Shown here: piece by piece, positions 1-64,000 of the stretch
Layout: each line of letters begins with the position of its first letter
Position numbering within the stretch: position 1 is the first letter of the stretch
Virus record (IMG/VR): IMGVR_UViG_3300011113_000415
DNA: 64,000 bases
DNA from: a virus
Lineage: Duplodnaviria; Caudoviricetes
Strand: one strand, 5' to 3'
Translations under genes and position numbers: made by a program
The notes under the pieces: generated by a model
The model's input: the letters and a program-made list of their open reading frames with translations, nothing else
What the model was told of the DNA's origin: nothing
Database searches by the model: none

Positions 1-1
1 G

Positions 2-523
2 GATCCAGGCATTCCAGGTATCACCCGTCCTGATGTGGTGGCAGCATTAAATCTAGACTCTAGCAATCTACCCAACACTGTGCAGGTAGGAAGCATCACA
101 GTGGACGAAGACTATCGTGGTCGCGGCCTGGCCAAGGCCTTGTACGGCATTGTGTTGACCATCATGCGAAAGAATCTTGTGAGTGGTTCCGGTCAAACAC
201 CAGGTGGTCGTAAGAACTGGATGAGCCTGGCCACCATACCCGGAGTCGAAGTTCATGGACTGGTAAGAATTCCCAACCAAATCTTTGACCTAGAACGAAC
301 CGCCACAGTCTCTCCACAATGGAAGAAATACGCTGACCGAACCATGGATCAGATCATGCAACTGGGTGGGCAGTTCTACAGCAAAGATAATAATAGCACG
401 TATTGGTTGTTTGATGTTGTGCCCGGCAAAGGTCAACTACAACCTGCGGTGCGGAATTCACTCAGCCGGTTGTATGGCTATGATGCAGACAACCTGCTGT
501 TGGCCCGTTGGAGTGGAGCATGA
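2..523 (+). CDS. GNAT-like acetyltransferase domain protein (5'-truncated by window edge)
   Basis: Frame open to the window start; GNAT motif A-like VDEDYRGRGLAKALY; TGA overlaps next ATG (ATGA). Confidence 0.6.
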   Translation, partial: DPGIPGITRPDVVAALNLDSSNLPNTVQVGSITVDEDYRGRGLAKALYGIVLTIMRKNLVSGSGQTPGGRKNWMSLATIPGVEVHGLVRIPNQIFDLERTATVSPQWKKYADRTMDQIMQLGGQFYSKDNNSTYWLFDVVPGKGQLQPAVRNSLSRLYGYDADNLLLARWSGA

Positions 524-2475
524 GAGCACGAGAGTTTGTTAGAGAAACTGCTGTGGGGCATATTCTAACCCCACGATTTGAAATTGTAGTGGATGATCAT
601 GCCTTGGAACGTGCCCGAGAACGTGGTGTGGACCCTCAAGCAGTGGATTACATCATCAGGACTCAATTGCCCAAAGTATCACGCAAACTTGATCAAATTG
701 AAGTTAATCAAAAGTTTTGGGTATACGATTGGAGTCGCGAACTGGCCCTGGGCCTGCGTAGACTCAGTAGCACAGAGCCAAGATTTTTATTAAAAACTGT
801 GTGGCCTGGACGACCAGCCCGCACACCCGAAGCAGAACAGATCGTAAGCATCAATGAGTCAGTTGGTGCTGACCAAGTAATTATTTACGCCAATCACAAG
901 GGTGCCACAATAGATGACAGCATCAAGAACAGTCTGCCGGTGACCAACGTACCTGTAGATAAATTACAACTGTGGGAAAAGCATAAATCAATGCAGGACC
1001 CCAAAGTGGCTGACTGGGTCAATGACAAACTTTTACCAGAACTCAAACAAAATGGAAAGTTAAAGCCTTTGCTGGTGTGGAACAACCATGGCAAACTTTT
1101 TGTCATAGATGGCAATCATAGGCTGATAGCATATCAAGAGGCAGGATTCCAAGGCCGTGTGCCCGTACAAATAGTTCCAGACAATATGATTGCTGTTTCC
1201 CAAAAGGTGGCGGAAGGCAAAGAAAACAATGGGATTAGTTTTCAAGTACAAAAAGGAAAAAACAAATTTGCTACTACTTTAAGTATTGGTAGCGACCCAG
1301 TTGGAGTATACCAATATGATGCTGATACTGGTCGTAGCATCGCCGAGGTTTATCCAGAATTCAAAGGCAAAGGATTAGGTAAATTATTAGTTTTACATGC
1401 TATCTATACCGCGGCCAAATTGGGATTAGATTTCCAAGAAGATGAATCAAGAACCTCAGAGTATGACAATGTATTAGATAGCCTGAGTAGTAATGGTTAT
1501 ATTGTAGATGATGAAGGATATTGGTATGTCACAGGCGAAGGTGAACAGTTTCTAAAACAATCATTAAAGCAAGGTGTGGCGGAAAACATGAGTCATGACA
1601 AAGATGGTCGTGCTGTGGAGGAATTAAAATCAGCATTGCTGGCCAAACGTGATCAATTGCAATCAGCCACAGATGATCAAGTGTATGATATCATTGACAA
1701 GATAATGACACGTATTGCTCGTAGCCACAGTATCAGCGGACAAAAACTGCATGACATGTGGGTAGACAAGTATCGGCAAATTCCTGACACCTGGATCATG
1801 AATGAAAAGCAAGGTGTGGCAGCAGCCGTAAAAAATATACCTGTGTCTAAGACTATAAATGAAATAGCAATATCTGGAAGTCAATTGCCTGGCAAATGGA
1901 TATCAAATACAGATTACAATAAAGTGTATGAGTTCGGCACAGGAAAAAATAATTATCGTGCTCAATTCCAGATCGACAATGCTTACAATTATGACGATGA
2001 CGACGATGATGAAGTTGCAGACGGAAAAAGTATGTTTGCTTTTTTCCAGGCACAACTTCCTAACGGCACCTGGACTGATAATATTACAAATATCAATGAG
2101 CCAGACACTTTAAAGATTTATTCTACCATGGCTGGGCTAATACAACAAATTTTAAAATCTCATCCTGAAATTTCCAGTGTCTCTCTGTTTGGTCGTGAGC
2201 GAGTCAACAACATTTATCAGAAATTATTGCAACGTAATATTACCAAAGTTCTTCCAGGTTGGCAAGTTACCAGTCAGGGCATTGAGAGACTTGAACCCAC
2301 AATGGCCGAAAACTTTGCTGATGGCAAGGGCCCGGGTCGTCCAGGTGACAGCCAACGACATGGAATACCTAAAAAAGCCACCATGGCTGAACTGGAAAAA
2401 GCCGCACATGCCAAGGGCCGTAAAGGACAACTGGCCCGGTGGCAACTGAACATGCGACGGGGTAAAAAGAAATGA
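520..2475 (+). CDS. Multidomain putative virion internal polyprotein (ParB/Srx-like, GNAT-like and basic C-terminal modules)
   Basis: Start MRAREFVRE; ParB-like VIDGNHRL; GNAT-like PEFKGKGLGK; modules separated by KVAEG/QGVAE/TMAEN linkers. Confidence 0.6.
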   Translation: MRAREFVRETAVGHILTPRFEIVVDDHALERARERGVDPQAVDYIIRTQLPKVSRKLDQIEVNQKFWVYDWSRELALGLRRLSSTEPRFLLKTVWPGRPARTPEAEQIVSINESVGADQVIIYANHKGATIDDSIKNSLPVTNVPVDKLQLWEKHKSMQDPKVADWVNDKLLPELKQNGKLKPLLVWNNHGKLFVIDGNHRLIAYQEAGFQGRVPVQIVPDNMIAVSQKVAEGKENNGISFQVQKGKNKFATTLSIGSDPVGVYQYDADTGRSIAEVYPEFKGKGLGKLLVLHAIYTAAKLGLDFQEDESRTSEYDNVLDSLSSNGYIVDDEGYWYVTGEGEQFLKQSLKQGVAENMSHDKDGRAVEELKSALLAKRDQLQSATDDQVYDIIDKIMTRIARSHSISGQKLHDMWVDKYRQIPDTWIMNEKQGVAAAVKNIPVSKTINEIAISGSQLPGKWISNTDYNKVYEFGTGKNNYRAQFQIDNAYNYDDDDDDEVADGKSMFAFFQAQLPNGTWTDNITNINEPDTLKIYSTMAGLIQQILKSHPEISSVSLFGRERVNNIYQKLLQRNITKVLPGWQVTSQGIERLEPTMAENFADGKGPGRPGDSQRHGIPKKATMAELEKAAHAKGRKGQLARWQLNMRRGKKK

Positions 2476-2939
2476 AAGTTACAGACGTCATCTTAGAAGC
2501 CTTTGACCAACCCTATGCTTTCAGGTGGGAGAATAATGACGACCTTGACCCTGATCTTGATCCTAGATATGATGCTTTGGCAAGACTACCAGATGGTAGC
2601 AATCTAACAATCAATTTCTACACCGATCCTGGTGTCGACGGCAATGAAGATTGGGTTGTGGAATTTTGGCGCGGGAACCGTCTGGACATTTCCGGAGCCG
2701 GTGATGCTCAGCGTGTGTTTGCCACAGTGCTCACAGCCATTGGCCAATTCATAGAAATGGCCGAACCTGAAACTCTGCGTTTCACAGCCGACAAAGATGT
2801 TGAGCCCGGGCAAAAACCCATGAGCCGAAGCAATCTCTACGACCGACTGGTGCAACGCTATGCTCAGGCCTGGGGTTATAGACTGGATCGCAGTGACATG
2901 GCTGACACCACAGTGTATCTACTGCACAGAATAAGATGA
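2472..2939 (+). CDS. Hypothetical protein, putative head internal protein
   Basis: 155 aa, overlaps neighbour; leader MKVTDVILE; SGAGDAQRVFATV module. Confidence 0.55.
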   Translation: MKVTDVILEAFDQPYAFRWENNDDLDPDLDPRYDALARLPDGSNLTINFYTDPGVDGNEDWVVEFWRGNRLDISGAGDAQRVFATVLTAIGQFIEMAEPETLRFTADKDVEPGQKPMSRSNLYDRLVQRYAQAWGYRLDRSDMADTTVYLLHRIR

Positions 2940-2963
2940 GCGTGGGCAGGGCTAAGTAAGCAT

Positions 2964-3230
2964 ATGAGAGCAGAAGAATTCATCAACGAGAACCTGCGCA
3001 AGTGGTTCAAAGAAAAATGGGTGCGCTTTGGTCCTGACGGTAAAATCCGTGGCGATTGTGCCCGCGGTTCAGATTCAGAAGGCAAACCCAAGTGCCTGCC
3101 ACAAAGCAAGGCACATGCTCTGGGCAAGAAAGGTCGTGCATCAGCCGCCAGTCGCAAACGTCGTCAAGATCCCAACCCTGAACGCAGAGGACCGGCCAAG
3201 AATGTGCCCACCGGAAAGGCCAAATCATGA
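2964..3230 (+). CDS. Small basic hypothetical protein, putative head internal protein
   Basis: Leader MRAEEFINE; K/R-rich; two Cys. Confidence 0.55.
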   Translation: MRAEEFINENLRKWFKEKWVRFGPDGKIRGDCARGSDSEGKPKCLPQSKAHALGKKGRASAASRKRRQDPNPERRGPAKNVPTGKAKS

Positions 3231-3850
3231 TCCTACGTGATTTCTTCACAGAAGCAGCCAACCCTGCTCAGCAGGCTGCCATTGCCATTGCCATGAAAAA
3301 GGCTCACAAGAAGCCCAAGACAGAAGATCAAATGGATGAAGCCTGTTGGAAAGGTGATCATAAAGATGGTATGAAAACCATGTTTGGCAAAAGATATCCC
3401 AACTCTGTGAAGAACAAAAAAACTTCAGAAAATACCATACAAGAGTTTGTTGAAGAAATACTGGGTAAAAAGAATTCAGATGAGATTCGTAGAATTCAAC
3501 AAATGCTCAACAAGAAATTTGGTGCCAATCTGGACGTAGATGGTGTGTTGGGTCCGCTGACCAAACAGTCAATCCAAAAGTTTTTGCCTGACGCTGATAC
3601 TGCACCGGCACCCAGGCCCGAGCGCACCACAGCCGTTCAAGGTCTTAAGAAAAAATCAGTAGCAGAACAACAGTGCCCTGAATGTGGCGGCCCTATGTTC
3701 AGTGAGTTGATGATAAATGAAAAGCAAGATGCTTGCTACTACAAAGTAAAATCGAGATACAAAGTATGGCCTTCGGCCTATGCATCAGGAGCACTAGTTC
3801 AGTGTCGTAAAAAAGGTGCTGCCAACTGGGGCAACAAGAGCAAAAAATGA
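3227..3850 (+). CDS. Modular hypothetical protein with a peptidoglycan-binding-like segment
   Basis: Leader MILRDFFTE; IRRIQQMLN...LDVDGVLGPLT resembles PG-binding repeats; C-terminal DACYYKVKSRYKVWPSAYASG module. Confidence 0.5.
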   Translation: MILRDFFTEAANPAQQAAIAIAMKKAHKKPKTEDQMDEACWKGDHKDGMKTMFGKRYPNSVKNKKTSENTIQEFVEEILGKKNSDEIRRIQQMLNKKFGANLDVDGVLGPLTKQSIQKFLPDADTAPAPRPERTTAVQGLKKKSVAEQQCPECGGPMFSELMINEKQDACYYKVKSRYKVWPSAYASGALVQCRKKGAANWGNKSKK

Positions 3851-4149
3851 CTGCAGAGCATGTGCTGGTCAAAGCCGATGTCTACTGTGACTGGCAGGAT
3901 CAACCGCCTGTTTATAGACTGTGGGTAGGTGATGAGTTGTTCACTGAACGAACATACATTTGGCAAGAGCAATATCTAGAAGAGTTAATTCCTGTGTATG
4001 CCCGTCCAGGCAAATACGAAATACGCTATGAATTGGTGCCACCCAGCGAGGGTACTATAACTGTAAAAAACATGCGTGTGGATCAGGGGCCGCCTGGCAC
4101 AAGAATAAAGAATACAACGCTAAGGATATATCCCCATGAGAGCACGTGA
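3847..4149 (+). CDS. Hypothetical protein
   Basis: 100-aa ORF translationally coupled to neighbours. Confidence 0.55.
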   Translation: MTAEHVLVKADVYCDWQDQPPVYRLWVGDELFTERTYIWQEQYLEELIPVYARPGKYEIRYELVPPSEGTITVKNMRVDQGPPGTRIKNTTLRIYPHEST

Positions 4150-4348
4150 AATCTTAGAAAATGCGTCTGCTACCACCTCAAGTGCAGGCAGTATAGCCAC
4201 TATATCCCAGCCCTTGGGCATGGTCTCAAGATCAGGCGGAAGTATGTTAAGTGGTAAATATACTACAGACCCTACGCCTAACACGCCCCGGGAATACAAA
4301 AGGAATCGAAATGCTCGCGGACAGTTTAAAAACTCTATTAGCAACTAA
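4136..4348 (+). CDS. Small hypothetical protein with head-targeting-like leader
   Basis: Leader MRAREILE; S/T/G-rich. Confidence 0.45.
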   Translation: MRAREILENASATTSSAGSIATISQPLGMVSRSGGSMLSGKYTTDPTPNTPREYKRNRNARGQFKNSISN

Positions 4349-4751
4349 TTTTGCTTACTATTTGAAAGCCCATGGCTTCCACTGGAATGTAGAAGGACCA
4401 GACTTCAGCGAACTGCATGGTTTCTTTCAAGAGATATATGAAGATGCTTACTCAGCAATTGATCCCACAGCAGAATACATCCGCTACCTAGGTGAATACT
4501 CGCCTGCAAGTTTTGAACGTTTTGGCGAACTCACTGAGATCTCAGGACGAACAAATATTCCCCGTGCTCGACTCATGTTGGAAGAACTCAAGGCCAACAA
4601 TGATCAGATGATAGACGTGTTGAATCGTTGTTTTGCAGAAGCCAATGACACCAACGAACAAGGCATCGCTAACTTCGTTGCAGAACGACTCAGTGCTCAC
4701 GGCAAATATCGTTGGCAATTGACCAGTTATTTGAAAGTTGAACGAGCATGA
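4311..4751 (+). CDS. dps: Dps-family ferritin-like DNA protection protein
   Basis: YYLKAHGFHWNVEGPDFSELHGFFQEIYE and HGKYRWQL motifs; ATG at 4311 after AGGA. Confidence 0.85.
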   Translation: MLADSLKTLLATNFAYYLKAHGFHWNVEGPDFSELHGFFQEIYEDAYSAIDPTAEYIRYLGEYSPASFERFGELTEISGRTNIPRARLMLEELKANNDQMIDVLNRCFAEANDTNEQGIANFVAERLSAHGKYRWQLTSYLKVERA

Positions 4752-5425
4752 GTGACGATATCTACAGCATCCTCCACCGCCTGGACTTGATTGAGGGAAA
4801 AATTACTCCCGCCACAGTCAAAAAAGGCCTGAACGCACAACAGAAGTCAGTGCCACAGATGCCGGCACTGTTCAAAATGCCCAAGCAAGGTGCTGTGCTG
4901 GGTGGCGATCCCAACAAGAAAGCAAGTTCGGCTGGTTACATGTTTGGTGATGATGTAGAAGTGGGCCAAATGCCCTTGGCAGAGACCATGGCCGAGATTG
5001 AAGAAGACATGATCAGCAAGGTCAAGAAAGACCTCACACACTATCTAGATCAACTGGCAGACAAAGTCAAAATAGATCAAGACCTCAAAGACAAAGCAGT
5101 CCGAGACATCGAAGATGACGATCCCACAGATCCTGACCGCCAAGAAGAAGATGCGGAAGTAGATGAGATGCATGGCACACAAGGCCAAATCTCCACCATA
5201 CCAGAACCTGCAACATCACCTGTAAAAACTATTCCGTTAGAAGATGGCACAGTGCTGGAAATACACGGTGACCAACGGCGTGGGTTTACCATTCACGCAG
5301 GCGGCCGTAGCATGCCTTCACGGTTTCGAGAACTAGATGAAGCCGAAATGGCAGTGAATCTATACCGTGCTAGACGTCCGGCTGCTCGGCCAGACTCTAA
5401 TCCGGACTACGTGGAAGAAGCATAA
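4748..5425 (+). CDS. Hypothetical acidic protein
   Basis: 225-aa ORF, coupled overlaps. Confidence 0.55.
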   Translation: MSDDIYSILHRLDLIEGKITPATVKKGLNAQQKSVPQMPALFKMPKQGAVLGGDPNKKASSAGYMFGDDVEVGQMPLAETMAEIEEDMISKVKKDLTHYLDQLADKVKIDQDLKDKAVRDIEDDDPTDPDRQEEDAEVDEMHGTQGQISTIPEPATSPVKTIPLEDGTVLEIHGDQRRGFTIHAGGRSMPSRFRELDEAEMAVNLYRARRPAARPDSNPDYVEEA

Positions 5426-6402
5426 TGATACTGAACGAATTTTTTAATTTACCCCAAGTGTTTGAAAAGGACATGACCGAAGTTCAAAGTCAGCATACTG
5501 ACATGACTGTGGCACAACAAGTATTCAAAGACAATCCCAACATTGACCACGAAGATGACATATTGAATGCGGCATTTCCCTATGTGGTCGAACTAGTCGG
5601 CAGTCGCAAACGTGCCAACTACATGTTCAACTACGATGAAGACTTCCCCAGTGATTTGATCGGTGCCTATAGATATCTACAAAGAGACCAACATGATGTG
5701 GGCTTGGAGGAAGGCGAACCTGGCGACCTAGAACACGAATTAGAAAAGCAAGATTATCAGCGCAGACAACAGCGTGATAGTGATGCAGAAAAAGAATTAA
5801 ACAAACAGCAAGGTGTGGCGGAAGGCACGGATGAACTAGCAAAACAATATGGTTGGGCATACAATCAAGGCGAGTACGGAGCATCAATGACGCATCCAAA
5901 ACACGGTCGCATTTCGCTTAGTTCTCCAATTACCAGTAGAAGCGGAGATACCGCAGTTGAACGTGAGTGGACACATAATAATGCCAGTGGTGTTGGTGAT
6001 AGATCATTAGCACAGCATTTGCAAAGTTTGAAAGAGCAAGATGTGGCAGAAGGCATCTTTGGCTCTAAGCCAAATCCGGTGCTTCCCTTAGTTGACAAAA
6101 TTGCCAAGTTGGCCGGAGGACTCACTCCACAAAACGTTGAAGTTGGTAAACAAATTATTCAGGCCAATGTTAGAAATATCCAACGCATGTTGAGCCCACA
6201 AATCAAACCCGGTGTTGAGATTATCGAAGCCAAAGGCGACTATGTGCCACCTAAAGAAGCCGACTATGGTCCAGAATATCAGGCCATGGTAAAACGTGTG
6301 GGTCAAAAGGCCCGAGCACAAGAAAAAGCCAAACAACAACCGCCAAAAGCACCTGTGCGTGAAAGCCGTCTAGCATTGTTGAAACACATCATCCAATCAT
6401 AA
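5425..6402 (+). CDS. Modular putative head internal polyprotein
   Basis: Leader MILNEFF; QGVAEG and QDVAEG linkers separating modules. Confidence 0.55.
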   Translation: MILNEFFNLPQVFEKDMTEVQSQHTDMTVAQQVFKDNPNIDHEDDILNAAFPYVVELVGSRKRANYMFNYDEDFPSDLIGAYRYLQRDQHDVGLEEGEPGDLEHELEKQDYQRRQQRDSDAEKELNKQQGVAEGTDELAKQYGWAYNQGEYGASMTHPKHGRISLSSPITSRSGDTAVEREWTHNNASGVGDRSLAQHLQSLKEQDVAEGIFGSKPNPVLPLVDKIAKLAGGLTPQNVEVGKQIIQANVRNIQRMLSPQIKPGVEIIEAKGDYVPPKEADYGPEYQAMVKRVGQKARAQEKAKQQPPKAPVRESRLALLKHIIQS

Positions 6403-6480
6403 GAACACACCTACCTTAGGACCGTGTGGCCCGGCTGCTGGGCGTGGAAAGCAATTCGCTACTGTGATCCGCAAGTGAGC
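6403..6480 (+). ncRNA. Candidate small structured RNA (unassigned)
   Basis: Intergenic; CACAC/GTGTG, GCCC/GGGC, GTGG/CTAC hairpins, then T-rich tract. Confidence 0.3.
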
Positions 6481-6500
6481 ATTTTTCTTTTCCAAACCCA

Positions 6501-6529
6501 TTGCTTTCGTCAACACATCAGTATATAAT
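6501..6529 (+). promoter_or_regulatory. Sigma70-type promoter
   Basis: TTGCTT-17-TATAAT. Confidence 0.55.
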
Positions 6530-6548
6530 ACATGATCAAGGAGAACAC

Positions 6549-6815
6549 ATGAGCGATTACACCAGAACATTCAATGGGGAGGCCAAGGCCAAACTCACAC
6601 AATTATTCAACGAAGGCACCCAAGTACTTCACGAGATCGAAACACTCAGTGAAGGCCTCAATGACACCATCAAGGCCATTGCTGAAGAATTGGAAATCAA
6701 ACCTGCCACGCTGAAGAAAGCAATCAAGATTGCTCACAAGGCCAAACTGGGCGAGACCAATCGAGATCATGACGAGTTAAACACTATCTTGGAAACTGTA
6801 GGCAAGACACTTTGA
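6549..6815 (+). CDS. Small dsDNA-binding protein (T4 DsbA/GapR-like)
   Basis: Helical 88-aa protein with IKAIAEELEIKPATLKKAIK; next to replication genes. Confidence 0.5.
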   Translation: MSDYTRTFNGEAKAKLTQLFNEGTQVLHEIETLSEGLNDTIKAIAEELEIKPATLKKAIKIAHKAKLGETNRDHDELNTILETVGKTL

Positions 6816-7120
6816 GTCAAACCTTTCGAGAATGGCGCAGTTCGGTTGCGGACTATGTTCGAGCCGACTACCGCGAATATCCCTTGCGCTTCTGCTTGGA
6901 GATGTTGGGGTGGGTCATAAGCATTGGTTGTAGTTTAACCTATGCCATTACAGTGCCCAACTTGCCATTCATACCCTTGTATGCGGCATTTATCACAGGA
7001 TGCTTAATCATGGCCTGGTGCGCTTACACACGGGGCAGTTTTGGTATCCTGGGCAACTATTTGATACTAAGTATTATTGACAGCACAGGGCTGATAAAAT
7101 TGCTGATACAAGGCAATTGA
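6812..7120 (+). CDS. Small membrane protein
   Basis: Three hydrophobic segments. Confidence 0.55.
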   Translation: MSQTFREWRSSVADYVRADYREYPLRFCLEMLGWVISIGCSLTYAITVPNLPFIPLYAAFITGCLIMAWCAYTRGSFGILGNYLILSIIDSTGLIKLLIQGN

Positions 7121-7175
7121 GAGTCGTTCACTTTAAGAACATGAATCATGGCCAACCAGCCACAAATGGAGACAG

Positions 7176-9836
7176 ATGAGTTATATTGACGCTTTATTTG
7201 ATCGTGAGCACGATCGTATTCACATTGTAGAACGCCGCAATGGCGAACGAGTATATAGAGAGTATCCTGCTAACTATATTTTTTACTATGATGATCCTAG
7301 AGGCAAGTTCCAAAGTATCTATGGCACACCCGTATCAAGATTTTCTACACGCAACAACAAAGAGTTCCGCAAGGAAGTCCGCGTTCACAGCCACAAGCCG
7401 CTTTATGAAAGCGATATCAACCCAATCTTTAGGTGCCTTGAAGAAAACTACAAAGACCAAGATGCGCCTGAACTTCACACAGCGTTTTTTGACATTGAGG
7501 TGGCGTTTGATCAAGATCGCGGCTTCTCACCGGTATCAGACCCTTTTAATCCCATTACTGCGATTTCAGTCTATCTCGACTGGTTAGATCAACTGGTAAC
7601 ACTTGCTGTGCCGCCCAAGAGCATGACCTGGGCCACAGCACAGGATCTTGTGGCTGACTTTGAGAACACCATCTTGTTTGAGCAAGAGTCAGAAATGATC
7701 AAGACCTTCTTGGACTTGATTGAAGACGCAGACATTTTGACAGGTTGGAACTCAGAAGGCTATGATATTCCCTACACCATCAACAGAGCCACACGAGTGT
7801 TATCAAAAGATGACACACGACGTTTTTGTTTGTGGAACCAACTGCCCAAGAAGCGCATGTTCGAACGCTTTGGCGCCGAAAACGAAACCTATGACTTGAT
7901 TGGTCGTGTGCATATGGACTATATGCAACTGTATCGCAAATACACTTATGAAGAACGTCACAGTTATAGTTTAGATGCTATCTCAGAATATGAACTGGGT
8001 GAACGCAAGACACAGTTCGAAGGCACACTAGACAGTTTATACAACCAACACTTCCGGACGTTTATTGAATACAATCGTCAAGATACTATGCTTATTGCCA
8101 AGATGGACAAGAAGTTGCGCTTCTTGGAATTGGCCAATGAATTGGCTCACGCCAATACCGTGCTACTGCAAACCACAATGGGAGCGGTGGCTGTAACTGA
8201 ACAGGCAATTATCAATGAAGCACATGAACGTGGAATGGTTGTGCCCAACCGCAAACAAAGACTCACAGACGAAGACACACAGGCGGCAGGTGCCTATGTT
8301 GCTTATCCCAAAAAAGGTGTCCACGAATGGATTGGATCAGTTGACATCAACAGTCTCTATCCCTCGGCTATTCGTGCGCTCAACATGGGGCCAGAAACCA
8401 TTGTAGGACAACTGCGTCCTGTGATGACTGATCGACTGATCAAAGACAACATGGCCAAGGGTCAGAGTTTTGCGGCTGCATGGGAAGGCGTGTTTGCCAG
8501 TTTAGAATATACCTCAGTGTTGAATCAAGAGCGTGGCACAGAGATCACCATAGACTGGCAGTCGGGTGAGGAGACTGTGCATTCAGGTGCTGAAATATGG
8601 CACATGATGTTTGATTCAAATCAACCCTGGATACTCAGTGCCAACGGAACTATCTTTACCTATGAAAAGAAAGGTATCATTCCTGGCTTGCTGGAACGTT
8701 GGTATAGTGAACGCAAAGAACTACAGGCCAAGAAGAAGGATGCAAAAGATGCCAAAGAAATTGCTTTCTGGGACAAACGCCAGTTGGTTAAAAAGATTAA
8801 CCTCAACAGTCTCTACGGGGCTATTCTTAACCCGGGCTGTAGGTTCTTTGACAAACGTATTGGACAGTCAACAACACTTACTGGTCGTTCAATTGCCCGG
8901 CACATGGACGCTCATCTTAATGAGTGTATCACAGGCGAATACGACCATGTGGGCCAAGCAGTTATATATGGTGACACAGACTCGTGTTATTTCAGTGCGT
9001 GGCCGGTCCTCAAGAAAGAAGTCGAAGAAGGCAGGATGGCGTGGTCGAAAGAAGCGTGTATTCAACTGTATGACAGCCTTGCTGAACAAGTCAACGAAAG
9101 TTTCCCAGCCTTCATGGAACAGGCATTCCATTGTCCCCGAGACATGGGTTCACTGATCAAGTGCGGTCGTGAAACTGTTGCGGATCGTGGATTGTTCATT
9201 ACCAAGAAGCGTTATGCTGTGAATGCCATCGACATTGAAGGCAAACGACTGGACGTGAATGGCTCAATCGGCAAGACCAAGGCCACAGGGCTTGACCTTA
9301 AACGCTCAGATACGCCCAAAGTTATTCAAGAGTTCCTGTTAGAAATTCTAAATAAACTACTATCTGGTGCAGGTCGAGATGAGATTGTGGAACGTATTCG
9401 TGCGTTCAAGTATGAGTTTATGGAGCGTCCAGGTTGGGAGAAAGGATCACCCAAGCGTGTGAACAATTTGACCAAGTATGGTGCTGAAGAAGCCAGACTG
9501 GGCAAAGCCAACATGCCAGGACATGTGCGAGCCGCACTGAACTGGAATCAGATGAAAAAAATGAATGGGGACAACTACTCAATGCAGATTGTGGATGGTA
9601 TGAAAACTATTGTGTGCAAACTCAAAAGCAATGCACTTGGGTGGACCAGCATTGGCTATCCCACAGATGAGCAACGTCTGCCCACTTGGTTCACTGAACT
9701 ACCATTTGATGATGGCCTTATGGAAGCAACCGTAGTAGATCAAAAGGTTGACAACTTGTTGGGCGTGTTGGATTGGGATCTTGCAAGTGCAACCAACACA
9801 GAAAACACATTTACTAATTTGTTTGAATTCGAATGA
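7176..9836 (+). CDS. polB: Family B DNA polymerase (T4 gp43-like)
   Basis: Exonuclease DIEV, WNSEGYD; polymerase DINSLYPS, KINLNSLYG, YGDTDS, KKRY. Confidence 0.97.
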   Translation: MSYIDALFDREHDRIHIVERRNGERVYREYPANYIFYYDDPRGKFQSIYGTPVSRFSTRNNKEFRKEVRVHSHKPLYESDINPIFRCLEENYKDQDAPELHTAFFDIEVAFDQDRGFSPVSDPFNPITAISVYLDWLDQLVTLAVPPKSMTWATAQDLVADFENTILFEQESEMIKTFLDLIEDADILTGWNSEGYDIPYTINRATRVLSKDDTRRFCLWNQLPKKRMFERFGAENETYDLIGRVHMDYMQLYRKYTYEERHSYSLDAISEYELGERKTQFEGTLDSLYNQHFRTFIEYNRQDTMLIAKMDKKLRFLELANELAHANTVLLQTTMGAVAVTEQAIINEAHERGMVVPNRKQRLTDEDTQAAGAYVAYPKKGVHEWIGSVDINSLYPSAIRALNMGPETIVGQLRPVMTDRLIKDNMAKGQSFAAAWEGVFASLEYTSVLNQERGTEITIDWQSGEETVHSGAEIWHMMFDSNQPWILSANGTIFTYEKKGIIPGLLERWYSERKELQAKKKDAKDAKEIAFWDKRQLVKKINLNSLYGAILNPGCRFFDKRIGQSTTLTGRSIARHMDAHLNECITGEYDHVGQAVIYGDTDSCYFSAWPVLKKEVEEGRMAWSKEACIQLYDSLAEQVNESFPAFMEQAFHCPRDMGSLIKCGRETVADRGLFITKKRYAVNAIDIEGKRLDVNGSIGKTKATGLDLKRSDTPKVIQEFLLEILNKLLSGAGRDEIVERIRAFKYEFMERPGWEKGSPKRVNNLTKYGAEEARLGKANMPGHVRAALNWNQMKKMNGDNYSMQIVDGMKTIVCKLKSNALGWTSIGYPTDEQRLPTWFTELPFDDGLMEATVVDQKVDNLLGVLDWDLASATNTENTFTNLFEFE

Positions 9837-11002
9837 AACTCAGTAGCATAGTCAAGTATAAAAATTTACTAGATACTCTCAGCAGTAGGCCTGCGGCTGC
9901 GGAGTTTCTAAAAGAAATTCAAAGCATGACAAACATAGTTGAGGCCAGCACTGTGTGTATTCCGGGTGCAGTAGAACAATTGATTCGGGCACATGATCAA
10001 ATATCACACGCCATAGACCAATTTCAAAATCAGTTTGAGCAGTTGAAACGGTCAGTGCAAGTTCTAATAGAACAACAAGAACCTGAATATTTTCAAAACA
10101 GCCTGGCTCTATACAACACTGGTTATCGCAATGATACACCCGAACACATTAGAAATCGACGTATTGGTATAGATCCTGTTACCACCGTAATAATTCAACA
10201 GCGACTCAAACTTTACACCAGTTGGCAGCATCCTGGCATGGTCATAAGACCTGCCCATGCTCGCTATGTAGAAGATCTTGTGGCTTGTGATCCTATGTAT
10301 TTTGTAGACACTAGCAATCAACTGTTGGAACTAACTGAATCATGGTTCACTCCTGAATATCAACGTCGACTACGTCGCTATGTGATTGAAGAGTATGGTG
10401 ATCAACCTGCATTTATCAATTTGCCCGGTGGACAATTTGGATTAATTTATGCTTTTCATTTTTTTGAGTACAGACCTTGGCCAGTGCTACAACAGTATCT
10501 TAGGGAATGTTTTGATCTACTAAGGCCAGGTGGGGTATTGGCGTTTACCTACAACAATTGTGATCTTGCTCGACGAGTGGGCATGGTTGAACATTACTCC
10601 GGCTGCTATACACCCGGACGATTGATTCGGGCCCACGCACAAGAATTAGGATATGAAACTGTATTTGATCTGGACGATGATTCCAACACCAGTTGGTTGG
10701 AACTGCGCCGTCCAGGGGAATATTCCAGCATAAGAGGAGCACAGGTTTTGGCAGCCATACATCAAAGACCGGCCGAATCAAGTGTTGCCAATGCTGTTGA
10801 CAAACTGCCAGACTCTATGTACAATGAAGTGAACGTATTGTTGAATATTGCTCAACGGTTGGGCGTTGATCTAAAACAATGTATTGCCAAAGGCAAATAT
10901 TCAACCAAAAAACTCAGACGCAGTATTGAACAAAGTATACATCCTCAACCCTTAACTGAGCAGATGATAACGGAACTATTTAACCAAAGGAAAAACACAT
11001 GA
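9833..11002 (+). CDS. Class I SAM-dependent methyltransferase-like protein
   Basis: LIYAFHFFEY...LRECFDLLRPGGVLAFTY. Confidence 0.55.
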   Translation: MKLSSIVKYKNLLDTLSSRPAAAEFLKEIQSMTNIVEASTVCIPGAVEQLIRAHDQISHAIDQFQNQFEQLKRSVQVLIEQQEPEYFQNSLALYNTGYRNDTPEHIRNRRIGIDPVTTVIIQQRLKLYTSWQHPGMVIRPAHARYVEDLVACDPMYFVDTSNQLLELTESWFTPEYQRRLRRYVIEEYGDQPAFINLPGGQFGLIYAFHFFEYRPWPVLQQYLRECFDLLRPGGVLAFTYNNCDLARRVGMVEHYSGCYTPGRLIRAHAQELGYETVFDLDDDSNTSWLELRRPGEYSSIRGAQVLAAIHQRPAESSVANAVDKLPDSMYNEVNVLLNIAQRLGVDLKQCIAKGKYSTKKLRRSIEQSIHPQPLTEQMITELFNQRKNT

Positions 11003-11721
11003 GAGACCATCTATTAGACCTAGTGCAACACACACACGATCTTGGCTGTATTGACTTGATCAAAATTGTAGGCGATGATGCCGCAACTGCAATCAACGGC
11101 TTAGCAGAAGACAAAAGTGTGGTAGTAGAAGCCAGATTCCACAATCCTGTGGCAGACTTCGCAGGCACTTTTGGCATGCCAAACTTGGCCAAACTCAAGA
11201 TCTTGTTGAACCTGCAAGAATATCGAGAAAATGCCAAAATAACATTGACTAAAAAATCTACTGGTGCTCCTGATGGCCTGAACTTTGAAAATGCCGACGG
11301 CGATTTCAAGAACAACTATAGATTTATGGCAGCCGAGATTGTGAATGAAAAACTCAAGACACTCAAGTTCAAAACACCCACATGGCATATTGAACTAGAA
11401 CCCACGGTGGCTGCCATTCAGCGCCTACGCATGCAGGCACAGGCCAATGCTGAAGAAATCAATTTCACCGCCAAGACTGAAAACGGAGACTTAAAGTTTT
11501 TCTTTGGAGATCATTCTACCCATGCTGGTAACTTTGTGTTCCAGGCCGGTGTAGCAGGTCAACTCAAACGTGCTTGGGCATGGCCAGTAGCACAGGTATT
11601 GAGCATCATGGGACTGGTCGGAGACAAGACCATGCGTATTTCGGATGACGGTGCCATGCAAATCACAGTAGATTCCGGCCTGGCTGTGTACAATTATATC
11701 CTTCCAGCACAAAGCAAGTGA
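10999..11721 (+). CDS. Putative sliding clamp (gp45/PCNA-like)
   Basis: 240 aa, near polymerase, C-terminal YILPA typical of clamp folds. Confidence 0.6.
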   Translation: MRDHLLDLVQHTHDLGCIDLIKIVGDDAATAINGLAEDKSVVVEARFHNPVADFAGTFGMPNLAKLKILLNLQEYRENAKITLTKKSTGAPDGLNFENADGDFKNNYRFMAAEIVNEKLKTLKFKTPTWHIELEPTVAAIQRLRMQAQANAEEINFTAKTENGDLKFFFGDHSTHAGNFVFQAGVAGQLKRAWAWPVAQVLSIMGLVGDKTMRISDDGAMQITVDSGLAVYNYILPAQSK

Positions 11722-12380
11722 TTGAACAACTGGCATCAAGAGGATACGGATATGGTTCAGGCTGCCTGAGTCCTGACCATACTCAATTCTTGGTGAATAT
11801 ACCAAAGAATGCCAGCAGTTACATGCTGGATTGGGCCAATCGCCACGGCTGGACCAGTGCTATGATTGTTCAGAGCAATGATATCAAAGAGATGATTGTT
11901 TGTATCAGAGATCCTGTTCAACGTTGGGTATCTGGTGTGGGACAGTATCTGACCAGTTATGTGCTGAACGTGACAGGTGCTTACAGTTGGGAAACAGGAC
12001 CAGGTGCTGACGATCAACAGATATCTGCTGATGATTTTATAACAGATTACAATCAAGTAGTAGAGCGATTGTTATTCGATAATCTTTCAAGACTGGATGA
12101 TCATGTTTGGCCTCAGATAGAATTTTTTGAAAATCTCTTGCCTGCAGTTCCAAGAAAGTTTTTCTACATAGATCATGACTTCGATCAGAGTATTGGCGAA
12201 TATCTTGGTTTCTCGCCAGCACACAATCTAGATCGTAATCGCGCAGAATCCAATCCCGACACACACAAAATTCAAACATTTATTCGTCATCGTCTAAATA
12301 CCAGACCCGAACTAGAGCAAAGAGTACGCAAGGCCTATGCTCATGACTATGAACTAATCAAACAAGTATTCAACCAATGA
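11718..12380 (+). CDS. Sulfotransferase-family protein
   Basis: PAPS-binding-like IPKNASS and RDPVQRWVS; HVWPQ. Confidence 0.65.
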   Translation: MIEQLASRGYGYGSGCLSPDHTQFLVNIPKNASSYMLDWANRHGWTSAMIVQSNDIKEMIVCIRDPVQRWVSGVGQYLTSYVLNVTGAYSWETGPGADDQQISADDFITDYNQVVERLLFDNLSRLDDHVWPQIEFFENLLPAVPRKFFYIDHDFDQSIGEYLGFSPAHNLDRNRAESNPDTHKIQTFIRHRLNTRPELEQRVRKAYAHDYELIKQVFNQ

Positions 12381-13954
12381 CCGAACAAGACAACCTAACT
12401 GCCAAACAACTAGACTATGCTGTGTTCTTACCAGCCATTTCTGGTTTCTATGCTACCTTTGTGGGCAAGCAACGTGACCCGGTCAATGGTCCTTATGTGG
12501 ATCCTGCACGTATGCCTGCTGGTATACAAGACATGGAGATGATGAACTGGTTAAACAGTCAGCAGGGTCTGTTTCCTTACCGATGGAGCCTGTATTCAGG
12601 TGGACATGCCAACCTAGACTTGATCAAACAAGACTGGTCGGAGGACATGGTTCGTAATCGCGAGCCTGGCACTGTGATGTTGGGCGACTCGGGCGGATTC
12701 CAGATTGCCAAAGGCCTGTGGGAAGGTGACTGGAAAGCCAATTCAGGTTGTGCCAAGGCACAAAAGAAACGTGAAGCAGTACTCACTTGGTTGGATTCAA
12801 TCAGCACATACGGCATGGGTCTTGATATTCCAACCTGGGTGATTCATGACAAGAAAGCATCAGATGCTTGTCAAATCAAAACACTAGACCAAGCAGTTGC
12901 AGCCACCAAATACAACAACGAATACTTTATCAAGCATCGTCGAGGCAAAGACAACGGTGGTGCCCGGTTCTTAAATGTGCTACAAGGTGACAATCATCCC
13001 AATGCAGATGCATGGTATGAACTAATGAAAGAATACTGTGACCCTGTGAAGTATCCCGGACGTCATTTCGATGGCTGGGGCATGGGTGGACAGAACATGT
13101 GCGATGTGCATTTGGTGCTTCGACGCTTGGTAGCACTACGTCATGACGGCTTGCTACAAGAAGGTCTACACGATTGGATGCACTTCTTGGGCACATCAAA
13201 GTTGGAATGGGCGGTGCTACTTACCGTGATCCAAAGGGCAGTTAGGAAATACGTTAATCCGAGTTTTACTATTTCCTTTGATTGTGCCAGCCCATTCCTC
13301 GCCACCGCCAACGGACAGGTGTATCATCACATTGACTTGCCACACAACGACAAATGGTGCTATCGTATGAGTCCCATTGTGGACGACAAGAAGTATGCCG
13401 CAGACACCCGCCCATATGGTCAGGCCGTGGTAGCAGATGGACTAATCAATCACTTTGATGAGTCACCAATCAGTCGGCACCTACAGATGAAAGATATCTG
13501 TATTTACAAACCAGGTGATCTAAACAAAATCGGCAAAGAAGGCAAGACTTCATGGGACAGTTTCAGTTATGCGCTACTGATGGGCCATAATGTTTGGACA
13601 CACTTGGAAGCGGTACAACGTGCCAACCGCACATATGATTCGGGCTCATGGCCGGCCATGATGTGGAATCAAGGCACCAAAGGTCGCACTGGAGATCATG
13701 CACACTTCCGGGACATTGTGGATGCCATCTTTGCCACACCCAATCGAGCAGAATCGGAAGCCATCATTGAACACTACAGTCGATATTGGATGGACATTGT
13801 AGGCACTCGTGGGTTCAAAGGCGACAAAACCATCAGTGCCAGACCACAGTTCAGTATGTTTTTCGAAGAAGTTGAGGTTGCAGAAACCACCGATGATAGT
13901 GTAGAATTAGACACATCAGCATTGGATCAACTGGAACAGGATCAAGAAAAATGA
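12377..13954 (+). CDS. dpdA: TGT-fold 7-deazaguanine transglycosylase (DpdA-like)
   Basis: TGT motifs GDSGGFQ, MGLDIP, NVLQG, GMGG, HFLG, SFDCAS; clustered with folE/queD/queE. Confidence 0.75.
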   Translation: MTEQDNLTAKQLDYAVFLPAISGFYATFVGKQRDPVNGPYVDPARMPAGIQDMEMMNWLNSQQGLFPYRWSLYSGGHANLDLIKQDWSEDMVRNREPGTVMLGDSGGFQIAKGLWEGDWKANSGCAKAQKKREAVLTWLDSISTYGMGLDIPTWVIHDKKASDACQIKTLDQAVAATKYNNEYFIKHRRGKDNGGARFLNVLQGDNHPNADAWYELMKEYCDPVKYPGRHFDGWGMGGQNMCDVHLVLRRLVALRHDGLLQEGLHDWMHFLGTSKLEWAVLLTVIQRAVRKYVNPSFTISFDCASPFLATANGQVYHHIDLPHNDKWCYRMSPIVDDKKYAADTRPYGQAVVADGLINHFDESPISRHLQMKDICIYKPGDLNKIGKEGKTSWDSFSYALLMGHNVWTHLEAVQRANRTYDSGSWPAMMWNQGTKGRTGDHAHFRDIVDAIFATPNRAESEAIIEHYSRYWMDIVGTRGFKGDKTISARPQFSMFFEEVEVAETTDDSVELDTSALDQLEQDQEK

Positions 13955-14478
13955 ATCGAGACGGACACAAGGATGCCAACTTTTTTGTTGGCACCGAAGT
14001 AGAACGCACACCTGCGTTTGGCAAGAAAACTTTGTTTGTTGTGGGATGGCAACCCATAGTTGAAATTGTTCGACTGCTGGCCGAAAACAATGCCTATATC
14101 GACAAGTCCAAACATATCCGACACATCTTCTTTGGTGCCAATCACAGTTTCCATCCCAACAATAGATTGGAATGGCAACGTTGGGAAAGCATGATAGAAC
14201 CGTTCCTGCAGGATGGATACTTGTGTAGTTTGGATATTCCCATCACGCATGTGGAAGAATTCAACGAAGGCCCACTTTGTGACTACAGAAACTTCGTTCC
14301 ACAGATTCGGGTAAGTATCCCGTATACAAAGTTGTGGAATTATAATACCATGTTGAAAATAGACGACAAAGACTTTGACGCTACCAATCCCGGCGTTTGG
14401 TGTCATAATCTACATGACTTGATGAGTCGTAATACATTTACATCTTGGGATGACTACCGAGAGGACTCTGTGATCTAA
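13951..14478 (+). CDS. Hypothetical protein coupled to dpdA
   Basis: 175 aa, ATGA overlap. Confidence 0.6.
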   Translation: MNRDGHKDANFFVGTEVERTPAFGKKTLFVVGWQPIVEIVRLLAENNAYIDKSKHIRHIFFGANHSFHPNNRLEWQRWESMIEPFLQDGYLCSLDIPITHVEEFNEGPLCDYRNFVPQIRVSIPYTKLWNYNTMLKIDDKDFDATNPGVWCHNLHDLMSRNTFTSWDDYREDSVI

Positions 14479-14888
14479 TGGCAACTTATCCTGCAATCAT
14501 GGGTGCCAAGGCCAGTTCCCAACGGCATAAGATGAACCAAATCTATGGCACTGTCAGTACGGCCACCACAGTTAAACCAGTAAGAAAACTCCCATATCAA
14601 TCACAAGGACTCAATATGTTTAAACGAATGATCAGAGGCTTGGTCACCTGGAGCATGAACGATCGTCATCAAGAAGATATCCAAATATCAGATCGTGAAG
14701 AAGTCAGACTCAGTGGCTCGGGCATTAGATTTGAAGTGTATCGTGCCAATGGCGGCACAGTGATCGAAACTCGTCGCAATGATCGCCGTACAGGTGACAG
14801 TGTGTATGAATTGCATGTGGTTGCTGGAGATCAAGACATTGGCGAAGAGATTGGCAAAATCATAACCATGGAGTCATTAAAAGCATGA
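14478..14888 (+). CDS. Hypothetical protein
   Basis: 136-aa ORF; true start uncertain. Confidence 0.5.
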   Translation: MATYPAIMGAKASSQRHKMNQIYGTVSTATTVKPVRKLPYQSQGLNMFKRMIRGLVTWSMNDRHQEDIQISDREEVRLSGSGIRFEVYRANGGTVIETRRNDRRTGDSVYELHVVAGDQDIGEEIGKIITMESLKA

Positions 14889-15337
14889 ACCAAAGAGCAC
14901 AAGCACTAACAGAACAGCGTGAACGAATCATGAGTCACGCAGAACGTAAAATCTGGGTCACATTCCGCAAAGAAGGAATACATTGCTATCCTGCTGCCGC
15001 AACTGATCCTGCCCTGGCCACAGGTGATGAATATGACGTGAGTTTTCTTGGAACCCCACATCGTCACATATTCCATTTCCGTGTTTGGATTGATGTGTTG
15101 CACAACGATCGTGACATTGAGTTTATTCAATTCAAACGCTGGTTAGAAAACTTGTACAAAGACGGCATCCTGCAACTGGATTACAAGAGTTGTGAAATGA
15201 TGGCCGATGACTTGTATGCAGAAATTTCAGCACGTTATCCAGATCGTGCTGTATGGATTGAGGTTGCCGAAGATGGTGAGAACGGTGCCTTGATCAAATA
15301 TGAACTTGCTCGCCCTAGTCTTTCAATCAAAATTTGA
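14885..15337 (+). CDS. dpdL: QueD-like T-fold protein, DpdL-like (putative CDG decarboxylase)
   Basis: LGTPHRHIF fits LxxxHRHxF; DRDIEFIQFKRWL and SCE motifs; distinct from the canonical queD at 21019. Confidence 0.6.
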   Translation: MNQRAQALTEQRERIMSHAERKIWVTFRKEGIHCYPAAATDPALATGDEYDVSFLGTPHRHIFHFRVWIDVLHNDRDIEFIQFKRWLENLYKDGILQLDYKSCEMMADDLYAEISARYPDRAVWIEVAEDGENGALIKYELARPSLSIKI

Positions 15338-15936
15338 TGCAGATCACTATTATTGCCTATCCGCCAAGCGGTGGGGGCAATCATCTCAAAAATTTATTGT
15401 GTCTTAGTGGTACATTTGCCAACAGCAATGATCTCAATTTGGAACCATATGAAACTGGCAATAGAGAAGTTCATAGTACCGGTGGACGAAACATGAACCA
15501 ATATCGAATTGCTGATGCATTGTCTAGTGCTGGAGATTTTATCTTGCATGGTCATTTTGGTGAACTTGCTCCTTATAGAGAAACAATCAACAACGTTCAG
15601 AACAAAAAATTTGTAATCATCAGTATAGATTCTTCTCATGACCAATATCTATTGCAAAGACGCCAGTCTAGACTAGGTCAACAAAGTCATCCTTATTACT
15701 TGCATGAAGAACAATATTTTTTGTACCAACCACAAATGTTCAGCACTTATTTTACTGGGCAAGAGTCCAAAATATTCTCTTTTCCGTTGACAGAATTATG
15801 GCATCCTGTTATAAATCATAGTACTACATGGGATAGTCTAAATAGTTTCCTTGGCATCACTATTGATCTAGCACAGGCACAACACCTGCACGATCAATGG
15901 CGTGCCAATAATCAAATGTCTACTTACTATTTTTAA
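15334..15936 (+). CDS. Sulfotransferase/P-loop-like hypothetical protein
   Basis: N-terminal AYPPSGGGNHLKNLL. Confidence 0.4.
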   Translation: MMQITIIAYPPSGGGNHLKNLLCLSGTFANSNDLNLEPYETGNREVHSTGGRNMNQYRIADALSSAGDFILHGHFGELAPYRETINNVQNKKFVIISIDSSHDQYLLQRRQSRLGQQSHPYYLHEEQYFLYQPQMFSTYFTGQESKIFSFPLTELWHPVINHSTTWDSLNSFLGITIDLAQAQHLHDQWRANNQMSTYYF

Positions 15937-15947
15937 AGGAAAATCCA

Positions 15948-16169
15948 ATGGCCAAGCCACAAATCAAACACAATCCTCGTACTCAACAAGTTTGGGAGGA
16001 TCTGGATCGCTATCGTGAGTTTGTACAAGACTATGGATATCGCTTCAACGAAGCGGACTTGTATAACTTCCGCAGTTATGCGTTCCAACAGTTCAACAAG
16101 TATGCTCAAGGCAAGACTGCCAAAAACATGTGGGACGAAGACGCCCGCCGTTTTGCATCGAGGTTCTAA
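15948..16169 (+). CDS. Hypothetical protein
   Basis: 73 aa, AAGGA RBS. Confidence 0.6.
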   Translation: MAKPQIKHNPRTQQVWEDLDRYREFVQDYGYRFNEADLYNFRSYAFQQFNKYAQGKTAKNMWDEDARRFASRF

Positions 16170-16172
16170 TCT

Positions 16173-16763
16173 ATGACCAAATGGCCACTGGTAAACCGCG
16201 CTAAAGATAATACCAGTTGGGTTGCTTTGGATAACATTTTTACAGATCAGGAACTTGATGACATTGTGGCTCAAGCCGATCAAGTGGAAAAAAAAATATC
16301 AAGTACTACTGGCAATAGATCAATTTCAGATTATCGTGTGTGTGATATTGCCTGGTTGGAATCTGATGAGATAGAATCAGATTTTGATTGGATATATGCC
16401 ACGCTGACAGATGTAATAAGCCGAGTCAATAATGAGTATTTTAGATTTGACTTGACGCATTTGAATGCGTTACAATACACAATATATGATGGAAACAATC
16501 ACAGCAACTATCAAAAACACATGGACCTAGGACGACAATTTCCCAATAGAAAATTGAGTTTTAGTGTGCAATTGTCTGACGATACTGAGTACACAGGAGG
16601 AGATTTGAGATTCCATTACGTCAAAAATCATCCTGAAGTCGCTCCAAGGCAAAAAGGTCAAGTGATCTTTTTTCCCAGTTGGCTAGTTCATGATGTCACT
16701 CCAGTCACACAAGGAACACGCCGCAGTTTGGTGGGTTGGGTTAATGGTCCAAATTTTAAGTAA
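16173..16763 (+). CDS. 2OG-Fe(II) oxygenase (PKHD/prolyl-hydroxylase-like)
   Basis: HMD...RKLSFSVQL...GGDL...HDVTPV...RRSLVGW. Confidence 0.9.
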   Translation: MTKWPLVNRAKDNTSWVALDNIFTDQELDDIVAQADQVEKKISSTTGNRSISDYRVCDIAWLESDEIESDFDWIYATLTDVISRVNNEYFRFDLTHLNALQYTIYDGNNHSNYQKHMDLGRQFPNRKLSFSVQLSDDTEYTGGDLRFHYVKNHPEVAPRQKGQVIFFPSWLVHDVTPVTQGTRRSLVGWVNGPNFK

Positions 16764-16775
16764 ACAAGGAAAGCA

Positions 16776-17957
16776 ATGAGAAAACTTTACTACATGGGTC
16801 TTGAAAGTTATCAAGGCCGATACACGCTACAACTAACAGAGTGGAACCGGCGAGTGTTTGACCGCAGAGGTCTTGACGTTGTGTATGTTCCTGGCACAAC
16901 TATTGACAACACACAGGCCATATCAGTTGGTCAAGTGTTGGACGCACATGGTCGCAGTTACTTTGGCATGAGCCAGATGATGAACTTGGTTCAACTTATG
17001 AAGAATGGAGAAGTTACCAATGAAGATGTTATCTACTTTGAAGACATGTTTCAACCTGGAATCGAGAGTCTACCCTATATTCTTGATCAAGTTCCTGGCG
17101 ATCAGCGTCCCCGCGTATATGTTAGGTGTCTTGCTCAGTCCATTGATCCTGATGATTTCGTACATGTATGGGGTATGGCGCGATGGATGGGACTCTACGA
17201 ACAAATGGTCAATGAGTTTGTGGACGGAGTTCTTGCCACAAACGAAGAGATGGTTGCTCATATGCGCATTGCTGGATGGCGTGCTCCTATATACAATATT
17301 AGTGGCCTAGCATTTGGCAAGGCAGAAGTGTTAGAACGCATTGGTGGTGCCGACAACATTCGACCATTCCATGAACGCCAATTGCGTGTGGGCTTTGCCG
17401 CCCGCTTTGATCAAGAGAAACAACCTGGCTTCTTTATGGACCTGGCTGAACAGTATCAGAAGACAGACCCTAGTGTGAAGTTTGCTATCTTTCAAGGTGG
17501 CCCATTGAGATCAAACAATGCTGAGTATGTTGCTCGTGCTAGACAATTGGCCAGTGCTGGCCTGTTGGAAATACATGAGAACTTGAACAAGAATGACTAC
17601 TATGCTCTCGTTAACGATACTCGTGTGTTGTTTAATTGTGCCCTTCAAGATTGGGTCAGCAACACAGTTTCCGAGGCTGACACTCTGGGCTGTAATGTAC
17701 TTTACCCTGCTTATCGTAGTTTCCCTGAAACCTTTGCCAATGATCCTGAGCGTCTTTATGTTCCTTGGAGCATGGAAGATGCAATGAACAAACTGGATCC
17801 ACTGTTGGTCACGCCACACACCCGCATGGGACGTATCAGCGACTGGAACAATGGTACTGTAGATAGAATCATTGACATTATCGAGGGCTCTGGCGAGCGG
17901 TGGAATCGTTCGGGCACGAGATATCGTGATCATGTGGCAGGAGCCAAATACCTATGA
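16776..17957 (+). CDS. Glycosyltransferase (GT-B/GT4-like)
   Basis: FAARFDQEKQP; WVSNTVSEADTLGCNVLYP. Confidence 0.75.
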   Translation: MRKLYYMGLESYQGRYTLQLTEWNRRVFDRRGLDVVYVPGTTIDNTQAISVGQVLDAHGRSYFGMSQMMNLVQLMKNGEVTNEDVIYFEDMFQPGIESLPYILDQVPGDQRPRVYVRCLAQSIDPDDFVHVWGMARWMGLYEQMVNEFVDGVLATNEEMVAHMRIAGWRAPIYNISGLAFGKAEVLERIGGADNIRPFHERQLRVGFAARFDQEKQPGFFMDLAEQYQKTDPSVKFAIFQGGPLRSNNAEYVARARQLASAGLLEIHENLNKNDYYALVNDTRVLFNCALQDWVSNTVSEADTLGCNVLYPAYRSFPETFANDPERLYVPWSMEDAMNKLDPLLVTPHTRMGRISDWNNGTVDRIIDIIEGSGERWNRSGTRYRDHVAGAKYL

Positions 17958-18901
17958 ACATCATAGTAACTGGATCAGCAGGCTACATTGGTGGCCAAAC
18001 TGCCTTGCTGTTGAAAGACGCAGGGCATACTGTGTATGGCATTGACCGTAGAGAGCCACCTCGACACTTGTTGGGAGTGGTTGACAAATTTTTGTTGCAA
18101 GACTTTGCATCTGACATTGCCTTGAGTTGGATCATTGCTAAACAACCAGATGCCATTGTCCACTGTGCCGGTACAAGTCTTGTGGGGCCTTCAATGCAAG
18201 ACCCAGCCGAGTACTACAACAACAATGTGGTCAAAACCCTAAAGTTGCTGGACATTGTACGCCGGAGTTTGCCTCGAACCAGAGTTGTATTCAGTTCCTC
18301 AGCGGCCACATATGGTGAGCCTGTGATGATTCCTTGCAGTGAAGTAGATCCCTGTGAGCCTGTATCACCATATGGTGAGAGCAAACTCATGATCGATCGG
18401 ATACTAGAATCATATCACCGAGCATATAGACTCGACTACGTGAGTTTCCGCTACTTCAATGCCTGCGGTGCAGATCCCCAAGGACGCCATGGACAAGAAC
18501 CAGGTGCCACACACATCATTGCTCGTGTGTTAGAAAGCATAAGAGATATAAAAGATTTTGTGTTAAACGGTAATGATTTTCCTACTATAGATGGAACATG
18601 CGTTCGTGATTATGTACACGTAGAGGACATTGCTCGGGCGCATGCCCTGGCCTTGTATCACAAGATTCCAGCAGGCATTTACAATCTTGGCAGTAACATG
18701 GGCACAACCAATCAACAAATTATTGAAGCCGCATTAGATGAAACACAACTACCGTTGAATGTTGTAGTAGGTGCTCGTCGTGTGGGAGATCCGCCTGTGC
18801 TGACTGCCAGCGCAGACAAGTTTAACATGGTGGCCGGTGCTTGGCGTCACTATGATTTGGATGCCATGATACAACACGCATGGTCTTGGTATGTTCGATA
18901 A
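17954..18901 (+). CDS. galE: UDP-glucose 4-epimerase-like NAD-dependent epimerase
   Basis: TGSAGYIG, FSSSAATYG, YGESK, RYFNACG, GTCVRDYVHV. Confidence 0.88.
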   Translation: MNIIVTGSAGYIGGQTALLLKDAGHTVYGIDRREPPRHLLGVVDKFLLQDFASDIALSWIIAKQPDAIVHCAGTSLVGPSMQDPAEYYNNNVVKTLKLLDIVRRSLPRTRVVFSSSAATYGEPVMIPCSEVDPCEPVSPYGESKLMIDRILESYHRAYRLDYVSFRYFNACGADPQGRHGQEPGATHIIARVLESIRDIKDFVLNGNDFPTIDGTCVRDYVHVEDIARAHALALYHKIPAGIYNLGSNMGTTNQQIIEAALDETQLPLNVVVGARRVGDPPVLTASADKFNMVAGAWRHYDLDAMIQHAWSWYVR

Positions 18902-19487
18902 AATTTTGAAATTTGAACATGCGCTGGCCGAGTTTACAGGAGCGCCTTATGCTGTGATGACTGATTGCTGTACACATGCCATTGAGTTGTGCCTGCGACA
19001 CGAGCGTGTGAGAGAATGCCAATTTACACCTTACACCTATTTGAGTATACCCATGCTCATGCTCAAATTGGGCATTGAGTTTCAGTATTTGGACCATGCT
19101 TGGCAACGCTGGGTAGGAGAATACCAATTTATCAATACCAGAATTTGGGACAGTGCAAGACGGTTAGAAAAGAACATGTATCGGCCCGGTGCCATGCAAT
19201 GCGTAAGTTTTGGACATGACAAGCCTTTACATATAGGCCGTGGTGGTGCTATAATACTAGATGACAAAACCGCCTATGATGCACTAATTTGTATGAGGTA
19301 TGATGGTCGTGATCTAAATATCCAACCTTGGCAAGAACAGCGAGAGTTTAGAGTTGGTTATCACTACAAGCCCACACCCGAAGAAGCAATTCAAGGGTTG
19401 GCATTGTTGGAAGGCCTTAAAGAACATTATGCTCCGCCCCGCGAAGTTTTGTATCCAGATTTAAGAACTATTACCATTAGGGAATAA
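18891..19487 (+). CDS. Short DegT/DnrJ/EryC1/StrS aminotransferase-like protein
   Basis: AVMTDCCTHAIEL; DSA; SFGHDKPLHIGRGG. Confidence 0.7.
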   Translation: MFDKILKFEHALAEFTGAPYAVMTDCCTHAIELCLRHERVRECQFTPYTYLSIPMLMLKLGIEFQYLDHAWQRWVGEYQFINTRIWDSARRLEKNMYRPGAMQCVSFGHDKPLHIGRGGAIILDDKTAYDALICMRYDGRDLNIQPWQEQREFRVGYHYKPTPEEAIQGLALLEGLKEHYAPPREVLYPDLRTITIRE

Positions 19488-19488
19488 C

Positions 19489-20235
19489 ATGACAGACAAA
19501 AAGCAAACAGCATTAGACGCCATGGCAGGAGATGGCGGGTATTCAGAAGGCTACCTAGGAGGTTACATTCGTGCTAGAATGAGACGAGAAGGTAAGCGTT
19601 TCTGGGCAGGAGACAACATCAGTGAATACATCAACGATCTTGAAAAAGAAGTGTTAATCGATGAAGCAACTGAAGCATTTGAACTGGTTCTAGATCGTTT
19701 GCTTATAGATCGTGAAACCGATCCTAACAGTAAAGGCACAGCCCGTCGCCTTGCTAAAATGTATTTTAACGAAATAATGGCAGGACGTTATGAAACACCA
19801 CCAGATGCAACATGTTTTCCAAATGATTCGGCGGACCGTTACGAAGGTATGCTGGTTGTTCGCAGTGAGTTGCGGAGTATGTGCAGTCATCATCACCAAC
19901 CCGTTACTGGTGTTGCTTATATTGGTATTTTGGCTGCTGGTAAACTCATTGGACTATCAAAGTACACAAGAATTGCACAATGGTGTGCCCGACGTGGCAC
20001 TCTCCAGGAGGAACTTTGTATTGACATTGCTCGGGAAATACAACGAGCCACCGACTCAGAAAACGTAGGCGTGTACATTCAGGCCACACATGGTTGCTGT
20101 GAGAATCGTGGCATCATGGCACACTCCAGTTTGACACAGACCACTGTGTTGCGAGGCTTGTTCAAAACCGATGCAGGTGTCAAAAAAGAGTTCATGGACA
20201 ATATCAAACTGCAACAAGACTTTGCTCCGAGATAA
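19489..20235 (+). CDS. folE: GTP cyclohydrolase I
   Basis: SMCSHHHQP, GLSKYTR, HGCCENRG. Confidence 0.95.
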   Translation: MTDKKQTALDAMAGDGGYSEGYLGGYIRARMRREGKRFWAGDNISEYINDLEKEVLIDEATEAFELVLDRLLIDRETDPNSKGTARRLAKMYFNEIMAGRYETPPDATCFPNDSADRYEGMLVVRSELRSMCSHHHQPVTGVAYIGILAAGKLIGLSKYTRIAQWCARRGTLQEELCIDIAREIQRATDSENVGVYIQATHGCCENRGIMAHSSLTQTTVLRGLFKTDAGVKKEFMDNIKLQQDFAPR

Positions 20236-20237
20236 CA

Positions 20238-20429
20238 ATGTTATTAGAAATTGCATGTATCGTAGCAGGATTTTTGGCAGGCATGACCTATGCTCAAGAA
20301 CGAGACTGGCAACGCTACTGCAGGACTCGTGAAGAAGTCAAAGACGAAGTCAGTAAGGAGTTTGACTATTACAAAAACCTTTCAGTCAGCCTAAAACAAG
20401 ATTTACATCAACTCAAAAATAAAAAATGA
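20238..20429 (+). CDS. Small hypothetical protein with N-terminal TM segment
   Basis: 63 aa. Confidence 0.5.
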   Translation: MLLEIACIVAGFLAGMTYAQERDWQRYCRTREEVKDEVSKEFDYYKNLSVSLKQDLHQLKNKK

Positions 20430-20535
20430 CTTGCATATCTAACCATGACGGCTCCATTCAACTGCCTGCGGAACCGGGTTTGTTGGAATGGTTGCAACAG
20501 CACTATCCTTATTCACAATATCATTTGATTGAATT

Positions 20536-20937
20536 ATGAAATACCAAACACTAGAATCAGCACAGACAGCAGGTGCGGCACCCTGGGATCTCAAAGTAGA
20601 TGAACTGTCAGACTTTCATGTTACAGTATTCCAAGATCGCTTTCCAGTCACTACAGGGCACTTGTTGTTTGTGCCCAACTACAATACCGCTGAACTTATC
20701 CGAGATGCATTTTACAGTGCTCAACTGGCTGGAGAAAGCATGGTACAACTGGGAGAATGCGATGCCTACAACATTGGTATCAATCAGGGTCGAGCCGCTG
20801 GTCAAACCATAATGTACCCACATATCCATCTAATTCCTCGTAGAACCGGGGACTGTGCGGATCCAGTAGGTGGTGTGCGGGGCGTAATTCCCCAACAACA
20901 GAACTATAAAACCCATCACTATCAACAGCCAGCATAA
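20536..20937 (+). CDS. HIT-family nucleotide hydrolase
   Basis: GHLLFVP; AGQTIMYPHIHLIPR. Confidence 0.88.
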   Translation: MKYQTLESAQTAGAAPWDLKVDELSDFHVTVFQDRFPVTTGHLLFVPNYNTAELIRDAFYSAQLAGESMVQLGECDAYNIGINQGRAAGQTIMYPHIHLIPRRTGDCADPVGGVRGVIPQQQNYKTHHYQQPA

Positions 20938-21018
20938 ATATTCTTTTAAGCGGTCTTGGCGTCATTCCCGCTCGACAAACTCTGCCGCCTATGCTACAAT
21001 TTAACATAGGAGAACAGC
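20935..21018 (+). promoter_or_regulatory. Late-promoter-like ATAAATA followed by structured leader of queD that masks the RBS
   Basis: AGCGG/CCGCT stem, possible GGCG/CGCC pseudoknot, CCTATG/CATAGG hairpin over AGGAG. Confidence 0.45.
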
Positions 21019-21534
21019 ATGAATTCAATACAAATACCCGTTCCTCGCCAGTACAAATACACAAGTACCAAAGAGTATCACGACGCATTTCCTTGTGCCT
21101 ATCGACAGTGGCGGGCTGACAGCCATTGCAATCTCATACATGGGTATTCATTCTCAATGAAGTTCTACTTTGGCACAGATCACTTGGATGTACGCAACTG
21201 GGCCGCCGACTACGGTGGACTTAAAGAACTCAAATCAGTGCTGGAAGATCAGTTTGATCATACCTTGTTGGTTGCTGAAGACGATCCTGAAATCGAATTC
21301 TATCATGAAATGCAACGCAGGAACATTGCCAAACTAACTATATTACCCAAGTTGGGATGCGAAGGTCTTGCTGACCAACTATACAAGTATGTTAACGGTG
21401 TTTACATTCCGGACCTTTGGGGCCAGGGTGAAGCAGAGCGTCTCTGGTGTTATCGTGTGGAAGTACGTGAAACTCAGAGCAACATGGCTTTTAGAGAAGG
21501 CCATCGCGAATGGAATGAAGATCTGTTCGCATAA
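21019..21534 (+). CDS. queD: 6-carboxy-5,6,7,8-tetrahydropterin synthase
   Basis: CNLIHGYSF, DYGGLKELK, FDHTLL, GCE. Confidence 0.9.
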   Translation: MNSIQIPVPRQYKYTSTKEYHDAFPCAYRQWRADSHCNLIHGYSFSMKFYFGTDHLDVRNWAADYGGLKELKSVLEDQFDHTLLVAEDDPEIEFYHEMQRRNIAKLTILPKLGCEGLADQLYKYVNGVYIPDLWGQGEAERLWCYRVEVRETQSNMAFREGHREWNEDLFA

Positions 21535-21549
21535 TCTAAAGGAGAAATT

Positions 21550-22173
21550 ATGTTAGGCAAACTATTTGAAGGCGTAGATAAGAAGATGATGGCCAAACTT
21601 GCATTTTTGCATTTGGTTATTATTGTTATCTCAAACGCACTTGTTTCAATTCCAGTTGAAATCTTGGGTGTGAAATTGACCTGGGCGGCTTTTGTTTACC
21701 CAATGGTTATCTTGGCCAGTGACTTGACCGTGAGATTGATTGGTAAAGGCATTGCCAGAGCCACCATTGCGGCCGCATATCCCCTGGCCATTGTTGGTAG
21801 TATAGCAGTTGTATTGCTAGAAGGTGCACCTACCAGTGTTGCTTTACGCATTGGCTTTGGTAGTGCCACAGCATACTTGATTGGTTGCTTACTTGATGTA
21901 TACGTATTCCAATATGTGCGTGAAAAGTTCACACAACAATGGTGGGCCGCACCTGCACTCAGCATGGTTGTTGCTAACTTCATTGACAGTTATGTGTTCT
22001 TTAGTATTGCTTTCTCGGGTGGTGCAGATGAATACATGGCCGCTAACTGGCCTGAAATTGCTCTCAGCCAAAGCATCTTGAAGATTGTGGTTGGTTTCAT
22101 CTTGTTCTTACCAGCGTATGGCGTGTTATTAAACTACTTGAAGAAGCGTCTAGGCAACACCGATCAAGGTTGA
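21550..22173 (+). CDS. yhhQ: YhhQ/VUT-family 7-deazaguanine precursor transporter
   Basis: About 6 TM segments; ISN, TWAAFVYP, SDLTVR, LDVYVF, IDSYVFFSIAF. Confidence 0.85.
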   Translation: MLGKLFEGVDKKMMAKLAFLHLVIIVISNALVSIPVEILGVKLTWAAFVYPMVILASDLTVRLIGKGIARATIAAAYPLAIVGSIAVVLLEGAPTSVALRIGFGSATAYLIGCLLDVYVFQYVREKFTQQWWAAPALSMVVANFIDSYVFFSIAFSGGADEYMAANWPEIALSQSILKIVVGFILFLPAYGVLLNYLKKRLGNTDQG

Positions 22174-22183
22174 TAATGACCCT

Positions 22184-23011
22184 ATGAGCACAGATATTTC
22201 AATTCTGTTGCCCACACGTGGTAGGTCAGACATGCTGATGCGTAGTCTGACCAGCCTACATGATCTAGCCACTGATTTCACCCGTATCGAAATCTTGTTT
22301 GGCATGGACAACAATGATGCAGTAGGTCTCGAAAACATGTTGCATCATGTGATACCCTGGATTGAACGGCACAAAGTTGCACACAAGATTGTGATCTTTG
22401 AACCCATGGGCTACCACAATCTGCACAAGTACTTGAACGGCCTGGCAGAGTCAAGTGCAAGCCCCTGGTTGTTCTTCTGGAACGACGATGCTGTTATGAA
22501 AACACAGGGTTGGGACACATACATACGTGCCCGGACCGGCGAATTCAAATTGCTCAGTGTGATAACACACAACGAACATCCTTATTCTATCTTTCCTATA
22601 ATACCACGCGAATGGTTTGAAGTTTTGGGGCATATCAGTCAACACAGTCTCAACGATGCCTGGGTCAGTTGTATTGCCTATGGCCTAGACATATTTGAAC
22701 GACTGCCTGTGTATTGTGACCATGAACGCCATGATCTAACAGGCACCAACAATGATGCCACGTATCAACAGAGAACAGTGCTGGAAGGTGATCGTAGCAA
22801 CCCTTTGGATTTCAACTATCCCAGCGTGGTTGAACTCAGGATGCAAGATGCTGCCAAATTGGCACAATGGCTTCAGGATGTGAAAAATCAAGACATGACA
22901 TTTTTTGCAGAATGTTGCGAGGGCATACGAGATCCCTGGGTCAAAATGCGAGCCAACGATCCCAACCGACAAGTAGTGACCATGACTGTAGAACGATTAA
23001 ATAAAGAATGA
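22184..23011 (+). CDS. GT-A (GT2-like) glycosyltransferase, paralog 1
   Basis: ISILLPTRGR, FFWNDDA, HPYSIFP, NDAWVS. Confidence 0.75.
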   Translation: MSTDISILLPTRGRSDMLMRSLTSLHDLATDFTRIEILFGMDNNDAVGLENMLHHVIPWIERHKVAHKIVIFEPMGYHNLHKYLNGLAESSASPWLFFWNDDAVMKTQGWDTYIRARTGEFKLLSVITHNEHPYSIFPIIPREWFEVLGHISQHSLNDAWVSCIAYGLDIFERLPVYCDHERHDLTGTNNDATYQQRTVLEGDRSNPLDFNYPSVVELRMQDAAKLAQWLQDVKNQDMTFFAECCEGIRDPWVKMRANDPNRQVVTMTVERLNKE

Positions 23012-24951
23012 CCAAAAGAACAATCAGTTTTGTCCAGCCCAACTTTCAACAAGGCCCCAAAGAGTTCAATGCCTATTATTTGCCTTATTCTGCAGGCGTA
23101 ATATTGAGTTATGCCTTTAGTTTTGAACACATAAGCCGGGCCTGGGCTGTGGATCAAATGATTTGGCGTAGAGAACCAATTGATGATCTTGCACCACAGT
23201 TGGCCAAGAATGACATCGTGGCATTCAGCACCTATGTTTGGAATCACAGATACAACTACAAACTGGCAGAAAAAATAAAACAAATCAATCCCGCGGTCAA
23301 GATAATATTTGGTGGTCCAGAACCTGCCATTGAAGATACTGAACTGTTTGTGAAAGAGCCATTCATGGATTTGGTCAGCAAAATGGAAGGTGAGATCACA
23401 TTCAAACGCATACTAGAAGACTTTGATACTGACTTTACTCACATACCCGGCCTATTAATCAACACGCCCAACGGTCTAGTCAACACAGGTGACTGTGCCA
23501 GAATCGATGATCTAGATCAAATACCCAGCCCTTATCTTACAGGCATCTTTGATCAAATCATTGAAGAGAACCCTGACGTGATCTGGAACGCTACACTAGA
23601 GACCAATCGCGGTTGTCCTTATCAGTGTACATTCTGCGACTGGGGCAGTCTAACCTACAACAAGGTCAAGAAGTTTGAACTCACACGAGTGTTTCACGAA
23701 ATGGACTGGATCGGAGCCAACTGTGGCTTTGTTACCATCACAGACGCCAACTTTGGCATGTTTGTGGAACGTGACAACATGATTGTGGACAAGTTGATTG
23801 AAGTACAAAAACGCTGGGGACGATTATCTTCGTTCTCCATGACCTGGGCCAAGAATCAAAAGAACGAAGTTGTGGACATTGTGAAGAAGTTGATACGTGA
23901 AAGTCCAAACTTTGGTCAAGGTCTTACTGTGAGTGTACAGAGCATGGACCACGATGTGTTAGAAAACATCAAACGTAGAAACCTAGATCAGCACAAGATT
24001 GATGAAATTTTTGCCTTGTGTGATCGCAACAACATTCCTGTGTACACAGAGTTAATTCTTGGTCTGCCAGGCGAAACAGTGCAGTCATGGAAAGATGCAT
24101 TCTGGAAAATTTTCCGTGCAGGCAATCACACAGGCATAAACATTCTGCAAGCACAGTTGCTGGAGAATGCTGAAATGAATCTGCTACAAAAACGAATGTG
24201 GAAAATTAAATCAGTTCCTGTATTTGACTACATGAGTGGCAGTTATGGCGATGCTGACCTTAACGAGTGTGTGGATGTGGTAGTGAGCACCAAAGATATT
24301 CCCAAAGAAGAAATGTTAGACACCTTGGTCTGGAACAGTTTTATTCAAACATTCCATATCAACGGCTTGACCACATACATTGCTAGATACTTAGACAAAG
24401 CACATGGCATCGAATACAGCAAGTTCTATGATGATCTGTATCAGTGGGTGCAACAGGACACATGGTTTAGTGAACAGTTTACTGAAACACGCGATTATTT
24501 TGCTAACTGGACACGACACGGATCTATCAATCATCCACCCATCGGCAACATTCAAGTGTTTGGATGGAACCTAGTGCACCGTACCACCTTGTATATGCAA
24601 CAGCAAGATCGAGTGGCCTATGTATTCGATAGTGTTGACAGATTCGTAAAAAGTCATTATAATATTGACAAGCACATATTAGATCAACTCATGCGGTTCC
24701 AGCGGAACTATGTGATTGACTATCGTGATCTTAAATCTTTACCAATAAAACAAGAATTTGATTATGATTTTCTTGGTTACATCTTGGATGACGAGCCAAT
24801 TAAACAGTCATGCACATACACATTTGACACCCCAGAGGATCAAGATATGAGTATGGACCGTTTTCTTGAAAACATGTACTTTGCTAGAAAGAGAAACTTT
24901 GGAAAAACAACTATCATCCGAGACCGCGTCCACGACGCCCAACTTGCCTGA
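23008..24951 (+). CDS. Cobalamin-binding radical SAM enzyme (class B-like)
   Basis: B12-domain AFSTYVWN...IIFGGPE; CxxxCxxC in RGCPYQCTFC; ILGLPGET. Confidence 0.9.
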   Translation: MTKRTISFVQPNFQQGPKEFNAYYLPYSAGVILSYAFSFEHISRAWAVDQMIWRREPIDDLAPQLAKNDIVAFSTYVWNHRYNYKLAEKIKQINPAVKIIFGGPEPAIEDTELFVKEPFMDLVSKMEGEITFKRILEDFDTDFTHIPGLLINTPNGLVNTGDCARIDDLDQIPSPYLTGIFDQIIEENPDVIWNATLETNRGCPYQCTFCDWGSLTYNKVKKFELTRVFHEMDWIGANCGFVTITDANFGMFVERDNMIVDKLIEVQKRWGRLSSFSMTWAKNQKNEVVDIVKKLIRESPNFGQGLTVSVQSMDHDVLENIKRRNLDQHKIDEIFALCDRNNIPVYTELILGLPGETVQSWKDAFWKIFRAGNHTGINILQAQLLENAEMNLLQKRMWKIKSVPVFDYMSGSYGDADLNECVDVVVSTKDIPKEEMLDTLVWNSFIQTFHINGLTTYIARYLDKAHGIEYSKFYDDLYQWVQQDTWFSEQFTETRDYFANWTRHGSINHPPIGNIQVFGWNLVHRTTLYMQQQDRVAYVFDSVDRFVKSHYNIDKHILDQLMRFQRNYVIDYRDLKSLPIKQEFDYDFLGYILDDEPIKQSCTYTFDTPEDQDMSMDRFLENMYFARKRNFGKTTIIRDRVHDAQLA

Positions 24952-25783
24952 ACGTGATCCCTCTGTAGATATCAGTATCTTGTTGCCTGTGCGTGGCAGG
25001 CCCGAACCCATGAAAAAATGTTTGCACACTTTGATCGATCATGCAAAAAATCCTGAACGTATCGAAGTGTTGATTGCATTTGATGACGATGACACAGATA
25101 CTATCAACTACTTTGTTGAAAATATTGCGCCTTATCTTGATGACATGGATGTGCGTTACAGTGCCATGCAGTTCCAGCGGCTAGGCTATATCAGGCTTAA
25201 TGAATACTTAAATGAACTGGCTCGACACAGTGCCGGTGCTTGGATGTTCTTTTGGAATGACGATGCTGTGATGACCACACAGGATTGGGATCAAGCAATC
25301 ATGGCTCACGATGGTGAGTTTGCGTTGTTACGTGCAGAAACCAATCACGCACATCCTTATGCAATCTTTCCTATTGTGCCACGCAAGTGGGTAGAGATAA
25401 CTGGACACCTGAGTCCACATCAGATCAATGATGCCTGGGTCAGCCAGGTGGCTTGGATGTTGGATATTGTTAAAAATATTCCAGTCATGGTCGATCATGA
25501 ACGCTATGATCTAACAGGCAAAAACGGAGATGATGTTTATAAAAATCGCCCTATGCTGGAAGGTAATCCTGCCAACCCACGAGACTTCAATCACATTACC
25601 TGGCGGAAGACCCGCATTGATGAATGTATGAAATTGGCTCAGCATCTTGTACCGCTTGGGCACAACATGAATCATTTCAAATGGGGTGTTGAAGGCAAGG
25701 ATGATCAAGGTCGTGACTATGATATTTGGTGCAAGATGAATGCGGCAGACCCACACAAACGCTTGAAACAATGGAAAGACTAA
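24866..25783 (+). CDS. GT-A (GT2-like) glycosyltransferase, paralog 2
   Basis: ISILLPVRGR, FFWNDDA, HPYAIFP, NDAWVS; true start uncertain. Confidence 0.75.
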   Translation: MKTCTLLERETLEKQLSSETASTTPNLPERDPSVDISILLPVRGRPEPMKKCLHTLIDHAKNPERIEVLIAFDDDDTDTINYFVENIAPYLDDMDVRYSAMQFQRLGYIRLNEYLNELARHSAGAWMFFWNDDAVMTTQDWDQAIMAHDGEFALLRAETNHAHPYAIFPIVPRKWVEITGHLSPHQINDAWVSQVAWMLDIVKNIPVMVDHERYDLTGKNGDDVYKNRPMLEGNPANPRDFNHITWRKTRIDECMKLAQHLVPLGHNMNHFKWGVEGKDDQGRDYDIWCKMNAADPHKRLKQWKD

Positions 25784-25784
25784 C

Positions 25785-26567
25785 GTGAACAATGATCAAC
25801 TGATTGACCGCATAAAGCAATATTGGAACGCACAACCCTGTAATGTAAAACACAGCCTGAGCGAACCCGGAACAGAACAATACTGGAACGAAATATCAGA
25901 ACGCAGATATTTTGTAGAACCACATCTACGTGATTTGGCCGGCTTTCACCAATGGCGCGGCAAACGTGTGTTAGAAGTGGGCTCAGGTATTGGATCTGAT
26001 GCAGTAGAGTTTGTGCGTCACGGTGCTGAGTATGTGGGCATTGATCTTTCAGCAGAATCAGTGGCCATGAGTCGTCAACGATTTAAGTTGTTTGGTCTTG
26101 ATGGCGAGTTTCATAATATAGATGCTGCCGACACCAAAAGCGTGGCCGCACTAGGCCGCTTTGATTTGGTTTACTCATGCGGTGTGCTACATCACTATCC
26201 AGACATGTCCACGTGTCTTGACAACATTCACAATGCATTAGAACCCGATGGTGAATTTAGAATGTTGGTTTATGCAAAGAATTCCTGGAAGTATGCCATG
26301 ATCCGAAAAGGTCTGGACCAGTTCGAAGCACAAGCCGGATGTCCTTATGCCCAGGCCTATTCGCACGAAGACATCTACAATCTCCTAAATGGAAAATTTG
26401 AAGTCCTAAGGATTAGACAAGCACATTGTTTCATGTATAATATACCCAAGTACCGTCAAGGTATCTACGAACTCGAACCTTGGTTTGCGGCCATGTCAGA
26501 AGAAATGCGTGAGGCCGTGAAAGAATATCTAGGTTGGCATTTATTAGTTAAAGCACGGAAAATATGA
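25785..26567 (+). CDS. Class I SAM-dependent methyltransferase
   Basis: VLEVGSGIG, GIDLS, FDLVYSCGVLHH. Confidence 0.9.
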   Translation: MNNDQLIDRIKQYWNAQPCNVKHSLSEPGTEQYWNEISERRYFVEPHLRDLAGFHQWRGKRVLEVGSGIGSDAVEFVRHGAEYVGIDLSAESVAMSRQRFKLFGLDGEFHNIDAADTKSVAALGRFDLVYSCGVLHHYPDMSTCLDNIHNALEPDGEFRMLVYAKNSWKYAMIRKGLDQFEAQAGCPYAQAYSHEDIYNLLNGKFEVLRIRQAHCFMYNIPKYRQGIYELEPWFAAMSEEMREAVKEYLGWHLLVKARKI

Positions 26568-27421
26568 GTAAACTTAAAGTAGCAGAATTGTTTTATAGTG
26601 TGCAAGGCGAAGGCAGGTACATGGGTGTGCCGTCAGTGTTCTTGCGTGTGTTTGGATGCAACTTCAAGTGTGCCGGCTTTGGCATGCCGCGTGGTGAACT
26701 CAGCACAGAAGTCAACGATATTGCATCAAGAGTACACTACTACAAAACCTACAACGAACTACCATTGGTATCTACAGGCTGTGACAGTTATGCGTCATGG
26801 GATCCAAGATTCAAGGATTTGAGTCCTGTGGTAGAAAGCAATGGCATTGTGCATCGCATCATGGAGATCTTGCCACATCGCCGTTGGGAAAGTGAGCATT
26901 TGGTAATCACAGGTGGCGAACCTTTGCTGGGTTGGCAACGTGCTTACCCAGACTTGCTAGATCACCCCAGCATGGACAGACTTCGAGAGATCACGTTTGA
27001 AACCAATGGCACCCAAGCATTAGATGATCGCTTCAAAGAATACTTGCATACATGGACATATCATCATGATCACAACTTTCGCCGAGAAGTCACGTTCTCA
27101 GTTAGTGCCAAACTACCCGGTTCGGGTGAATCATGGTCGGATGCCATTCGACCCGACGTGGTTTGTGAATACGAAGAGTATGGTTATACATACTTGAAAC
27201 TGGTGATTGCCACAGAACAGGATCTAGCAGATGCAGAACAAGCAGTCTTGGAATATCGCACAGCAGGGTTTGAAGGTCCTGTGTATGTTATGCCTGTTGG
27301 CGGTGTTGAACGGGTGTACAATCTTAATAATCGAGCAGTGGCAGAAATGGCCATGCGAAAAGGGTGGCGCTATTCAGACCGACTCCAAGTACCACTCTTT
27401 AAAAACGAATGGGGAACTTGA
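26564..27421 (+). CDS. queE: 7-carboxy-7-deazaguanine synthase (radical SAM)
   Basis: ELFYSVQGEG, FLRVFGCNFKC...GCDS, ITGGEP, FETNGT. Confidence 0.92.
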   Translation: MSKLKVAELFYSVQGEGRYMGVPSVFLRVFGCNFKCAGFGMPRGELSTEVNDIASRVHYYKTYNELPLVSTGCDSYASWDPRFKDLSPVVESNGIVHRIMEILPHRRWESEHLVITGGEPLLGWQRAYPDLLDHPSMDRLREITFETNGTQALDDRFKEYLHTWTYHHDHNFRREVTFSVSAKLPGSGESWSDAIRPDVVCEYEEYGYTYLKLVIATEQDLADAEQAVLEYRTAGFEGPVYVMPVGGVERVYNLNNRAVAEMAMRKGWRYSDRLQVPLFKNEWGT

Positions 27422-27813
27422 TGGGCATACGTGATTGGTTCCGCAAAAAACCCAAACCTGCTCCTAAGACCCGAGCAGAAACAAAACCCCCAGAGCCGGT
27501 CAAGAGCGAAAAACAGTTGGCCACTGAACGTGGCGAGCCTTGGGTGGCCATACTCAGCATGGATATTGACCCCAACAACCTGCATCAAGGTGCATTCGAA
27601 CTAGACTGGAACGACAAGTTCATATTCAATCTCATACGTGCAGGCTATCAACTCAAGAAAGAAGACACTGATGCAGAGATTGTGGATCGCTGGTTTCAAA
27701 ATGTTTGCCGCCATGTGGTAATGGAAACCTATGAGCAAGAAGAAGCCATGAAGAAGTCAGGCATTTATGTTCGCACCACCGATCTTGGTGACGGGCGCAC
27801 GGAAGTGTCTTGA
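27409..27813 (+). CDS. Hypothetical protein
   Basis: 134-aa ORF. Confidence 0.6.
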   Translation: MGNLMGIRDWFRKKPKPAPKTRAETKPPEPVKSEKQLATERGEPWVAILSMDIDPNNLHQGAFELDWNDKFIFNLIRAGYQLKKEDTDAEIVDRWFQNVCRHVVMETYEQEEAMKKSGIYVRTTDLGDGRTEVS

Positions 27814-28511
27814 TCTTATACGTCAACGGTGACAGCCATACTGCGGCAGCCGAAGCAGTAAATTCTTATGCATTTGCTGAAGATGATGGCTTGTATTATG
27901 GACTAGGTCGTAGACCACATCCAGACAACGAGCGTGTGAGTTGGGGTTGTGAACTGGCCAACCATCTCAGAGCCATATTGCATTGTGATGCAGAAAGTGC
28001 TTCTAGCAATGCTCGTATCATGCGTACCACACGAGCCTGGCTACAACAACAAGACAGCCTTGATGATACCTTGATTGTCATACAATGGTCAACTTGGGAA
28101 CGACAAGAGTGGTTGCATGACAACACATGGTATCAGGTCAATGCTAGTGGCATAGATGATGTGCCTGATTCCCTACAAGATCGATATAAAAGATTTATAT
28201 CTGACGTAAATTGGTCCAAAGCAAAACAATATGCACATAGCGAAATCTGGCAGTTTCATCGCGAACTGCACCTCAATGGTGTCCGGCATGTGTTCTTTAA
28301 TGGTAATTCGGATTTCTCAGGTGTGACAAATCGTCACGATTGGGGCGTGAACTATATGGCACCTTATGATCCGGACAATACCTACGATCGAGTACTAAGA
28401 AACGGTGGTTTCTCCACGGTACGCCCAGATTCCTGGCATTTTGGTGAGGCTGCCCATTGCTTTTGGGCACAACATGTGCTAAACTACATCAAACACAACA
28501 ACTTGGTTTAA
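27810..28511 (+). CDS. SGNH hydrolase-like protein
   Basis: LYVNGDSHT; late HFG. Confidence 0.55.
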   Translation: MILYVNGDSHTAAAEAVNSYAFAEDDGLYYGLGRRPHPDNERVSWGCELANHLRAILHCDAESASSNARIMRTTRAWLQQQDSLDDTLIVIQWSTWERQEWLHDNTWYQVNASGIDDVPDSLQDRYKRFISDVNWSKAKQYAHSEIWQFHRELHLNGVRHVFFNGNSDFSGVTNRHDWGVNYMAPYDPDNTYDRVLRNGGFSTVRPDSWHFGEAAHCFWAQHVLNYIKHNNLV

Positions 28512-28513
28512 AC

Positions 28514-29536
28514 ATGCGATACTTGCTGATTGATACTGCTAACACATTTTTTCGTGCCCGTCATTCGGCTTTTCGTGCCGCAGATCCTTGGGAAAAGGTA
28601 GGCTATGCTCTGCATATTGTGATGAGCAGTATCAACAAGGTACATCGCAAATTTGAAGCAGACCATGTGGTATTCGCACTAGAAGGACGCTCATGGCGCA
28701 AGGACTACTATGAGCCTTACAAGAAAAATCGTGCTGTGGCCCGTGCGGCACTAACAGAAACTGAAAAAGAAGAAGATCAGTTGTTCTGGGAGACGTTCGA
28801 TAGCCTGACTAAATACTTGAGTGACAACACAAACTGTAGCGTGATACGTCACCCAGAGGCTGAAGCAGATGATGTGATTGCTCGCTGGATTGCATTGCAT
28901 CCACTGGACGAACACTACATCATCAGTTCAGACACAGATTTCATACAATTGCTTGCTCCTAATGTCAGCCAATACAATGGTATAACTGACGAACTTCACA
29001 CCTTGGAAGGAATCTTTGATGCCAAAGGTCGACAGGTCATTGATAAAAAAACTAAACAGCCAAAAACGGTACCAGATCCAGCCTGGCTGTTATTTGAGAA
29101 GTGTATGCGTGGGGACTCCTCCGACAATGTGTTTAGTGCATATCCGGGAGTACGTGAGAAAGGCACAAAGAATAAAGTTGGTCTCCGTGAGGCCTACGCG
29201 GATCGCAATGATAAAGGCTATGCGTGGAACAACCTAATGTTGCAACGTTGGTCCGATCACAATGGACAAGAACATCGTGTGAAAGACGATTACGAACGCA
29301 ACTGTACCTTGGTGGATCTCACAGCACAACCTGCAGAGATCAAGCACAAGGTAGACACAGCCATACACGAACAAATCAGTCACAAGGACGTGGGACAGGT
29401 AGGAGTTAGATTTATGAAATTTTGTGGCAAGTACGAGTTGAACAAACTTTCAGAGTCAGCAGAACAATACGCTCGCTGGCTCAACGAAACTTATAAAGGA
29501 CACTTAAATGAACATCATAGCCAAGCCAGTAGTTGA
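28514..29536 (+). CDS. rnh: T4 RNase H-like 5'-3' exonuclease (FEN family)
   Basis: LLIDTAN, EADDVIA, SSDTDFIQL, GDSSDNV. Confidence 0.9.
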   Translation: MRYLLIDTANTFFRARHSAFRAADPWEKVGYALHIVMSSINKVHRKFEADHVVFALEGRSWRKDYYEPYKKNRAVARAALTETEKEEDQLFWETFDSLTKYLSDNTNCSVIRHPEAEADDVIARWIALHPLDEHYIISSDTDFIQLLAPNVSQYNGITDELHTLEGIFDAKGRQVIDKKTKQPKTVPDPAWLLFEKCMRGDSSDNVFSAYPGVREKGTKNKVGLREAYADRNDKGYAWNNLMLQRWSDHNGQEHRVKDDYERNCTLVDLTAQPAEIKHKVDTAIHEQISHKDVGQVGVRFMKFCGKYELNKLSESAEQYARWLNETYKGHLNEHHSQASS

Positions 29537-29966
29537 TAATCAATTCTGGATACTAAAACAAGACGATCGCAAAGTCGGCAACATAGAAGCCACTGACGAT
29601 GGCTATGCTGTGAAAATTGACAACAAGGTCACTAGTTTCAAAACTATCAACATGATTCGGCAACGAGCAAACATTGAGTTTGAAGCCATTGGCAACAAGC
29701 CCAACAAAGAGCCAGCCAGTTATCAAGTGCAAGGCTATCCATCGGGCAGTCGAGTATACAATCCTGTTTGGGACGTACAGCAAGGCTTGCCATTGTTTAC
29801 TAAGAAACGCAAAAGCAAATCTTGGTTCGCGGCCGGCTGGTATCAAGTGCGTCAACGCAAGACCTGGGCAGTGACACAGAGTCCCAAACTTATTACCCTG
29901 GAGCGTTATGCTTACCAAGGTCCTTTTCATACCGAAGACGAGGCACGTAATGAACCCCTTCCGTGA
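29508..29966 (+). CDS. Hypothetical protein
   Basis: 152 aa, AAAGGA RBS. Confidence 0.6.
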   Translation: MNIIAKPVVDNQFWILKQDDRKVGNIEATDDGYAVKIDNKVTSFKTINMIRQRANIEFEAIGNKPNKEPASYQVQGYPSGSRVYNPVWDVQQGLPLFTKKRKSKSWFAAGWYQVRQRKTWAVTQSPKLITLERYAYQGPFHTEDEARNEPLP

Positions 29967-30318
29967 TCAAGAAAAATTCATGCGAGCCTGTGACCAGTCA
30001 GTCGACGGGCCAATGGGTGCTCAATTTGACATGTACTGTGGCCTCATTGAAGAAGAGCACAAAGAACTTGTGGCCGCTTTGGCCGCCGACAATGATGTAG
30101 AGGCACTGGATGCCTTGATAGATATTCTTGTTGTCACAATTGGTGCCATACACTCAGCAGGCTTTGATGCCGAAGGTGCTTGGAAAGAAGTCATGCGTAC
30201 CAACTTTGCCAAGATTGATCACGAAACAGGCAAGGTTCGCAAGCGTGAAGATGGTAAAGTACTCAAACCGTTAGGTTGGGAACCACCCAACTTGAAACCT
30301 TTCTTGAAGAGACAATGA
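29950..30318 (+). CDS. MazG-like NTP pyrophosphohydrolase
   Basis: LIEEEHKEL...DALIDILVVTIG...EVMRTNFAK. Confidence 0.8.
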   Translation: MNPFRDQEKFMRACDQSVDGPMGAQFDMYCGLIEEEHKELVAALAADNDVEALDALIDILVVTIGAIHSAGFDAEGAWKEVMRTNFAKIDHETGKVRKREDGKVLKPLGWEPPNLKPFLKRQ

Positions 30319-30524
30319 GTCTACACATAAACCGATTCATTGACAACATCAAAGCACATGAAAGTCGCAATGCAAAGGACTTCATGTGCCCCATGCGAGA
30401 TGCCAAAGATCTCCATGCCGACATAACCAAATTGTTGTTGGTTGTCACTGACTTGCAGTCACGAGTTCAGGCTCTACAACAAGAGTCAGTAATCACCGTG
30501 GAAGTGGCTGGCCGGGACTTCTAA
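30315..30524 (+). CDS. Hypothetical protein
   Basis: 69 aa, coupled overlap. Confidence 0.55.
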   Translation: MSLHINRFIDNIKAHESRNAKDFMCPMRDAKDLHADITKLLLVVTDLQSRVQALQQESVITVEVAGRDF

Positions 30525-30567
30525 AACTACGTATATTTTGGGATAAATAAATGTAGGAGTTTAATGA

Positions 30568-30864
30568 ATGAGCAGACCCAAGCCACAAGTGCTGATTGAG
30601 CACACAAACAAGCAAACCTACAAGACGGAACAGGTACTTGCGGCCGAAGGCATCTGGGCGGTATTCTTTGACAACCAGCCTATCAATCTCAAAACTGCCA
30701 ACCTGTTGACACAGTATCCTGGCCCCAAGTACAAAAAGGTCAGTTTCTCAAACAGTGGTCATGCCATTAACTTGGCTCGCAAACTCAACCTACAGTTCAA
30801 GACCGACAAGTTCACTGTGGTGTTGTTAAAGAGTGGGGATAAGATCTATCCCAATGCGAGATAA
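30568..30864 (+). CDS. Hypothetical protein
   Basis: GATAAATA late-like motif and AGGAG RBS upstream. Confidence 0.6.
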   Translation: MSRPKPQVLIEHTNKQTYKTEQVLAAEGIWAVFFDNQPINLKTANLLTQYPGPKYKKVSFSNSGHAINLARKLNLQFKTDKFTVVLLKSGDKIYPNAR

Positions 30865-31213
30865 ACTTGCTATCACTCAAGCATTAATTGCACAACTCAA
30901 ACCTGATGACCGTCCTGGCATCAACACAGCCATGCGTGACTGGTGGCAGAACATTAGATCAGGTTCGGGACTGCGATTGACTGCAGAGGGTTATGCAACC
31001 ATGAAACAGTTGAGTGTAGAAAGTTATCACTTTGACATCCGTCCAGACAAACTCACACCCCGATTGTTGGTCATGTTGGATCAACGACTACAAGATCCAT
31101 ATTTTCTCAAAGCCGATCGACGCCGACCATGGATTGAATTCTACGGCAGTCGCGAGGCCTTGCTGGCCAACTTGTACGGGGACTTGAGCAAGTTTCTGGA
31201 AAATTACAGTTAA
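30854..31213 (+). CDS. Hypothetical protein
   Basis: 119 aa. Confidence 0.55.
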   Translation: MRDKLAITQALIAQLKPDDRPGINTAMRDWWQNIRSGSGLRLTAEGYATMKQLSVESYHFDIRPDKLTPRLLVMLDQRLQDPYFLKADRRRPWIEFYGSREALLANLYGDLSKFLENYS

Positions 31214-31217
31214 ACCC

Positions 31218-31302
31218 AAAGTATTACTTTTGTAACCCGCAAAAAGTAGTACTTTTATAGTACTACTTTTCGGTTGACCAAAAAAGCAATTTCGGTTATA
31301 AT
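31218..31302 (+). promoter_or_regulatory. Sigma70 promoter with three upstream GTAnTAC palindromes
   Basis: TTGACC(31274)-17-TATAAT(31297); AAAGTATTACTTTT, AAAAGTAGTACTTTT, TAGTACTACTTTT. Confidence 0.8.
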
Positions 31303-31308
31303 ACATGT

Positions 31309-31653
31309 ATGGAAATTAAAAAGCAATCACGCAAAAAACGAGTGGACCGTACACACATTGTTTACTTCATCCAAATTGGTTTGGAGTACTACATTGGTGT
31401 TACAGCAAAGACTCAACGCACAATCAACATGAGCCTGCGCTCACGCATCAACAAGCACATCTATCGCTCACGCACAGAAGACAAATCATGGCGCCTGTAC
31501 GAAGCAATTCGTGGCGCTGGTGAGTCGGCTGTTAATTTTGCGATCATAGACATTGTGCGTGGCAAGACCCAAGCACACACTCTAGAGCGTGAACTAATAC
31601 GAAAGTATACACCTGCTCTTAACACAGATGTGCGTGTGAAAACGGTTGACTAA
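31309..31653 (+). CDS. GIY-YIG nuclease-domain protein
   Basis: IVY...YYIG...R...H and LERELI. Confidence 0.7.
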
Positions 31654-31674
31654 TAATTACCGATTTGCTATAAT
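31646..31674 (+). promoter_or_regulatory. Sigma70 promoter
   Basis: TTGACT-17-TATAAT. Confidence 0.8.
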
Positions 31675-31704
31675 ATGTACATAGTAAGAAATAAGGAGCC
31701 CGAA

Positions 31705-32076
31705 ATGGAACAGTTCAAAAGTTGGGAAGAAATGTCTGCGCTAGAGCAAGCCCAGGCAACTTACTGGGACATGTACAAGGATGCCTATGGCGTTCGCCCT
31801 CGCGGTATTGATACGTCCGCATGGACCCTTGATGATTTTACATCTGAATTTGTTGCTCTCGGCAACGCCATTGAGGCTTCAGAAATCCAACGCCGTGACG
31901 CCGAAGCCAAAGCCATTGTCAAGTTCGAAGACCGTGTTGCAAATCTCATGCACCTCGGTACCAACCGCGAGCGTGTGATTGCCTGGCTCATGGACGCCGA
32001 AGGCGCCAATGGCGACTCGGAGTATTTTTGTTTCACCCAGGGCTTGCCCTATGGTTATTTTAGAAAGGTAGCATAA
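31705..32076 (+). CDS. Early hypothetical protein
   Basis: TAAGGAG RBS. Confidence 0.65.
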   Translation: MEQFKSWEEMSALEQAQATYWDMYKDAYGVRPRGIDTSAWTLDDFTSEFVALGNAIEASEIQRRDAEAKAIVKFEDRVANLMHLGTNRERVIAWLMDAEGANGDSEYFCFTQGLPYGYFRKVA

Positions 32077-32339
32077 TGAAAGCACTCACAGCATACATTG
32101 AACAAAAGAACCAGTGGACTGCAATCTTCAAAGGCAAGCAATTTGAAATTAAAACTGCTGAAGGTCGCCGGCGTGTGGCCGAGAGCATTGACTGTGAACT
32201 GAGCCCAGAGAACTTGACCTGCGATGGTGAATTGCCTCGTAGCCAAGTGCAGGCTCGCTACCGAGCACTGACCAGTGCCGCACAGGATCTGATCCAATTG
32301 GATCCTAGTGTTGCTCAATACATGTACGAATTCAACTAA
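32076..32339 (+). CDS. Early hypothetical protein
   Basis: TAATG coupling. Confidence 0.65.
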   Translation: MKALTAYIEQKNQWTAIFKGKQFEIKTAEGRRRVAESIDCELSPENLTCDGELPRSQVQARYRALTSAAQDLIQLDPSVAQYMYEFN

Positions 32340-32349
32340 GGAGCCCTCC

Positions 32350-32697
32350 ATGACAGTAACAGTAAACGGTGTCAAAGTAGACACAATCATAGCCGAAGCC
32401 AAGTCAGCCGCTAGACAGGCCGCTGAAAAGTTTTTCCAAGAAAAACTAAACGGACGAGATCAGTTTGCCTGTGGCTTTGCCTGGGTTGACATCTTTGGTG
32501 TTCGAGGCAATACCAAACTGGGCCGGGCTCTAAAAGAAGCAGGCGTGAGCAAGAGCCACACAGGTGCTTTCCAAATCTGGAATCCATCCAACATGTACGT
32601 GCAAAACGTAGACACCCTGGAAGCCGGTGCCCAAGCGGCGGCTGATGTGTTCAACAAATACGGCTTCAAGGCCTACGCTGGTAGCCGTTTGGATTAA
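32350..32697 (+). CDS. Early hypothetical protein
   Basis: TAAGGAG RBS; ACGFAWV motif. Confidence 0.65.
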   Translation: MTVTVNGVKVDTIIAEAKSAARQAAEKFFQEKLNGRDQFACGFAWVDIFGVRGNTKLGRALKEAGVSKSHTGAFQIWNPSNMYVQNVDTLEAGAQAAADVFNKYGFKAYAGSRLD

Positions 32698-32789
32698 GGA
32701 AACGTCATGATTGAAATGTTCTTATTCCTGGCCATTACCTTTGTGATCAAAGTTTGGTTCATCAACCGATACATGTAAAGAGAAAACAT

Positions 32790-32972
32790 ATGAGACTATC
32801 ACCACTTGACGAGCGCATGAATGCAGACATTGATGCGCTGATTGCCAAATTAGAAGCGGCAAAAACAAGTAGAACCTATCTACAACGTGCCAGCCTTGTG
32901 GGCAAAGTTGCCGAACAATGCCAAAGTTATGAATTTTATTGGGAAGATAGACTTTACAGTCTAATGGATTGA
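32790..32972 (+). CDS. Early hypothetical protein
   Basis: 60 aa. Confidence 0.5.
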   Translation: MRLSPLDERMNADIDALIAKLEAAKTSRTYLQRASLVGKVAEQCQSYEFYWEDRLYSLMD

Positions 32973-33176
32973 ATGTATAATGTAGCAAGCCCAACTCAAC
33001 AACAAGATTTTGAATCTTTAGATCTAGCCATGGCGCATGCCCGGGCGTTGGGTGAGTTTGTTACTATCACAGGTAATGGCATGGAGATTGTGGGTGTGTT
33101 TGGCGCTGACAGCATTCGAGATGGTCGGTGCCCTGACGGTGAGGCATACACATGGATGAAGCGGAGATCGCAGTGA
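32973..33176 (+). CDS. Early hypothetical protein
   Basis: 67 aa, abuts previous ORF. Confidence 0.55.
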   Translation: MYNVASPTQQQDFESLDLAMAHARALGEFVTITGNGMEIVGVFGADSIRDGRCPDGEAYTWMKRRSQ

Positions 33177-33397
33177 ACAGGCGTATCAAACAACTAATGG
33201 GGCAGACTCTAGACGAGCGGTTCAAGGAAACTTGGAGCACCATGACGCCTGAGGACTTGGAACGGTTTGTGAAACACTTTGCCGAACTGCTGATTTGTGA
33301 CTGTGCTGACGTTGCCTATCGCTTTGATGGTGTCACACTGGGACAAGGCTACACCATTGCCAAGCATATCAAAAAGAACTATGAGATTGAACTATGA
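33173..33397 (+). CDS. Early hypothetical protein
   Basis: GTGA overlap; FAELLICDCA motif. Confidence 0.55.
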   Translation: MNRRIKQLMGQTLDERFKETWSTMTPEDLERFVKHFAELLICDCADVAYRFDGVTLGQGYTIAKHIKKNYEIEL

Positions 33398-33651
33398 CGC
33401 ATTATTCGAACACAAATAATCCCATTGACTTTCCAAAAAAGAAAGAGATACCAATGTTGGAACGGTTCGCCGCACAGAGTCTTGTGGACCATGGCGGTGA
33501 ATTAATCTTCAGTAAAGAAAAGTTCGCCGAGTTGATTGTGCAGGAATGTGCTCGGGTAGCGGACCAATGGGTCGATGATGAAGACAATGGCCACAACTTG
33601 GTCAGTGAACGATTGCGACAACATTTTGGAGTTGAAGAATGTACGAACTAA
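33394..33651 (+). CDS. Early hypothetical protein (FAELIVQEC family, similar to 33173 and 61653)
   Basis: EKFAELIVQECA...QHFGVE. Confidence 0.6.
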   Translation: MTHYSNTNNPIDFPKKKEIPMLERFAAQSLVDHGGELIFSKEKFAELIVQECARVADQWVDDEDNGHNLVSERLRQHFGVEECTN

Positions 33652-33836
33652 TATTTACATTTTTGGTTGTGACCAAAGCCGGGCTTCCGGGCTTTCACAT
33701 GGAACGCATGAGTCAGTTTCGTGAAATAGAAGACTGTGAAAAGACCAAGACCGCCATGGTTGCATACATGGATCGGTTAGTGCGAGAGAACAAGATGTTC
33801 CCTGGTGTGTTTGAATGTCAAAAGGTACAACGATGA
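33639..33836 (+). CDS. Early hypothetical protein
   Basis: 65 aa, hydrophobic N-terminus, two Cys. Confidence 0.5.
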   Translation: MYELIFTFLVVTKAGLPGFHMERMSQFREIEDCEKTKTAMVAYMDRLVRENKMFPGVFECQKVQR

Positions 33837-34102
33837 ACCGAGAAATTACACTCACACCCGAAGGTGGTCGATTCTATCGTGCCATGACATTCCACTGGGT
33901 CACGGTGGCCATATGTTTGCCGCCCTTGATGGCACTCATGATTGTGGCCATATTGAATCCCTTGTGGTTCCGTGACTCAATGTTTAACTGGGTTGAACGA
34001 CAAGTCAACGCATTCACACGTTGGCGCAACAATGTCAAATACCGCATCTATCTCAACTGTGACCCTGTAGTTTGGCACACCCTCAAAGGAGACTTGAAAT
34101 GA
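33833..34102 (+). CDS. Small membrane protein
   Basis: One long TM segment; ATGA overlaps. Confidence 0.55.
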   Translation: MNREITLTPEGGRFYRAMTFHWVTVAICLPPLMALMIVAILNPLWFRDSMFNWVERQVNAFTRWRNNVKYRIYLNCDPVVWHTLKGDLK

Positions 34103-34497
34103 CCATGCCCGCTGGAAAATATTACATTGGTGACTTGTGCTATGTTATGCACCCTGAATGGGACGAGGCTGTGAGCCTCATGTTCCCTGACAATCATTCG
34201 GGACGTGGTGTAGATGGCGAGTTTGTTCTACGAGATGGCCGCAGATTTGCAAATTTTGGAACTCGCTGGGGCGACGGTACTTACACAAGTAACATTAGAA
34301 CACGTCACCTAGTGGACTCTGGGTCAATTGGTTGCATACGTGTAGAAGACATTCGAGACAACACCTATGACAACATTGAAACCCTGGGTGCTGTGGTAGA
34401 GTTTGCACAGCCTTTTGAAGTGTCAGAAGATTCAGGCTTGATTTGCTTTGGTGCAGTGGAAATTGAAACCAACCCCGAATACGAATTTGATGAATAA
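34099..34497 (+). CDS. Hypothetical protein
   Basis: GKYYIGDLCYV...VDSGSIGCI. Confidence 0.65.
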   Translation: MTMPAGKYYIGDLCYVMHPEWDEAVSLMFPDNHSGRGVDGEFVLRDGRRFANFGTRWGDGTYTSNIRTRHLVDSGSIGCIRVEDIRDNTYDNIETLGAVVEFAQPFEVSEDSGLICFGAVEIETNPEYEFDE

Positions 34498-34798
34498 ACT
34501 AATCCGTGATGGCCGTGTAGCAGTACTGTATTCGCCTAAGTATGGAGGCGGATGGTATTCGTGGAATCCAAATCACCCTGAAATCTTGTTTGATCCTGCC
34601 ATAGTGGACTTTTTGGAAAAGAAACAACTTGAAGAATTGCAGGTATATGTTACACTGAAATATCCCGATGTTAGTCAATGGGGCTTGGAGGGATTAGCAA
34701 TTGAGTGGATTCCCCAAGGTGTTCATTTCCGGGTGAAGGAATACGATGGCAGCGAAAGCATTGAATTAAGAGACGGAGTAAACTGGATACAGGCTTGA
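34490..34798 (+). CDS. Hypothetical protein
   Basis: VAVLYSPKYGGGWYSWN...EYDGSESI. Confidence 0.65.
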   Translation: MNKLIRDGRVAVLYSPKYGGGWYSWNPNHPEILFDPAIVDFLEKKQLEELQVYVTLKYPDVSQWGLEGLAIEWIPQGVHFRVKEYDGSESIELRDGVNWIQA

Positions 34799-34823
34799 CA
34801 CTAAATAGATTTCCTAGTATAGT
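34795..34823 (+). promoter_or_regulatory. Sigma70 promoter of the tRNA(CAU) gene
   Basis: TTGACA-17-TATAGT. Confidence 0.7.
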
Positions 34824-34832
34824 ATTTGATAC

Positions 34833-34918
34833 ACAACGGACGCCGTATTGGTCGCAGGCCCTAGACTCATAATCTAGTTCGAAAGACACTGTGGGTTCGA
34901 ATCCCACCCGTTGTACCA
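34833..34918 (+). tRNA. tRNA with CAT anticodon and long variable arm (Ile2/Met identity unclear)
   Basis: ACAACGG/CCGTTGT, loop CTCATAA, TC-GAAA-GA variable arm, TTCGAAT T-loop, CCA. Confidence 0.85.
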
Positions 34919-34926
34919 CAATAACC

Positions 34927-35406
34927 ATGACCAAAGTAAATTCCAGTCCCCAACGTCACACATTCCAACACAGCAAAATTGAGTTGGAAGCAGTGCTGGA
35001 AGATATCCGCAATCAGGATCGCCTGAAATTGGCCGACCCAGAGTGGCAAAAAGACAATCTAGAGTACGACTTGCGTAGTACCAAATGGATCTGCGACCGA
35101 GTCAAAAGCACCAAGACCTATGCTCAAAACTTGTATGCGGCCCTGTGCAACAATGACTTTCAAAAGAACGCGGTATGGACCAGACTTGAAGACAAAGTAT
35201 GGGGTTGTAGTTGGCGACATGCTGGAGGTATCGTAGCCGACATGCGTGAAGAAGGTGACTACATTGATTGGTACTGTTCGGGCATACAAGGCGAGCCTGA
35301 TGAGTCCTGGATAGATCTAGGGCATGTTCCTGAAGGCACTGTTACAGACCAAATCCGTGAAGACTTGTTTCGCCTGGGATGGCTTGTGCTAGAGTCCCGA
35401 GACTAA
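34927..35406 (+). CDS. Hypothetical protein
   Basis: YAQNLYAALCNN...CSWRHAGGIVA. Confidence 0.65.
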   Translation: MTKVNSSPQRHTFQHSKIELEAVLEDIRNQDRLKLADPEWQKDNLEYDLRSTKWICDRVKSTKTYAQNLYAALCNNDFQKNAVWTRLEDKVWGCSWRHAGGIVADMREEGDYIDWYCSGIQGEPDESWIDLGHVPEGTVTDQIREDLFRLGWLVLESRD

Positions 35407-35459
35407 ATTTTTTCTATTGCCAACATAGATAATCTCAATAGCAAAAACCTATTTTTTGC

Positions 35460-35488
35460 TTGACTTCATTGATATATACTATTATAAT
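35460..35488 (+). promoter_or_regulatory. Sigma70 promoter
   Basis: TTGACT-17-TATAAT. Confidence 0.75.
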
Positions 35489-35535
35489 AAACACTCAGTA
35501 CAAACACTGAGTTTCATTTCAACAAGGAGAAAAAT

Positions 35536-36075
35536 ATGAAAACTGTAGGCGATAAGTTAACCCCGTTTGCTGTCACTGGCGTCCGTCCTGGACAACCCGA
35601 AGACGCTTTTTATACCATTACCGACGAATCATTTGAAGGCAAGTGGAAAGTGATTGTGTACTATCCCAAAGACTTCACATTCGTTTGCCCCACCGAGATT
35701 GTGGCCTATGACAAGTTGGCTGATGACTTTGCTGACCGTGATGCAGTATTGCTAACAGGATCAACAGACAACGAGTTCTGCAAAGTGGCATGGCAAAAAT
35801 CGCATGATGACCTGCGCAAGATCACACATCATCAGTTTGCTGATACACAGCGTGGCGAGTTATCATTGATTGAACAACTGGGCGTGTTCTATGCGCCAGC
35901 AGGTGCCGCACTTCGTGCAACATTCATTGTTGATCCCAACAACGAAATCCAACACGTTACTGTCAACAACTTGAATGTTGGTCGCTCACCAGAAGAAACA
36001 CTCCGTGTGTTAGACGCTCTACAAACAGGCGAACTGTGTGCATGTAACCGTACAGTTGGTGGCGAAACCCTGTGA
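35536..36075 (+). CDS. ahpC: Peroxiredoxin AhpC
   Basis: YYPKDFTFVCPTEI; GELCACN. Confidence 0.93.
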   Translation: MKTVGDKLTPFAVTGVRPGQPEDAFYTITDESFEGKWKVIVYYPKDFTFVCPTEIVAYDKLADDFADRDAVLLTGSTDNEFCKVAWQKSHDDLRKITHHQFADTQRGELSLIEQLGVFYAPAGAALRATFIVDPNNEIQHVTVNNLNVGRSPEETLRVLDALQTGELCACNRTVGGETL

Positions 36076-36254
36076 AGATAAACTTCTTTAGTCGCGGCGT
36101 AGAAACTCTACGCCAACCTGATCGCAAACCTAGATGTTATGAACTAACCGAGCAAGAACGTCTGGACAAGATTCGTGAATGGAACAATCGTAATGTTTGG
36201 AACACTCCTGAGTTGGCTGAACAAGACCTTGAGTCCACTTATTACGGAGCATAA
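36072..36254 (+). CDS. Hypothetical protein
   Basis: 60 aa, GTGA overlap. Confidence 0.45.
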   Translation: MKINFFSRGVETLRQPDRKPRCYELTEQERLDKIREWNNRNVWNTPELAEQDLESTYYGA

Positions 36255-36256
36255 TC

Positions 36257-36910
36257 ATGTTAGAAACCATTTGCGAAACATTGGTAGAAGCCTATCGTAG
36301 AAACTGGATTACCAGTCGTGATGGCAATGTCAGTATCCGTCATCACGACCGTGATCACTTTTATATCACCCCGTCGGGTGTGCGCAAGCAGACCATGCAA
36401 CCAGATCAGTTTAAGAAGATACGATTGGTCAACAGCATCAGTGCCACACCTCCGTTCTTGACACAGTCATGGCAAGAAGATGACTATACTGACATCAGTA
36501 GCAATCTAAAGCCTAGTGGTGAGATACCCTTGCACTTTGGTTTACAGCGAGCCATGGGCCAACATGCCAATGATGTGCGTGTGGTAGTACACTTGCATCC
36601 TACCTATTGTGTGGCGGCCATGCATGCTGGTATTGATTTGTCAACTATTGTGAATGACTTTCCTGAACTGAGTCGTTACACAAGGGTGGCGCCCAATGTG
36701 GGCGATGTGCCGCCTATCAGTCAAGAACTTGCAGATCGTTGTCACCAAAATCTACAACTGGATTCCGCGGGTAACATTGCCTACGATATTGTGGGCATCA
36801 AAGGTCACGGGGTGGTGGCCATTGATACCAGTCCCTGGCGTGCATTTGAGCATATAGAGAGGTTGGAACATATTTCAAAAATTGTATTATCATCAAGGAG
36901 ATTTCAATGA
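36257..36910 (+). CDS. Class II aldolase/adducin-family protein
   Basis: DGNVSIR, PSGEIPLH, HLHP, GHGVVA. Confidence 0.85.
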   Translation: MLETICETLVEAYRRNWITSRDGNVSIRHHDRDHFYITPSGVRKQTMQPDQFKKIRLVNSISATPPFLTQSWQEDDYTDISSNLKPSGEIPLHFGLQRAMGQHANDVRVVVHLHPTYCVAAMHAGIDLSTIVNDFPELSRYTRVAPNVGDVPPISQELADRCHQNLQLDSAGNIAYDIVGIKGHGVVAIDTSPWRAFEHIERLEHISKIVLSSRRFQ

Positions 36911-37422
36911 CAGCATGGGTTGATCAACTCAAAGAAGGCCTGCCCGAGTATGCCAAAGATACAAAGTTAAACTTGGACGCTGTGATCAAGCGTGGCACCA
37001 TTGATCCAGAACAAGCAGAAGCCATTGCCTTGGCGGCGGCTTTTGCTACAGGCAATGGTAAATTGGTCTCATTCATTCAAAGCAACGTTGCCAATGGGGT
37101 AGAGCGTGATGCGGCACTCACAGCCGGTTCAATCATGTCAATGAACAATACTTGGTATCCTTACGTTGAAATGGCGGAAGATCCTGCACTCAAAGGCTTG
37201 CCAGCACAACTTAGAATGAATGCCATTGCCACACACGGTGGTACTACAAAGGCTCGTTTTGAAGCCTACAGTCTAGCCGCTTCAATAATAGGCAAGTGCC
37301 ATTTCTGTGTCAAAGCACATTATGATACCTTGAAAAAGGAAGGCTACTCAGTTGAACAACTGAGAGACATTGGTCGTATTGCGTCTGTGATTGCCAGCGT
37401 TGCTCGTGTGCTGAACAGTTGA
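36907..37422 (+). CDS. ahpD: Alkylhydroperoxidase AhpD
   Basis: MNNTWYP; CHFCVKAH. Confidence 0.9.
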   Translation: MTAWVDQLKEGLPEYAKDTKLNLDAVIKRGTIDPEQAEAIALAAAFATGNGKLVSFIQSNVANGVERDAALTAGSIMSMNNTWYPYVEMAEDPALKGLPAQLRMNAIATHGGTTKARFEAYSLAASIIGKCHFCVKAHYDTLKKEGYSVEQLRDIGRIASVIASVARVLNS

Positions 37423-37661
37423 GCAAGCGGCAAAACCAGTTGACCGGTGTTGGTTATTGAAACTGTTGCGAAGCACTTCACACTGAATCAAGGTCTCAAC
37501 GGGTCTTGATTCTTTGATCAAGGCATGATCGGCAGTGAAAATAAACAAAGTCAATATGTATTCCATATGATTATATATCCTACTAAACGTTGGAAATTGT
37601 GTTGTTTGTTATACAGAGTTCTTGGATTAATATAACCTGCAAAACTAATACTTTTGTGTTA

Positions 37662-37690
37662 TTGACCCAAATTGGATCCTGTGTTATAAT
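37662..37690 (+). promoter_or_regulatory. Sigma70 promoter
   Basis: TTGACC-17-TATAAT. Confidence 0.75.
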
Positions 37691-37707
37691 TACAAACTAA
37701 GGAGAAT

Positions 37708-38178
37708 GTGATGCCATGGATCGAAAATGTAGCCGCCGCAGATGTGCCCCAAAGGCATCATCACGAGGCTGGCGACAATGCCATGCTGATCCAGATCATG
37801 GATCCGTGTCCCACCTGGTGGCCCGCTCCTGCACACAACTTTCGAGAAACACATCGTTTTGAATTTTTGGATGCAGAAGATGGTGATCGTTTTCCTGAAG
37901 AATGTTTGATCAGCGATGCCCAGGCTGAAAAAATTGTAGGCCTGTTGCAACATGCCTTGGCCAATCGCATGAACGTGGTTGTGCATTGTGTGGCAGGATT
38001 GTGTCGCTCAGGTGCAGTGGCTGAAGTTGGCGTGATGATGGGCTTTGATGAGTGTGAACGCACTCGCATACCCAACATTAGAGTCAAGCATAGGTTGATG
38101 AAGGCCTTGGGCTGGACCTATGATGCGAATGAACAGCCAGATGCAGAAGCCTGGCGTAAGATGAACCTAGATTATTAA
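37708..38178 (+). CDS. Dual-specificity/tyrosine phosphatase-like protein
   Basis: HCxxGxxRS: VHCVAGLCRSG. Confidence 0.8.
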   Translation: MMPWIENVAAADVPQRHHHEAGDNAMLIQIMDPCPTWWPAPAHNFRETHRFEFLDAEDGDRFPEECLISDAQAEKIVGLLQHALANRMNVVVHCVAGLCRSGAVAEVGVMMGFDECERTRIPNIRVKHRLMKALGWTYDANEQPDAEAWRKMNLDY

Positions 38179-38188
38179 GGAGGCAATA

Positions 38189-38794
38189 ATGCCCGCAGTA
38201 TTTTTGACAAGCGACACGCACTTTGGACACGCAGGTGTCTGTCGCTTCACGCACCCAGATGATCCTGAAGTGAAATTGCGTCCCTGGACTGATCCAGACG
38301 AGATGGATGAGGCAATGATCAAGAAATGGAACGAACGTGTTCGTCCCAACGACAAGGTCTATCACTTGGGCGATGTTGTGATCAATCGCAAGGCTTTGAA
38401 GACCTTGGCACGTTTGAACGGCGACAAGGTGTTGATCCGTGGCAACCACGACATCTTTAGAGATGACGAGTATCGTGAATACTTTCGTGAATTGCGAGCC
38501 TACCATGTGATGAACGGCATGATCTTGAGTCACATTCCTGTGCATGAGGCTTCGTTGGGTCGCTTTGGAGTTAACATTCACGGACACTTGCATGCCACTC
38601 GTGTGAAAAAAGCACGTGGGGTTGACGCCAAGACCGGAACTGTTTTGTACAGCACTGAAATTGACCCACGCTACCATTGCGTGTGTGTGGAGCAAACTGA
38701 CTTTGCACCCATCTTGTTTGAAGATGTTATCAAACGGATTGAAGCAGAAGGTGGTAAAGTTGGCTTTCAAAATGGCAATGGACCCACAATGTAG
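38189..38794 (+). CDS. Calcineurin-like metallophosphoesterase
   Basis: SDTHFGH, HLGDV, GNHD, HGHLH. Confidence 0.88.
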   Translation: MPAVFLTSDTHFGHAGVCRFTHPDDPEVKLRPWTDPDEMDEAMIKKWNERVRPNDKVYHLGDVVINRKALKTLARLNGDKVLIRGNHDIFRDDEYREYFRELRAYHVMNGMILSHIPVHEASLGRFGVNIHGHLHATRVKKARGVDAKTGTVLYSTEIDPRYHCVCVEQTDFAPILFEDVIKRIEAEGGKVGFQNGNGPTM

Positions 38795-38797
38795 GGG

Positions 38798-38826
38798 TTG
38801 ACAAGGTATAAATAAACCTGTATAAT
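38798..38826 (+). promoter_or_regulatory. Consensus sigma70 promoter, with TATAAATA in the spacer, heading the tRNA array
   Basis: TTGACA-17-TATAAT. Confidence 0.85.
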
Positions 38827-38835
38827 TAGCACATT

Positions 38836-38973
38836 ATGAAAACATTTGGACCTTATTCGTTATCAGTCCGTCCACAGAGTCTGGGCACATGCCCCGCCTT
38901 GTGGTCCACGATTGAGAACATGCATAATGGTCGTGAACTAGATCACAACAGGGTCCAAGGAGATCGGGAGTAG
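38836..38973 (+). CDS. Putative attenuator leader peptide (45 aa, near-leaderless)
   Basis: MKTFGPYSLSVRPQSLGTCPALWSTIENMHNGRELDHNRVQGDRE*; ends just before terminator and contains the antiterminator arm. Confidence 0.5.
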   Translation: MKTFGPYSLSVRPQSLGTCPALWSTIENMHNGRELDHNRVQGDRE

Positions 38974-38998
38974 GTCAATACATACTCCAACTTCGAAG

Positions 38999-39028
38999 AC
39001 CCTGGAACTCGAAACTCCAGGGTTTTTT
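38999..39028 (+). terminator. Intrinsic terminator (attenuator)
   Basis: ACCCTGGA/TCCAGGGT 8-bp stem followed by TTTTT; 5' arm can instead pair with CAGGGTC at 38949-38955. Confidence 0.8.
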
Positions 39029-39047
39029 ATTTTTAAAAAAGGAAAAA

Positions 39048-39203
39048 ATGACAGATACAAAATGTAAACGTCAGGCAGAGTACACGCGACAACACACACT
39101 AACTGAAGCAGATCTTCGCAGAATGATGGCAGAAAAATTAGAACGTGCTCGAGCGTGGCATAATGCCATGATCAAGCGACGAGTTCTTCAAGAGAACCGT
39201 TGA
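39048..39203 (+). CDS. Small basic hypothetical protein (51 aa)
   Basis: AAAGGA RBS; MTDTKCKRQ...RVLQENR. Confidence 0.5.
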   Translation: MTDTKCKRQAEYTRQHTLTEADLRRMMAEKLERARAWHNAMIKRRVLQENR

Positions 39204-39408
39204 TTCATGTAGTGGCGACAGGAAACGAGATCCTGCAACACACTTTAAACAGTTGCAAATGGGCGGCCTCGGGGATGGATTATCTTCTTGTAGACAAAAA
39301 AATCCGAGCGTATCGAAGCACTTTATCCTTCGGCTCTCTAGCACAAGGGCTAGAGCAAGGTAACCATAGAGTGCTTCGATACACGCATTCACAAGAGTGT
39401 GTTTATAT

Positions 39409-39486
39409 GCCCCTATGGACAAATTGGTAAAGTCATCTCTCTCAAAAGGAGAAGTCGTCTCTGTTCGAATCAGAGTAGGGGTACCA
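39409..39486 (+). tRNA. tRNA-Leu(CAA), short variable loop
   Basis: Loop CTCAAAA; CCA encoded. Confidence 0.85.
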
Positions 39487-39490
39487 TCAT

Positions 39491-39582
39491 GGAAGATGAT
39501 GCAGGTGGGATGGTCCGCCGACGAGCCTTGAAAACTCGGTTCCGAGAAATCGGATGGGGTTCGACTCCTCCGTCTTCCGCCA
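39491..39582 (+). tRNA. tRNA-Ser(TGA)
   Basis: Loop CTTGAAA, long variable arm, G73, CCA. Confidence 0.9.
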
Positions 39583-39587
39583 ATTGT

Positions 39588-39664
39588 TGGGGATTCGCCA
39601 AGTTGGTTAAGGCATCGGATTTTGATTCCGACATGCATAGGTTCGAATCCTATATCCCCTACCA
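39588..39664 (+). tRNA. tRNA-Gln(TTG)
   Basis: Loop TTTTGAT; CCA. Confidence 0.9.
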
Positions 39665-39669
39665 AATTT

Positions 39670-40860
39670 TCAAACGTAAGGTTTGATCAATTCGTAAAAC
39701 TCAGGAAACGTAGATTCAAAAGACTGGTCGCGCATGCGATCTAAATCTTTTGTCATGTGCCAAAACCATTCCCAAGCATTTACATCATAGGATATGTATT
39801 CAGGTATACTTTGCATCATGAAATTAACTGTGGCAGTATCTTGAAGTATTTTTTCAGCGACTATTTTTTTCAATGACATTGGCATGTGTCGTATATCATA
39901 CTCAGGTGGACTGTAGACAAAATTACAGCCTACTATTATTCCAAATTTTGCTAAATTTTTTTTGATTTCATCAATATAAAATACATTTAGTGGTGTGACT
40001 GTGACACAGATGTTAATTTCTGTGTTGGGATGATTTGCGGTCCAGTCTTTGTAGCGTTGCAGATTTTCAAATACCACGTTAGCGTCAACTGGATATCTAA
40101 TATATTCAAGATGTTTGTGGACATGACTGTCTATGCTAATTCCAATTTTTACATATTTGTATTTGACCAGTGTGTCTAGATATGCTGGGTTCCATATTGT
40201 AGCATTGGTATGAAGTCTTAAACTAACTTTGGAACTCTTGCCAGCATCGGCCACTGTTTTTAATACACGAAACAACCCAGGTGTTAGGAATGGCTCACCA
40301 CCGTATATATCAAAAAACTCCAAGTTTGGTAACCATTGCTCCGTAGTCTCCCATATGGGATTATCTCTATCAAATGCAGATCTTATGCTTTCAAATCGTT
40401 TGGTATACTCTTGTTGTGTGCCTTTAAATCCATCGTGTTCTATCGCAAATTGATAGGCATTGTTATACCAACCTGTACTAGTGGCCGGATTGCACATTCT
40501 ACAGGCAAGATTACAAACGTTGCCAGGTTTCATAATCAGCACACGAGGCTGATCAGGCAATGACTCAAGATGACCAAACATGTGGTTGAATCGCTGTCTA
40601 CTACTGATTTTTCCACTGGCTTCTAGGTCCTGGCAAGGTCTGCAACTTTCAATGGTTTTTCCGTGGTCTAATCCAGCAGCCAACATTTTTCTAGTGGGAC
40701 TAGACCAGGCTTCAGCCAAGGTATTTTTGTCAGCAAACAGCACCTGTTGTTGACGATTGGTAAAACTCCAATTGTTTATGTTGCAGGCACAGAAGTCACC
40801 ATCGTTTTGAATGGCCAGGCCCATATGTGGCATCACACAAAAAGTGTCAGATTTAAGCAT
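39670..40860 (-). CDS. Radical SAM protein (SPASM/twitch-associated type), antisense inside the tRNA array
   Basis: CNLACRMC; N-terminal FCVMP...C...C motif; YGGEPF; HTNAT. Confidence 0.85.
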   Translation of the reverse strand: MLKSDTFCVMPHMGLAIQNDGDFCACNINNWSFTNRQQQVLFADKNTLAEAWSSPTRKMLAAGLDHGKTIESCRPCQDLEASGKISSRQRFNHMFGHLESLPDQPRVLIMKPGNVCNLACRMCNPATSTGWYNNAYQFAIEHDGFKGTQQEYTKRFESIRSAFDRDNPIWETTEQWLPNLEFFDIYGGEPFLTPGLFRVLKTVADAGKSSKVSLRLHTNATIWNPAYLDTLVKYKYVKIGISIDSHVHKHLEYIRYPVDANVVFENLQRYKDWTANHPNTEINICVTVTPLNVFYIDEIKKNLAKFGIIVGCNFVYSPPEYDIRHMPMSLKKIVAEKILQDTATVNFMMQSIPEYISYDVNAWEWFWHMTKDLDRMRDQSFESTFPEFYELIKPYV

Positions 40861-40909
40861 CCTTTATTTAACTGCTAGATATTGTGTTGTAAAAATACAA
40901 CAATCAGCA

Positions 40910-40938
40910 TTGACCAATAATTGGTAAACTGCTACAAT
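40910..40938 (+). promoter_or_regulatory. Sigma70 promoter
   Basis: TTGACC-17-TACAAT. Confidence 0.7.
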
Positions 40939-40982
40939 AGAACTTAACAAAGCAACAAAGTCGATCGAGACTGGTTGCACTA

Positions 40983-41183
40983 GATCTTTAAAATACTCAA
41001 AGAGGTTACCAGACCCGTTAGAGGCATTGGTAGAAGTGAACAAGGCATCGGCGGGTGCCCACTTGCTATCAGTCATGAAATAGGCTCTCACTCCCCCTCG
41101 GGAGGTGATCCGGTAGAAGCGGCGGACCGTCTGGCAGTAATGACCGTGGTGACTTGGCCTCGCAAGCCAAGCAGAATAAGATC
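40983..41183 (+). ncRNA. Candidate structured ncRNA (~200 nt, unassigned)
   Basis: GATCTT/AAGATC closing stem; TACCA/TGGTA and CTTGGC/GCCAAG hairpins; directly after a promoter. Confidence 0.4.
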
Positions 41184-41212
41184 CACAATGGTTCCTCAAT
41201 GTACAAAAACAT

Positions 41213-41288
41213 GCTCCGTTCGTCTATCGGTTAGGACACCGGCCTTTCACGTCGGTAAGGAGGGGTTCGATTCCCCCACGGAGTACCA
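41213..41288 (+). tRNA. tRNA-Glu(TTC)
   Basis: Loop CTTTCAC; CCA. Confidence 0.93.
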
Positions 41289-41296
41289 TTGTTTTT

Positions 41297-41440
41297 ATAG
41301 TCAAGCATCGATAAGGTACCGTGTTGGGACGCCAACACTATTCGGGTCAAAGCGGCCGGCGACTGATCCTGACATAACTGCCTCGGCTTTGGAACTGTTA
41401 GCGCAGGACTCCTAAATTGGCATTCTCGGTGCTTGACTAT
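41297..41440 (+). ncRNA. Candidate structured ncRNA (~144 nt, unassigned)
   Basis: 15-bp closing stem ATAGTCAAGCATCGA/TCGGTGCTTGACTAT; inner GTGTTGG/CCAACAC hairpin. Confidence 0.5.
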
Positions 41441-41448
41441 AAAAATTT

Positions 41449-41526
41449 GGTCTGTTAGTATAGTTGGCCTAATACGCCTGCCTGTCACGCAGGAGATCAG
41501 GGATTCGAATTCCCTACAGACCGCCA
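41449..41526 (+). tRNA. tRNA-Asp(GTC)
   Basis: Loop CTGTCAC; CCA. Confidence 0.93.
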
Positions 41527-41614
41527 AGTTTTGAAGCCACATCGCCTGGGCACTTCTCTCAGCAATGAGACACTAGGTCCTGCAACCGTGGCTTCTCCCT
41601 TTATGGAGTTGACT

Positions 41615-41857
41615 ATGACACTACACAATTTGACAGCCGGTGGTGTTGCTATCATTGAAACTGTCGACGGCAACTACAGTGCAAGGTTGAAATCAATGGG
41701 ATTTCGATCAGGACAAATGGTTCAAGTTCTTAGAAGAACCGCTCATGTCATGCATGTTCGTGTTGGTAGCACCGAGTGGGCCATACGTGATCGCGATGCT
41801 GAGTCAGTAAAAATTATTCCGGAAAACCCGAGCAAGGTGCATGGGCGTGACTGTTAA
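41615..41857 (+). CDS. feoA: FeoA-domain protein (reads into tRNA-Asn)
   Basis: RLKSMGFRSGQMVQVLR...VRVGSTEWAIR; GGAG RBS. Confidence 0.7.
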   Translation: MTLHNLTAGGVAIIETVDGNYSARLKSMGFRSGQMVQVLRRTAHVMHVRVGSTEWAIRDRDAESVKIIPENPSKVHGRDC

Positions 41858-41896
41858 TCACTGGTTAGAAGGGTTCGATTCCCTTATCCGGAGCCA
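41818..41896 (+). tRNA. tRNA-Asn(GTT)
   Basis: Loop CTGTTAA; G73; CCA. Confidence 0.88.
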
Positions 41897-41900
41897 AATT

Positions 41901-41974
41901 GCCTCTGTAGTATAATGGATAATACACTGGCCTACGAAGCCGGCGATTGTGGTTCAATTCCCCACAGAGGCTCC
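41901..41974 (+). tRNA. tRNA-Arg(ACG)
   Basis: Loop CTACGAA; imperfect T-stem; CCA. Confidence 0.82.
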
Positions 41975-41975
41975 A

Positions 41976-42050
41976 TGCCCCTTTAGTTTAAAAGTAAAAC
42001 AGACGCTTGATAAGCGTCAGTCGGAGGAGCGTTACCTCCCGGGGGTACCA
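41976..42050 (+). tRNA. tRNA-Ile(GAT), non-canonical T-loop
   Basis: Loop TTGATAA; T-loop AGCGTTA; CCA. Confidence 0.82.
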
Positions 42051-42071
42051 TGTTTTTAAAAGGAGAATGCG

Positions 42072-42212
42072 ATGAAACGCAAGATAACCGTCCGGCAACG
42101 TAACCCCTTCGTTGCATTGGCCATGAAACGTAAAGCGGGTAGCCATCGAAAGACTAACAAAGCAGTTCGTCGATGGGACAAAGTAAGGGATCGTAATTCA
42201 AAGGTAGAATAG
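42072..42212 (+). CDS. 46-aa K/R-rich peptide (stop codon lies inside tRNA-Lys)
   Basis: AAGGAG RBS; MKRKITVRQRNPFVALAMKRKAGSHRKTNKAVRRWDKVRDRNSKVE. Confidence 0.6.
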   Translation: MKRKITVRQRNPFVALAMKRKAGSHRKTNKAVRRWDKVRDRNSKVE

Positions 42213-42260
42213 TGGGCTTTTAACTCATCTATCCCAGTTCGAGTCTGGGCGGTCCTACCA
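42187..42260 (+). tRNA. tRNA-Lys(TTT)
   Basis: Loop CTTTTAA; CCA. Confidence 0.9.
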
Positions 42261-42289
42261 TATAAAAATATATTGTTTCAGTGTATTTC

Positions 42290-42333
42290 TATATGGTGTC
42301 AATAGTCTAGTGGCAAAACCGCGGGTTGTGATT
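42290..42333 (+). pseudogene. 5' half of tRNA-His (duplicate of 44257-44300)
   Basis: 44-bp direct repeat with 2 mismatches, ending just past the GTG anticodon loop. Confidence 0.85.
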
Positions 42334-42348
42334 TAGATATGCTCGAAA

Positions 42349-42933
42349 CTATGCGATTATTTGTTGACTTAGTTCTTTTAATTTAGCCACTGTAGGAGCA
42401 TCATCTTTGAAACCGATTTGTAAGGCAGTTCTTGATCCGTCAACCATGTTTTCAACACTGTGCAAACATTGTGTGCTGAAAAATACCCACTGCCCAACTT
42501 GAAAGCGATGACGACATATTTCAATTAAATTACTGTAGTCTGTGCCAAAGGTAAAAGGTACCCTAATGTAAGGTTGGTTTTTTTCACGCCAGTGTACAGT
42601 ATCAACTTCGGAACCGCCGGTTTCGAATAACCACATTAACGCCCAATAACGCGACTGATCGGTATGCGGAGGTGATATTCCTTTGCCCATAACACTGATG
42701 CCAATATCTTGATTATGATCACTGCCTACATTTTCATCTACCCAGTCTTGGATTCTTTTACTAACTTTATATTTTGTATAATCCATTGGTAAAATTTCTT
42801 TACCATCTCTTATGGTTATCCTAGGTGTACACTTTATGTCATAAGTGTCATTTCCTAAAAAAAGTTGTTCAGGAAATGGGGGCAAGTCAGGGAAAAAAAC
42901 TAATTCATCTTTGGTCATAAAAGCCTCTCTCAA
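42349..42933 (-). CDS. 2OG-Fe(II) oxygenase-like protein
   Basis: PHTD...LHSVEN...RTALQI. Confidence 0.55.
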   Translation of the reverse strand: MREAFMTKDELVFFPDLPPFPEQLFLGNDTYDIKCTPRITIRDGKEILPMDYTKYKVSKRIQDWVDENVGSDHNQDIGISVMGKGISPPHTDQSRYWALMWLFETGGSEVDTVHWREKNQPYIRVPFTFGTDYSNLIEICRHRFQVGQWVFFSTQCLHSVENMVDGSRTALQIGFKDDAPTVAKLKELSQQIIA

Positions 42934-42987
42934 CTATTTATCCTGCAAAATCTGCATCTTCAAAATCGCGTATATTAAATATAAATT

Positions 42988-44223
42988 ATGCTTACAAAAA
43001 ACATCTATTTACTGTATCCAGCAGGTTATTCAGGCAACTTCATCAAATGGGCCATTAGTGCCAGTGACATAGATTTGCAAAAAATCACAGTCAATGACCC
43101 TATAAACAAAACGTTTAGTCACAAATACGGTGGGCCCGGGACAACACATTTAGAGGACAGAGTACCCACACATCAAGACATTTATAGGCATCTTATTTGG
43201 ATGGCATACAATCGTCCGGTAGCCAATCAAATCTATATACTTTTTACAACTTCACAATCAATGAGTCAAACCTTAGACGGAATTTTGAGCACAGATCCTG
43301 ATCCATTGATTATTATCATACATGACAACAGAGATAGAGACACAAGAACCTACGGAAATTTAAATGCTATAACCAAATGGCCTACCTACATGCACACTAG
43401 ACAAACTCTTTGGAACTTTGAAAAACAATCAAGATTAGAATACAGTTTGATGACAAATCATGACTTTTTCAATTGTGAAAATGATATGAATTTGAGAAAT
43501 ATGATTGCTCTGAAGAGTTTTGCATGGCTAGTAGAACTTGATCCGTTTGACGATCAGTCAAAAAATCAATACCTTGAGGATTTGTTAAAAAATAAACTTT
43601 GGTTTGATACGAGACAGCAATATCAACCACATGAATTGCTGCCGCACATGTATGCGGTACATGAAGCACTGCCAAATAATGCAGTTCATCAACTGAGTTG
43701 TAAAGATGTGGTCAGTGAAAATTTTCCAAATATTTTATATGATATTTTAAAGACCAGTGGTTGTTGTAGTGAATTTGATATATCACCAGTCAAACAGATA
43801 CATGAAAAGTATATCTCTGCTCAGAAAAATTTAGATTGGTTCTCTTCAATTGCGCATTGGAGAAAAACTGGTTATCTTGATCAATACCTAGTAAGTCATG
43901 CAGTCATTCAAGGCTTTGTAATTCAAGAAATTTTAGAAAAGTTGAAATTCATTGATTACATCAAGTTTGATCCACATTACAAATGGTACGATTTTTATCA
44001 GGCTGTTCGTGACCAGGGTTGGCCGGATTGTGATCAAGAAAAAGATTTTTTGACATTGCCTTTACATATTAGAGAAGAATTAATTACAAAATTTAATTAC
44101 AAATTTGAACCTATACAGGTACAAAATAATCAAATTTTAAAAGCATTAGAAAATTGGGAATCAATGTCTATACAAGAAATCAATGATTTGTATCTACAAA
44201 GTGATGTTTGGTCTATTTATTAA
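42988..44223 (+). CDS. AT-rich hypothetical protein (sulfotransferase-like N-terminus)
   Basis: YPAGYSGNFIKW; YQAVRDQGWPDC motif. Confidence 0.55.
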   Translation: MLTKNIYLLYPAGYSGNFIKWAISASDIDLQKITVNDPINKTFSHKYGGPGTTHLEDRVPTHQDIYRHLIWMAYNRPVANQIYILFTTSQSMSQTLDGILSTDPDPLIIIIHDNRDRDTRTYGNLNAITKWPTYMHTRQTLWNFEKQSRLEYSLMTNHDFFNCENDMNLRNMIALKSFAWLVELDPFDDQSKNQYLEDLLKNKLWFDTRQQYQPHELLPHMYAVHEALPNNAVHQLSCKDVVSENFPNILYDILKTSGCCSEFDISPVKQIHEKYISAQKNLDWFSSIAHWRKTGYLDQYLVSHAVIQGFVIQEILEKLKFIDYIKFDPHYKWYDFYQAVRDQGWPDCDQEKDFLTLPLHIREELITKFNYKFEPIQVQNNQILKALENWESMSIQEINDLYLQSDVWSIY

Positions 44224-44261
44224 ACAAAAAACATCGTAATTCCTTAATTTATCAATTATAT

Positions 44262-44336
44262 GGTGTCCATAGTTTAGTGGCAAAACCGCGGGTTGTGATT
44301 CCGCTATCATGAGTTCGATTCTCATTGGATACCCCA
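44262..44336 (+). tRNA. tRNA-His(GTG)
   Basis: G-1:C73; loop TTGTGAT; CCA. Confidence 0.92.
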
Positions 44337-44337
44337 G

Positions 44338-44412
44338 GGATGAGTAGCATAATGGTAGTGCGCCTCCTTCATACGGAGTCAGGTGGTAGTTCGATTCTAC
44401 CTTCATCCACCA
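44338..44412 (+). tRNA. tRNA-Met(CAT), probably elongator
   Basis: Loop TTCATAC; paired 1-72; CCA. Confidence 0.85.
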
Positions 44413-44415
44413 TGA

Positions 44416-44613
44416 TTATTCGCCGGAGCGGTTGGCCACTTCTTGTGCGTCACCCATGACTTCAGGCGGGGCACCTGGCACATTGTTTGTGGTTGGGTCC
44501 AGCAACATTTCATTTGCCGCAAGTGCCGCAATTAGGTAATGTACTTTTTTCTCAAGATCCCGAAGTGCGCTGTTGGGATCAATACGTGTGTCTCTAGCAA
44601 AAAAATTGTCCAT
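44416..44613 (-). CDS. Hypothetical protein
   Basis: 65 aa; AAGGAAA RBS on minus strand. Confidence 0.5.
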   Translation of the reverse strand: MDNFFARDTRIDPNSALRDLEKKVHYLIAALAANEMLLDPTTNNVPGAPPEVMGDAQEVANRSGE

Positions 44614-44646
44614 AATAGTTTCCTTTGTAGAGTATTCAACACGTTT

Positions 44647-44730
44647 GCCCCGGTGGTGTAATGGCAGCCACGATGGTCTTAGAAACCATTGCTTAACAGC
44701 GTGTCGGTTCGAGTCCGACCTGGGGCACCA
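44647..44730 (+). tRNA. tRNA-Leu(TAG)
   Basis: Loop CTTAGAA; long variable arm; CCA. Confidence 0.92.
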
Positions 44731-44736
44731 TGATAT

Positions 44737-44810
44737 GGCTCGTTAGTATAGTGGCAGTGCGGAAGTCTCCAAAACTTCTAGCGGTGGTTCGATTCCATCA
44801 CGAGTCGCCA
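44737..44810 (+). tRNA. tRNA-Trp(CCA)
   Basis: Loop CTCCAAA; CCA. Confidence 0.92.
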
Positions 44811-44817
44811 AAAATTT

Positions 44818-44892
44818 GGGCTGTTGGTATAGTTGGGAACACAGTGGCTTTGCAAGCCTCAGTCCCCGGTTCGAACCCGGGACGGTCCACCA
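44818..44892 (+). tRNA. tRNA-Ala(TGC)
   Basis: Loop TTTGCAA; G3:U70; CCA. Confidence 0.92.
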
Positions 44893-44900
44893 TAAAATTC

Positions 44901-44988
44901 GGAGGTATCGCATAGCGGTCGATTGCACGGGACTGTAAATCCTGCGCCCTTAGGGGCCTCGGTGGTTCAAATCCATCTACCTCCACCA
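44901..44988 (+). tRNA. tRNA-Tyr(GTA)
   Basis: Loop CTGTAAA; long variable arm; CCA. Confidence 0.92.
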
Positions 44989-44991
44989 CTT

Positions 44992-45065
44992 GCCTCGTTA
45001 GTTTAATGGTAGAACTCCGTCTTTACACGGCGGTTACGGCAGTTCGATTCTGTCACGAGGTACCA
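44992..45065 (+). tRNA. tRNA-Val(TAC)
   Basis: Loop TTTACAC; CCA. Confidence 0.92.
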
Positions 45066-45094
45066 TTGACACATAATTAAATATTGTATATAAT
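45066..45094 (+). promoter_or_regulatory. Consensus sigma70 promoter
   Basis: TTGACA-17-TATAAT. Confidence 0.8.
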
Positions 45095-45109
45095 ACAACA
45101 AGAAACAAT

Positions 45110-45187
45110 GCAACGGTGGCAGAGTGGTCCAATGCATGGGATTGCAAATCCCAAAAACCGCTGGTTCAAATCCAGCCCGTTGCTCCA
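45110..45187 (+). tRNA. tRNA-Cys(GCA)
   Basis: Loop TTGCAAA; U73; CCA. Confidence 0.92.
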
Positions 45188-45190
45188 TAC

Positions 45191-45430
45191 GTTCCAGCGT
45201 CACTGGATAGTCCGACCCAGACGATGAGAAGTGCAATGACATGCACGGGTGGTTCTGAAGAGGCGAATCTTCACAGTAGAGATACTGCGGTCCAACCAAA
45301 CCGGCGTTAGCAACACGAGAGCGGTCCCTGTCGGGAAGCGGGTGGAGGGTGTAAGTGATGAATAGACTAGTTGGGGCAACTTGACGAAATTTCTGATACA
45401 CTATAATTACCGCCGGGGGACGTCAGAGCA
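45191..45430 (+). ncRNA. Candidate multi-branched ncRNA (~240 nt, unassigned)
   Basis: Hairpins TCCAG/CTGGA, GTGCA/TGCAC, TGAAG/CTTCA, CAGTA/TACTG; long-range CCGAC/GTCGG and GTGTA/TACAC. Confidence 0.5.
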
Positions 45431-45439
45431 ATCAAATAC

Positions 45440-45514
45440 CGCGGGATGGAGAAGCGGTAACTCGTCAGGCTCATAACCTGAAGATCGGCGGTTCGATTCC
45501 GCCTCCCGCAACCA
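45440..45514 (+). tRNA. Initiator tRNA-fMet(CAT)
   Basis: C1:A72 mismatch; loop CTCATAA; CCA. Confidence 0.9.
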
Positions 45515-45517
45515 ACT

Positions 45518-45591
45518 GCCCTTTTAGTTAAATGGTATAACAGTTGATTTGTAATCATCAATTGGCAGTTCGATTCTGTCAAGGGGCACCA
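45518..45591 (+). tRNA. tRNA-Thr(TGT)
   Basis: Loop TTTGTAA; CCA. Confidence 0.9.
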
Positions 45592-45596
45592 CAATT

Positions 45597-45845
45597 ATGC
45601 TAGATTATATCATTACTTTTGTTGCTGTGTTTGCTACTGATTTGATTTACATTCTTTTTGTAAAGTCAATTCAGGACAACCAGCCTTGGCGTGCCGCATG
45701 GTGGTCAATGGTTTGTACACTCACAGCCTCAGTGGCCGTGATCAACTACATTGAAAATCATTGGGCCTTGATTCCGGCCCTGGCAGGTGCATTCTTCGGT
45801 GCCTATGTAGGCATGAAGTACAAGAAAAAAATCATCTCCGATTAG
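45597..45845 (+). CDS. Small membrane protein (stop codon inside tRNA-Pro)
   Basis: Three TM segments; ends KKKIISD*. Confidence 0.6.
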   Translation: MLDYIITFVAVFATDLIYILFVKSIQDNQPWRAAWWSMVCTLTASVAVINYIENHWALIPALAGAFFGAYVGMKYKKKIISD

Positions 45846-45911
45846 TATAGCCTGGTAGTACCCGTGGTTTGGGACCATGAAGCGGGAGTTCAAATCTCTC
45901 ATCGGAGACCA
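45836..45911 (+). tRNA. tRNA-Pro(TGG)
   Basis: Loop TTTGGGA; CCA. Confidence 0.9.
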
Positions 45912-46081
45912 TAAGTGTGGTATCAGGCACAAACTCACGTGGAGGATTTATCAGCATGGGATCTGGCACAAAGTCTCTACGCACAGTAGAGTAACCATGC
46001 TCTTGATAAACAACTTCAGCGGCCACACAATACAAGGCTTCAATGCCCAATTCATTGTCATATTTCATAGCCCTATTTATT

Positions 46082-46157
46082 CTGGCGTTAGTATAATGGA
46101 TCAATACAGCGGGCTTCTACCCCGCGAATGTGGGTTCGATTCCTGCACGCCGGACCA
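46082..46157 (+). tRNA. tRNA-Arg(TCT)
   Basis: Loop CTTCTAC; CCA. Confidence 0.9.
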
Positions 46158-46181
46158 CTCTATAAATAAAAGAAAGACCAT

Positions 46182-46649
46182 ATGAAAAAACTTGACCTAG
46201 ACCAAGTGAAAAATTATATACGGGCACAAACGCCCCAAACTGCTGTGTATCTTGGTTGCGACAGTGAACGTGTGAAAGTTCGCGGACGCTGGTATGCTGA
46301 CTATGCTTTGGCCATTGTGGTTCACATTGACAGTTGCCATGGTTGCAAAATCTTTGGCGAAGTTCAAAGAGAACTGGACTGGGATCAACGAAGTGATCGT
46401 CCCAGCATGAGACTCATGAACGAAGTATACAAAGTGGGTGACCTTTTTCAGAGTCTGGCAGATGTGTTGGAAGATAGATTGGTTGAAGTACACCTTGACA
46501 TCAATCCTGATCAAATGTACAAGTCAAGCATGGTGATCAATCAGGCCATTGGCTATATCAAAGGCACCTGCAATGTTACTCCCATGGTCAAGCCACTCTC
46601 TTTCGCGGCAAGTTACGCGGCGGACCGTTTACTTGTAGTTAACGGTTAG
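46182..46649 (+). CDS. RNase H-like YkuK/DUF458-family protein
   Basis: YLGCDS, RLMNEV, EVHLDIN, SFAASYAADR; TATAAATA upstream. Confidence 0.7.
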   Translation: MKKLDLDQVKNYIRAQTPQTAVYLGCDSERVKVRGRWYADYALAIVVHIDSCHGCKIFGEVQRELDWDQRSDRPSMRLMNEVYKVGDLFQSLADVLEDRLVEVHLDINPDQMYKSSMVINQAIGYIKGTCNVTPMVKPLSFAASYAADRLLVVNG

Positions 46650-46717
46650 AGACTGCTACCTATGCCGCAGATGATTAGATTTAATATAAAAGTTCAATTA
46701 AAAATTCCGCTCCAGAA

Positions 46718-46746
46718 TTGACAACACACACAGTTTGTTGTATAAT
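46718..46746 (+). promoter_or_regulatory. Consensus sigma70 promoter
   Basis: TTGACA-17-TATAAT. Confidence 0.8.
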
Positions 46747-46755
46747 TACATTGAA

Positions 46756-46845
46756 GGAACGGTCCCATAATGGTATTGGAGCAGATTGCTAATCTGTCGG
46801 CTGGTTTAATCCGGCTTCGGGGTTCAAGTCCCCGTCGTTCCGCCA
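46756..46845 (+). tRNA. tRNA-Ser(GCT)
   Basis: Loop TTGCTAA; long variable arm; G73; CCA. Confidence 0.92.
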
Positions 46846-46851
46846 AGTAAA

Positions 46852-46926
46852 GCGGGTATTATTCAGTGGTAGAATATCTCGTTGCCAACGAGACTGTCGT
46901 CGGTTCGAACCCGACTACCCGCTCCA
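46852..46926 (+). tRNA. tRNA-Gly(GCC)
   Basis: Loop TTGCCAA; U73; CCA. Confidence 0.92.
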
Positions 46927-46964
46927 AGTTGAGTAAAGAAAGCGTGTTAAAAACTCATTGACGA

Positions 46965-47110
46965 TGGGCCCAACTATCAGGGACACTATTTAATCCAGAG
47001 CCGCTGACCGGGCGAAAGCCGCAGGAGGACTGCTAGTCACAGTAGAATCATGCTTGTGGAGGGAAGGGAGTGCAGACATGTATTCCGCACCCTTAAACAT
47101 GGGATAGTGC
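46965..47110 (+). ncRNA. Candidate structured ncRNA (~145 nt, unassigned)
   Basis: ACTATC/GATAGT closing pair; GC-GAAA-GC, GCAG/CTGC, GTGC/GCAC hairpins. Confidence 0.4.
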
Positions 47111-47125
47111 TTTCTTTATTTCACT

Positions 47126-47199
47126 GCTCCTATAGTATAAAGGAATTACACCGTCTTGGTAAGGCGGAAACCCAGGATCGTTACCCGGTAGGAGCACCA
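47126..47199 (+). tRNA. tRNA-Thr(GGT), non-canonical T-loop
   Basis: Loop TTGGTAA; T-loop ATCGTTA; CCA. Confidence 0.82.
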
Positions 47200-47200
47200 A

Positions 47201-47902
47201 TTACTTGACTGTGGCCAATCCAAGGTTCCGAAGAATACAAATGTACATCCAACCTATGTCAAACTCCCACCAGTTTCTACTGAGGCGAGCACTGGCTGGA
47301 TCCAAGTGGTGGTTGTTGTGTAGTTCTTCGCCACCAATCACGATACCCCAGGGACTGATATTTCTACTGAGATCTCGGGTTTCTCCATTTCTATAGCCCC
47401 ACCAGTGTGCTAGACCGTTGACGACACCAGCGGCCCAGAACGGTATCCATATTATCTGTATGAGCCAAATTATGGCGCCAACCCAACCAAAGAGCCAGAG
47501 GTTGAACACAAGGCAAATGCCAAGCCCAAGTCCGGAGTGAGGAGTGTATATGTTACGCTCCAACCAGTCACTAGGAGTGCCACGACCATATGTATCAACC
47601 ATGTCCGTATCTTTTGCGGCTTCATTGTATAACCATGCTCCTCGAAACAAAACTTGCCAGATTCCATACACATGTGGACTGTGCGGATCACCTGCCCGAT
47701 CACTGTATCTATGATGCTTGCGGTGTATGGCCACCCATTGCTTTGTGACCATGCCTGTTGTGAGCCACAGCCAGGTTCGCATGAAGTGTTCTATTAGGGG
47801 ATGAAATGTCACAGATCGGTGTGCTTGTGATCTATGCAAATACAGTGTGACGCAGGCTATGGTGATGTGTGTGGCGATTAAAGTGTATAGGAGTTCTGTC
47901 AT
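47201..47902 (-). CDS. Membrane fatty-acid (delta-9-type) desaturase
   Basis: Three His boxes HRSQAH, HRKHH, HNNHH. Confidence 0.92.
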   Translation of the reverse strand: MTELLYTLIATHITIACVTLYLHRSQAHRSVTFHPLIEHFMRTWLWLTTGMVTKQWVAIHRKHHRYSDRAGDPHSPHVYGIWQVLFRGAWLYNEAAKDTDMVDTYGRGTPSDWLERNIYTPHSGLGLGICLVFNLWLFGWVGAIIWLIQIIWIPFWAAGVVNGLAHWWGYRNGETRDLSRNISPWGIVIGGEELHNNHHLDPASARLSRNWWEFDIGWMYICILRNLGLATVK

Positions 47903-47913
47903 CTCTTACTTAT

Positions 47914-47988
47914 GGGTCCTTAGTTCAATGGATAGAATGCCTGGCTTCGAACCAGGTGGTGTGGGTTCAATTCCTGCAGGACCTGCCA
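47914..47988 (+). tRNA. tRNA-Arg(TCG)
   Basis: Loop CTTCGAA; CCA. Confidence 0.9.
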
Positions 47989-47991
47989 AAT

Positions 47992-48067
47992 GCCCCTTAA
48001 ACTAATCTAGTGAAAGTGCGGGACTGAAAATCCCGAAAGCCAGGAGCGTAACCTGGAGGGGGCACCA
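47992..48067 (+). tRNA. tRNA-Phe(GAA), non-canonical T-loop
   Basis: Loop CTGAAAA; T-loop AGCGTAA; CCA. Confidence 0.82.
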
Positions 48068-48079
48068 ACTAAATATCAT

Positions 48080-48463
48080 ATGTCTTACAAAACCTACTAC
48101 TGCGAGCACTGTAGATCCCCTTATGGCTGGGTGCAACAAGAACAAACACCGGGCTATTGCAGTACCCGATGCCGCAGTGCAGACTCAAGTCGTCAGGCAA
48201 AGAAATCATTTGATCAGATACAACTGGATCGAATAGCCAGTAGAATTCCAGCAAGTGCAAAAAATTCAGAAACCCTGGCACCGCGTCAAGACCGTGAGCC
48301 AACGCCGTTGCGCGAACAACGCTGTGAGTGCTGTGGTATAACAGAACACAATGGCCTGCCCATCCGGTTTCGTTGGTTCCGCATTGATGGCAACGAGTAC
48401 AATGACAATCCGCCCAATTTAAGACTGTTATGCCCTAACTGCTTGAGTCAACAAACTACCTAG
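48080..48463 (+). CDS. Degenerate HNH-like zinc-binding protein
   Basis: CECCG...RIDGN...NLRLLCPNCLSQ with catalytic His positions replaced. Confidence 0.6.
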   Translation: MSYKTYYCEHCRSPYGWVQQEQTPGYCSTRCRSADSSRQAKKSFDQIQLDRIASRIPASAKNSETLAPRQDREPTPLREQRCECCGITEHNGLPIRFRWFRIDGNEYNDNPPNLRLLCPNCLSQQTT

Positions 48464-48472
48464 GATTTTGCT

Positions 48473-48655
48473 ATGACCCGGACCTTGATTTGGGTGTTAT
48501 CGTTTAGTGTGCTGGGCCCTGTACCCGAAAGCGGAGAACTGGCCAAGTACAAAACTCAAGCAGAATGCGAACAAGCAAAAATTCAAAAACGCGAAGAGTA
48601 TCAGGCTCAGAAAAAACGCATTGTGGCCAGTTGTCATCCCAGCACCAAAGGTTGA
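48473..48655 (+). CDS. Small hypothetical protein
   Basis: Signal-like N-terminus; two Cys. Confidence 0.5.
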   Translation: MTRTLIWVLSFSVLGPVPESGELAKYKTQAECEQAKIQKREEYQAQKKRIVASCHPSTKG

Positions 48656-48680
48656 CAAACAATCAAAATAAATATATAAT
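48652..48680 (+). promoter_or_regulatory. Consensus sigma70 promoter of the permuted tmRNA gene
   Basis: TTGACA-17-TATAAT. Confidence 0.85.
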
Positions 48681-48686
48681 ACTGAG

Positions 48687-48751
48687 AACAGCGTAAACTG
48701 CGATTCAGAAAAGGATTCAAGACGGCGGGGCAGTGCCGCCCAGGTCCACCA
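48687..48751 (+). ncRNA. ssrA: tmRNA acceptor piece (permuted two-piece ssrA, transcribed first)
   Basis: GATTCAA helix-2 strand, GAC, T-arm GGCGG-GGCAGTG-CCGCC, CAGGTCC-A-CCA 3' end; 5' boundary approximate. Confidence 0.88.
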
Positions 48752-48763
48752 TAAGGAAGTTTG

Positions 48764-49132
48764 ATGCGTATTACTGAGATTGCTAATACAAAACTATCAT
48801 TTAAAACAACAAAAGGCAGTAATGCTATTGGTGTTGAAATGAACGTTGACGGGCAATACGCAGGGATGTTTCAATACGATGCAGGTAACGGAAGAAGTTT
48901 AGTAGAGTTAGATCCAGACTTTCAAGGCAAAGGTTTGGGTAAAATTCTAATACTAAAAGAAATCTATACTGCTATCATGTCTGGATTAGACTATGTAGAA
49001 GATGAGTCACGCACCCAAGCATTTGATAATGCTATGAATAGTTTGGCAGACGCTGGTTACATAGTCAATGATGACGAGTATTGGTATGTCACTAGTGAAG
49101 GTGAGCAATATCTCAAACAAGTTTCTTTATGA
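48764..49132 (+). CDS. GNAT-like module encoded in the tmRNA intervening segment
   Basis: AAGGAAG RBS; PDFQGKGLGK; about half of residues identical to the module at 1222-1566; TGA ends 1 nt before the tmRNA 5' end. Confidence 0.8.
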   Translation: MRITEIANTKLSFKTTKGSNAIGVEMNVDGQYAGMFQYDAGNGRSLVELDPDFQGKGLGKILILKEIYTAIMSGLDYVEDESRTQAFDNAMNSLADAGYIVNDDEYWYVTSEGEQYLKQVSL

Positions 49133-49133
49133 T

Positions 49134-49313
49134 GGGCCTGACACAGGATCGATTGGGTCAAGAGTAGGGATAGTGGCGCTCGGTAAGGTAGAAGCCGTTA
49201 GGGTTGGGAGTTCCCAGCCGAAGAAGCAAAAAAAGTAAAGGCAAACGACTCACAGTTCCAATTGGCCGCGTAAAGTAGCCTAGGGTAGGAAATACCTCGT
49301 AACAGAAACCACC
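49134..49313 (+). ncRNA. ssrA: tmRNA coding piece; tag (A)ANDSQFQLAA at 49241-49273
   Basis: 5' GGGCCTG pairs with CAGGTCC (G3:U70); TTGGGTC pairs with GATTCAA; resume codon GCA; 3' boundary approximate. Confidence 0.9.
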
Positions 49314-49314
49314 A

Positions 49315-49338
49315 AGGCCCGCTTCGGTGGGCTTTTTT
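49315..49338 (+). terminator. Intrinsic terminator after tmRNA
   Basis: GCCCGC-TTCG-GTGGGC followed by TTTTT. Confidence 0.85.
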
Positions 49339-49355
49339 CTTGGCTAAATATCGGC

Positions 49356-49940
49356 ATGATAGTTTATATTCACGGTGCCAGTGCCACTGCCGAAAGTTTC
49401 ACACACATAAGAGAATACGTTAGAGAGCATACAGAACTGCCAGACACTGCCTTGGAATACAAGAGCGATGATGGTTTTGATCATAACCTTGGCCGCATGA
49501 TGGGACAACTGGATGACGCTGAACGGCTGTTCTTTGTGAGTCACAGCCTGGGTGGTATCTATGCCTTGTGCTTGGCCAACCACTATCGTGATCGTACCTT
49601 GGGCGGGGTGAGTCTCTCAACACCCTATGGTGGAAGCAAACAAGCAGACTTTGCCAGATACTTTTTGCCATTCAATCAACTGATGAAAGACATTGGTACC
49701 ATGAGTGAGCCCATGGCCGAATCAAGACGACTACCAGCACCCCCACGTTGGACCAATGTTGTGACCACAGTGGGCGACAGTCCTTGGATAACCGAGCCCA
49801 ATGATGGCGTGGTCACACTGGCCAGCATGCGAGCAAGAAAAGACTTTGAACTGGTAGAACTGCCACTGAACCACTATGAAGTGGTACTCAGCAATCAAGT
49901 GGTGCGCTTGATCCTAGACAGAATCAATGGTGCCTTATGA
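49356..49940 (+). CDS. Alpha/beta-hydrolase
   Basis: YIHG, SHSLGG, NDGVV, late NH. Confidence 0.82.
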   Translation: MIVYIHGASATAESFTHIREYVREHTELPDTALEYKSDDGFDHNLGRMMGQLDDAERLFFVSHSLGGIYALCLANHYRDRTLGGVSLSTPYGGSKQADFARYFLPFNQLMKDIGTMSEPMAESRRLPAPPRWTNVVTTVGDSPWITEPNDGVVTLASMRARKDFELVELPLNHYEVVLSNQVVRLILDRINGAL

Positions 49941-50659
49941 AACCTGTACTGATCCTACAACATCAAACACCCGAACGTCCGGCTTATCTTGTGACATGGT
50001 TGACGCAACATAACATTCCTTATGAAACACGCTGTGCTGGCAGTGGTCAAGAGTTTCCCCAAAGCATAGAACCTTACTCGGCCCTGGCTGTGATGGGTGG
50101 TGGCATGAGTGCCAATGATCCGTTGTTGAGCAATCGTCAAGCAGAAATACTAATACTACAGGCCGTGAGGCAAGACCGTCCAGTGATAGGACATTGCTTG
50201 GGCGGACAACTGATGACTCGTGCCCTGGGCGGGCATGTGAGCCTGTCACCACAGCCCGAAATAGGCTGGCAACACATAGACTACGAAGATAATTCCTTGG
50301 TCACTCATTGGTTTGGTGCTGACCCCACACCCCGGGTAATACAGTGGCACTATGAAGCATTCAGCGTACCCCCGGGTGCCACACGATTGGCAGGATCACG
50401 ATCTTGCCCCAACCAAGCCTGGTGCCTGGGCCCGCATTTGGCCATGCAATTTCACATCGAAATTGATGCAGTCAAAGCCCAGGAATGGGCTGGAGACGAA
50501 GATCCCAAATGGGCCGCGGCCCGTGCCCAGTATGTCTCAGTGCAGGACAGCAAGGCCATCCTGGAGGGAATTGAGCCTTATCTTGCGCACCATCAGGCCA
50601 CTGCTGATCATGTTTACCAAACTTGGCTAAAAACCACACACTGGGCCAGAAACTTGTAA
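49937..50659 (+). CDS. Class I glutamine amidotransferase
   Basis: GHCLGGQL, QWHYE, QFHIE. Confidence 0.88.
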   Translation: MKPVLILQHQTPERPAYLVTWLTQHNIPYETRCAGSGQEFPQSIEPYSALAVMGGGMSANDPLLSNRQAEILILQAVRQDRPVIGHCLGGQLMTRALGGHVSLSPQPEIGWQHIDYEDNSLVTHWFGADPTPRVIQWHYEAFSVPPGATRLAGSRSCPNQAWCLGPHLAMQFHIEIDAVKAQEWAGDEDPKWAAARAQYVSVQDSKAILEGIEPYLAHHQATADHVYQTWLKTTHWARNL

Positions 50660-50914
50660 ACCAAATAGTTGGCTGTGGCGTTGTATATGTAAGGAGACAG
50701 CAATGAAACCCATATACAACTGTTTTGCACACAAGCCCGGCAAAAATGAAATACCTCGTCAAACATTTGACTGGAGTAGAGTACAATATCTTCCAGATTG
50801 TGATCGCAAAAGAACTACCATGTGCCGTGTTCCTTCAAATCGTAGTGTTCAAAAAACTTTGATTTGATTTTTCTAGACCAATAAATATCTGCCAAACAAC
50901 TCAGTAAGGCAGCA

Positions 50915-52588
50915 ATGAAAAATAGATTTGAAGAACTTGAAACACTAGTATCAAAATTTACCAAACAACTACCCCCTGGCACACACTACGCCAACAGACT
51001 TGAGCAAGAACTAGAACTCATAGTTCAACTCAACTTTGCCAAACACTTTTTGCGTGTGAGAGAAATACTAGATCTCACCCAAGACATACCACACATCACT
51101 CGAGGTTCAGCAGGTTCCAGCCTGGTGTGCTGGATGATGGGCATAAGTGATGTGGATCCTGTGGCCGAACACATACCACTTTCACGGTTCATGAATCCGC
51201 GTCGTGACGATTTGCCGGACATTGATCTTGACTTCCCACACTGGCAACAGGAAGAAGTCATGAATCGCATATATCGACGCTGGCCCGGACAGAGTGCTAG
51301 AGTATCAAACTATGTGACCTACAAAGAAAAATCAGCACGTCGTGAAGCAGCCAAACGCCTGGGTGCCGAAGGCCGGTTGGATCGCAACTTTCGCTTTGAA
51401 GATGTTGTGCCCGACTATGTGGCAGATGCTGAACGACTCACAAACAAGTTGCTGGGCAAGAAACGTTGTATATCAAAGCACTGTGGTGGCATATTGATTT
51501 TTGATCGACCAGTGCCGCCCAGTTTGATCAATGGTGAAAATCAAATCTTGTTGGACAAGTATGAGATTGAAGATCTAGAACACTTCAAGATCGACATTTT
51601 GGCCAATCGTGGTTTAAGTCAACTGTGGGAAATAGACCAGCGTGACCTGTTGGACTACCCTGAGCAGGACGAAGCCACTGCTCAACTGCTTGGTAGTGGC
51701 AATGTGCTGGGTGTGACACAGGCTGAGTCACCGGCCATGCGACGCCTGTTTCGAGCCATAAGGCCACAAAGTCGTGCTGACTGTGTGTTGGGCACTGCAC
51801 TCATACGCCCGGTGGCCACACAAGGGCGCAGGCGAGCCAGTTTCTTTCAAGACTGGTCAAAAGATCGTTTTGAAGATACCATTGTGTTTGAAGACGATGC
51901 CATAAGACTCATTGCCGACATCTTGAACTGCGATGAGTACACAGCCGACATGTGGCGTCGTGCGTTTGCCAAAAAGAACGAAGAAAAAATGTTTGAGTTC
52001 ATGACCTTGGTGGGTGATCATCCCCGGCGTGATGATGTGTTTGCCGCACTACGAGAACTCAGTCACTTTGGCTTGTGTCGTGCTCATGCCATCAACCTGG
52101 GTAGGTTGATCTGGGCCTTGGCCTATCAAAAAGCACACAACCCTATCAAGTTTTGGCAGGCCGCACTCAAGCACTGTCAAGGTAGTTATGCTAGATGGGT
52201 GTATTGGCAAGAGGCCAAACTGGCCGGTGCGGTGCCTGCCTTGATCGAAGGCAACGAAGTGGCAGACCTGGCTGCCACCGGGCGTTGGCAGTCACCACGA
52301 TTTATTCCGGTATGTCAGGAAATACGCAGGCCCGGAGAAGTGGAATTTTGTGGCTTGGTGGCCAACTATCGTGTGTTCAAGAGTTCGCCCAAAGAGTACA
52401 TTACCTTTGTGACCCTGGGCACAGGCAATGGTCGATATTTGGATGTGGTTGTGCCACGTGCCATGAGTTTTCAAGAACATCCAATCTTGTGGGGAATGGG
52501 CAAATTGGACTACAAAAACAACACAGAATATGTTATACTTAAACGTCATAAAAGACTACGATTACAAGAAGTTGCTCACATACAATGA
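50915..52588 (+). CDS. dnaE: Truncated DNA polymerase III alpha-like protein (no PHP domain)
   Basis: RGSAGSSLV, PDIDLDF, SKHCGG, KIDIL, FGLCRAHA, C-terminal OB-fold-like segment. Confidence 0.85.
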   Translation: MKNRFEELETLVSKFTKQLPPGTHYANRLEQELELIVQLNFAKHFLRVREILDLTQDIPHITRGSAGSSLVCWMMGISDVDPVAEHIPLSRFMNPRRDDLPDIDLDFPHWQQEEVMNRIYRRWPGQSARVSNYVTYKEKSARREAAKRLGAEGRLDRNFRFEDVVPDYVADAERLTNKLLGKKRCISKHCGGILIFDRPVPPSLINGENQILLDKYEIEDLEHFKIDILANRGLSQLWEIDQRDLLDYPEQDEATAQLLGSGNVLGVTQAESPAMRRLFRAIRPQSRADCVLGTALIRPVATQGRRRASFFQDWSKDRFEDTIVFEDDAIRLIADILNCDEYTADMWRRAFAKKNEEKMFEFMTLVGDHPRRDDVFAALRELSHFGLCRAHAINLGRLIWALAYQKAHNPIKFWQAALKHCQGSYARWVYWQEAKLAGAVPALIEGNEVADLAATGRWQSPRFIPVCQEIRRPGEVEFCGLVANYRVFKSSPKEYITFVTLGTGNGRYLDVVVPRAMSFQEHPILWGMGKLDYKNNTEYVILKRHKRLRLQEVAHIQ

Positions 52589-52926
52589 AAACCTACGCTA
52601 GGCTCCATGTTTATCCGCATCAGGAACCCCAGGGTCGTGCCTATATAGTGGCTGACGCTCAAGCCTTGAGGGCTCTTGCAGATCTGTGCAGAACAGCCAG
52701 CCATAGTATGACCGGTATGGAAACAGCCACTTTCTTTGGCAGTGATGGTCATGAGTATGAATTGGCTGTGGTTTCTGATACCACTGAATCAGAATGGCAA
52801 CAGTTGCGTTTGCCTGGACTTGATATTCAAGCACCAAAAAAACTACTTGTGGTCCAGAATTTTGATGAACTTGTTAAACAATCTCAAAAGGAGAAAAACT
52901 CATGTCAACACTCAGTAGTGAACTAG
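52585..52926 (+). CDS. Hypothetical protein
   Basis: ATGA-coupled to dnaE. Confidence 0.55.
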   Translation: MKTYARLHVYPHQEPQGRAYIVADAQALRALADLCRTASHSMTGMETATFFGSDGHEYELAVVSDTTESEWQQLRLPGLDIQAPKKLLVVQNFDELVKQSQKEKNSCQHSVVN

Positions 52927-53135
52927 CAGTAGAACGCATTGGCAATCGTTATGATTTAATTTTGGTTGCCAGTCGCCGTGCCCGCGAACTTGGTCGCGGA
53001 GATAAGCCACGTGTAAACGCAGGAAGTAGCAATATCAGCACCGCCTTGATGGAAATCGAAGCAGGTGCTGTGGACCGTAGTTGGCTGTACAAGCCACAAG
53101 ATTTGTTAACAGCCAGTCACCACAGAAAATATTGA
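52902..53135 (+). CDS. rpoZ: RNA polymerase omega subunit homologue
   Basis: IGNRYDLILVASRRAREL...TALMEIEAG. Confidence 0.85.
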   Translation: MSTLSSELAVERIGNRYDLILVASRRARELGRGDKPRVNAGSSNISTALMEIEAGAVDRSWLYKPQDLLTASHHRKY

Positions 53136-53180
53136 TTTTTTAGATAAATATTTTGATAATTAAAATACAAGGAAATCAAA

Positions 53181-53441
53181 ATGTATACAAAACTTACCAC
53201 AATGACTTGGTCAACTGCTGAAGCCCAACTACTTCAACCCATTATGGATGCCAGGATTACATATTTAAACACTGCTATAACCTTGGGCACTACCGATGGC
53301 ATTCCAATAGTAATTTCTCCAACTGTGACCAAAAGAGTATGGACCACTCAGGCAGCAGCCGACGACTGGGCAACATTTATATCAGGACTGGCCACTGATA
53401 ATGGTGTAACATGTGATGTGGCTATCACTGACAACGTTTAA
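53181..53441 (+). CDS. Hypothetical protein
   Basis: AAGGA RBS; GATAAATA upstream. Confidence 0.55.
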   Translation: MYTKLTTMTWSTAEAQLLQPIMDARITYLNTAITLGTTDGIPIVISPTVTKRVWTTQAAADDWATFISGLATDNGVTCDVAITDNV

Positions 53442-53771
53442 AACTTATGACACTAAAACCAGGATCTTCTTATCGAATGAGCCGTGCCAACAAACGAATG
53501 TTGGCCACTATTGTTGATCGCCATAAACAAGGCGAGATCAAACGCACTGTGATTTCTGCAGATCTTTATGGTCGACAGTTTGTTTCCAAAAGTACCACAA
53601 AAAACAAATAGTAAATCAATAGATTAATAAATAACTCAGCAACGCCGGGTACTTCCGACGTCAGTATCTAAGACGCTTGGAGTATTGACTCCTTTACCAT
53701 TGTGTTACAAATGGAACGCCGACTGTGTGTAGAATTCTTCTACTAGCAATTTTCCAATCAAAATAAGTCTA

Positions 53772-54923
53772 ATGATTTTTTACGATTTGAACGGTATAAA
53801 ATTCCATAGTCCTTTTGCGGCTTTTCTATACGGATCAATACATGATCCTCACACTTTTCCAAGATTTAATTTTTTTGATGCAGAATTTTCTCTCATTGAT
53901 TGGACGTCAGAACCCACGCTTAGTTTTCAAACACTGTGCGATCTACGTGCCCATCAGTTGCGAAACAAATATGACCGATTGATATTGTTATTCAGCGGCG
54001 GCACTGATTCTATCACTGTATACAACACCTTTGTGCGTAATAATATACACATAGATGAAATTGTTGTTGTGTATTCTGGCACGGACGCTGAAATATTTTT
54101 ACCAACTGATTTGGCTCGATGGGTTATAACAAATCATAAAGATAAAACAACAAAAATCACTCTAAGAACTTATCAAACCCATGATGATACTGTTGAATAT
54201 GAAAAAAGATTACTCAACGAAAATTTTCTAATAGAGGATGACGATAATTTTAGACATCAAGATGCTAAATTTTGTATGCCAGTTGTGCATAGCGAACTTA
54301 TCAACCAGTCTTACGATAACTATAGCCATTGTGTGATAACAGGCTTTGAAAAGCCTCGACTGATCGAACTTAATGATGGTTATTATTTTGAATTTTTGGA
54401 TAAAGTTTTTTCTAGTGTAATGATGCGCCAAAATATAGAATTCTTTTTTGTATCTCCTGACATGCCTGAATTACATGCCAAGCAATGCCACATGATGTTG
54501 AACTATTGTTTAAAAACCAACACAACATTTACAGAAATAGAAAAAATAGAAAATTACTATCTCAAGTGTGCTGTTCAGGGCCGCGATCCGGAACCAATGG
54601 TCTTGCGAGGACACAGTATGTTAGAGAAAACGGCTACTAGGCAGCATGCAAATAAAATTAATCAGATTAATTTTTCAAAAGAAATACCCTTGGCCTTTGT
54701 ACAACAAATGTTCCACAATCAGATCAGTTTGCCTTTTGCATCAGCAGTAGAACGTAAATCGCCTGCTTTTAGAAAATATGTCAATGGATGGAATGCAATT
54801 CAGTCCGATAAAACATTGGTATCATACATGGTACGCATGGGATTGCTTTCTTCACAAACACAACCAGTTCAATCATACCACGGCATTCGTTCAAAAGCCC
54901 ACAAAATCAAATGCCTGAACTGA
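53772..54923 (+). CDS. PP-loop (adenine nucleotide alpha-hydrolase-like) protein
   Basis: LLFSGGTDS; ITGFEKP; AT-rich. Confidence 0.55.
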   Translation: MIFYDLNGIKFHSPFAAFLYGSIHDPHTFPRFNFFDAEFSLIDWTSEPTLSFQTLCDLRAHQLRNKYDRLILLFSGGTDSITVYNTFVRNNIHIDEIVVVYSGTDAEIFLPTDLARWVITNHKDKTTKITLRTYQTHDDTVEYEKRLLNENFLIEDDDNFRHQDAKFCMPVVHSELINQSYDNYSHCVITGFEKPRLIELNDGYYFEFLDKVFSSVMMRQNIEFFFVSPDMPELHAKQCHMMLNYCLKTNTTFTEIEKIENYYLKCAVQGRDPEPMVLRGHSMLEKTATRQHANKINQINFSKEIPLAFVQQMFHNQISLPFASAVERKSPAFRKYVNGWNAIQSDKTLVSYMVRMGLLSSQTQPVQSYHGIRSKAHKIKCLN

Positions 54924-56236
54924 TTCAATTACTTCCACCCATACTTCTAGGCCTGTTCATTGGGGTGGTTATAGGTGTGTTTCCTGGGCTAGGTCCTGCA
55001 TCAGGAATTTTGATTTTGTATCCTGTGTTGGCAGGATTACCGGTGATAGATTTATTTGTTTTTTATGCAGTCATGATGTCATCGGTACAATATTACGGAA
55101 GTATACCATCAATTGTTTATGGTGTTGCGGGCGAGATAACCAGCGCACCAGCAGTGCATTATGGTCATGCCGAATTCAAGCAAGGCCGAGGGGCAGAACT
55201 CCTTAGCGGCACAGCCACATCCAGTTTGATAGCATCATTGGTAGGTGTAACAATTTTTACAGTTTCAACCTACTATATTGAATTTTTAAAATATTTTATC
55301 AATAACACTCCACGATTACTGATGTTGGCCATGATCATGACATTGATAAGTGTGGCTAGTCCTAAGAAATTGTTGGCATTGTTGTTTGCTATATTAGGCT
55401 TGCTAATTGGGCATATTGGATATGATCAATTGAGAAACGAACATTTTTTGTCATCATCGAGTTTTTTGGCAAGTGGTATTCCATTTGTACCGGTATTCAT
55501 AGGTTTTTTGATGTTGCCAGAAATATTTCTTTACGCAAAAAATCAACCTTGTGTGACCAGCATTGATTTACGACATTTTGATCTCAAAAGACGTATTTCA
55601 CATCTGTTGAAATTTCCCTCAATCACTGCTTCCATGCGTGGTAGTGTACTGGGTTCTATTTTGGGATTGGTTCCTATGGTAGGGACTTCTATATCATCAA
55701 TGGTAGCGGCTGCTTTGGAAAAAAAGATAAATTCAGACAATCAAAAAATAGTAATTTCTGCAGAAGCCGCAAATAATTCAGCCAGCATCACTGTGCTTAT
55801 TCCTTTGATTTTTTTGGCTCTGCCTGTTATCCCATCTGAGGGTGTTATAATGGCCATGGCAGAACGAAACGGTTTTGGCATGTCTAATAGTTTTGATGTT
55901 TTATCAAAAATATCAACAATGTTGTTAGTAATCTTGTTGCTGATTAACTTTGTCAATTGGATTGTGGCTGGAGTATTTTATCGCGGTATGGTTTCAATTT
56001 ATCTACGATTGTACAAGGTGATTTACCCAATCATGATTGCTTTGAGTGTAATAGTGTGTGTGTATGACGGTGTGATAAACAATCAATTGCTCCTGTATGT
56101 GCTGACAGCACTGATTTCTTTGCTTATAGGTTTTTGGATCAGTGAATTTTCGGTGAGGGTGGCTTTAGTGTTTGGCATGCTGTTGTCTGCATCTGTTTCG
56201 TCGGAACTATTCCGATTTATTTTACTTAATTTTTAA
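54911..56236 (+). CDS. tctA: Tripartite tricarboxylate transporter TctA-like permease
   Basis: GVFPGLGP, YYGSIPSI, LGLVPMVG, EAANNS; many TM segments. Confidence 0.8.
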   Translation: MPELIQLLPPILLGLFIGVVIGVFPGLGPASGILILYPVLAGLPVIDLFVFYAVMMSSVQYYGSIPSIVYGVAGEITSAPAVHYGHAEFKQGRGAELLSGTATSSLIASLVGVTIFTVSTYYIEFLKYFINNTPRLLMLAMIMTLISVASPKKLLALLFAILGLLIGHIGYDQLRNEHFLSSSSFLASGIPFVPVFIGFLMLPEIFLYAKNQPCVTSIDLRHFDLKRRISHLLKFPSITASMRGSVLGSILGLVPMVGTSISSMVAAALEKKINSDNQKIVISAEAANNSASITVLIPLIFLALPVIPSEGVIMAMAERNGFGMSNSFDVLSKISTMLLVILLLINFVNWIVAGVFYRGMVSIYLRLYKVIYPIMIALSVIVCVYDGVINNQLLLYVLTALISLLIGFWISEFSVRVALVFGMLLSASVSSELFRFILLNF

Positions 56237-56246
56237 AGGAGCATTT

Positions 56247-57068
56247 ATGAATAAAATTCTGAAATATTTTTTTGCGGTTGTATTGGTCGCAAGTTCAACT
56301 TTAGCCTGGGCTGATACTTTTTATTTCAACTATTACTATCCTCCTGGCGGAGGAACCGAACAATGGTCTAATCCTTTGATCACTGGTCTGCAAAATAAAG
56401 GACACATTGTTCGACAAGAATTCTTTAAATCTTGTCATGAGGCAATAACAAAAACATCAACACAACCCAATGGATTTATTGTTGCAGGCCCAGATATTTT
56501 GCCAGATGTTTCTGGCAAATGTCCTGCGCAGAAAGATTTCCCGCAATTAAAACTGCTGACCAATTTGGCTGCTTACAACTACTATCTTTGCACCTCACCT
56601 AAAAAAACACATATCACCCTGGCAGATCTGTCAGGATCCCAAATCTACAAAGTTGCGATTTCAGCAAGTCCATCGGCAGTAACAGAATGGACAAATTTTA
56701 TCACGAATAGTACAATAAAAAATAACATTCGCACTATTCCATATGAAGCCCAGGCTGCCGCCAGGGCCGCACTAATAGCAGGAACCGATGTTGATTTAAT
56801 GTATGTTGCTACAGGTGTTGAACATGTTATCAGTGCAGGCGGCAAGTGTTTGGCGGCCTCTAGCATCAAAAACCACTATAATTTGCCAGCACTGTCACAG
56901 TTGTCAACTGGAAAATACACAGAGCAATATGTCACAATAGATTTGTGGACCATGCACCCACAATCCAAAGACAATATTAATCTATTGACTGAAATATTAA
57001 AATCAAGTGTTTTTAAAGATTTCTTGGCTCAAAGAACGTCATCTGTGCATTTGGGCATAGGACGCTAA
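56247..57068 (+). CDS. TctC/Bug-like periplasmic binding protein
   Basis: Signal peptide; YPPGGGT; follows tctA. Confidence 0.6.
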   Translation: MNKILKYFFAVVLVASSTLAWADTFYFNYYYPPGGGTEQWSNPLITGLQNKGHIVRQEFFKSCHEAITKTSTQPNGFIVAGPDILPDVSGKCPAQKDFPQLKLLTNLAAYNYYLCTSPKKTHITLADLSGSQIYKVAISASPSAVTEWTNFITNSTIKNNIRTIPYEAQAAARAALIAGTDVDLMYVATGVEHVISAGGKCLAASSIKNHYNLPALSQLSTGKYTEQYVTIDLWTMHPQSKDNINLLTEILKSSVFKDFLAQRTSSVHLGIGR

Positions 57069-57088
57069 AGGTAATACTCAAGTACTAC

Positions 57089-57114
57089 AAAACCCTACAA
57101 TTCTGTAGGGTTTT
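57089..57114. terminator. Bidirectional intrinsic terminator
   Basis: AAAACCCTAC/GTAGGGTTTT. Confidence 0.75.
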
Positions 57115-57121
57115 ATTTTGG

Positions 57122-57150
57122 TTGACCAAATATGGTGCATTTGCTATAAT
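57122..57150 (+). promoter_or_regulatory. Sigma70 promoter with upstream GTAATAC/GTACTAC
   Basis: TTGACC-17-TATAAT. Confidence 0.8.
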
Positions 57151-57180
57151 ATAGGCATATTGAAACATAAAGGAGTCCAA

Positions 57181-57648
57181 ATGGGTACACGTAGTCGTAT
57201 TGGTGTCATGCATGGTGACAAAGTCAAATCAGTTTATTGTCACTGGGACGGCTATCTTGAGCACAATGGTGCCATCCTACAAGAACACTATGATTCCAGC
57301 AAGGCCAACAACCTTGTGGCACTAGGCGACTTGTCAAGCCTGCGTCCAGAGATCGGCCAAGAGCATCCGTTCAGCCGCTTTGACAGTGATATATCTGATG
57401 CAGAATACGAACGACAGTTTGGCGACATGTGTACCTTTTACGGTCGCGATCGCGGTGAAACTGGCACTGAGTGGAAAGTGGCACACTCATTTAATGAGTT
57501 TTTTGAACAATGCGACAATTGTGGTGCTGAATACTTTTATATCATGCGAGATGGTGTCTGGTACTGTGGCGACACTTATGGATCAACTGGATTAAGTAAT
57601 AAGTTAACACCACTTGCAGAGGCTCTACAAGCCTTAGAAAAAGTTTGA
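57181..57648 (+). CDS. Early hypothetical protein
   Basis: MGTRSRIG...YCHWDGY; AAGGAG RBS. Confidence 0.7.
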   Translation: MGTRSRIGVMHGDKVKSVYCHWDGYLEHNGAILQEHYDSSKANNLVALGDLSSLRPEIGQEHPFSRFDSDISDAEYERQFGDMCTFYGRDRGETGTEWKVAHSFNEFFEQCDNCGAEYFYIMRDGVWYCGDTYGSTGLSNKLTPLAEALQALEKV

Positions 57649-57673
57649 CACAAAATCGCATTTCACTTATAAT
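57645..57673 (+). promoter_or_regulatory. Consensus sigma70 promoter
   Basis: TTGACA-17-TATAAT. Confidence 0.8.
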
Positions 57674-57703
57674 TGACTTATCTTAACCAGCAAAGGAAAC
57701 ACA

Positions 57704-58786
57704 ATGTCAGAAAGTCGTACAGTCACAGCCACGCAGGCTCGCAAAAGTTTGCTTCGTGCATTCCAAGTCAAACGTCCTTTGTTCTTGTGGGGTCCTCCTG
57801 GCATTGGCAAGAGTGAACTGGTAGAAGGTATTGCTCGCGAACTGGGTGGTCTCATGATTGATCTGCGTTTGGGTCAAATGGAGCCCACAGACATTCGTGG
57901 TATTCCGTTTTATAACAAGGACTCAGGCAAGATGGACTGGGCTCCTCCTGTGGAGTTGCCCGATGAGGCCACTGCCAGTCAGTATCCTATCGTTGTGTTG
58001 TTCTTGGACGAACTCAACTCAGCCGCACCCTCGGTGCAAAGTGCCGCATATCAACTTATCTTGAATCGACGCATTGGCAAGTATTACCTGCCTGACAATG
58101 TGGTAATGGTTGCGGCAGGTAATCGTGAGTCGGACAAAGGCGTTACCTATCGCATGCCAACTCCACTAGCCAATCGTTTCATCCACCAAGAGATGAAAGT
58201 GGACTTTCCTTCTTGGCAAGAGTGGGCTGTGAACAACAACATCCACAAAGACGTGGTTGGTTATTTGAGTTTTGCCAAGCAAGACTTGAATGACTTTGAC
58301 GCAAAATCAGCAAGTCGTGCATTTGCTACACCACGCTCATGGACCTTTGTGAGTCAGTTGTTGGATGATGAAAACGACACAGATACCATTACCAACTTGA
58401 TTGCTGGTACAATTGGTGAAGGTCTTGCTGTGAAGTTCATGGCTCACCGCAAGGTTGCATCAAAGATGCCCAACCCAGCAGATATTTTGAGTGGCAAGGT
58501 CAAAGACTTGGCTGTAAAAGAAGTTTCGGCCATGTACAGCCTGGTGATCTCCATGTGCTATGAACTCAAGGCCGCGGTAGAAAACAAAGTGGAAGACAAG
58601 AAGTTCCACGAAATGAGTGACAACTTCTTTGGCTACATGATGAAGAACTTTGAGACAGAGTTGGTTGTGATGGGTGCCAGAATTGCACTTACCACATATA
58701 ACCTGCCGTTCCAGCCCAGCAAGTTGAAGAACTTTGACGAGTTCCATCAACGATACGGTAAGTACATTTTGCAGGCGTCAGCCTAA
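57704..58786 (+). CDS. MoxR-type AAA+ ATPase
   Basis: GPPGIGKS, LFLDE, AGNR, LANRF, TPRSW. Confidence 0.9.
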   Translation: MSESRTVTATQARKSLLRAFQVKRPLFLWGPPGIGKSELVEGIARELGGLMIDLRLGQMEPTDIRGIPFYNKDSGKMDWAPPVELPDEATASQYPIVVLFLDELNSAAPSVQSAAYQLILNRRIGKYYLPDNVVMVAAGNRESDKGVTYRMPTPLANRFIHQEMKVDFPSWQEWAVNNNIHKDVVGYLSFAKQDLNDFDAKSASRAFATPRSWTFVSQLLDDENDTDTITNLIAGTIGEGLAVKFMAHRKVASKMPNPADILSGKVKDLAVKEVSAMYSLVISMCYELKAAVENKVEDKKFHEMSDNFFGYMMKNFETELVVMGARIALTTYNLPFQPSKLKNFDEFHQRYGKYILQASA

Positions 58787-58818
58787 ACTGGACAGGGCCC
58801 TAGGGCCCTATTTTTCTA

Positions 58819-59136
58819 ATGGATCTAGTGAAAGTCAAAGTCACCAAATTGGATGGTAGACACAGCCATACTGGTTTGTTCGGTCACATGTTGCAGTTTG
58901 GATTTTTGGTAGGGTACGAACCTTATCAAAGAGCCATGTGCTACTGCAACCATCAATGGGGACCCAGTGTGGATGTTGAAACCTACAGCAAAATCTACTG
59001 GGATGCCATCAAAAGAAACTACCAATTCAAATTCAACCCCACCTGGAGTTATCTTGCACGATATGGCGATCATCGCATCTACCTAACAGACGATGCCGCC
59101 ACTTGGATCAAACTTGCAGAACCTTGGAAGTCATGA
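58819..59136 (+). CDS. Hypothetical protein
   Basis: 105 aa. Confidence 0.55.
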   Translation: MDLVKVKVTKLDGRHSHTGLFGHMLQFGFLVGYEPYQRAMCYCNHQWGPSVDVETYSKIYWDAIKRNYQFKFNPTWSYLARYGDHRIYLTDDAATWIKLAEPWKS

Positions 59137-59399
59137 GTGCCAAAATTGTTGTCAAAAAGAATCTCATTGTGTTTCGTGATCCAGAGAAAGACTGGACACC
59201 CATTCGCAAGAGGTTGATTGCAGAATACGGGCAAAGCATTGTGTTCACCTATGCCATGCGTGAGCGGCTGGGCTTTAGTTCAAGGTATCACACCGAATGG
59301 ATTCCTACTAGCCTTGGCAACCGATATCCTGAGGAACAAATACACCTGGACTTTTACAACCAAGCCGCACAAACATGGTTTCAATTGAAATACTTATAA
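59103..59399 (+). CDS. Hypothetical protein
   Basis: Likely starts at ATG 59133. Confidence 0.5.
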   Translation: MDQTCRTLEVMSAKIVVKKNLIVFRDPEKDWTPIRKRLIAEYGQSIVFTYAMRERLGFSSRYHTEWIPTSLGNRYPEEQIHLDFYNQAAQTWFQLKYL

Positions 59400-60263
59400 T
59401 AATCGCATAGTTCTAAATGATGCTTTTTTCAGCAATTCCAACTGAGAAAGATCTTTAACTTTACCGACGCGAACATTTCCATAATAACTTAACATTTGTT
59501 CTGAAGAAAACAAAGATTCTAACTGATCACGATTGGCTTGGTACCATTCTAAAAGTCGACTGTGTTGCTGTGATCTTTGTTGGTTGTTGATTTTTTCAAA
59601 TTCTAACTCATTTACACCTTCAAGGAAAATAAAAAAACCTGGAGCACAAGCATCTGCCAATCTACAACTTTGTTGCAATTTTTGATTGTCCCCGTGCAAC
59701 ATGCTGATCCAAGGACTTTTGCCCACATGCGGATAATCCACCGTCACGTCACCTCGACGAAGCACACATTCATGAGTTGGTTCTTCGGGCCAGGCAAGGC
59801 TTGAATCATACCATTTCACCTGAATAAATGTTCTGTTTTTTACAAAACGACCTGGATTGTTTGGTTCTGCTTCATGTAGAGCATTGTGTAAATCAATAAA
59901 AAAATGGTCTTGATCTTGAGTCCAAGATGGCTGTTGACTTGGATCCAAAAGTTCTATATCTCTGTGCCATTTATTAAAGGATTCCTGTGTCAACTGAGAT
60001 AAATCCCAGTCAAAATTTAGAACTTGATTGGCTTTGTTTGCCAATACTAAAAAATTGTGCAAACTTTCTGCAGGAGATTTATTGTATTGAATACTGTCTG
60101 CAGGTCTATGCATACGAGATAAATTATCCCAAAAAAACTTAGCATTCGGTTGAGGTTCGACTATAATGGTAATCAATTCTGAAATACCATCAAATTGTAA
60201 ATATATTTCTTGCACGATATAGATATTTATAAACAAAACCGTCGGTTGACCAATGATTAACAA
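59394..60263 (-). CDS. AT-rich hypothetical protein
   Basis: 289-aa minus-strand ORF; start uncertain. Confidence 0.55.
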   Translation of the reverse strand: MLIIGQPTVLFINIYIVQEIYLQFDGISELITIIVEPQPNAKFFWDNLSRMHRPADSIQYNKSPAESLHNFLVLANKANQVLNFDWDLSQLTQESFNKWHRDIELLDPSQQPSWTQDQDHFFIDLHNALHEAEPNNPGRFVKNRTFIQVKWYDSSLAWPEEPTHECVLRRGDVTVDYPHVGKSPWISMLHGDNQKLQQSCRLADACAPGFFIFLEGVNELEFEKINNQQRSQQHSRLLEWYQANRDQLESLFSSEQMLSYYGNVRVGKVKDLSQLELLKKASFRTMRLL

Positions 60264-60300
60264 TTTGCTGTAATTCTACGAAGATAGAAATGTATAATTT

Positions 60301-60355
60301 GTAATACTTTTGTATTACTTTTGCATTTGACTGATAATTCATGACATGTTATAAT
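60301..60355 (+). promoter_or_regulatory. Sigma70 promoter with two GTAnTAC boxes
   Basis: GTAATACTTTTGTATTACTTTT; TTGACT(60327)-17-TATAAT(60350). Confidence 0.8.
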
Positions 60356-60381
60356 ACATACATAGACAACAGAGGAACACA

Positions 60382-61653
60382 ATGACCACTACTGCCACAA
60401 AAGAAGACGCTAAAAAGTTCGCCAATCTCATTGGTCCAACTGACGCCCGACTAGATCGTGAAGTGCGTGAGACTTTGATCACTGCCCGTGTGGGTTTGTT
60501 GCTCAAGGCTTCATTCTTTGGCAATCTTGCTACTCGACTCCGACTGGTCAATGCAGATGAGTGGTGTGCCACTGCCGCAACTGATGGCAGAAACTTCTAC
60601 TACAATGCTAGATTTATCAAAATGCTCAAGCCTAAAGAAGTTGAATTCTTGTTTGGTCACGAAGTATTGCATTGTGTATATGATCACTTTGGACGTAGAG
60701 GTGATAGGAATCCACAGTTGTGGAACATTGCTGATGACTTCTGTGTCAACGCAGACTTGAAGAAGCACCATGTGGGCGAGTTTATTACTTCAGTTCCTTG
60801 CTTGTATGATCACAAGTATGATGGCATGAGTGCCGAAGAAGTGTATGACATATTGTATGCCAAAGCAGACAAGATCGACATTGATGACTTGCTGGAAAAA
60901 ATGATTGACGAGCACATGGATGGTGACGATGAATCCGGCAGTAGTGGTGGCGATGGAGATGAGCAAGATAACAAAGGTCGTCCACGACTTACCAAAGAAG
61001 AGCGTCAACAGATACGTGACGAAATCAAAGAAGCCATGTTGGCGGCCGCCAATGCCAGTGATGCAGGCAATATTCCAGCCGGTGTTAAACGCATCATACA
61101 GGAGTTGACTGAGCCCAAGATGAACTGGCGTGAACTGTTGCGTATGCAATTGGAGTCAACCATCAAGTCGGACTATACCTGGATGCGAGCCAGCCGCAAA
61201 GGTTGGCACATGGATGCTGTGATGCCTGGTATGAAACTGGATCCCATGATTGATATTGCTGTGGCATTGGATGCTTCGGGCAGTATCAGTGAAAAGATGT
61301 TGAAAGATTTTTTGGGTGAGATTCAAGGCATTATGGATTCATTCTCAGCCTATCGTATTCATGTGTTTACATTTGACACCGACGCATACAATCCTGCACA
61401 ATACAACTCCGACAACCTGGATGACATCTGTGACTACGAAGTGTCAGGTGGTGGCGGCACTGACTTTGATTGTATCTTCAAGTATTTGAAGGACGAAGAG
61501 ATTGAACCCAAACGCCTGGTGGTATTCACAGATGGCTACCCATTTGGTTCGTGGGGTGACGAGAACTATACAGATACAGTTTGGATCTTGCATGGTACCA
61601 CTAGCATTGTACCACCTTGGGGTCAGTTTGCTTACTATGATGAGGCTGAGTAA
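60382..61653 (+). CDS. VWA-domain protein with N-terminal HExxH metallopeptidase-like domain (MoxR partner)
   Basis: HEVLH; LDASGSI; VFTDGY. Confidence 0.85.
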   Translation: MTTTATKEDAKKFANLIGPTDARLDREVRETLITARVGLLLKASFFGNLATRLRLVNADEWCATAATDGRNFYYNARFIKMLKPKEVEFLFGHEVLHCVYDHFGRRGDRNPQLWNIADDFCVNADLKKHHVGEFITSVPCLYDHKYDGMSAEEVYDILYAKADKIDIDDLLEKMIDEHMDGDDESGSSGGDGDEQDNKGRPRLTKEERQQIRDEIKEAMLAAANASDAGNIPAGVKRIIQELTEPKMNWRELLRMQLESTIKSDYTWMRASRKGWHMDAVMPGMKLDPMIDIAVALDASGSISEKMLKDFLGEIQGIMDSFSAYRIHVFTFDTDAYNPAQYNSDNLDDICDYEVSGGGGTDFDCIFKYLKDEEIEPKRLVVFTDGYPFGSWGDENYTDTVWILHGTTSIVPPWGQFAYYDEAE

Positions 61654-61871
61654 TGAACCCGCTTATTGAAAAATTTGCACGTGAGTGCGGTGCTTGGAAT
61701 CAAATGTATGGCAACAAGAACTTCATGATCGACGAGCATTTTGACATTGAGAAATTTGTAGGCTTGATTATCCAAGAATGCCAAATTGCGTTGAATCCTA
61801 TGTTGCGTGATATGATCAGCCGCGGACAAGCATACGATTTAATCAAACAACATTTTGGAGTTGAATCATAA
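61653..61871 (+). CDS. Hypothetical protein (FVGLIIQEC family)
   Basis: EKFVGLIIQEC...KQHFGVE. Confidence 0.6.
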   Translation: MNPLIEKFARECGAWNQMYGNKNFMIDEHFDIEKFVGLIIQECQIALNPMLRDMISRGQAYDLIKQHFGVES

Positions 61872-61947
61872 CAACATCTGGAGTGCCAATTTTGCCAAAA
61901 TCCCCAAGAAAATATAATCTTGGGGATTTTCCTATGTAAATATCAGC

Positions 61948-62175
61948 ATGAACGATTCAACACAATTTACCATCGCTGATCTTGCTGGAATACGCGGGAT
62001 CATTGACCTGGCCTGCCAGCGTGGCGCTTTTCGCGGAGAAGAAATGAAGGACGTGGGGCTAATATACGAACGCCTGACCAACTTCATTGTACAAGCCCAA
62101 CAAGCCGCTGAAGCACAAGCCCAGGCTCCAGATTCTGAATCTGATGAGCCAGCCACACCAACTCAAGGAGAATAA
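61948..62175 (+). CDS. Hypothetical protein
   Basis: TAAATA upstream; ACQRGAFRGEE. Confidence 0.6.
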   Translation: MNDSTQFTIADLAGIRGIIDLACQRGAFRGEEMKDVGLIYERLTNFIVQAQQAAEAQAQAPDSESDEPATPTQGE

Positions 62176-62177
62176 GC

Positions 62178-62909
62178 ATGGCATTTTTAAAACACATAGG
62201 CAAACACGGCGATCGCAAGATTGTTATTATTTTTAGACAACTTCCTGGAGATGAACACATGTGTTTGTGTATCTATCCAGACTTGTTGCCTTCACACTGG
62301 CACGACACCATTATGAAAGTGTTGGAAAGTCCTGTGGGTCAGACCGCAGAAGAATTTGCTGATGCCTTGCACCGCAATCTCTTGCCTGATGGTCGCAACA
62401 TCTTGACTGCTTTACATACTGAAAAGATGATGAAGCGTGTGAATACTGAACAAGTGTTGATAACACCAACTCCTACCAGTAATGTCAAACTCAGCGAACT
62501 TAACAACATCTTGAACGAGATGAAGAAAGGTGAAGATGCTGTGCGCAAGATGGCCGAGATTGATGGTGCGCGAGGCCTGGTCGACCCCAAACAAAAACGT
62601 GCGGCTGAAGCACAATTCAAAGCAGAACAACAGGTTCCCAAAGCACCCGGCACATATTCAGCACCACAAGATGGTGTGTTAGATGACAAAACCCTGGCTG
62701 CCAACATGCTCACACAAGCAGTGAAGATGCACAACGAAGCCACTGGCATGATCAACGAAGCCGCACGTATGCGTAAAGAAGCAGAAAAACTGTTTCCTGG
62801 TGTGAAGATGATGGACCTTCCCAAGATGGCTCCTGAGCCCACAGTAGAAACAGAATCAGCGCCCAAAAAGCGCGGACGTAAACCTGCTGTGGCTCATGCA
62901 ACTCAGTGA
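62178..62909 (+). CDS. Hypothetical protein
   Basis: 243 aa; AAGGAG RBS. Confidence 0.65.
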   Translation: MAFLKHIGKHGDRKIVIIFRQLPGDEHMCLCIYPDLLPSHWHDTIMKVLESPVGQTAEEFADALHRNLLPDGRNILTALHTEKMMKRVNTEQVLITPTPTSNVKLSELNNILNEMKKGEDAVRKMAEIDGARGLVDPKQKRAAEAQFKAEQQVPKAPGTYSAPQDGVLDDKTLAANMLTQAVKMHNEATGMINEAARMRKEAEKLFPGVKMMDLPKMAPEPTVETESAPKKRGRKPAVAHATQ

Positions 62910-63198
62910 TGAATTTATTGCCCAGTGGGATCATATAATTTCCGGTGTAGACAAAACCGAAGTTCCGTTAGAGTGTATCAACAAAATTGTGATTAGATTG
63001 CAAGGTGGTCGTCAAAAGACCATCAACCTTGCTCGACTCCGACGTGATGGTTTTGATCTAGAGGAGATTGAATCCTATCTCACCAGAAATCTAGTTGAAC
63101 TAGGTGACCTTGTGCGTGACATAGACTTCTTGGTAGATGTCAATGCAGTGGCCAAACTGGTTCAACCCGAAACCGATCGACTTTTAAAAGATTTATGA
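62896..63198 (+). CDS. Hypothetical protein
   Basis: 100 aa, overlaps both neighbours. Confidence 0.6.
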   Translation: MQLSDEFIAQWDHIISGVDKTEVPLECINKIVIRLQGGRQKTINLARLRRDGFDLEEIESYLTRNLVELGDLVRDIDFLVDVNAVAKLVQPETDRLLKDL

Positions 63199-63866
63199 AT
63201 GTCCGCCTTGTATCCTATTCACAACCAACACCTGAGTTCGCAAATCTTGGCATATCAGATGCTCAAGAACTCATTGCCTACTGCGCTAGAGTCTCAAACC
63301 CTGCCAACCAATTCAACACCGAAACCAGTGAACGACTCATCCGCTACCTCGTGCGGCACCAACACTGGAGCCCACTTGAAATGGTCTCAGCATGCATGGA
63401 AATTACGACAACACGAGATATTGCACGGCAAATCCTACGTCATCGATCATTTAGTTTCCAAGAATTTAGTCAACGATATGCTGACCCGACAACGGATCTT
63501 GAGTTTGTTACCCGCAGTGGACGACTCCAAGACCCACAAAATCGACAGAATAGTATAGAGCACGACGACCACTTGTTGGAGAACGATTGGTATCGTGCTC
63601 AACAAAGAGTAATCTATGCGGCACGGAGAGAATATGAGTGGGCCATTGCCAATGGTATTGCCAAAGAGCAGGCCAGGGCTGTGTTACCCGAAGGCCTTAT
63701 ACAAAGTCGTATCTACATGAACGGCACCTTGAGATCATGGATTCATTTCATTGAGTTGAGGAGTGCCAATGGTACGCAACAGGAACACCAATCTGTTGCT
63801 CGTGAGTGTGCTCGAGCCATTGCTGAAATCTTTCCAATGGCTCAAGATCTAGTTGCAAAAACTTGA
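63195..63866 (+). CDS. thyX: Flavin-dependent thymidylate synthase
   Basis: HWSPLE; QILRHRSFSFQEFSQRY. Confidence 0.95.
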   Translation: MNVRLVSYSQPTPEFANLGISDAQELIAYCARVSNPANQFNTETSERLIRYLVRHQHWSPLEMVSACMEITTTRDIARQILRHRSFSFQEFSQRYADPTTDLEFVTRSGRLQDPQNRQNSIEHDDHLLENDWYRAQQRVIYAARREYEWAIANGIAKEQARAVLPEGLIQSRIYMNGTLRSWIHFIELRSANGTQQEHQSVARECARAIAEIFPMAQDLVAKT

Positions 63867-64000
63867 TCCTTGTGCTATACTAGAGTATGGCCAAATACCT
63901 GCCCGAACAATCCAATCTTTCCCAACCACGCGAAGTAAAAGTTATAGATGGCATAGCCACAGCCTACAGCGATATAGTTGTGTATGACTTTCCCATGGGC

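Follow-up and report, generated by a model that had tools for sequence, protein, structure and literature searches.

Among the closest described counterparts of the locus analysed here is that of phage phiST, which encodes DpdL, lacks the GT-B glycosyltransferase discussed below and has plain dDG in its DNA (PMC10516641). Synthesis of DpdL and DpdA of phiST, or of phage ACP17, failed to yield dDG in E. coli, which led the authors of that work to suggest that an enzyme was missing (PMC10516641). Phage PA5oct, a carrier of the GT-B gene, has restriction-resistant DNA, a property ascribed to a G modification of unknown structure (PMC12191111). Sugar-bearing bases have been described for T4 and its relatives, for base J and for queuosine in vertebrate tRNA; no description of a glycosylated deazaguanine in DNA was found in the literature searched.

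Gene content and packing of the modification block

The window, i.e., the whole 64,000-nucleotide stretch of DNA analysed (IMG/VR record IMGVR_UViG_3300011113_000415), derives from an uncultivated freshwater jumbo phage with a QueC-less, DpdL-type 7-deazaguanine module composed of DpdA, DpdL, FolE, a QueD variant and QueE. The modification block is located between the DNA polymerase gene and the FEN/RNase H gene of the phage. Every gene named in a preliminary description of this DNA was found on the + strand where that description had placed it, and the DpdA (12377-13954) and DpdL (14885-15337) genes that it cited proved to be real by motif. The features of the block are as follows.

12377-13954, + strand: DpdA-like DNA guanine transglycosylase of 525 aa, with a DSGGFQ motif
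13951-14478, + strand: u175, unknown but conserved protein encoded between the DpdA and DpdL genes
14885-15337, + strand: DpdL, a QueD paralogue and proposed CDG decarboxylase (LGTPHRHIF; phrog_17812)
16173-16763, + strand: 2OG-Fe(II) oxygenase, P4H-like, a rare accessory (PF13640, 4.7e-14)
16776-17957, + strand: GT4-like GT-B glycosyltransferase of a DpdL-associated family (AlphaFold2 fold; weak Pfam match)
17954-18901, + strand: GalE, UDP-glucose 4-epimerase (TIGR01179, 277 bits vs a cut-off of 262.3)
18891-19487, + strand: truncated DegT/perosamine-synthetase-like PLP protein of 198 aa, termed mini-DegT (PF01041, 1.9e-15)
19489-20235, + strand: FolE, GTP cyclohydrolase I (PF01227, 8e-39)
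20536-20937, + strand: HIT-family nucleotide hydrolase or transferase (PF01230, 7.5e-11; HIHLI motif)
21019-21534, + strand: QueD variant with a PTPS fold and C...HGY (PF01242, 7.9e-14)
21550-22173, + strand: YhhQ/Vut_1 queuosine-precursor transporter, accessory (PF02592, 6.4e-23)
22184-23011, + strand: GT-A-like glycosyltransferase with a relative encoded at 24944-25783 (phrog_14945 glycosyltransferase, 2.6e-10)
23008-24951, + strand: cobalamin-dependent radical SAM C-methyltransferase, TokK/CysS/KedN5-like, variable (PF02310, PF04055)
24866-25783 (likely TTG start at 24944), + strand: GT2-family glycosyltransferase (PF00535, 2.2e-6)
25785-26567, + strand: class I SAM methyltransferase, variable (PF08242 and PF13847, about 1e-16)
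26564-27421, + strand: QueE, CDG synthase (NCBIfam QueE models below cut-offs; match to BUCT-ZZ01 QueE)

The tight packing claimed previously was confirmed, as most genes overlap or lie 1-15 nt apart on a single strand. Intergenic gaps along the block were 3, 12, -4, -11, 1, 2, 106, 81, 15, 10, -4, -8, 1 and -4 nt, with only two junctions exceeding 15 nt. The start of the GT2 gene must lie upstream of 24960 to include the N-terminal strand VDISILLP. The gene order of the block recurred in more than 100 IMG/VR contigs and, thus, is not a chance arrangement.

The deazaguanine core and its association with GT-B

FolE, the QueD variant, QueE, DpdL and DpdA form the core of a pathway of known kind. 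DpdA had no profile match in Pfam, NCBIfam or PDB; it is, instead, 33% identical to homologues of PA5oct and Phosso that are themselves inside que clusters, and its language-model neighbours were a TGT cluster (0.93) and a DpdA cluster (0.88). The adjacent u175 was kept in all 72 relatives compared and also adjoins DpdA in ACP17; no match to a known structure was detected for it by fold search. The LGTPHRHIF sequence of DpdL conforms to the LxxxHRHxF motif, and by tblastn the protein matched the DpdL genes of phiST and ACP17. Similarly, the C...HGY motif of the QueD variant is present in QueD of phiST, ACP17 and BCSR5. QueE was matched by NCBIfam QueE models with scores below their cut-offs and strongly by the annotated QueE of BUCT-ZZ01; its cysteine spacing (Cx3Cx36C) is unusual, with all three cysteines 100% conserved. 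FolE, the QueD variant and QueE would together generate 7-carboxy-7-deazaguanine (CDG). No QueC was detected in four relatives that are 95-100% complete, so synthesis stops short of preQ0. DpdL is proposed to decarboxylate CDG to 7-deazaguanine, which the large DpdA may then exchange for guanine in DNA.

The best-supported finding of the analysis concerns the GT-B family, which was found to adjoin DpdL in six cultured phage lineages (Phosso, PA5oct, ACP17, BUDD, BCSR5 and BUCT-ZZ01). HMM matches adjoined DpdA or DpdL in BUDD (2e-23), BCSR5, ACP17, PA5oct and Phosso, and the BUCT-ZZ01 copy, 67% identical to that of the window, is immediately 3' of DpdL. Four distant metagenomic contigs, two or three of them phage-like and PolA-type (PolA being carried by P0108 and P0143), also have the family near DpdL: the DpdL gene is just upstream of GT-B in P0080, P0111 and P0108 (with a 91-aa gene in between in L173), and in P0143 GT-B is preceded by a 125-aa gene with a weak PTPS match. 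No family member was detected when 2.275.O, immuto_2-6A and S-SCSM2R, phages that lack DpdL, were searched over their whole records. Five lineages that do have DpdL (phiST, RHph_I1_18, Ahp1, Bakedbeans and D479) had no GT-B gene.

The GT-B protein was modeled by AlphaFold2 with a pLDDT of 96.3, and the top Foldseek matches of this model were BshA, MshA, GlgM and SenB (about 1e-12), with PimA also recovered; the known phage DNA alpha-glucosyltransferases ranked only 34 and 48, with a TM of about 0.5. A weak match to Glyco_trans_1_2 was the sole Pfam hit. Residues R210 and K215 do not vary in the family and D292 hardly does, the window protein reading D292-x7-E300. As judged from the modeled fold, GT-B is a real GT4-like enzyme.

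The sugar cassette and the readings of the locus

Almost all members of the clade share a cassette of GalE (63/68 relatives), mini-DegT (61/68), HIT and the two GT-A enzymes (the last three genes each in 13/13). Only some members have the B12 radical SAM enzyme, SAM methyltransferase, 2OG oxygenase, YhhQ (12 of 34 relatives selected for B12) or sulfotransferase-like genes. The mini-DegT protein, about half the length of a normal enzyme, retains the SFxxxK lysine region and aligns to perosamine synthetase at residues 40-70 and 180-258 only. Gene order that is kept within one clade is inherited and, thus, is weak evidence for shared function.

We consider the region to be a DNA-modification module in which a deazaguanine core is joined by DpdL-linked hexose transfer through GT-B and by a clade-specific sugar-tailoring cassette, a reading to which we assign a probability of roughly 45%. 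Since GT-B tracks DpdL and was absent without it in the records searched, glycosylated deazaguanine is a real possibility. From the observed gene identities, folds, synteny and co-occurrence we infer a candidate donor, acceptor and order of steps, as well as a putative sugar in DNA. GT-B would move a hexose onto deazaguanine, whether as the free base prior to insertion or once it is part of the DNA, and the overlapping GalE may provide the donor, UDP-Glc or UDP-Gal, or interconvert the two. The cassette would then extend and alkylate the sugar, with an O-methyl group perhaps lengthened by radical C-methylation in the fashion of CysS and TokK. Action on the sugar is the most likely role of the cassette, and action at C7 of the base is unlikely. 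Complete relatives had no ThyA-family or Tet_JBP gene as a source of hydroxylated pyrimidine, the rival DNA acceptor. Counting against this reading, 7-deazaguanine has no hydroxyl group, five DpdL lineages do without GT-B (phiST, with plain dDG, among them), the nearest structural relatives of GT-B use small molecules and not DNA, and cassettes of a similar kind are also present at a distance from deazaguanine genes. If the proposed reading is true, phage DNA contains an undescribed sugar-bearing purine.

The locus could instead house two systems, GT-B belonging to the deazaguanine pathway while GalE, mini-DegT, HIT, the two GT-A enzymes, the B12 radical SAM enzyme, the methyltransferase and the 2OG oxygenase build a glycan elsewhere (on virion proteins or the host envelope), having merely entered the early/replication block at a site that tolerates insertion. 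This is the less probable arrangement in our judgment, even though the B12 enzyme, 2OG oxygenase and mini-DegT each occur without que/dpd neighbours and a variable content (B12 enzyme in 4/13 relatives, methyltransferase in 8/13, oxygenase in 1/76) is typical of surface-glycan cassettes. Phage S-SCSM2R groups mini-DegT with glycosyltransferases, 2OG oxygenases and a radical SAM enzyme in a comparable cluster, with no FolE or PTPS gene found in its whole genome; in immuto_2-6A a similar sugar cluster with mini-DegT lies about 16 kb away from the que genes, and the DNA of this phage is reported as fully fdPreQ1 and nothing else (PMC10516641). Set against these points, the cassette genes alternate with folE, queD and queE instead of standing beside them, packed tightly on the same strand and with an order that is conserved in the clade; the GalE gene overlaps that of GT-B by 4 nt; and the block lies among replication genes and not structural ones. 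An improbable alternative has GT-B acting on a free small molecule of the pathway (for example, a deazapurine base or a pterin intermediate) to give either a soluble glycoside or an activated, transient intermediate, leaving plain dDG or dCDG in DNA. It draws on the closest structural relatives of GT-B, GT4 enzymes whose acceptors are small molecules and not DNA (BshA with malate, MshA with inositol phosphate, SenB and GlgM), on the frequent overlap of DpdL and GT-B start and stop codons, which fits consecutive metabolite steps, and on the failure of DpdL and DpdA alone to yield dDG in E. coli. Yet a sugar is not known to be required at any step between CDG and DG, phiST produces dDG without GT-B, and the further glycosyltransferases and sugar-tailoring genes of the clade would be left without purpose.

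The route favoured by the preliminary description, in which C7 is methylated by the B12 enzyme, the added methyl is hydroxylated by the 2OG oxygenase and glycosyltransferases decorate the resulting hydroxymethyl by TET/JBP logic, appears very improbable. All three enzyme types do occur in one co-directional block, and the oxygenase is commoner in B12-carrying relatives (7/21) than overall, although several of these loci are near-identical and the counts are not independent. The B12 enzyme, with its CxxxCxxC at residue 203, was nearest to TokK (1e-76), CysS (1.5e-46) and the KedN5 family NF033712 (4e-69), which methylate sp3 carbons, and homologues were found at fifteen loci with no que/dpd neighbour. 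The oxygenase has an HxD motif (residue 116), a distal His and RxS; its assignment as Tet_JBP was rejected, as it matches 2OG-FeII_Oxy_3 and is P4H-like, of a family with members in 342 phage records, the majority of them from marine cyanophages. Most relatives lack both enzymes and retain GT-B, and among the cultured clusters inspected, phages with GT-B and DpdL had neither enzyme nearby; since GT-B is kept without them, its acceptor cannot depend on them. The B12 enzyme and oxygenase are, thus, loose add-ons to the deazaguanine gene set. When assortment relative to dpdA was compared, GT-B was linked whereas the B12 enzyme, oxygenase and mini-DegT assorted separately. The association of glycosyltransferases with deazaguanine genes stands for at least one enzyme, GT-B, which tracks DpdL across lineages, but not for the chemistry proposed earlier.

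Comparison with known systems

The sugar-modified deazaguanine module that we favour resembles the dDG system of phiST (PMC10516641) in its core: FolE, QueE, DpdL with LxxxHRHxF, the QueD C...HGY variant, no QueC, and a TGT-like transglycosylase adjoining replication genes. By contrast, the DpdA3 of phiST is small (259 aa) and that phage has neither GT-B nor sugar genes, whereas the 525-aa DpdA of the window is of another subfamily and a GT4-like enzyme and sugar-tailoring cassette are built in.

With the systems for glucosyl-5hmC of T4 and arabinosyl-5-hydroxycytosine of RB69 and DLP3 (PMC13326640), the locus shares glycosyltransferases and sugar-nucleotide enzymes beside base-modification genes, and its several glycosyltransferases could, similarly, assemble short chains on a base in DNA. 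Those systems start, however, with a ThyA homologue that makes a hydroxylated pyrimidine, and this gene family is absent from the complete relatives here; the GT-B of the window is only generically GT-B-like to phage DNA alpha-glucosyltransferases, and its candidate acceptor is a purine analogue. Base J synthesis (JBP hydroxylase and JGT) and phage TET systems likewise combine a 2OG oxygenase with glycosyltransferases at one locus, but the oxygenase of the window is neither of the Tet_JBP type nor common among its relatives, and its family is widespread in cyanophages.

The B12 enzyme has the B12-binding and radical SAM domains and CxxxCxxC of TokK, CysS and KedN5, and the SAM methyltransferase two genes away recalls the CysQ/CysS pairing. 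It falls far under the KedN5 family cut-off (233 vs 700 bits), and it is encoded among sugar and deazaguanine genes of a phage, not in an antibiotic cluster.

Mannosyl- and galactosyl-queuosine of vertebrate tRNA, formed by QTMAN and QTGAL (bioRxiv 10.64898/2026.06.28.735034, PMC12518689), provide a precedent for a sugar-bearing 7-deazaguanine derivative in nucleic acid. In that case the sugar is attached to the cyclopentenediol of tRNA queuosine, and the GT-B of the window falls outside that family; in a phage without QueC, moreover, the route from preQ0 to queuosine has no start. QTMAN is of the GT4 type and QTGAL of the GT2 type, and both of these fold classes occur in the window.

Gene block, relatives and phage of origin

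The preliminary description had placed genes for sugar, cobalamin (B12) and 2-oxoglutarate (2OG) enzymes among the que and dpd genes of deazaguanine synthesis, and this arrangement was confirmed: every listed gene was found on the + strand of 16173-27421, closely packed with intergenic gaps of -11 to 15 nt (except for two of 106 and 81 nt). The region was shown to comprise a QueC-less, DpdL-type deazaguanine module, a GT4-like enzyme (GT-B) and an interleaved sugar-tailoring cassette.

Features of the region, with the interleaved block at 16173-27421, + strand
12377-13954: putative DpdA, 525 aa
13951-14478: u175
14885-15337: DpdL, 150 aa
16173-16763, +: P4H-like 2OG oxygenase
16776-17957, +: GT-B
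17954-18901, +: GalE
18891-19487, +: half-length DegT-like protein (mini-DegT)
19489-20235, +: FolE
between FolE and QueD, +: HIT
21019-21534, +: QueD-like protein
between QueD and the B12 enzyme, +: YhhQ, then a GT-A-like enzyme
23008-24951, +: B12-binding radical SAM enzyme (B12 enzyme)
between the B12 enzyme and QueE, +: GT2, then a class I methyltransferase
26564-27421, +: QueE
27810-28511: DUF6071 protein

Promoter and terminator scans of the region returned no more sites than were found in shuffled sequence, and an Rfam search of 20300-21100 (E up to 1), which covers the 81-nt leader upstream of queD, detected no preQ1 or other riboswitch. Most of the block proteins were acidic by isoelectric point, as was the family B DNA polymerase (PolB), giving no pointer to DNA binding.

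Window proteins were compared by tblastn to 160 IMG/VR loci. The gene order of the clade was found to be PolB, MT1, clamp-like, DpdA, u175, DpdL, u73, GT-B, GalE, DegT, FolE, HIT and QueD, followed by YhhQ (optional), two GT-A genes, the B12 enzyme (optional), the methyltransferase (optional), QueE, u134, DUF6071 and FEN.

Presence of window genes among loci picked by GT-B similarity alone
u175: 72/72 loci
u73: 74/76 loci
GalE: 63/68 loci
DegT: 61/68 loci
HIT: 13/13 loci
QueD: 13/13 loci
both GT-A genes: 13/13 loci
methyltransferase: 8/13 loci
B12 radical SAM: 4/13 loci
2OG oxygenase: 1/76 loci

By these counts, the window is a maximal version of the locus, with the 2OG oxygenase, B12 enzyme, YhhQ, two sulfotransferase-like genes and u136 as rare extras. 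Rare genes at 11718-12380 (5/63 relatives) and 15334-15936 (2/76) flank dpd genes, and one of these has a weak match to a sulfotransferase family (E 0.004).

The source of the window is an uncultivated freshwater jumbo phage, since its PolB (7176-9836) shares 51% identity with that of the Sinorhizobium jumbo phage Phosso and 47% with that of Atu_ph07, no cultured phage matched the region by megablast, and lake, river and freshwater metagenomes of several studies contain the same stretch. No RNA dataset was present among the listed sequencing runs containing this stretch. Between 34833 and 49273 the window carries 25 tRNA genes, together with a tmRNA gene of the permuted, two-piece kind (48690-49273, 80 bits). 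This form of tmRNA is typically that of alpha-proteobacteria, cyanobacteria and some beta-proteobacteria, and may be a clue to the host. Auxiliary metabolic genes were detected at 4251-4751, 35536-37422, 47201-47902 and 54911-56236 (ferritin-like, AhpC/TSA peroxiredoxin, class II aldolase, CMD-family, fatty-acid desaturase and TctA transporter subunit), together with another radical SAM protein at 39670-40860 (- strand) and a fragment-like protein of the DNA polymerase III alpha type (50915-52588, 557 aa), in which NTPase and finger domains alone are present.

The deazaguanine core and its link to GT-B

The window DpdL contains LGTPHRHIF, an instance of LxxxHRHxF that replaces the QueD motif CxxxHGH and was defined as the DpdL signature by Cui et al. 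(PMC10516641). By tblastn, it was related to phiST CGPG_00067 (33.9% identity, 5e-8) and to its ACP17 counterpart (57%, 5e-39). FolE, QueD, QueE and DpdA, the remainder of the DpdL-type gene set, were all present in the window, and no QueC was detected above cut-off in four 95-100% complete relatives (330-350 kb).

Assignment of the 525-aa protein as DpdA is weaker than that of DpdL, and is suggested by its motif, its homologues in deazaguanine clusters and its language-model neighbours. Residues 103-109 read GDSGGFQ, invariant among 22 homologues, and DSGGFQ is the catalytic-Asp signature of the TGT family. Homologues lie inside the deazaguanine clusters of PA5oct, 2.275.O and one further compared locus (L172), and that of Phosso lies approximately 170 kb from its que genes. 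Searches of Pfam, NCBIfam and PDB profiles gave no match to a curated TGT/DpdA profile or solved TGT structure, and hhalign to the TGT of BUDD was insignificant outside the DSGGFQ stretch (probability 0.5%). Its language-model neighbours, used as a lead only, were TGT (0.93) and DpdA (0.88) clusters. The adjacent u175 yielded an AlphaFold2 model of moderate confidence (pLDDT 76), for which PDB and AFDB searches gave nothing meaningful beyond one unnamed homologue and an atlas search remained at noise level.

Other core proteins displayed unusual features. QueD of the window, like its homologues at compared loci L164, L167 and L169, carries F/YRQW...HCxxxHGY, a pattern found in all DpdL-type phages examined, including phiST; HGY was present in all 73 IMG/VR QueD homologues. 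Compared to E. coli QueD, two of the three zinc-binding His appear to be replaced by Tyr/Phe in the phage protein. QueE has a cluster spacing of C32-x3-C36-x36-C73, as opposed to CxxxCxxC or Cx14CxxC, with the three Cys 100% conserved in the family. In Vibrio phage Bakedbeans gp176 (L183, 6254-7405), which is 383 aa long, the DpdL-like domain makes up the C-terminal third and is fused to an uncharacterised N-terminal domain. A small protein is common to the deazaguanine clusters of BUCT-ZZ01 (L175, 9081-9554) and PA5oct (L002, 18946-19380); annotated as xanthine-guanine phosphoribosyltransferase in BUCT-ZZ01, it could be a sign of a nucleotide-level route for the deazapurine.

When 1.84 billion representative proteins were searched, 789 members of the GT-B family were retrieved, and an alignment of 117 of these was used for AlphaFold2 modeling. 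The resulting model (pLDDT 96.3) best matched the GT4 retaining enzymes BshA, MshA, GlgM, SenB and PimA (E ~1e-12, TM 0.6-0.7). Residues R210 and K215 were invariant and D292 nearly so among the 117 sequences, with the window protein reading D292-x7-E300; an Arg/Lys pair with an (E/D)x7E motif in the C-terminal domain is a signature of GT4-like retaining enzymes. Among Pfam glycosyltransferase models, GT-B missed the threshold, with Glyco_trans_1_2 alone detected (18 bits compared to a cut-off of 25).

Homologues identified with the family HMM were located beside DpdA or DpdL in Xanthomonas BUDD, Burkholderia BCSR5, Acidovorax ACP17 and Pseudomonas PA5oct, and directly after DpdL in Phosso, as was a copy of 67% identity in the freshwater cyanophage BUCT-ZZ01. 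Distant metagenomic members (31-33% identity) included P0080 and P0111, where DpdL is immediately upstream of GT-B, P0108, where a 91-aa gene lies between the two, and P0143, where GT-B follows a 125-aa gene with a weak PTPS match. The P0143 and P0108 contigs represent unrelated phage types, as they carry family A polymerases. A query with P0111 detected no related loci among genome contigs. The family profile found no copy in the whole records of DpdL-positive phiST, RHph_I1_18, Ahp1, Bakedbeans and D479, nor in those of DpdL-negative 2.275.O, immuto_2-6A and S-SCSM2R. Thus, among the records searched, GT-B was confined to phages with DpdL and was present in roughly half of the tested DpdL lineages, as would be expected if it catalysed a tailoring step after DpdL.

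When the neighbourhoods were compared all against all, no family was shared by most clusters other than FolE, QueD, QueE, DpdL, DpdA and GT-B; therefore, the GT-B acceptor must come from the core pathway. DpdL and DpdA of phiST and of ACP17 did not yield dDG (7-deazaguanine in DNA) when expressed in E. coli, and its authors suggested that a further enzyme might be required (PMC10516641). The GT-B family may be the enzyme missing from that reconstitution. The DNA of PA5oct resists several restriction enzymes, which has been ascribed to a modified G whose structure is unknown (PMC12191111).

Accessory enzymes of the cassette

The B12 enzyme has an N-terminal B12-binding domain (PF02310) and a radical SAM domain (PF04055) with CPYQCTFC (CxxxCxxC) at residue 203, and is homologous to TokK (1e-76) and CysS (1.5e-46). 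Its score to NF033712, the KedN5 family, was 233 bits, under the 700-bit cut-off, which places it in the TokK/CysS/KedN5 branch and not in the equivalog. Enzymes of this branch methylate unactivated sp3 carbons, often repeatedly; for CysS and KedN5, the group that is extended is an O-methyl. By analogy, joint action of the B12 enzyme and the nearby SAM methyltransferase on a sugar would be a better fit than methylation of the base at C7, an sp2 carbon. Homologues of 49-76% identity were identified at 15 loci without a que or dpd neighbour, three of which are listed.

Setting of three B12 enzyme homologues
L052: adjacent to three radical SAM genes and a gene resembling UDP-glucose dehydrogenase
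L058: flanked by RNA-ligase-like and NAD-salvage genes
L076: with two radical SAM genes, an epimerase, DUF6071 and a second B12 enzyme

In the window, a few genes separate the B12 gene from a DUF6071 gene downstream; one is also found downstream at the unrelated, que-less L076 (12287-13159), and the DUF6071 protein may be a functional partner of the B12 enzyme.

The 2OG oxygenase gave no match to Tet_JBP (PF12851) and was instead matched by 2OG-FeII_Oxy_3 and PKHD-type hydroxylase models. A PF12851 search of the relatives' genomes was blank, and the control likewise gave no match anywhere. The oxygenase family was found in 342 phage records, mostly of marine T4-like cyanophages. In Flavobacterium phage immuto_2-6A, mini-DegT was detected within a sugar cluster, approximately 16 kb from the que genes; the DNA of this phage is reported to be fully fdPreQ1 (PMC10516641). 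In cyanophage S-SCSM2R, mini-DegT was clustered with glycosyltransferases, 2OG oxygenases and a radical SAM gene, and the whole genome contained no FolE and no PTPS gene. GalE scored 277 bits to TIGR01179, above the equivalog cut-off of 262.3.

The preliminary description had suggested that the B12 enzyme could methylate C7 of 7-deazaguanine and the 2OG oxygenase hydroxylate the product in the manner of TET/JBP. Neither role was borne out: the former enzyme belongs to an sp3-directed branch and the latter to a family common in cyanophages, and both are scarce among relatives. The expected co-occurrence of the glycosylation genes with the deazaguanine genes held for GT-B, which is tied to DpdL across phages; mini-DegT, the B12 enzyme and the 2OG oxygenase were not so tied and assort independently of dpdA. 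Location alone is no ground for reading the B12 enzyme or 2OG oxygenase as base-modifying.

Proposed pathway and comparison to known systems

In the pathway we propose, FolE, QueD and QueE would generate 7-carboxy-7-deazaguanine (CDG), DpdL would convert CDG to 7-deazaguanine, and DpdA would insert this base into DNA. GT-B would attach a hexose to this base, either once it is in DNA or ahead of its insertion, with GalE supplying or interconverting the donor UDP-Glc or UDP-Gal. In the window clade, the two GT-A enzymes would extend the sugar, and the methyltransferase and B12 enzyme would alkylate it. We place the probability that the DNA of GT-B phages contains a sugar-bearing deazaguanine at roughly 45%. 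A fuller structure is put forward tentatively, as possible but unlikely to be correct in its entirety: virion DNA of the clade would harbor a 7-deazaguanine, the first purine analogue to be found glycosylated in DNA, with a short glycan started by the GT4-like enzyme, extended by the two GT-A enzymes and bearing ethyl- or isopropyl-type groups made by an O-methyltransferase and the TokK/CysS-like enzyme.

The clade-specific cassette may instead act on something else, for example virion proteins or the host surface. The occurrence of mini-DegT and the B12 enzyme away from que and dpd genes is consistent with such a role, and we consider this explanation doubtful yet deserving of serious weight. 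It is improbable that a free metabolite is the sole substrate of GT-B. The route of C7 methylation and hydroxylation is very improbable in light of the enzyme families described here.

The chemistry of the acceptor was also considered. As 7-deazaguanine has no hydroxyl group, the sugar linkage would need C7 or C8, N2, or the CDG carboxyl. Glycosyltransferases acting on hydroxymethyl- or hydroxy-pyrimidine were rejected as an explanation: the complete relatives contained no ThyA-family gene, and so lack the pyrimidine route by which glycosylated DNA is usually made. Our literature search retrieved no paper describing glycosylated deazaguanine in DNA; dDG has been detected by LC-MS in Vibrio phage VP1.

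If the proposed pathway is true, sugar-bearing 7-deazaguanine would add a new class to the known DNA bases. It would probably have consequences for restriction enzymes and CRISPR, as well as for the defence glycosylases and END nucleases, newly found, whose target is modified G. Lakes and rivers contain this phage clade in abundance, so the modification, if real, would be ecologically widespread.

To our knowledge, the sugar-bearing DNA bases described so far are all pyrimidines (glucosyl-hmC, arabinosyl-5hoC and base J), and the window resembles the glycosylated-pyrimidine systems of T4 and RB69/DLP3 in logic only. The only sugar-bearing deazaguanine we know of is glycosylated queuosine in tRNA (QTMAN, QTGAL). 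GT-B is not a member of the QTMAN-type queuosine glycosyltransferases by sequence or by their family-specific N-terminal domain, with Glyco_trans_1_2 alone matched, weakly, at E up to 5, and none of these enzymes was among its 30 best fold matches in Swiss-Prot. Of the known systems, the nearest is the dDG system of phiST, which has in common with the window DpdL, the QueD variant and the absence of QueC, whereas the window has a DpdA of another subfamily together with GT-B and the sugar genes.

Follow-up and report, generated by a model that had tools for sequence, protein, structure and literature searches.

What occupies the gap between a HIT-domain gene and queD in this phage DNA, and does it control the genes that follow? 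The window (the whole 64,000-nt stretch of DNA that was analysed, from the Caudoviricetes record IMGVR_UViG_3300011113_000415) is phage DNA with dense plus-strand genes, and the string of genes behind queD (21550-27421, plus strand) is tightly packed. A leader lies in the 81 nt between the HIT gene and queD. An initial annotation of the sequence had described in it a stem, a pairing between the loop of that stem and a downstream tail, and a hairpin over the ribosome-binding site (RBS); every one of these elements, with all the pairings proposed for them, could be read from the sequence (Table 1).

Table 1. Positions of the leader elements and the neighboring genes in the window (RNA letters are used for parts of the proposed leader RNA).
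Feature	Position	Strand	Remarks
HIT-domain gene, 5' of the leader	20536-20937	+	stop codon TAA at 20935-20937, 11 nt before P1
Cis-acting mRNA leader (proposed)	20949-21021	+	aptamer of ~41 nt plus expression platform
P1, 5' arm AGCGG	20949-20953	+	pairs with 20968-20972
L1, UCUU	20954-20957	+	positions 2-3 (C, U) near-invariant; length varies among relatives
Pseudoknot, 5' strand GGCG	20958-20961	+	pairs with 20986-20989
L2, UCAUU plus unpaired C20967	20962-20967	+	C20967 directly 5' of the P1 3' arm; candidate specificity base
P1, 3' arm CCGCU	20968-20972	+	from covariation and RNAalifold
L3 linker, 13 nt, CGACAAACUCUGC	20973-20985	+	family consensus W-U-A-N-A-A-A-Y-U-C-U-G-C
Embedded sigma-70-type promoter (predicted)	20972-21000	+	-35 TCGACA 20972-77, 17-nt spacer, TG 20992-93, -10 TACAAT 20995-21000
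Pseudoknot, 3' strand CGCC	20986-20989	+	from covariation
Anti-Shine-Dalgarno arm CCUAUG	20988-20993	+	C20988-C20989 common to the pseudoknot
Shine-Dalgarno-side arm CAUAGG (21005-21010)	21005-21012	+	overlaps Shine-Dalgarno AGGAG (21008-21012)
queD (PTPS/QueD family)	21019-21534	+	Pfam PF01242, E = 7.9e-14; first gene under the leader
yhhQ-like, Vut_1	21550-22173	+	
Glycosyltransferase-like	22184-23011	+	
B12-binding radical SAM	23008-24951	+	
GT2	24866-25783	+	
Methyltransferase	25785-26567	+	
QueE-like	26564-27421	+	

Upstream of the leader, the genes encode, in order, a family-B DNA polymerase, a methyltransferase, a 2OG oxygenase, an epimerase, a DegT aminotransferase, FolE, a small ORF and the HIT protein. 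Across 16173-27421, folE, queD and queE are interleaved with genes for the 2OG oxygenase, the epimerase, the DegT aminotransferase, the HIT protein, glycosyltransferases, the B12-radical SAM enzyme and methyltransferases. Such mixing of deazaguanine genes with modification enzymes suggests that the product is a further-decorated deazaguanine base. None of the ORFs scanned around the leader was recognised as QueC. At the DNA level, the only match among known phages was a weak one in the QueD-coding region, to Achromobacter phage Motura, and no close deposited phage was found. The window also carries 24 tRNA genes clustered at 34833-47988 on the plus strand (ARAGORN), among them all four tRNAs with GUN anticodons (Asp 41449, Asn 41818, His 44263 and Tyr 44901), which are the normal recipients of queuosine.

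The initial annotation had held that the pseudoknot and the RBS-masking hairpin are mutually exclusive. This is borne out by the folding model, as both folds need C20988 and C20989: the hairpin alone has a folding energy of -4.5 kcal/mol, and with these two residues blocked no fold is left at all (0.0 kcal/mol). The Shine-Dalgarno (SD) sequence AGGAG ends 6 nt 5' of the queD ATG (21019). As a single sequence, the window leader is no better folded than chance (minimum free energy -15 kcal/mol; z = -0.13; equalled by 85 of 200 shuffles), and no intrinsic terminator was found at the leader. Directly after the pseudoknot strand, UAUGCU (20990-20995) is complementary to AGCAUG (21016-21021) at the start codon, so that window-clade leaders with GCAUG may have a second alternative fold, one that masks the AUG.

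Across relatives, in contrast, the evidence for an RNA element is strong. QueD-based searches of IMG/VR, in which at least 600 stretches encode the associated QueD, yielded 216 stretches that were kept among the matches listed, or 217 with the window. A structure descriptor located the leader 5' of queD in 194 of these 217 stretches (among the matches listed), in the form of 82 distinct aptamer variants; it lies directly 5' of queD even though the upstream genes differ. In the stretches without it, queD abuts the preceding gene or the stretch is incomplete. Six relatives without the leader (L024, L031, L045, L059, L075 and L080) have a queD that begins 0-2 nt past the stop codon of a conserved upstream gene, which suggests that translational coupling of queD makes the switch unnecessary.

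The relatives are giant phages. The contigs that were searched, five in number and 200-518 kb long, include four that are at least 98 per cent complete (CheckV) and one with terminal repeats. A covariance model was built from an alignment of 29 variants of equal geometry (A2) and was used for searching only, since its own alignment mis-registered the loop of the window leader. The model gave a single strong match in the window, at 27.7 bits, with the runner-up at 7.8, and one strong match in each of the five giant-phage records, at 31.6-67.3 bits, with no runner-up above 16.1; each of these matches lies at queD. No additional copies of the leader were found in the window or in these five records.

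Searching DNA for the motif first, irrespective of queD, returned 119 loci, with queD at most 160 nt away in 114, further along the same operon in 4 and cut off in 1. In the four loci with a more distant queD, either a short additional gene or an N-terminal extension precedes it; in L363, L369 and L394, for instance, a 113-aa cupin-like ORF or a 243-aa ORF lies between motif and queD. The occasional presence of another gene in this place indicates that the leader heads the operon rather than belonging to queD as such. Among 185,579 species genomes, the motif was matched once, on an 8-kb Chitinophagales MAG contig (L324, CAZXGO010000106.1) at whose end lie the leader, with a GACGC/GTGTC pseudoknot, and 30 codons from the start of queD. 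The contig is possibly a piece of phage DNA that was binned into the MAG, and apart from it the motif was found in phage contigs only. A looser DNA pattern scan of viral contigs gave chance or coding matches only (L081-L187) and was discarded. A large family of giant phages from lake water thus retains the leader.

Both helices of the aptamer covary. P1 occurs in seven compensated versions (in DNA letters, AGCGG/CCGCT, TGCGG/CCGCA, ACCGG/CCGGT, TCCGG/CCGGA, ATCGG/CCGAT, AGTGG/CCACT and AGAGG/CCTCT), and the pseudoknot is found as a 4-bp helix (GGCG/CGCC, GGTG/CACC, GGCA/TGCC, GACA/TGTC and GACG/CGTC) or as a 5-bp helix (GGCTT/AAGCC, GACTT/AAGTC, GGCAT/ATGCC, GGCAT/ATGTC, GACAT/ATGTC and GACGC/GTGTC), the fifth pair appearing or disappearing on both strands together. 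Free MAFFT alignments (A1 and A3) misplace the 5' pseudoknot strand because L2 measures 4 or 5 nt and the helix 4 or 5 bp; the length-homogeneous sets A2 and A4 (14 distinct sequences from the window's own subclade) and an alignment-free test were therefore used.

Specifically, in A4 the GGCG/CGCC helix is paired in 100 per cent of sequences, with double compensatory changes at three of its four pairs (GGTG/CACC, GGCA/TGCC and GACA/TGTC). In A2, where the pseudoknot has 5-bp versions, 93.1 per cent of cells are paired, compared to 29-50 per cent when the partner strand is slid, and double changes affect 6 of the 10 pairs of P1 and pseudoknot. The covariation score of A2 was reached by none of 500 shuffles, and in the alignment-free test on 82 variants, loops scored higher with their own tails than with foreign ones (3.80 versus 3.20; reached by none of 5000 permutations), although the sequences are related and such shuffle statistics overstate their independence. 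G-U pairs are present at two pairs of the pseudoknot in A2 (in four and three sequences), which fits an RNA of the plus strand and not its complement. RNAalifold independently predicted P1 and the CCTATG/CATAGG hairpin. The hairpin itself is almost invariant and hence covaries little: one compensated lineage (CCTATA/TATAGG, five loci) and CCTATG/TATAGG, with a G-U pair, keep the pairing, and one lineage has a mismatch. An alternative fold in which the invariant CUGC would pair with GCGG of P1 was rejected, because P1 variants such as ACCGG lose this pairing.

The unpaired positions are conserved as well. The C and U of L1 are present in 81 and 80 of the 82 variants, respectively, L3 measures 13 nt in 80 of 82, with A.AAA and UCUGC near-invariant, and the C before the P1 3' arm is preceded by U in 74 of 82. 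The descriptor demanded this C, and the same C is also invariant in the free MAFFT alignments, as is the GG/CC top of P1. Conservation and covariation upstream of phage queD genes, on which the initial annotation had made its proposal depend, are thus both found. Together with the single copy per genome and the exclusive association with the queD operon, the covariation strongly supports an H-type pseudoknot in competition with a hairpin that masks the RBS. A conserved, covarying aptamer in a 5' leader, joined to a platform of mutually exclusive folds, is one mark of riboswitches in general, and the comparative sequence evidence strongly supports interpreting this structure as a candidate translational switch.

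The leaders differ in what follows the aptamer. Two types of expression platform can be distinguished, the window type (CCUAUG...CAUAGG) and others. An internal sigma-70 promoter, mostly TTTACA-17-TGcTATAAT (11/12 plus TG), is predicted in 71 of the 76 window-type leaders and in none of the 38 leaders with other platforms. Conversely, a strong promoter of the TTGACA/TATAAT type ends 2-14 nt 5' of P1 in 25 of the 38 other-platform leaders and in few of the window type. The window's own version, TCGACA-17-TGcTACAAT, matches 10 of 12 consensus positions plus TG and is the best promoter match in 19500-22500; with -35 and -10 hexamers near consensus, a spacer within 17 ± 1 bp and retention in relatives, it has the attributes of a sigma-70 promoter. 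Its -35 lies in the linker and its TG-extended -10 in the loop of the hairpin.

The predicted transcription start of the embedded promoter, near 21006-21008, is downstream of both the aptamer and the anti-SD arm. Transcripts from it would consequently lack the aptamer, and part of the queD mRNA may never carry one. As the HIT stop codon so closely precedes P1, the aptamer of the window clade would be transcribed by read-through only. A weaker promoter-like site, TTGAAT-17-TAGAAT (9/12), lies at 20529-20557, and a gap of 106 nt (20430-20535) precedes the HIT gene; the read-through transcript that carries the aptamer could start at this site. With the other platforms, the RNA would start at the aptamer, the classical position for a riboswitch. 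Elsewhere in the window, perfect TTGACA-17-TATAAT promoters occur six times (24635-24663, 38798-38826, 45066-45094, 46718-46746, 48652-48680 and 57645-57673) and 11/12 matches many times; one perfect consensus promoter lies inside the radical SAM gene, and several tRNA genes lie just 3' of 12/12 consensus promoters. Consensus promoters and SD-led translation point to use of a host polymerase of the sigma-70 type and argue against a Bacteroidota host.

In which direction would the switch work? In the window clade, the 3' strand of the pseudoknot and the bases that follow it pair with the SD. In the other clades, the corresponding bases pair over 6-8 bp with the AUG region (UGYCAUUG/CAAUGGCA, UGUCGUC/GAUGGCA and GUCAUC/GAUGGC), and the longest helix in these platforms averages 6.4 bp, compared to 4.3 bp in shuffles. 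The strand that closes the aptamer is therefore the strand that masks the RBS in every clade, so that a folded aptamer should turn translation ON. Modelling points the same way: with the pseudoknot strands blocked, modelled SD accessibility rises in 61 of 109 leaders and falls in 8 (mean 0.41 to 0.56), and it barely shifts in the window leader itself (0.38 to 0.41). From the structure, we infer the ON direction. This logic, the embedded promoter and the AUG-masking platforms behind their own promoter in other clades all go beyond the initial annotation.

The explanation that we favor, with somewhat more confidence than doubt, is that the leader acts in cis as an H-type pseudoknot aptamer that switches the queD operon ON and is most likely stabilised by a small molecule. 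The aptamer would comprise a 5-bp P1, a 4-bp loop-tail pseudoknot, a fixed A-rich linker of 13 nt that ends in UCUGC, and an unpaired C beside P1; the 3' strand of its pseudoknot would double as the start of the anti-SD arm. In the free state, CCUAUG would pair with CAUAGG and the AGG of the SD would be hidden. When the aptamer is stabilised, C20988-C20989 would be pulled into the pseudoknot, the hairpin would collapse and queD would be translated, and the coupled deazaguanine and sugar-modification genes would be expressed along with it. In the window clade, the promoter inside the platform would additionally yield a short transcript that escapes the switch.

The stabiliser would most likely be a small molecule with a guanine-like Watson-Crick face, that is, a 7-deazaguanine (preQ0, preQ1 or CDG) or a pterin precursor; the initial annotation had likewise proposed a pterin or deazaguanine intermediate. 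We infer both the small-molecule nature of the trigger and its identity from the design of the aptamer: the unpaired C beside P1 suggests a ligand with a guanine-like face, which fits 7-deazaguanines and the pterin intermediates of the pathway alike. ON control of a biosynthetic operon by the end product of its pathway would be unusual, which weighs against the explanation that we favor; the ON logic fits a substrate or a salvage signal better than an end product.

Instead of a metabolite, a protein such as QueD or another phage RNA-binding regulator might choose between the two folds, with the pseudoknot as its operator; the initial annotation, too, had allowed for binding by a pathway enzyme. 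The same structure and switch architecture would serve a protein effector equally well, and the leader pseudoknot of phage T4 gene 32 is indeed bound by the gene's own product. We nevertheless consider a protein operator unlikely. The aptamer is very small, its unpaired nucleotides remain near-invariant across QueD proteins down to ~83 per cent identity and across platforms, and the C beside P1 and the A-rich linker are arranged as in a known pocket for a small molecule; moreover, no candidate RNA-binding gene accompanies the leader in the loci that were inspected.

If a metabolite is the effector, the leader might still belong to preQ1-I as a diverged form, binding preQ1 and repressing queD in the manner of the bacterial members. 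The resemblance is considerable. PreQ1-I has a P1 of 5-6 bp closed by G-C, with U residues after its 5' arm (PMC10622847, PMC11625349), a specificity C that adjoins the P1 3' arm and follows a U in type I or an A in types II and III (PMC11625349), and L3 adenines that directly precede P2 (PMC10622847). The phage leader likewise forms a minimal H-type pseudoknot with a 5-bp P1 closed by G-C, and it has an A-rich L3 and a location ahead of queuosine/deazaguanine genes, including one for a yhhQ-type transporter. As in type I especially, its C20967 follows a U and immediately precedes the P1 3' arm, in the position of the ligand-reading C of preQ1-I (PMC11625349), and is accordingly a candidate for the same role.

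We nonetheless judge membership in preQ1-I to be quite improbable. The initial annotation had set the leader apart from the preQ1-I consensus and had proposed a comparison with Rfam, which upholds the distinction: no family matches the window leader (in a 1.1-kb scan and in an 86-nt scan at E ≤ 10) or 16 divergent relatives, and scores against preQ1-I itself (RF00522) are 9-16 bits, compared to the gathering cut-off of 39 bits, which a control search passed in 1 of 14 control genomes. When RF00522 was searched directly against five phage genomes, faint local matches fell on the leader in two (9.3 and 11.2 bits), below random matches elsewhere in the same genomes. Scores so far under the cut-off indicate that the leader is not a preQ1-I member, although its pocket may be similar.

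The architecture differs too. L1 of the phage leader is longer than that of preQ1-I and begins N-C-U, and in its L3, which has a fixed length of 13 nt, an invariant YUCUGC (5-6 nt) keeps the A tract apart from P2; in preQ1-I, the two adjoin directly. The P2 of preQ1-I contains SD bases, which results in OFF regulation (PMC10622847, PMC11625349). In contrast, the phage P2 measures 4-5 bp, covaries freely and does not include the SD; its 3' strand is instead the anti-RBS strand (directed at SD or AUG), so that folding should activate, and the predicted response is ON rather than OFF.

There is also only a slim chance that the leader is structured but independent of any ligand, with a 5' pseudoknot that protects the mRNA or a fixed structure that holds the translation of read-through transcripts at a constant, low rate. 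In many clades, the element is exactly at the 5' end of the transcript, where a stable structure can guard against decay, but this leaves three observations unexplained: the 3' strand of the pseudoknot is in every case complementary to the RBS, even where the platforms are unrelated, the loop C and 13 positions of the linker are near-invariant, and the element occurs only at queD among the hundreds of genes in each genome. Finally, it is extremely improbable that there is no RNA element and that the locus merely holds a sigma-70 promoter for queD with hairpins formed by chance: although the embedded promoter is the best match in its region, such promoters are many in this phage and the single-sequence fold does not surpass shuffles, this reading is already contradicted by the compensatory changes in two interleaved helices, the strand-specific G-U pairs and the retention of the aptamer in clades that lack the internal promoter.

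On the explanation that we favor, that of an activating and probably ligand-stabilised aptamer, the leader can be described more fully as a minimal pseudoknot that resembles preQ1-I, with a different linker and reversed logic, and that represents a new class found only in freshwater giant phages; it would sense a 7-deazaguanine, or else the pterin that QueD uses as substrate, and would turn ON an operon for DNA base modification, and in one clade a promoter in the platform would give rise to both regulated and unregulated mRNAs. We hold this fuller description with belief and doubt about equal. To our knowledge, there are almost no riboswitch classes confined to viruses, and our search of the literature found no published phage riboswitch for queD, preQ0 or deazaguanine, nor such a motif. 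Since the element is abundant (at least 600 IMG/VR stretches have the associated QueD), single-copy, only ~41 nt long and richly covarying, it is directly testable with synthetic RNA. Should it bind a 7-deazaguanine or a pterin, it would add another kind of aptamer for these metabolites to the three preQ1 classes and would be the first among them with ON logic, and giant phages would time the hypermodification of their DNA by sensing metabolites. The small size and activating logic would suit use as a genetic tool, and a promoter nested within an expression platform is an unusual arrangement.

How does the leader compare to other known systems? The preQ1-II and preQ1-III riboswitches are HLout pseudoknots of ~80-100 nt with 4-5 helices, located upstream of queT, and the known preQ1 classes are all OFF switches (PMC11625349). 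The phage element shares with preQ1-II and preQ1-III (RF01054 and RF02680) a pseudoknotted leader tied to 7-deazaguanine metabolism, but it measures ~41 nt, has two helices and matches neither model in Rfam. Guanidine-III and similar riboswitches are translational ON switches built on small pseudoknots. The phage leader resembles them in its compact H-type pseudoknot, the folding of which is linked to freeing the RBS, and differs from them in gene context, with no similarity to their sequences or models in the Rfam scans. Like the leader of T4 gene 32, it is predicted to be a pseudoknot in a phage mRNA leader that controls downstream translation; the autoregulatory pseudoknot of gene 32, however, is bound by protein and has no known small-molecule pocket. 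The glutamine riboswitches of marine phages are rare phage-borne cases and are copies of a bacterial class (PMC9004378). The candidate described here would likewise be encoded by phages and control phage genes, but, unlike the glutamine riboswitches, it has no bacterial counterpart in the 185,579 species genomes, apart from the one MAG contig. The element is therefore best described as a new, phage-restricted riboswitch candidate, with a design that is related to that of preQ1-I.

Follow-up and report, generated by a model that had tools for sequence, protein, structure and literature searches.

A probable ribosome-dependent attenuator on a leaderless leader ORF ahead of tRNA genes in a giant freshwater phage

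A short element that lies at the entrance of the tRNA region of a giant freshwater phage is, in our view, probably a ribosome-dependent attenuator of transcription with a leaderless leader ORF. The stretch of DNA that was analysed, called the window here, comprises 64,000 nucleotides of the IMG/VR record IMGVR_UViG_3300011113_000415, and relatives of this phage in IMG/VR are up to 364 kb long. Upstream of the element there is a dual-specificity phosphatase-like gene and a metallophosphatase gene (38189-38794). We infer that the ORF is translated, that read-through into the genes behind it is regulated, and that the signal which is read is the speed or the capacity of translation. The element consists of the following parts.

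38798 to 38826, plus strand: consensus sigma-70 promoter, with TTGACA at 38798-38803, a 17-nt spacer and TATAAT at 38821-38826
38836 to 38973, plus strand: leader ORF of the leaderless type, 45 codons plus TAG (38971-38973)
38846 to 38854, plus strand: region 1 (TTGGACCTT), an anti-antiterminator by folding, in codons 4-7, pairing with 38950-38958 in the MFE structure
38949 to 38956, plus strand: region 2 (CAGGGTCC), the 5' arm of the antiterminator, within leader codons 38-41
38959 to 38994, plus strand: inner antiterminator, GGAG/CTTC (38959-62 with 38991-94) plus the stop-codon hairpin
38995 to 39034, plus strand: intrinsic terminator, with its 5' arm at 38995-39006, its loop at 39007-39015 and its 3' arm at 39016-39027

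The promoter scores 12/12 and is among the four perfect sites that a consensus scan returned in the 13-kb tRNA region. The predicted transcription start is A38833, which leaves a 5' leader of 3 nt before the ATG at 38836. This ATG lies 9 nt past the -10 hexamer and has no Shine-Dalgarno sequence. The original prediction, made from the letters of this DNA, had listed the promoter, the ATG, the ORF, a stretch complementary to the terminator arm, a hairpin across the stop codon and the terminator, and all of these are found in the sequence where it had placed them. It had also described the leader as having no run of one amino acid, which is borne out, as no codon run is present. Database searches gave little. 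The 45-aa peptide has no family in Pfam or PHROGs and no credible neighbour in the ESM atlas, and 38798-39034 has no Rfam family (E-value of at most 1, in a search over 33000-50000). Among GenBank phages, blastn recovered only tRNA-Gln and a weak phosphatase hit, and nothing related to the element.

The terminator is made up of GAAGACCCTGGA (38995-39006), a 9-nt loop, TCCAGGG (39016-39022) and then T6-A-T5 up to 39034. Its stem has a GC-rich core of 7 bp that is lengthened by A-U pairs, and the fold has an energy of -17 kcal/mol (z = -4.25). The consensus scan missed this terminator only because the loop limit of the scan is 8 nt. The sequence CAGGGTC at 38949-38955 is the exact reverse complement of region 3, GACCCTG at 38998-39004, which lies within the terminator 5' arm. 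When the terminator 3' arm is omitted, the fold of the partial transcript shows 38949-55 paired with 38998-39004, and this pairing closes a long interrupted hairpin with the GGAG/CUUC helix and the stop-codon hairpin inside. The stop-codon hairpin is formed by GGAGTA (38967-38972) and TACTCC (38983-38988), with the stop codon inside its 5' arm. The full transcript of 204 nt folds at -67.4 kcal/mol (z = -3.9), and 0 of 200 shuffles were equally stable. In the window the terminator still forms at equilibrium, with a probability of 0.998, because region 1 pairs with the antiterminator arm, and the equilibrium fold is this 1:2 pairing plus the terminator. Region 1 is specific to the window and is missing in the 12 relatives of the same type that are described below.

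The terminator stands between the leader ORF and a group of genes on the same strand, and there is no promoter-like site before orf51 or the first three tRNAs. The features downstream are the following.

39048 to 39203, plus strand: orf51, a basic ORF of 51 aa; AGGA lies 6 nt upstream of the ATG
about 39205 to 39405, plus strand: structured RNA of ~200 nt, presumed read-through cargo
39409 to 39486, plus strand: tRNA-Leu(CAA) (ARAGORN and Rfam), presumed read-through cargo
39491 to 39578, plus strand: type-II tRNA, read by eye as Ser(UGA), with 34 bits to the Rfam tRNA-Sec model, presumed read-through cargo
39588 to 39664, plus strand: tRNA-Gln(UUG) (ARAGORN and Rfam), presumed read-through cargo
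39670 to 40860, minus strand: radical SAM/SPASM gene, an insertion special to the window phage
40910 to 40938, plus strand: next promoter (TTGACC, 17-nt spacer, TACAAT), preceding a conserved RNA of ~270 nt and tRNA-Glu

The start of orf51 lies 14 nt past the T-run, without an intervening promoter, and the ORF is conserved in the relatives L081, L082 and L092; it has no match in Pfam, PHROGs or the ESM atlas. On the plus strand from 38826 to 39873, the consensus scan found no promoter-like site of at least 9/12. Further perfect promoters at 45066, 46718 and 48652 lie directly before tRNA-Cys, tRNA-Ser and a permuted tmRNA. The placement of the element at the head of the tRNA array has to be narrowed, as in this phage only orf51, the structured RNA and the three tRNAs lack a recognisable promoter of their own, and the blocks that come next have promoters at 40910, 45066 and 46718.

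We propose that the element would work as follows. The host RNA polymerase would start at the consensus promoter and make a transcript that begins 3 nt before the AUG. The last eight codons and the stop codon would form the 5' half of the antiterminator, and the 3' end of the antiterminator would be the 5' arm of the terminator. A ribosome in the last ~10 codons or at the stop codon would melt the antiterminator and leave the terminator arm uncovered, after which the terminator would fold and a transcript of ~200 nt would be released. With a ribosome that lags behind (or, in most relatives, is absent), the antiterminator would form first, and the polymerase would continue into orf51, the structured RNA and the genes for tRNA-Leu, tRNA-Ser and tRNA-Gln. 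In the window, region 1 would give a trp-like logic with three states, where the absence of a ribosome leads to termination, a ribosome at codons 1-11 to read-through and a ribosome at the end again to termination. By its geometry, the position of the ORF would fit such a choice of structure by the place of the ribosome.

Homologues of the leader were collected by peptide and DNA-pattern searches of viral and metagenome contigs, which resulted in a set of 13 distinct copies, called type L; these are mutually related, so that copy counts do not represent independent events. The promoter is kept in all 13 copies as TTGA(C/T)A-17-TA(C/T)AAT, and the ATG lies exactly 9 nt after the -10 hexamer in every one of them. 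Three copies have a second in-frame ATG, which coincides with the predicted start site. All 13 keep the frame open (40-47 codons), with the stop codon at the same place (TAG, once TAA), and the other frames on the same strand contain 1-4 stops per copy. None of the type-L indels (9, 6 and 6 nt) shifts the frame. With the copies pooled, the ORF frame has a pN/pS of 0.37 versus 1.2 and 0.69 in the other two frames, and the value drops to 0.24 in the LGTCPALW core of the leader peptide. Judged by these signatures, the leader frame looks translated, and the peptide appears to be only moderately constrained, with a pN/pS below 1 indicating that it is not free to vary. At the level of the RNA, the GGGTC core is invariant in the 13 sequences, and the changes at the ends of the helix are still compatible with pairing (U-G, G-U). 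In the relatives, the GAGTA 5' arm of the stop-codon hairpin lies 2 nt further upstream (AGA GTA TAG versus CGG GAG TAG in the window). The hairpin is thus maintained by a register shift through four substitutions, and its partner TACTC is unchanged.

In all 13 type-L copies the antiterminator (-18.4 to -26.4 kcal/mol) is stronger than the terminator (-14.7 to -17.7 kcal/mol), with which it shares the 5' arm. With the native upstream sequence, 10 of the 13 copies form the terminator core with an equilibrium probability of 0.001-0.76. Dinucleotide shuffling of the upstream part in those 10 copies brought the median to 1.0, and 0 of 100 shuffles were as low as the native sequence. For L081 also 0 of 100 shuffles were as low, yet its terminator probability is 0.915. 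Competition with the terminator exceeds chance. The terminator is favoured at equilibrium (0.92-1.0), even without a ribosome, in L081, in L103 and in type M, a second cassette type, so that a switch in these would have to be kinetic. Pairs were counted with RNAalifold and our own scripts. The RNAalifold consensus structure is the long antiterminator hairpin and not the terminator. Within type L the outer antiterminator helix shows compatible changes (C-G to U-G, A-U to G-U) or fraying at its ends, and RNAalifold detected no double compensatory change in the type-L antiterminator. Compensation in the type-L terminator consists of an inserted A-U pair and of GGA/UCC versus GG/CC. One hairpin inside the ORF covaries (AU 6, GC 4; RNAalifold).

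The strongest independent evidence for a switch comes from the comparison between cassette types. The searches for cassettes used the highly conserved first part of the RNA ahead of tRNA-Glu and the junction of the terminator with the promoter of that RNA; in all 13 stretches that match this first part, a cassette precedes the array. In phages of the window type, the cassette is separated from the array by an insertion of orf51 and three tRNAs. Two further types were found in this way. Type S (6 distinct copies) has mini-ORFs of 25-29 codons whose ATG follows the -10 hexamer by 6 nt; in type M (11 distinct copies) the mini-ORF is 31-36 codons long and the distance is 5 nt. Every cassette has a consensus promoter, a leaderless start, a stop-codon hairpin and a terminator. 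The peptides of types L, S and M are mutually unrelated, and the last codons of every mini-ORF contain a complement of its own terminator arm. Types L and S pair CAGGGUC(UUUG) with (CAAA)GACCCUG. Type M pairs GCGGG with CCCGC, its terminator being AACCCGCC/GGCGGGUU, and this pairing differs from that of types L and S by two double-compensated pairs. The terminator stem is compensated across the relatives as well (CCCUGC/GCAGGG versus CCCUCC/GGAGGG versus CCCGCC/GGCGGG). When the partners were swapped, the end of the type-L ORF paired at -15.9 kcal/mol with the type-L arm and at -6.6 kcal/mol with the type-M arm, and the end of the type-M ORF at -11.5 kcal/mol with its own arm and at -9.0 kcal/mol with the type-L arm. 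Region 2 ends 5-15 nt before the stop codon in 30/30 cassettes.

The reading frame of the shared motif adds to this comparison. Type L and L106 read GGGTC as xGG GTC, but type S reads it as GGT CTT, which means that the motif is conserved as RNA and not as protein. The pN/pS is 0.56 in type S and 0.64 in type M, in both cases lowest in the frame of the ORF, and the type-M indels are all in frame. Taken with the value for type L, the constraint on the peptide is weak in all three types (0.37, 0.56 and 0.64). The RNA body differs among types L, S and M, and the switch logic alone is conserved. The upstream neighbour also differs by cassette type, so that the cassette moves together with the tRNA region, not the phosphatase gene. 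The original prediction had named conservation of the architecture before tRNA arrays in related phages as a check, and such conservation is found, with the 13 homologues and the two further types in the same slot. Genes downstream of cassettes start 12-14 nt past the T-run, with a Shine-Dalgarno sequence and without a promoter. In relatives of the L021 type the next promoter lies ~90 nt after the terminator, and in types S and M it lies within ~10 nt. In most relatives, tRNA expression needs no read-through, as this promoter stands directly after the cassette.

The effect of ribosome position was modelled with a footprint scan, in which a 28-nt mask was placed at each codon and the equilibrium probability of the terminator was calculated on complete transcripts. 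For L095, this probability is ~0.01 when no ribosome is placed and for most positions up to codon 32 (codons 12-16 give 0.1-0.8), and it is 1.0 from codon 34 to the stop codon, with the switch at codon 33-34. The type-S cassette L102 changes from ~0.01 to 1.0 across codons 15-19. For the window, the probability is 1.0 without a ribosome, falls to 0.22-0.74 for codons 1-11, where the footprint masks region 1, and is then 0.93-1.0, mostly 1.0. The terminator is favoured at all footprint positions in L081, L103 and L116. In the model, a ribosome near the stop codon thus gives the terminator and an early or absent one the antiterminator, which matches the original proposal of termination under normal translation and read-through on stalling upstream. 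Being equilibrium values, these results speak to structure and not to function.

Part of the evidence would also suit a different type of element. What follows the phosphatase gene varies, and among 80 loci that were located via the phosphatase only 2 contain the element; in most of these loci the next 4 kb downstream hold no tRNA. In other relatives the slot is filled by different self-contained cassettes, such as that of L001, whose leaderless, membrane-like ORF of 76 aa has a promoter of its own. This resembles the behaviour of phage morons, which have their own strong promoter and terminator, are present or absent among close relatives and occupy variable slots. It is possible, though in our estimation unlikely, that the element is such an autonomous early gene, encoding a 45-aa protein from its own promoter, with an ordinary and slightly leaky terminator that allows passive read-through downstream and a stop-codon hairpin that stabilises the 3' region of the mRNA. 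The purifying selection on the ORF (pN/pS 0.37) and the next promoter that follows directly in most relatives are in line with this. However, one would not expect a moron to have an antiterminator with an arm in common with the terminator, covarying with it across unrelated ORFs. A gene of this kind would leave unexplained why three unrelated mini-ORFs end in complements of their own arms, covarying between types, why a hairpin out-competes the terminator in most type-L copies, and why GGGTC is retained across differing reading frames. The peptide, moreover, has neither a Pfam or PHROG family nor a credible atlas neighbour.

The terminated RNA of ~200 nt could itself be the main product, acting in trans alone or with the peptide, and the control of read-through would then be secondary. 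The transcript between the perfect promoter and the terminator is strongly structured (-67.4 kcal/mol), a hairpin in the ORF covaries (AU 6, GC 4), and the other perfect promoters of the region directly drive stable RNAs (tRNA-Cys, tRNA-Ser and tmRNA). There is also a precedent, as both the terminated RNA rnTrpL and the peptide peTrpL of Sinorhizobium meliloti trpL act in trans (PMC6614838, PMC7298713). An own function resembling that of rnTrpL and peTrpL would be compatible with attenuation and could explain the weak purifying selection on the phage peptides, with pN/pS below 1. As the main role of the element we consider it improbable: the RNA matches no Rfam family, its body is not conserved among types L, S and M, and a coding signature is present in all three types. 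This conserved frame, with the lowest pN/pS in frame 0 in all three types, and the absence of an Rfam family also led us to reject a stand-alone non-coding small RNA.

In phage early regions, a strong promoter followed by a short ORF and a terminator that is read through later is common, as in the lambda tR1-type logic. The element could accordingly be an insulating terminator before the tRNA region that is overridden by a factor, either an antitermination protein of phage or host or a phage polymerase, and the mini-ORF would then be incidental or would serve only to unmask the terminator. The small and basic orf51 lies directly downstream, and several cassettes favour the terminator at equilibrium, which would agree with this possibility. 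It seems to us a poor candidate, with about the same low standing as the trans-acting RNA, since no nut- or put-like element and no known antiterminator gene was identified, and since it predicts neither the complement of the arm in the end of the ORF and its covariation nor the fixed leaderless start. Two other schemes were rejected: a RiPP precursor with a radical SAM maturase, as the maturase gene is missing in L081, L082, L017 and L085, all of which have the peptide, and a pyrBI-type coupling in which the ribosome itself blocks the terminator, as 21 nt separate the stop codon from the terminator arm.

The reading as an attenuator on a leaderless ORF can be compared with well-known systems. 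The original prediction had pointed to the geometry of amino-acid attenuators, and this geometry is present, with a short ORF that has a coding signature, an antiterminator that shares an arm with the terminator and a stop codon inside the antiterminator. The trpL, hisL, leuL, thrL and ilv leaders of E. coli and Salmonella likewise have a short ORF close to the promoter. They also have mutually exclusive antiterminator and terminator structures with one common arm, and a stop codon placed so that the terminating ribosome masks the antiterminator. Of the trp type, the window has in addition the 1:2 pairing that gives a three-state logic. Most of the phage relatives lack region 1, so that an absence of translation would give read-through there and not super-attenuation. 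Unlike the amino-acid attenuators, the phage leader has no Shine-Dalgarno sequence, lies 0-3 nt from the 5' end and contains no codon run, and with 45 codons it is long compared with the usual attenuator leaders. The cargo is different as well, consisting of tRNA genes, a small ORF and a structured RNA instead of biosynthetic enzymes.

Leaderless leader ORFs are known from the ilvBNC, trp and leu attenuators of Corynebacterium glutamicum (PMC11857589, PMC3890552) and from the polycysteine leaderless short ORFs of mycobacteria (bioRxiv 10.1101/834739). In these Actinobacteria, a regulatory short ORF on a leaderless transcript controls the genes of an operon, as we propose here, but their ORFs have runs of the sensed amino acid and control cellular biosynthetic genes, whereas the phage leader has no such run and a tRNA cargo. 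Leaders that respond to translation stress have been described for vmlR of B. subtilis (PMC9226507) and streptococcal msrD (bioRxiv 10.1101/2021.11.29.470318). In both, slowed or stalled translation of a leader without a codon run shifts the RNA from terminator to antiterminator, which is similar to the logic proposed for the phage. They differ from the phage cassette in having Shine-Dalgarno sequences, drug-dependent arrest peptides and a cargo for ribosome protection.

Full-text literature searches, whose coverage is incomplete, brought up no description of phage tRNA genes controlled by leader-peptide attenuation. The purpose and timing of phage tRNA arrays are debated, with codon compensation, replacement of degraded host tRNAs and escape from anticodon nucleases as the proposals. 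If our reading is correct, the phage would gauge the decoding capacity of its host and adjust its own tRNA supply, which would be a feedback control of tRNA genes by leader-peptide attenuation. Such attenuation, described for amino-acid and resistance genes, would then also apply to tRNA genes and occur in viruses. The element would also be a compact part of ~240 nt that can be tested, leaderless and without need for a protein factor, and its three interchangeable mini-ORF versions form a natural experiment for finding out which leader features are important.

As for what might be sensed, the control zone contains no regulatory codons for one amino acid or tRNA and no single-codon run. The window leader uses 20 of the 20 amino acids, which is the case for ~2% of random 45-aa stretches of the ORFs of this phage (p ~0.02). 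The relatives use 16-20 amino acids, and we rejected such use as the signature of a general sensor of all amino acids, as it is not a trait of the family. The match of the leader codons to the phage tRNAs equals the gene background (0.42 versus 0.456 for Watson-Crick pairing and 0.76 versus 0.745 with wobble). The suggestion that the leader senses the general tRNA supply could therefore not be upheld, and a link to anticodon nucleases or to starvation is pure conjecture.

Before region 2, the type-L leader reads E-N-N-G-S-E-S-D-D-N-R, and the array behind it starts with Glu, Asp, Asn and Arg. Type M reads H-D-Y-R-E at this place, with an array that starts with Glu, Tyr, Asp, Arg and His, and type S reads E-H-E-W-D, with an array that starts with Glu, Asp and Trp. 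When the leaders were compared with the first five tRNAs of the array, whole-leader counts and cross-type swaps failed to discriminate own from other. The local Glu/Asp-rich clusters in the control zone are suggestive, not significant, and part of the type-L cluster falls at a place where stalling of the ribosome would favour termination. We treat the way in which the clusters beside region 2 echo the first tRNAs as a lead only. We therefore put forward, tentatively and with clearly more doubt than holds for attenuation as such, that a family of leaderless attenuators at the entrance of the tRNA regions of giant freshwater phages reads the speed at which host ribosomes decode a short test frame, and that extra tRNA transcription would occur only when decoding falters, for example under a tRNA-cleaving defence. 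The codons that are read may possibly be those of the first tRNAs. For type L these would be the codons for Glu, Asp, Asn and Arg, for type M those for His, Asp, Tyr, Arg and Glu, and for type S those for Glu, Asp and Trp.

The region behind the cassette carries further RNA and coding elements, of which the following lie between the basic ORF orf51 and tRNA-Glu:

39205-39405, structured RNA, flanked by orf51 and tRNA-Leu
39491-39578, type-II tRNA, matched by the Rfam tRNA-Sec model with a score of 34 bits
39670-40860, minus strand, radical SAM/SPASM gene, an insertion separating tRNA-Gln from the promoter that follows
40945-41212, RNA-like stretch of ~270 nt with its own promoter at 40910, preceding tRNA-Glu

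The RNA-like stretch ahead of tRNA-Glu is a constant landmark downstream of all three cassette types, L, S, and M. It matched no Rfam family. Its 37-nt core (41004-41040) is 100% identical between the window and its relative L021, compared to only 74-91% identity in the other matched stretches of this pair, and an exact 32-nt part of the core is present in seven viral contigs. The radical SAM/SPASM gene is missing from the corresponding place in four related stretches (L081, L082, L017, and L085).

The structured RNA contains a long stem, in which GCGTATCGAAGCAC is paired with GTGCTTCGATAC, and the apical insert on this stem is different in L081. Segment 39256-39320 is repeatedly present in many short contigs from four runs, one of which is a metatranscriptome.

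In most type-L relatives, a strong ribosome-binding site comes after the terminator, ahead of a conserved 15-codon ORF with two Trp codons and then the next promoter:

L017:4840-4890, conserved 15-codon ORF, MSTEEYW(Q/R)WI..NVQ, with equivalents in the relatives L021 and L093-L100

This tiny ORF is possibly a second regulatory one.

The type-II tRNA, which encodes its CCA end, was not called by ARAGORN. It would be tRNA-Ser(UGA), because its anticodon loop, read by eye, is CUUGAAA. The array of L111, a type-M phage, includes a tRNA called by ARAGORN ~1133 nt downstream of the cassette; its anticodon is CUA (ARAGORN label Pyl), and it is a possible amber-suppressor tRNA. Two more features of the window lie outside this region:

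48690-49273, permuted tmRNA, Rfam match (80 bits, E = 2.6e-14), downstream of a perfect promoter at 48652
31274-31650, truly leaderless 114-aa ORF behind another strong promoter, with the ATG 6 nt downstream of the -10 hexamer

The leaderless 114-aa ORF, whose putative product appears GIY-YIG-like by eye, indicates that leaderless expression is recurrent in this phage. In the related stretch L001 the slot after the phosphatase gene is occupied by a leaderless ORF encoding a membrane-like protein of 76 aa.

Follow-up and report, generated by a model that had tools for sequence, protein, structure and literature searches.

What is encoded between the two tRNA genes that lie either side of positions 45188-45432 in the genome of a jumbo phage? 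The window analysed here is a stretch of 64,000 nucleotides from IMG/VR virus record IMGVR_UViG_3300011113_000415, and the DNA polymerase that it encodes (7176-9836) shares 51% identity with that of Sinorhizobium phage Phosso and 47% with that of Agrobacterium phage Atu_ph07. Upstream of the gap is tRNA-Cys(GCA) (45110-45187, + strand; ARAGORN, Rfam and reading of the sequence), whose encoded CCA 3' end abuts the element, while downstream is a tRNA-Met(CAT) (45440-45514, + strand; ARAGORN and Rfam), which reads as initiator-like from its C1.A72 ends. The intervening segment of about 245 nt is a single-copy gene (45188-45432, + strand) for a conserved, structured and pseudoknotted non-coding RNA, which occupies a slot in a tRNA array. 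A covariance model of the family, R1, matches positions 45192-45432 (186.7 bits, E 6.5e-51, model positions 1-201), and the extension upstream to 45188 is a conserved 5-nt leader that lies outside the R1 start at 45192. A sequence-only reading had placed a GC-rich non-coding RNA, tightly flanked by tRNAs, at 45191-45430. Its boundaries were right to within 2-3 nt, its view of the composition is borne out by a GC content of 0.52 compared with 0.37-0.48 in nearby 2-kb windows (the surroundings average about 45%), and tight flanking by tRNAs on the same strand is seen here and in relatives.

The tRNA array to which the gene belongs lies wholly on the + strand, extends over about 34.8-49.3 kb and consists of 24 tRNAs recognised by ARAGORN, two recognised by Rfam only and a permuted tmRNA. 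The two Rfam-only matches, at 41977-42047 (43.9 bits) and 47992-48064 (43.6 bits), each lie directly 3' of another tRNA and may be unusual or decaying tRNAs. The two-piece tmRNA (48690-49273; RF04321, 80.2 bits) covers 584 nt, compared with 213 positions in the model, pointing to a large intervening segment, and it is preceded by a perfect sigma-70 consensus promoter at 48652-48680. This is one of three perfect sigma-70 promoters in the 44-50 kb region, all found within 4 kb (45066-45094, 46718-46746 and 48652-48680), which head tRNA-Cys, tRNA-Ser and the tmRNA, respectively. The first of them (45066-45094, + strand), TTGACA-17-TATAAT with 12/12 matches to the consensus, is situated just before tRNA-Cys. 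Promoter-like sites number 18 in total, where 9.6 would be expected.

Several protein-coding genes are interspersed with the tRNAs. A 155-residue protein encoded at 46182-46649, inside the array, matches the Pfam RNaseH_like family (PF04308, E 4e-14) and is 60-89% identical across 57 IMG/VR loci; it is also present in many loci that have no match to the element within the stretch examined. The protein is a candidate for an enzyme that processes RNA from these tRNA arrays. An 82-residue membrane protein is encoded at 45597-45845 between tRNA-Thr and tRNA-Pro, with a weak match to Phage_holin_9 that falls below the cut-off, and the 3' end of its reading frame overlaps tRNA-Pro (45836-45911) by 10 nt, stop codon included. 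Around the array (35536-40860 and 47201-47902) are host-like metabolic genes for an AhpC/TSA peroxiredoxin, a class II aldolase, a CMD-family protein, phosphatases and a radical SAM/SPASM enzyme, together with a fatty-acid desaturase on the minus strand. The array is broken by a stretch of 37% GC carrying a 411-residue reading frame (42988-44223) with no Pfam match, and this region may be a mobile insertion.

The element does not stand out when it is folded as a single sequence. The minimum free energy of a 252-nt segment is -69.2 kcal/mol, compared with -70.4 +/- 4.6 kcal/mol for shuffled sequences (z +0.26; 115 of 200 shuffles fold as well), and the folding energy of the minus strand is likewise unremarkable. 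When the whole window was compared with Rfam 15 at gathering thresholds, only tRNAs and the tmRNA were found. Thus, with folding at the level of chance and no Rfam family to which it can be referred, the case for the element rests on conservation and covariation in its homologues. Chance-level folding would also be expected if there were no functional RNA here at all, the gap being spacer, the remains of tRNA genes or a small protein gene, and some stop-free frame does run across the element in 29 of 100 family members. These frames are, however, mostly on the minus strand, each of the three phases is represented (by 38, 29 and 19 members), and the lengths of insertions are not multiples of three; the element is therefore not a protein gene. 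No match to the tRNA model falls inside it, which speaks against decayed tRNAs, and the strong covariation described below leaves the idea of a non-functional sequence with a negligible probability.

Relatives were initially drawn from IMG/VR contigs gathered by means of the RNaseH_like protein and exact DNA words, and the element was detected in 12 of these by blastn and nhmmer. A near-invariant 17-mer, GTCGGGRAGCGGGTGGA, taken from the region of the invariant strand GUCGGGAAGCG, was used as a search pattern and matched at least 120 IMG/VR viral contigs, with full-length copies of 160-266 nt (mode 186-187 nt) in 117 of them according to nhmmer. Members of the family are 169-276 nt long, and pairwise identity between them descends to 56%. 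Each of 100 loci, this window included, holds exactly one R1 match. Among five complete genomes of 331-525 kb, there is one copy in each of four (331-353 kb) and two copies in the 525-kb genome.

Two alignments of these sequences were compared: A2, made with MAFFT from 99 distinct copies, and A3, made from 100 copies on the basis of the R1 model. In A3, standard base pairs occupy 98.2% of 4,355 pair cells, compared with 82.1% when partners are shuffled and 36-50% when they are slid by 1-3 columns. Compensatory changes, in which both sides of a pair have mutated, occur in 29 of the 44 pairs, and none of 500 shuffles reaches the observed value of any of five measures. A2, which was not fitted to the model, agrees (94.9% paired, 80.4% when shuffled), and the column pairs with the highest corrected mutual information are exactly the helix pairs. 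The fold is preserved through compensatory mutations across the family. The sequence-only reading had named a collection of homologues as a check on its structured RNA, and the 100 assembled here do share a conserved, covarying structure. The direction of transcription is also evident from the pairs, 566 of 3,900 helix cells being G.U; on the opposite strand these become C.A and pairing drops from 98% to 83.5%. This drop indicates that the RNA is read from the strand of the tRNAs.

Conservation of the core is high, with 78 of 198 columns (about 40%) at least 97% conserved, and the near-invariant positions cluster in five strands: GAUGAGAAGU, CGGGUGGU, GAGAACGG, UGUCGGGAAGCGGGUGGA and UAUAAUUACCGCCG...CAGAGCA. 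The family fold is made up of five hairpins in the 5' part (P1-P5), a loop-to-strand pseudoknot (PK1), a long-range helix (P6) and a variable arm (P7). The copy in this window carries all of the family helices P1-P7 and PK1, with single non-standard pairs in P2 (C.A) and at the base of P4 (G.G). It contains eight local hairpins (P1, P2, P3, Pa, Pb, P4, P5 and the P7 arm), the long-range pairings P6 and P6b, and one pseudoknot. At least four local hairpins and two long-range pairings had been anticipated from the sequence, and both counts hold. The description of the RNA as multi-branched survives only in part, in that two extra hairpins, Pa and Pb, are inserted before P4 in this subtype.

Reading along the + strand, the 5' leader UACGU (45188-45192), which corresponds to RAACG plus U in the family, follows directly upon the CCA of tRNA-Cys. 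P1 (45193-45207) pairs UCCAG at 45193-97 with CUGGA at 45203-07, with compensatory changes in 5/5 pairs and 96% of cells paired. P2 (45210-45222) pairs GUCC at 45210-13 with AGAC at 45219-22, including the C.A already mentioned; three of its four pairs show compensatory changes and 99.5% of cells are paired. Its loop, GACCC, supplies the 5' strand of PK1, in which ACCC (45215-45218) pairs with GGGU (45247-45250). PK1 is likewise 99.5% paired, with A-U replaced by G-C in three members, and in the divergent member L162 it reads as GGUCC with GGACC. Between P2 and P3 is the near-invariant purine strand J2/3, GAUGAGAA (45223-45230), whose columns are invariant or 90% conserved. P3 (45231-45246) consists of GUGCA (45231-35) and UGCAC (45242-46) closed by the loop AUGACA, with four of five pairs compensatory, and includes the top mutual-information pairs. 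Two further tertiary pairings were considered and rejected. For a second pseudoknot between GGU, which follows PK1, and ACC in the P4 loop, both strands are invariant and, by reading, L162 gives no support; for pairing of GACA in L3 with UGUC, L3 varies while GUC is invariant.

The insertion that characterises this subtype (45252-45287), which most members lack, consists of the strand GUUCU (45252-56) and the hairpins Pa (GAAGA/UCUUC, 45257-45272) and Pb (CAGUA/UACUG, 45274-45287), of which Pa shows compensatory changes within the subtype. Pairing of GUUCU (45252-56) with AGAGC (45425-29) is predicted by RNAalifold in this subtype only and, since the GUUCU strand is missing in most members, it is not a general feature. 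P4 (45288-45303; CGGU at 45288-91, ACCG at 45300-03) has a conserved loop, AACC.AA, and compensatory changes in four of five pairs. P5 (45305-45317; CGU at 45305-07, ACG at 45315-17) encloses a 7-nt loop, UAGCAAC, and one of its pairs is CG in 70 members and UA in 29. The last base of this loop, C45314, forms a lone tertiary pair with G45321 that covaries in the family (UA 91, CG 8). J5/6 (45318-45323) reads AGAGCG here and GAGAACG in the family.

The 3' domain is closed by P6, in which GUCCCU (45324-45329) pairs with GGGGAC (45416-45421); it is 100% paired and five of its six pairs are compensatory. A local CCC-UGUC-GGG hairpin, which would be an alternative to P6, is not kept while P6 covaries. 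Within the domain, the invariant strand GUCGGGAAGCG (45330-45340) leads into a predicted helix, P6b, formed by GGUGG (45341-45345) and CCGCC (45410-45414). None of its five pairs ever varies, so that covariation neither supports nor refutes it. The variable P7 arm (45348-45402), with compensatory changes in five of six stem pairs, takes the form of a kink-turn in this copy: a stem GGUGUA/UACACU, a 3-nt bulge AGU, G.A/A.G pairs drawn from GAUGA and CUGA (45393-96), and a distal variable hairpin. The layout is the canonical one known from archaeal box C/D sRNAs and from SAM-I, lysine and T-box leaders, and it explains the weak box C/D look-alike matches, in which box C/D models score 12-16 bits on the element against cut-offs of 45-60. 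The kink-turn signature is present in 68 of 100 members and missing in 32, however, and the length of the arm varies between 2 and 70 nt, one member having an arm of only 2 nt; unlike in the modules just named, it is thus a peripheral part of the RNA.

J7/6b (45403-45409) is an invariant AUAAUUA, which with the preceding U gives a -10-like UAUAAU with no conserved -35. A possible internal promoter here, TTGACG-15-TATAAT (45381-45409), was rejected, its spacer being too short and its -35 not conserved in the family. The 3' tail (45422-45432) includes the invariant CAGAGCA (45424-45430). An AGARC motif occurs three times per member, in the leader RAACG (45188-45192), in J5/6 GAGAACG (45318-45323) and in the tail CAGAGCA (45424-45430), the first two copies lying just 5' of helix strands that begin UCC (P1 and P6). 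The repeat could reflect an internal duplication or a recurring recognition site. The invariant AUUACCGC (45406-45413) exactly complements GCGGUAAU of the universal 530 loop of 16S rRNA, in the region of the primers 515F/534R. Chance alone would give about 1.7 matches of this length somewhere in a 16S rRNA, and this is a curiosity only.

The sequence-only reading had been unable to assign the RNA to a known family, and the Infernal/Rfam comparison that has since been run is in accord, with no match to the element in Rfam 15. With E values of up to 10 allowed on 45150-45470, the best non-tRNA matches score 11.7-16.4 bits, compared with cut-offs of 43-90, and four other family members likewise match no family. 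The most conservative interpretation of a structured RNA in such a setting would be a highly diverged or reduced housekeeping RNA, whether RNase P RNA, SRP/4.5S, 6S or Y RNA, a piece of tmRNA or a T-box. That these phages also carry a tmRNA is in keeping with this, as are short strings that, by reading, look like SRP helix 8 and a T-box. Set against the absence of any Rfam match to this copy or to four further ones, even with E values of up to 10 allowed, this idea is very improbable, and the five complete carrier genomes contain no rnpA, L7Ae, TROVE (Ro60) or Ffh M domain (SRP_SPB). RNase P RNA was rejected on the grounds that no RNaseP model matches, that none of the five carriers has rnpA, that there is no P4-type pseudoknot (the sole pseudoknot being PK1), and that the CR-I and CR-V strings are missing from the sequence.

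The likeness to SRP RNA lies in GGUCC...GGAAGC, which we take, by reading, to resemble helix 8. Instead, GUCCCU in this stretch covaries with the distant GGGGAC as part of P6, and the GGG with which it would have to pair locally is the same in every member; the loop reads UGUC rather than GNRA, no SRP model matches, and there is no Ffh M domain in the five carriers. Similarly, GGGUGG...ACCGC(C) presumably recalls a T-box sequence, although no T-box model matches, and GGGUGG and ACCGCC are separated by the entire P7 arm and predicted to pair with each other. The element does not lie upstream of aminoacyl-tRNA synthetase or amino-acid genes; its neighbours are tRNA genes of many identities. For Y RNA/YrlA there is no match on the element, a 23-bit match in member L129 falling on a tRNA, and no TROVE protein in five carriers. 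The tmRNA, for its part, is a separate gene at 48690-49273.

GOLLD (RF01998) and ROOL (RF03087) are complex pseudoknotted RNAs, of unknown function, that are often found by tRNA genes in phages and prophages. The element resembles them in being a complex pseudoknotted RNA next to phage tRNA genes. It had been set apart from them at the outset as much shorter, rightly so: there is no match to RF01998, RF02032 or RF03087, and a family of 169-276 nt compares with some 500-800 nt, which makes the element three to four times shorter, and it is found in one clade of uncultured jumbo phages only. manA (RF01745), which is likewise pseudoknotted, has no proven function and comes from aquatic phages and metagenomes; it is found upstream of protein genes and is not known from tRNA arrays. 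The element is like it in being a pseudoknotted RNA of aquatic phages, but sits inside tRNA arrays, and five family members gave no match to manA at E up to 10. By organisation, the closest known counterparts are the species 1 and species 2 RNAs of T4 (rnaC and rnaD), whose genes similarly abut a tRNA on the same strand; in the T4 annotation these small stable RNAs come directly after tRNA-Arg, share the strand of the tRNAs and are separated from their neighbours by 1-6 nt. Both mature together with the tRNAs, and neither has a known function. At 139 and 119 nt they differ in size from the element family (about 190-275 nt), we know of no pseudoknot or kink-turn in either, and an R1 search of the whole T4 genome returned no match at E up to 1.

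Beyond IMG/VR, a blastn search with the element against 50,697 deposited phage genomes gave no match, and an R1 search of the cultured phages Phosso, Atu_ph07, Vibrio phage 2.275.O (a jumbo phage), XbC2 and T4 gave no credible match (best E 0.7). In 185,579 prokaryote genomes (596 Gb), the 17-mer GTCGGGRAGCGGGTGGA has 120 matches, compared with about 140 expected by chance, and 119 of these cover roughly the seed region only (19-80 model positions, nhmmer E 0.005-9). The sole true copy, L286, is on a phage contig binned in a MAG and is accompanied by phage tRNAs and a tmRNA. In L286 and another relative, L001, the tmRNA encodes the tag ANDEQFALAA, which we take to look betaproteobacterial, a hint at the host. 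As far as the searched databases extend, the family is confined to uncultured jumbo phages related to Atu_ph07 and Phosso. It is an uncatalogued RNA family, with no Rfam entry and no literature match to its core strings; no paper was found with these strings, and the family may be numbered in a 2023 catalogue of 8,495 IMG/VR candidate RNAs (PMC10690425).

Within the arrays, the tRNAs that neighbour the element in the 100 loci are all on its strand, while their identities vary, with 11 upstream and 17 downstream. Thus the element moves around the array in the manner of a tRNA gene. The ends of the mature RNA were deduced from conservation boundaries and tRNA positions. In 62 of 100 members the model start is preceded, at a distance of 4-7 nt (mode 5), by an encoded CCA, and the leader between the two is itself conserved (RAACG), with C at -2 in 96% and G at -1 in 84%, also in members that have no preceding tRNA. 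Taken together, the position of the CCA and the conservation of the leader show that the conserved RNA starts at the first base after the CCA. At the other end, a downstream tRNA begins 0-8 nt after the model end in 39 of 100 members. An adjacent upstream tRNA is missing in about one-third of members and an adjacent downstream tRNA in about 60%, so that tRNA processing cannot be the only route by which the ends are formed.

A conserved sequence that begins exactly after an encoded CCA in 62 of 100 members, and keeps its leader where no tRNA precedes it, might reflect a new ribozyme acting on the tRNA precursor. It could, for example, self-cleave at its own 5' edge, directly after the upstream CCA, as HDV-like ribozymes do, and a pseudoknotted core in which some 40% of positions are near-invariant, concentrated in junctions, would suit such an activity. 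Host nucleases are, however, enough to account for the processing, the RNA resembles no self-cleaving ribozyme family in Rfam, and no convincing pairing between leader and core was found, all of which makes a ribozyme improbable. A shade less probable again is the specific proposal that the invariant pseudoknotted core belongs to a new ribozyme, or to a catalytic RNA directed at tRNA, and cuts the precursor exactly at the CCA/leader junction. Were it true, jumbo phages would mature the 3' ends of their own tRNAs independently of host nucleases.

It can also be asked whether the RNA acts in cis on the transcripts in which it lies, by processive antitermination (put/EAR-like), in a riboswitch-like manner, or as a processing or insulator module for neighbouring tRNAs. 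The element is always inside tRNA transcription units and on the tRNA strand, it is here the second unit after a perfect promoter, a U-rich tract follows it in 43 of 100 members, and the invariant GGGUGG, which by reading is present twice, could in principle swap partners. Its relation to promoters is not fixed, however, a match of at least 10/12 within 400 nt upstream being found in only 30 of 95 members, and there is no conserved terminator hairpin by the U tract in the family. Moreover, the downstream neighbours vary and about half of them are more than 100 nt away, and the CCC-UGUC-GGG hairpin that might have served as the alternative structure is not kept when P6 covaries. A cis-acting element of the tRNA operon is therefore unlikely, if less so than a ribozyme.

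The reading that we favour, and consider probable though far from secure as a whole, is of a stable, structured RNA that is excised from a tRNA precursor, acts in trans and binds a partner, likely in translation or the metabolism of tRNAs. Co-transcription of tRNA-Cys, the element, tRNA-fMet and tRNA-Thr would start from the consensus promoter (45066-45094), and host tRNA-maturation nucleases would then free the RNA, in line with the release through processing of the flanking tRNAs that the sequence-only reading had proposed. An endonucleolytic cut directly after the upstream CCA would generate its 5' end, and a 7-nt trailer would stay on it once RNase P had cleaved at the start of tRNA-fMet. 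After excision, the stable and compact RNA may work in trans, with the invariant strands of its junctions offering a surface to which a particular protein or RNA could bind. Covarying helices arranged around near-invariant junctions are typical of RNAs with a specific binding partner or a catalytic activity. Because of the surrounding gene island, we favour a role in binding or as a scaffold, most plausibly in translation or in the metabolism of tRNAs during infection. Antisense targets of the invariant strands within the 64-kb window are at or below the number expected by chance.

Pseudoknotted RNAs of large size and high conservation that have no known function are rare, and earlier examples have proved to be ribozymes, riboswitches or the cores of ribonucleoproteins. 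For this family, the secondary structure has been tested, a covariance model works in searches, and about 100 variants from nature are available, among them the short-arm L077 of 169 nt; together these provide a basis for biochemistry without a cultured phage. The element is embedded in an island of translation-related genes, comprising tRNAs and a tmRNA. Collectively, its occurrence as a single copy in four of five complete genomes, its near-invariant junctions and its place in the translation island of a clade of freshwater phages of 330-525 kb argue for an involvement of this RNA in the takeover or protection of translation by giant phages.
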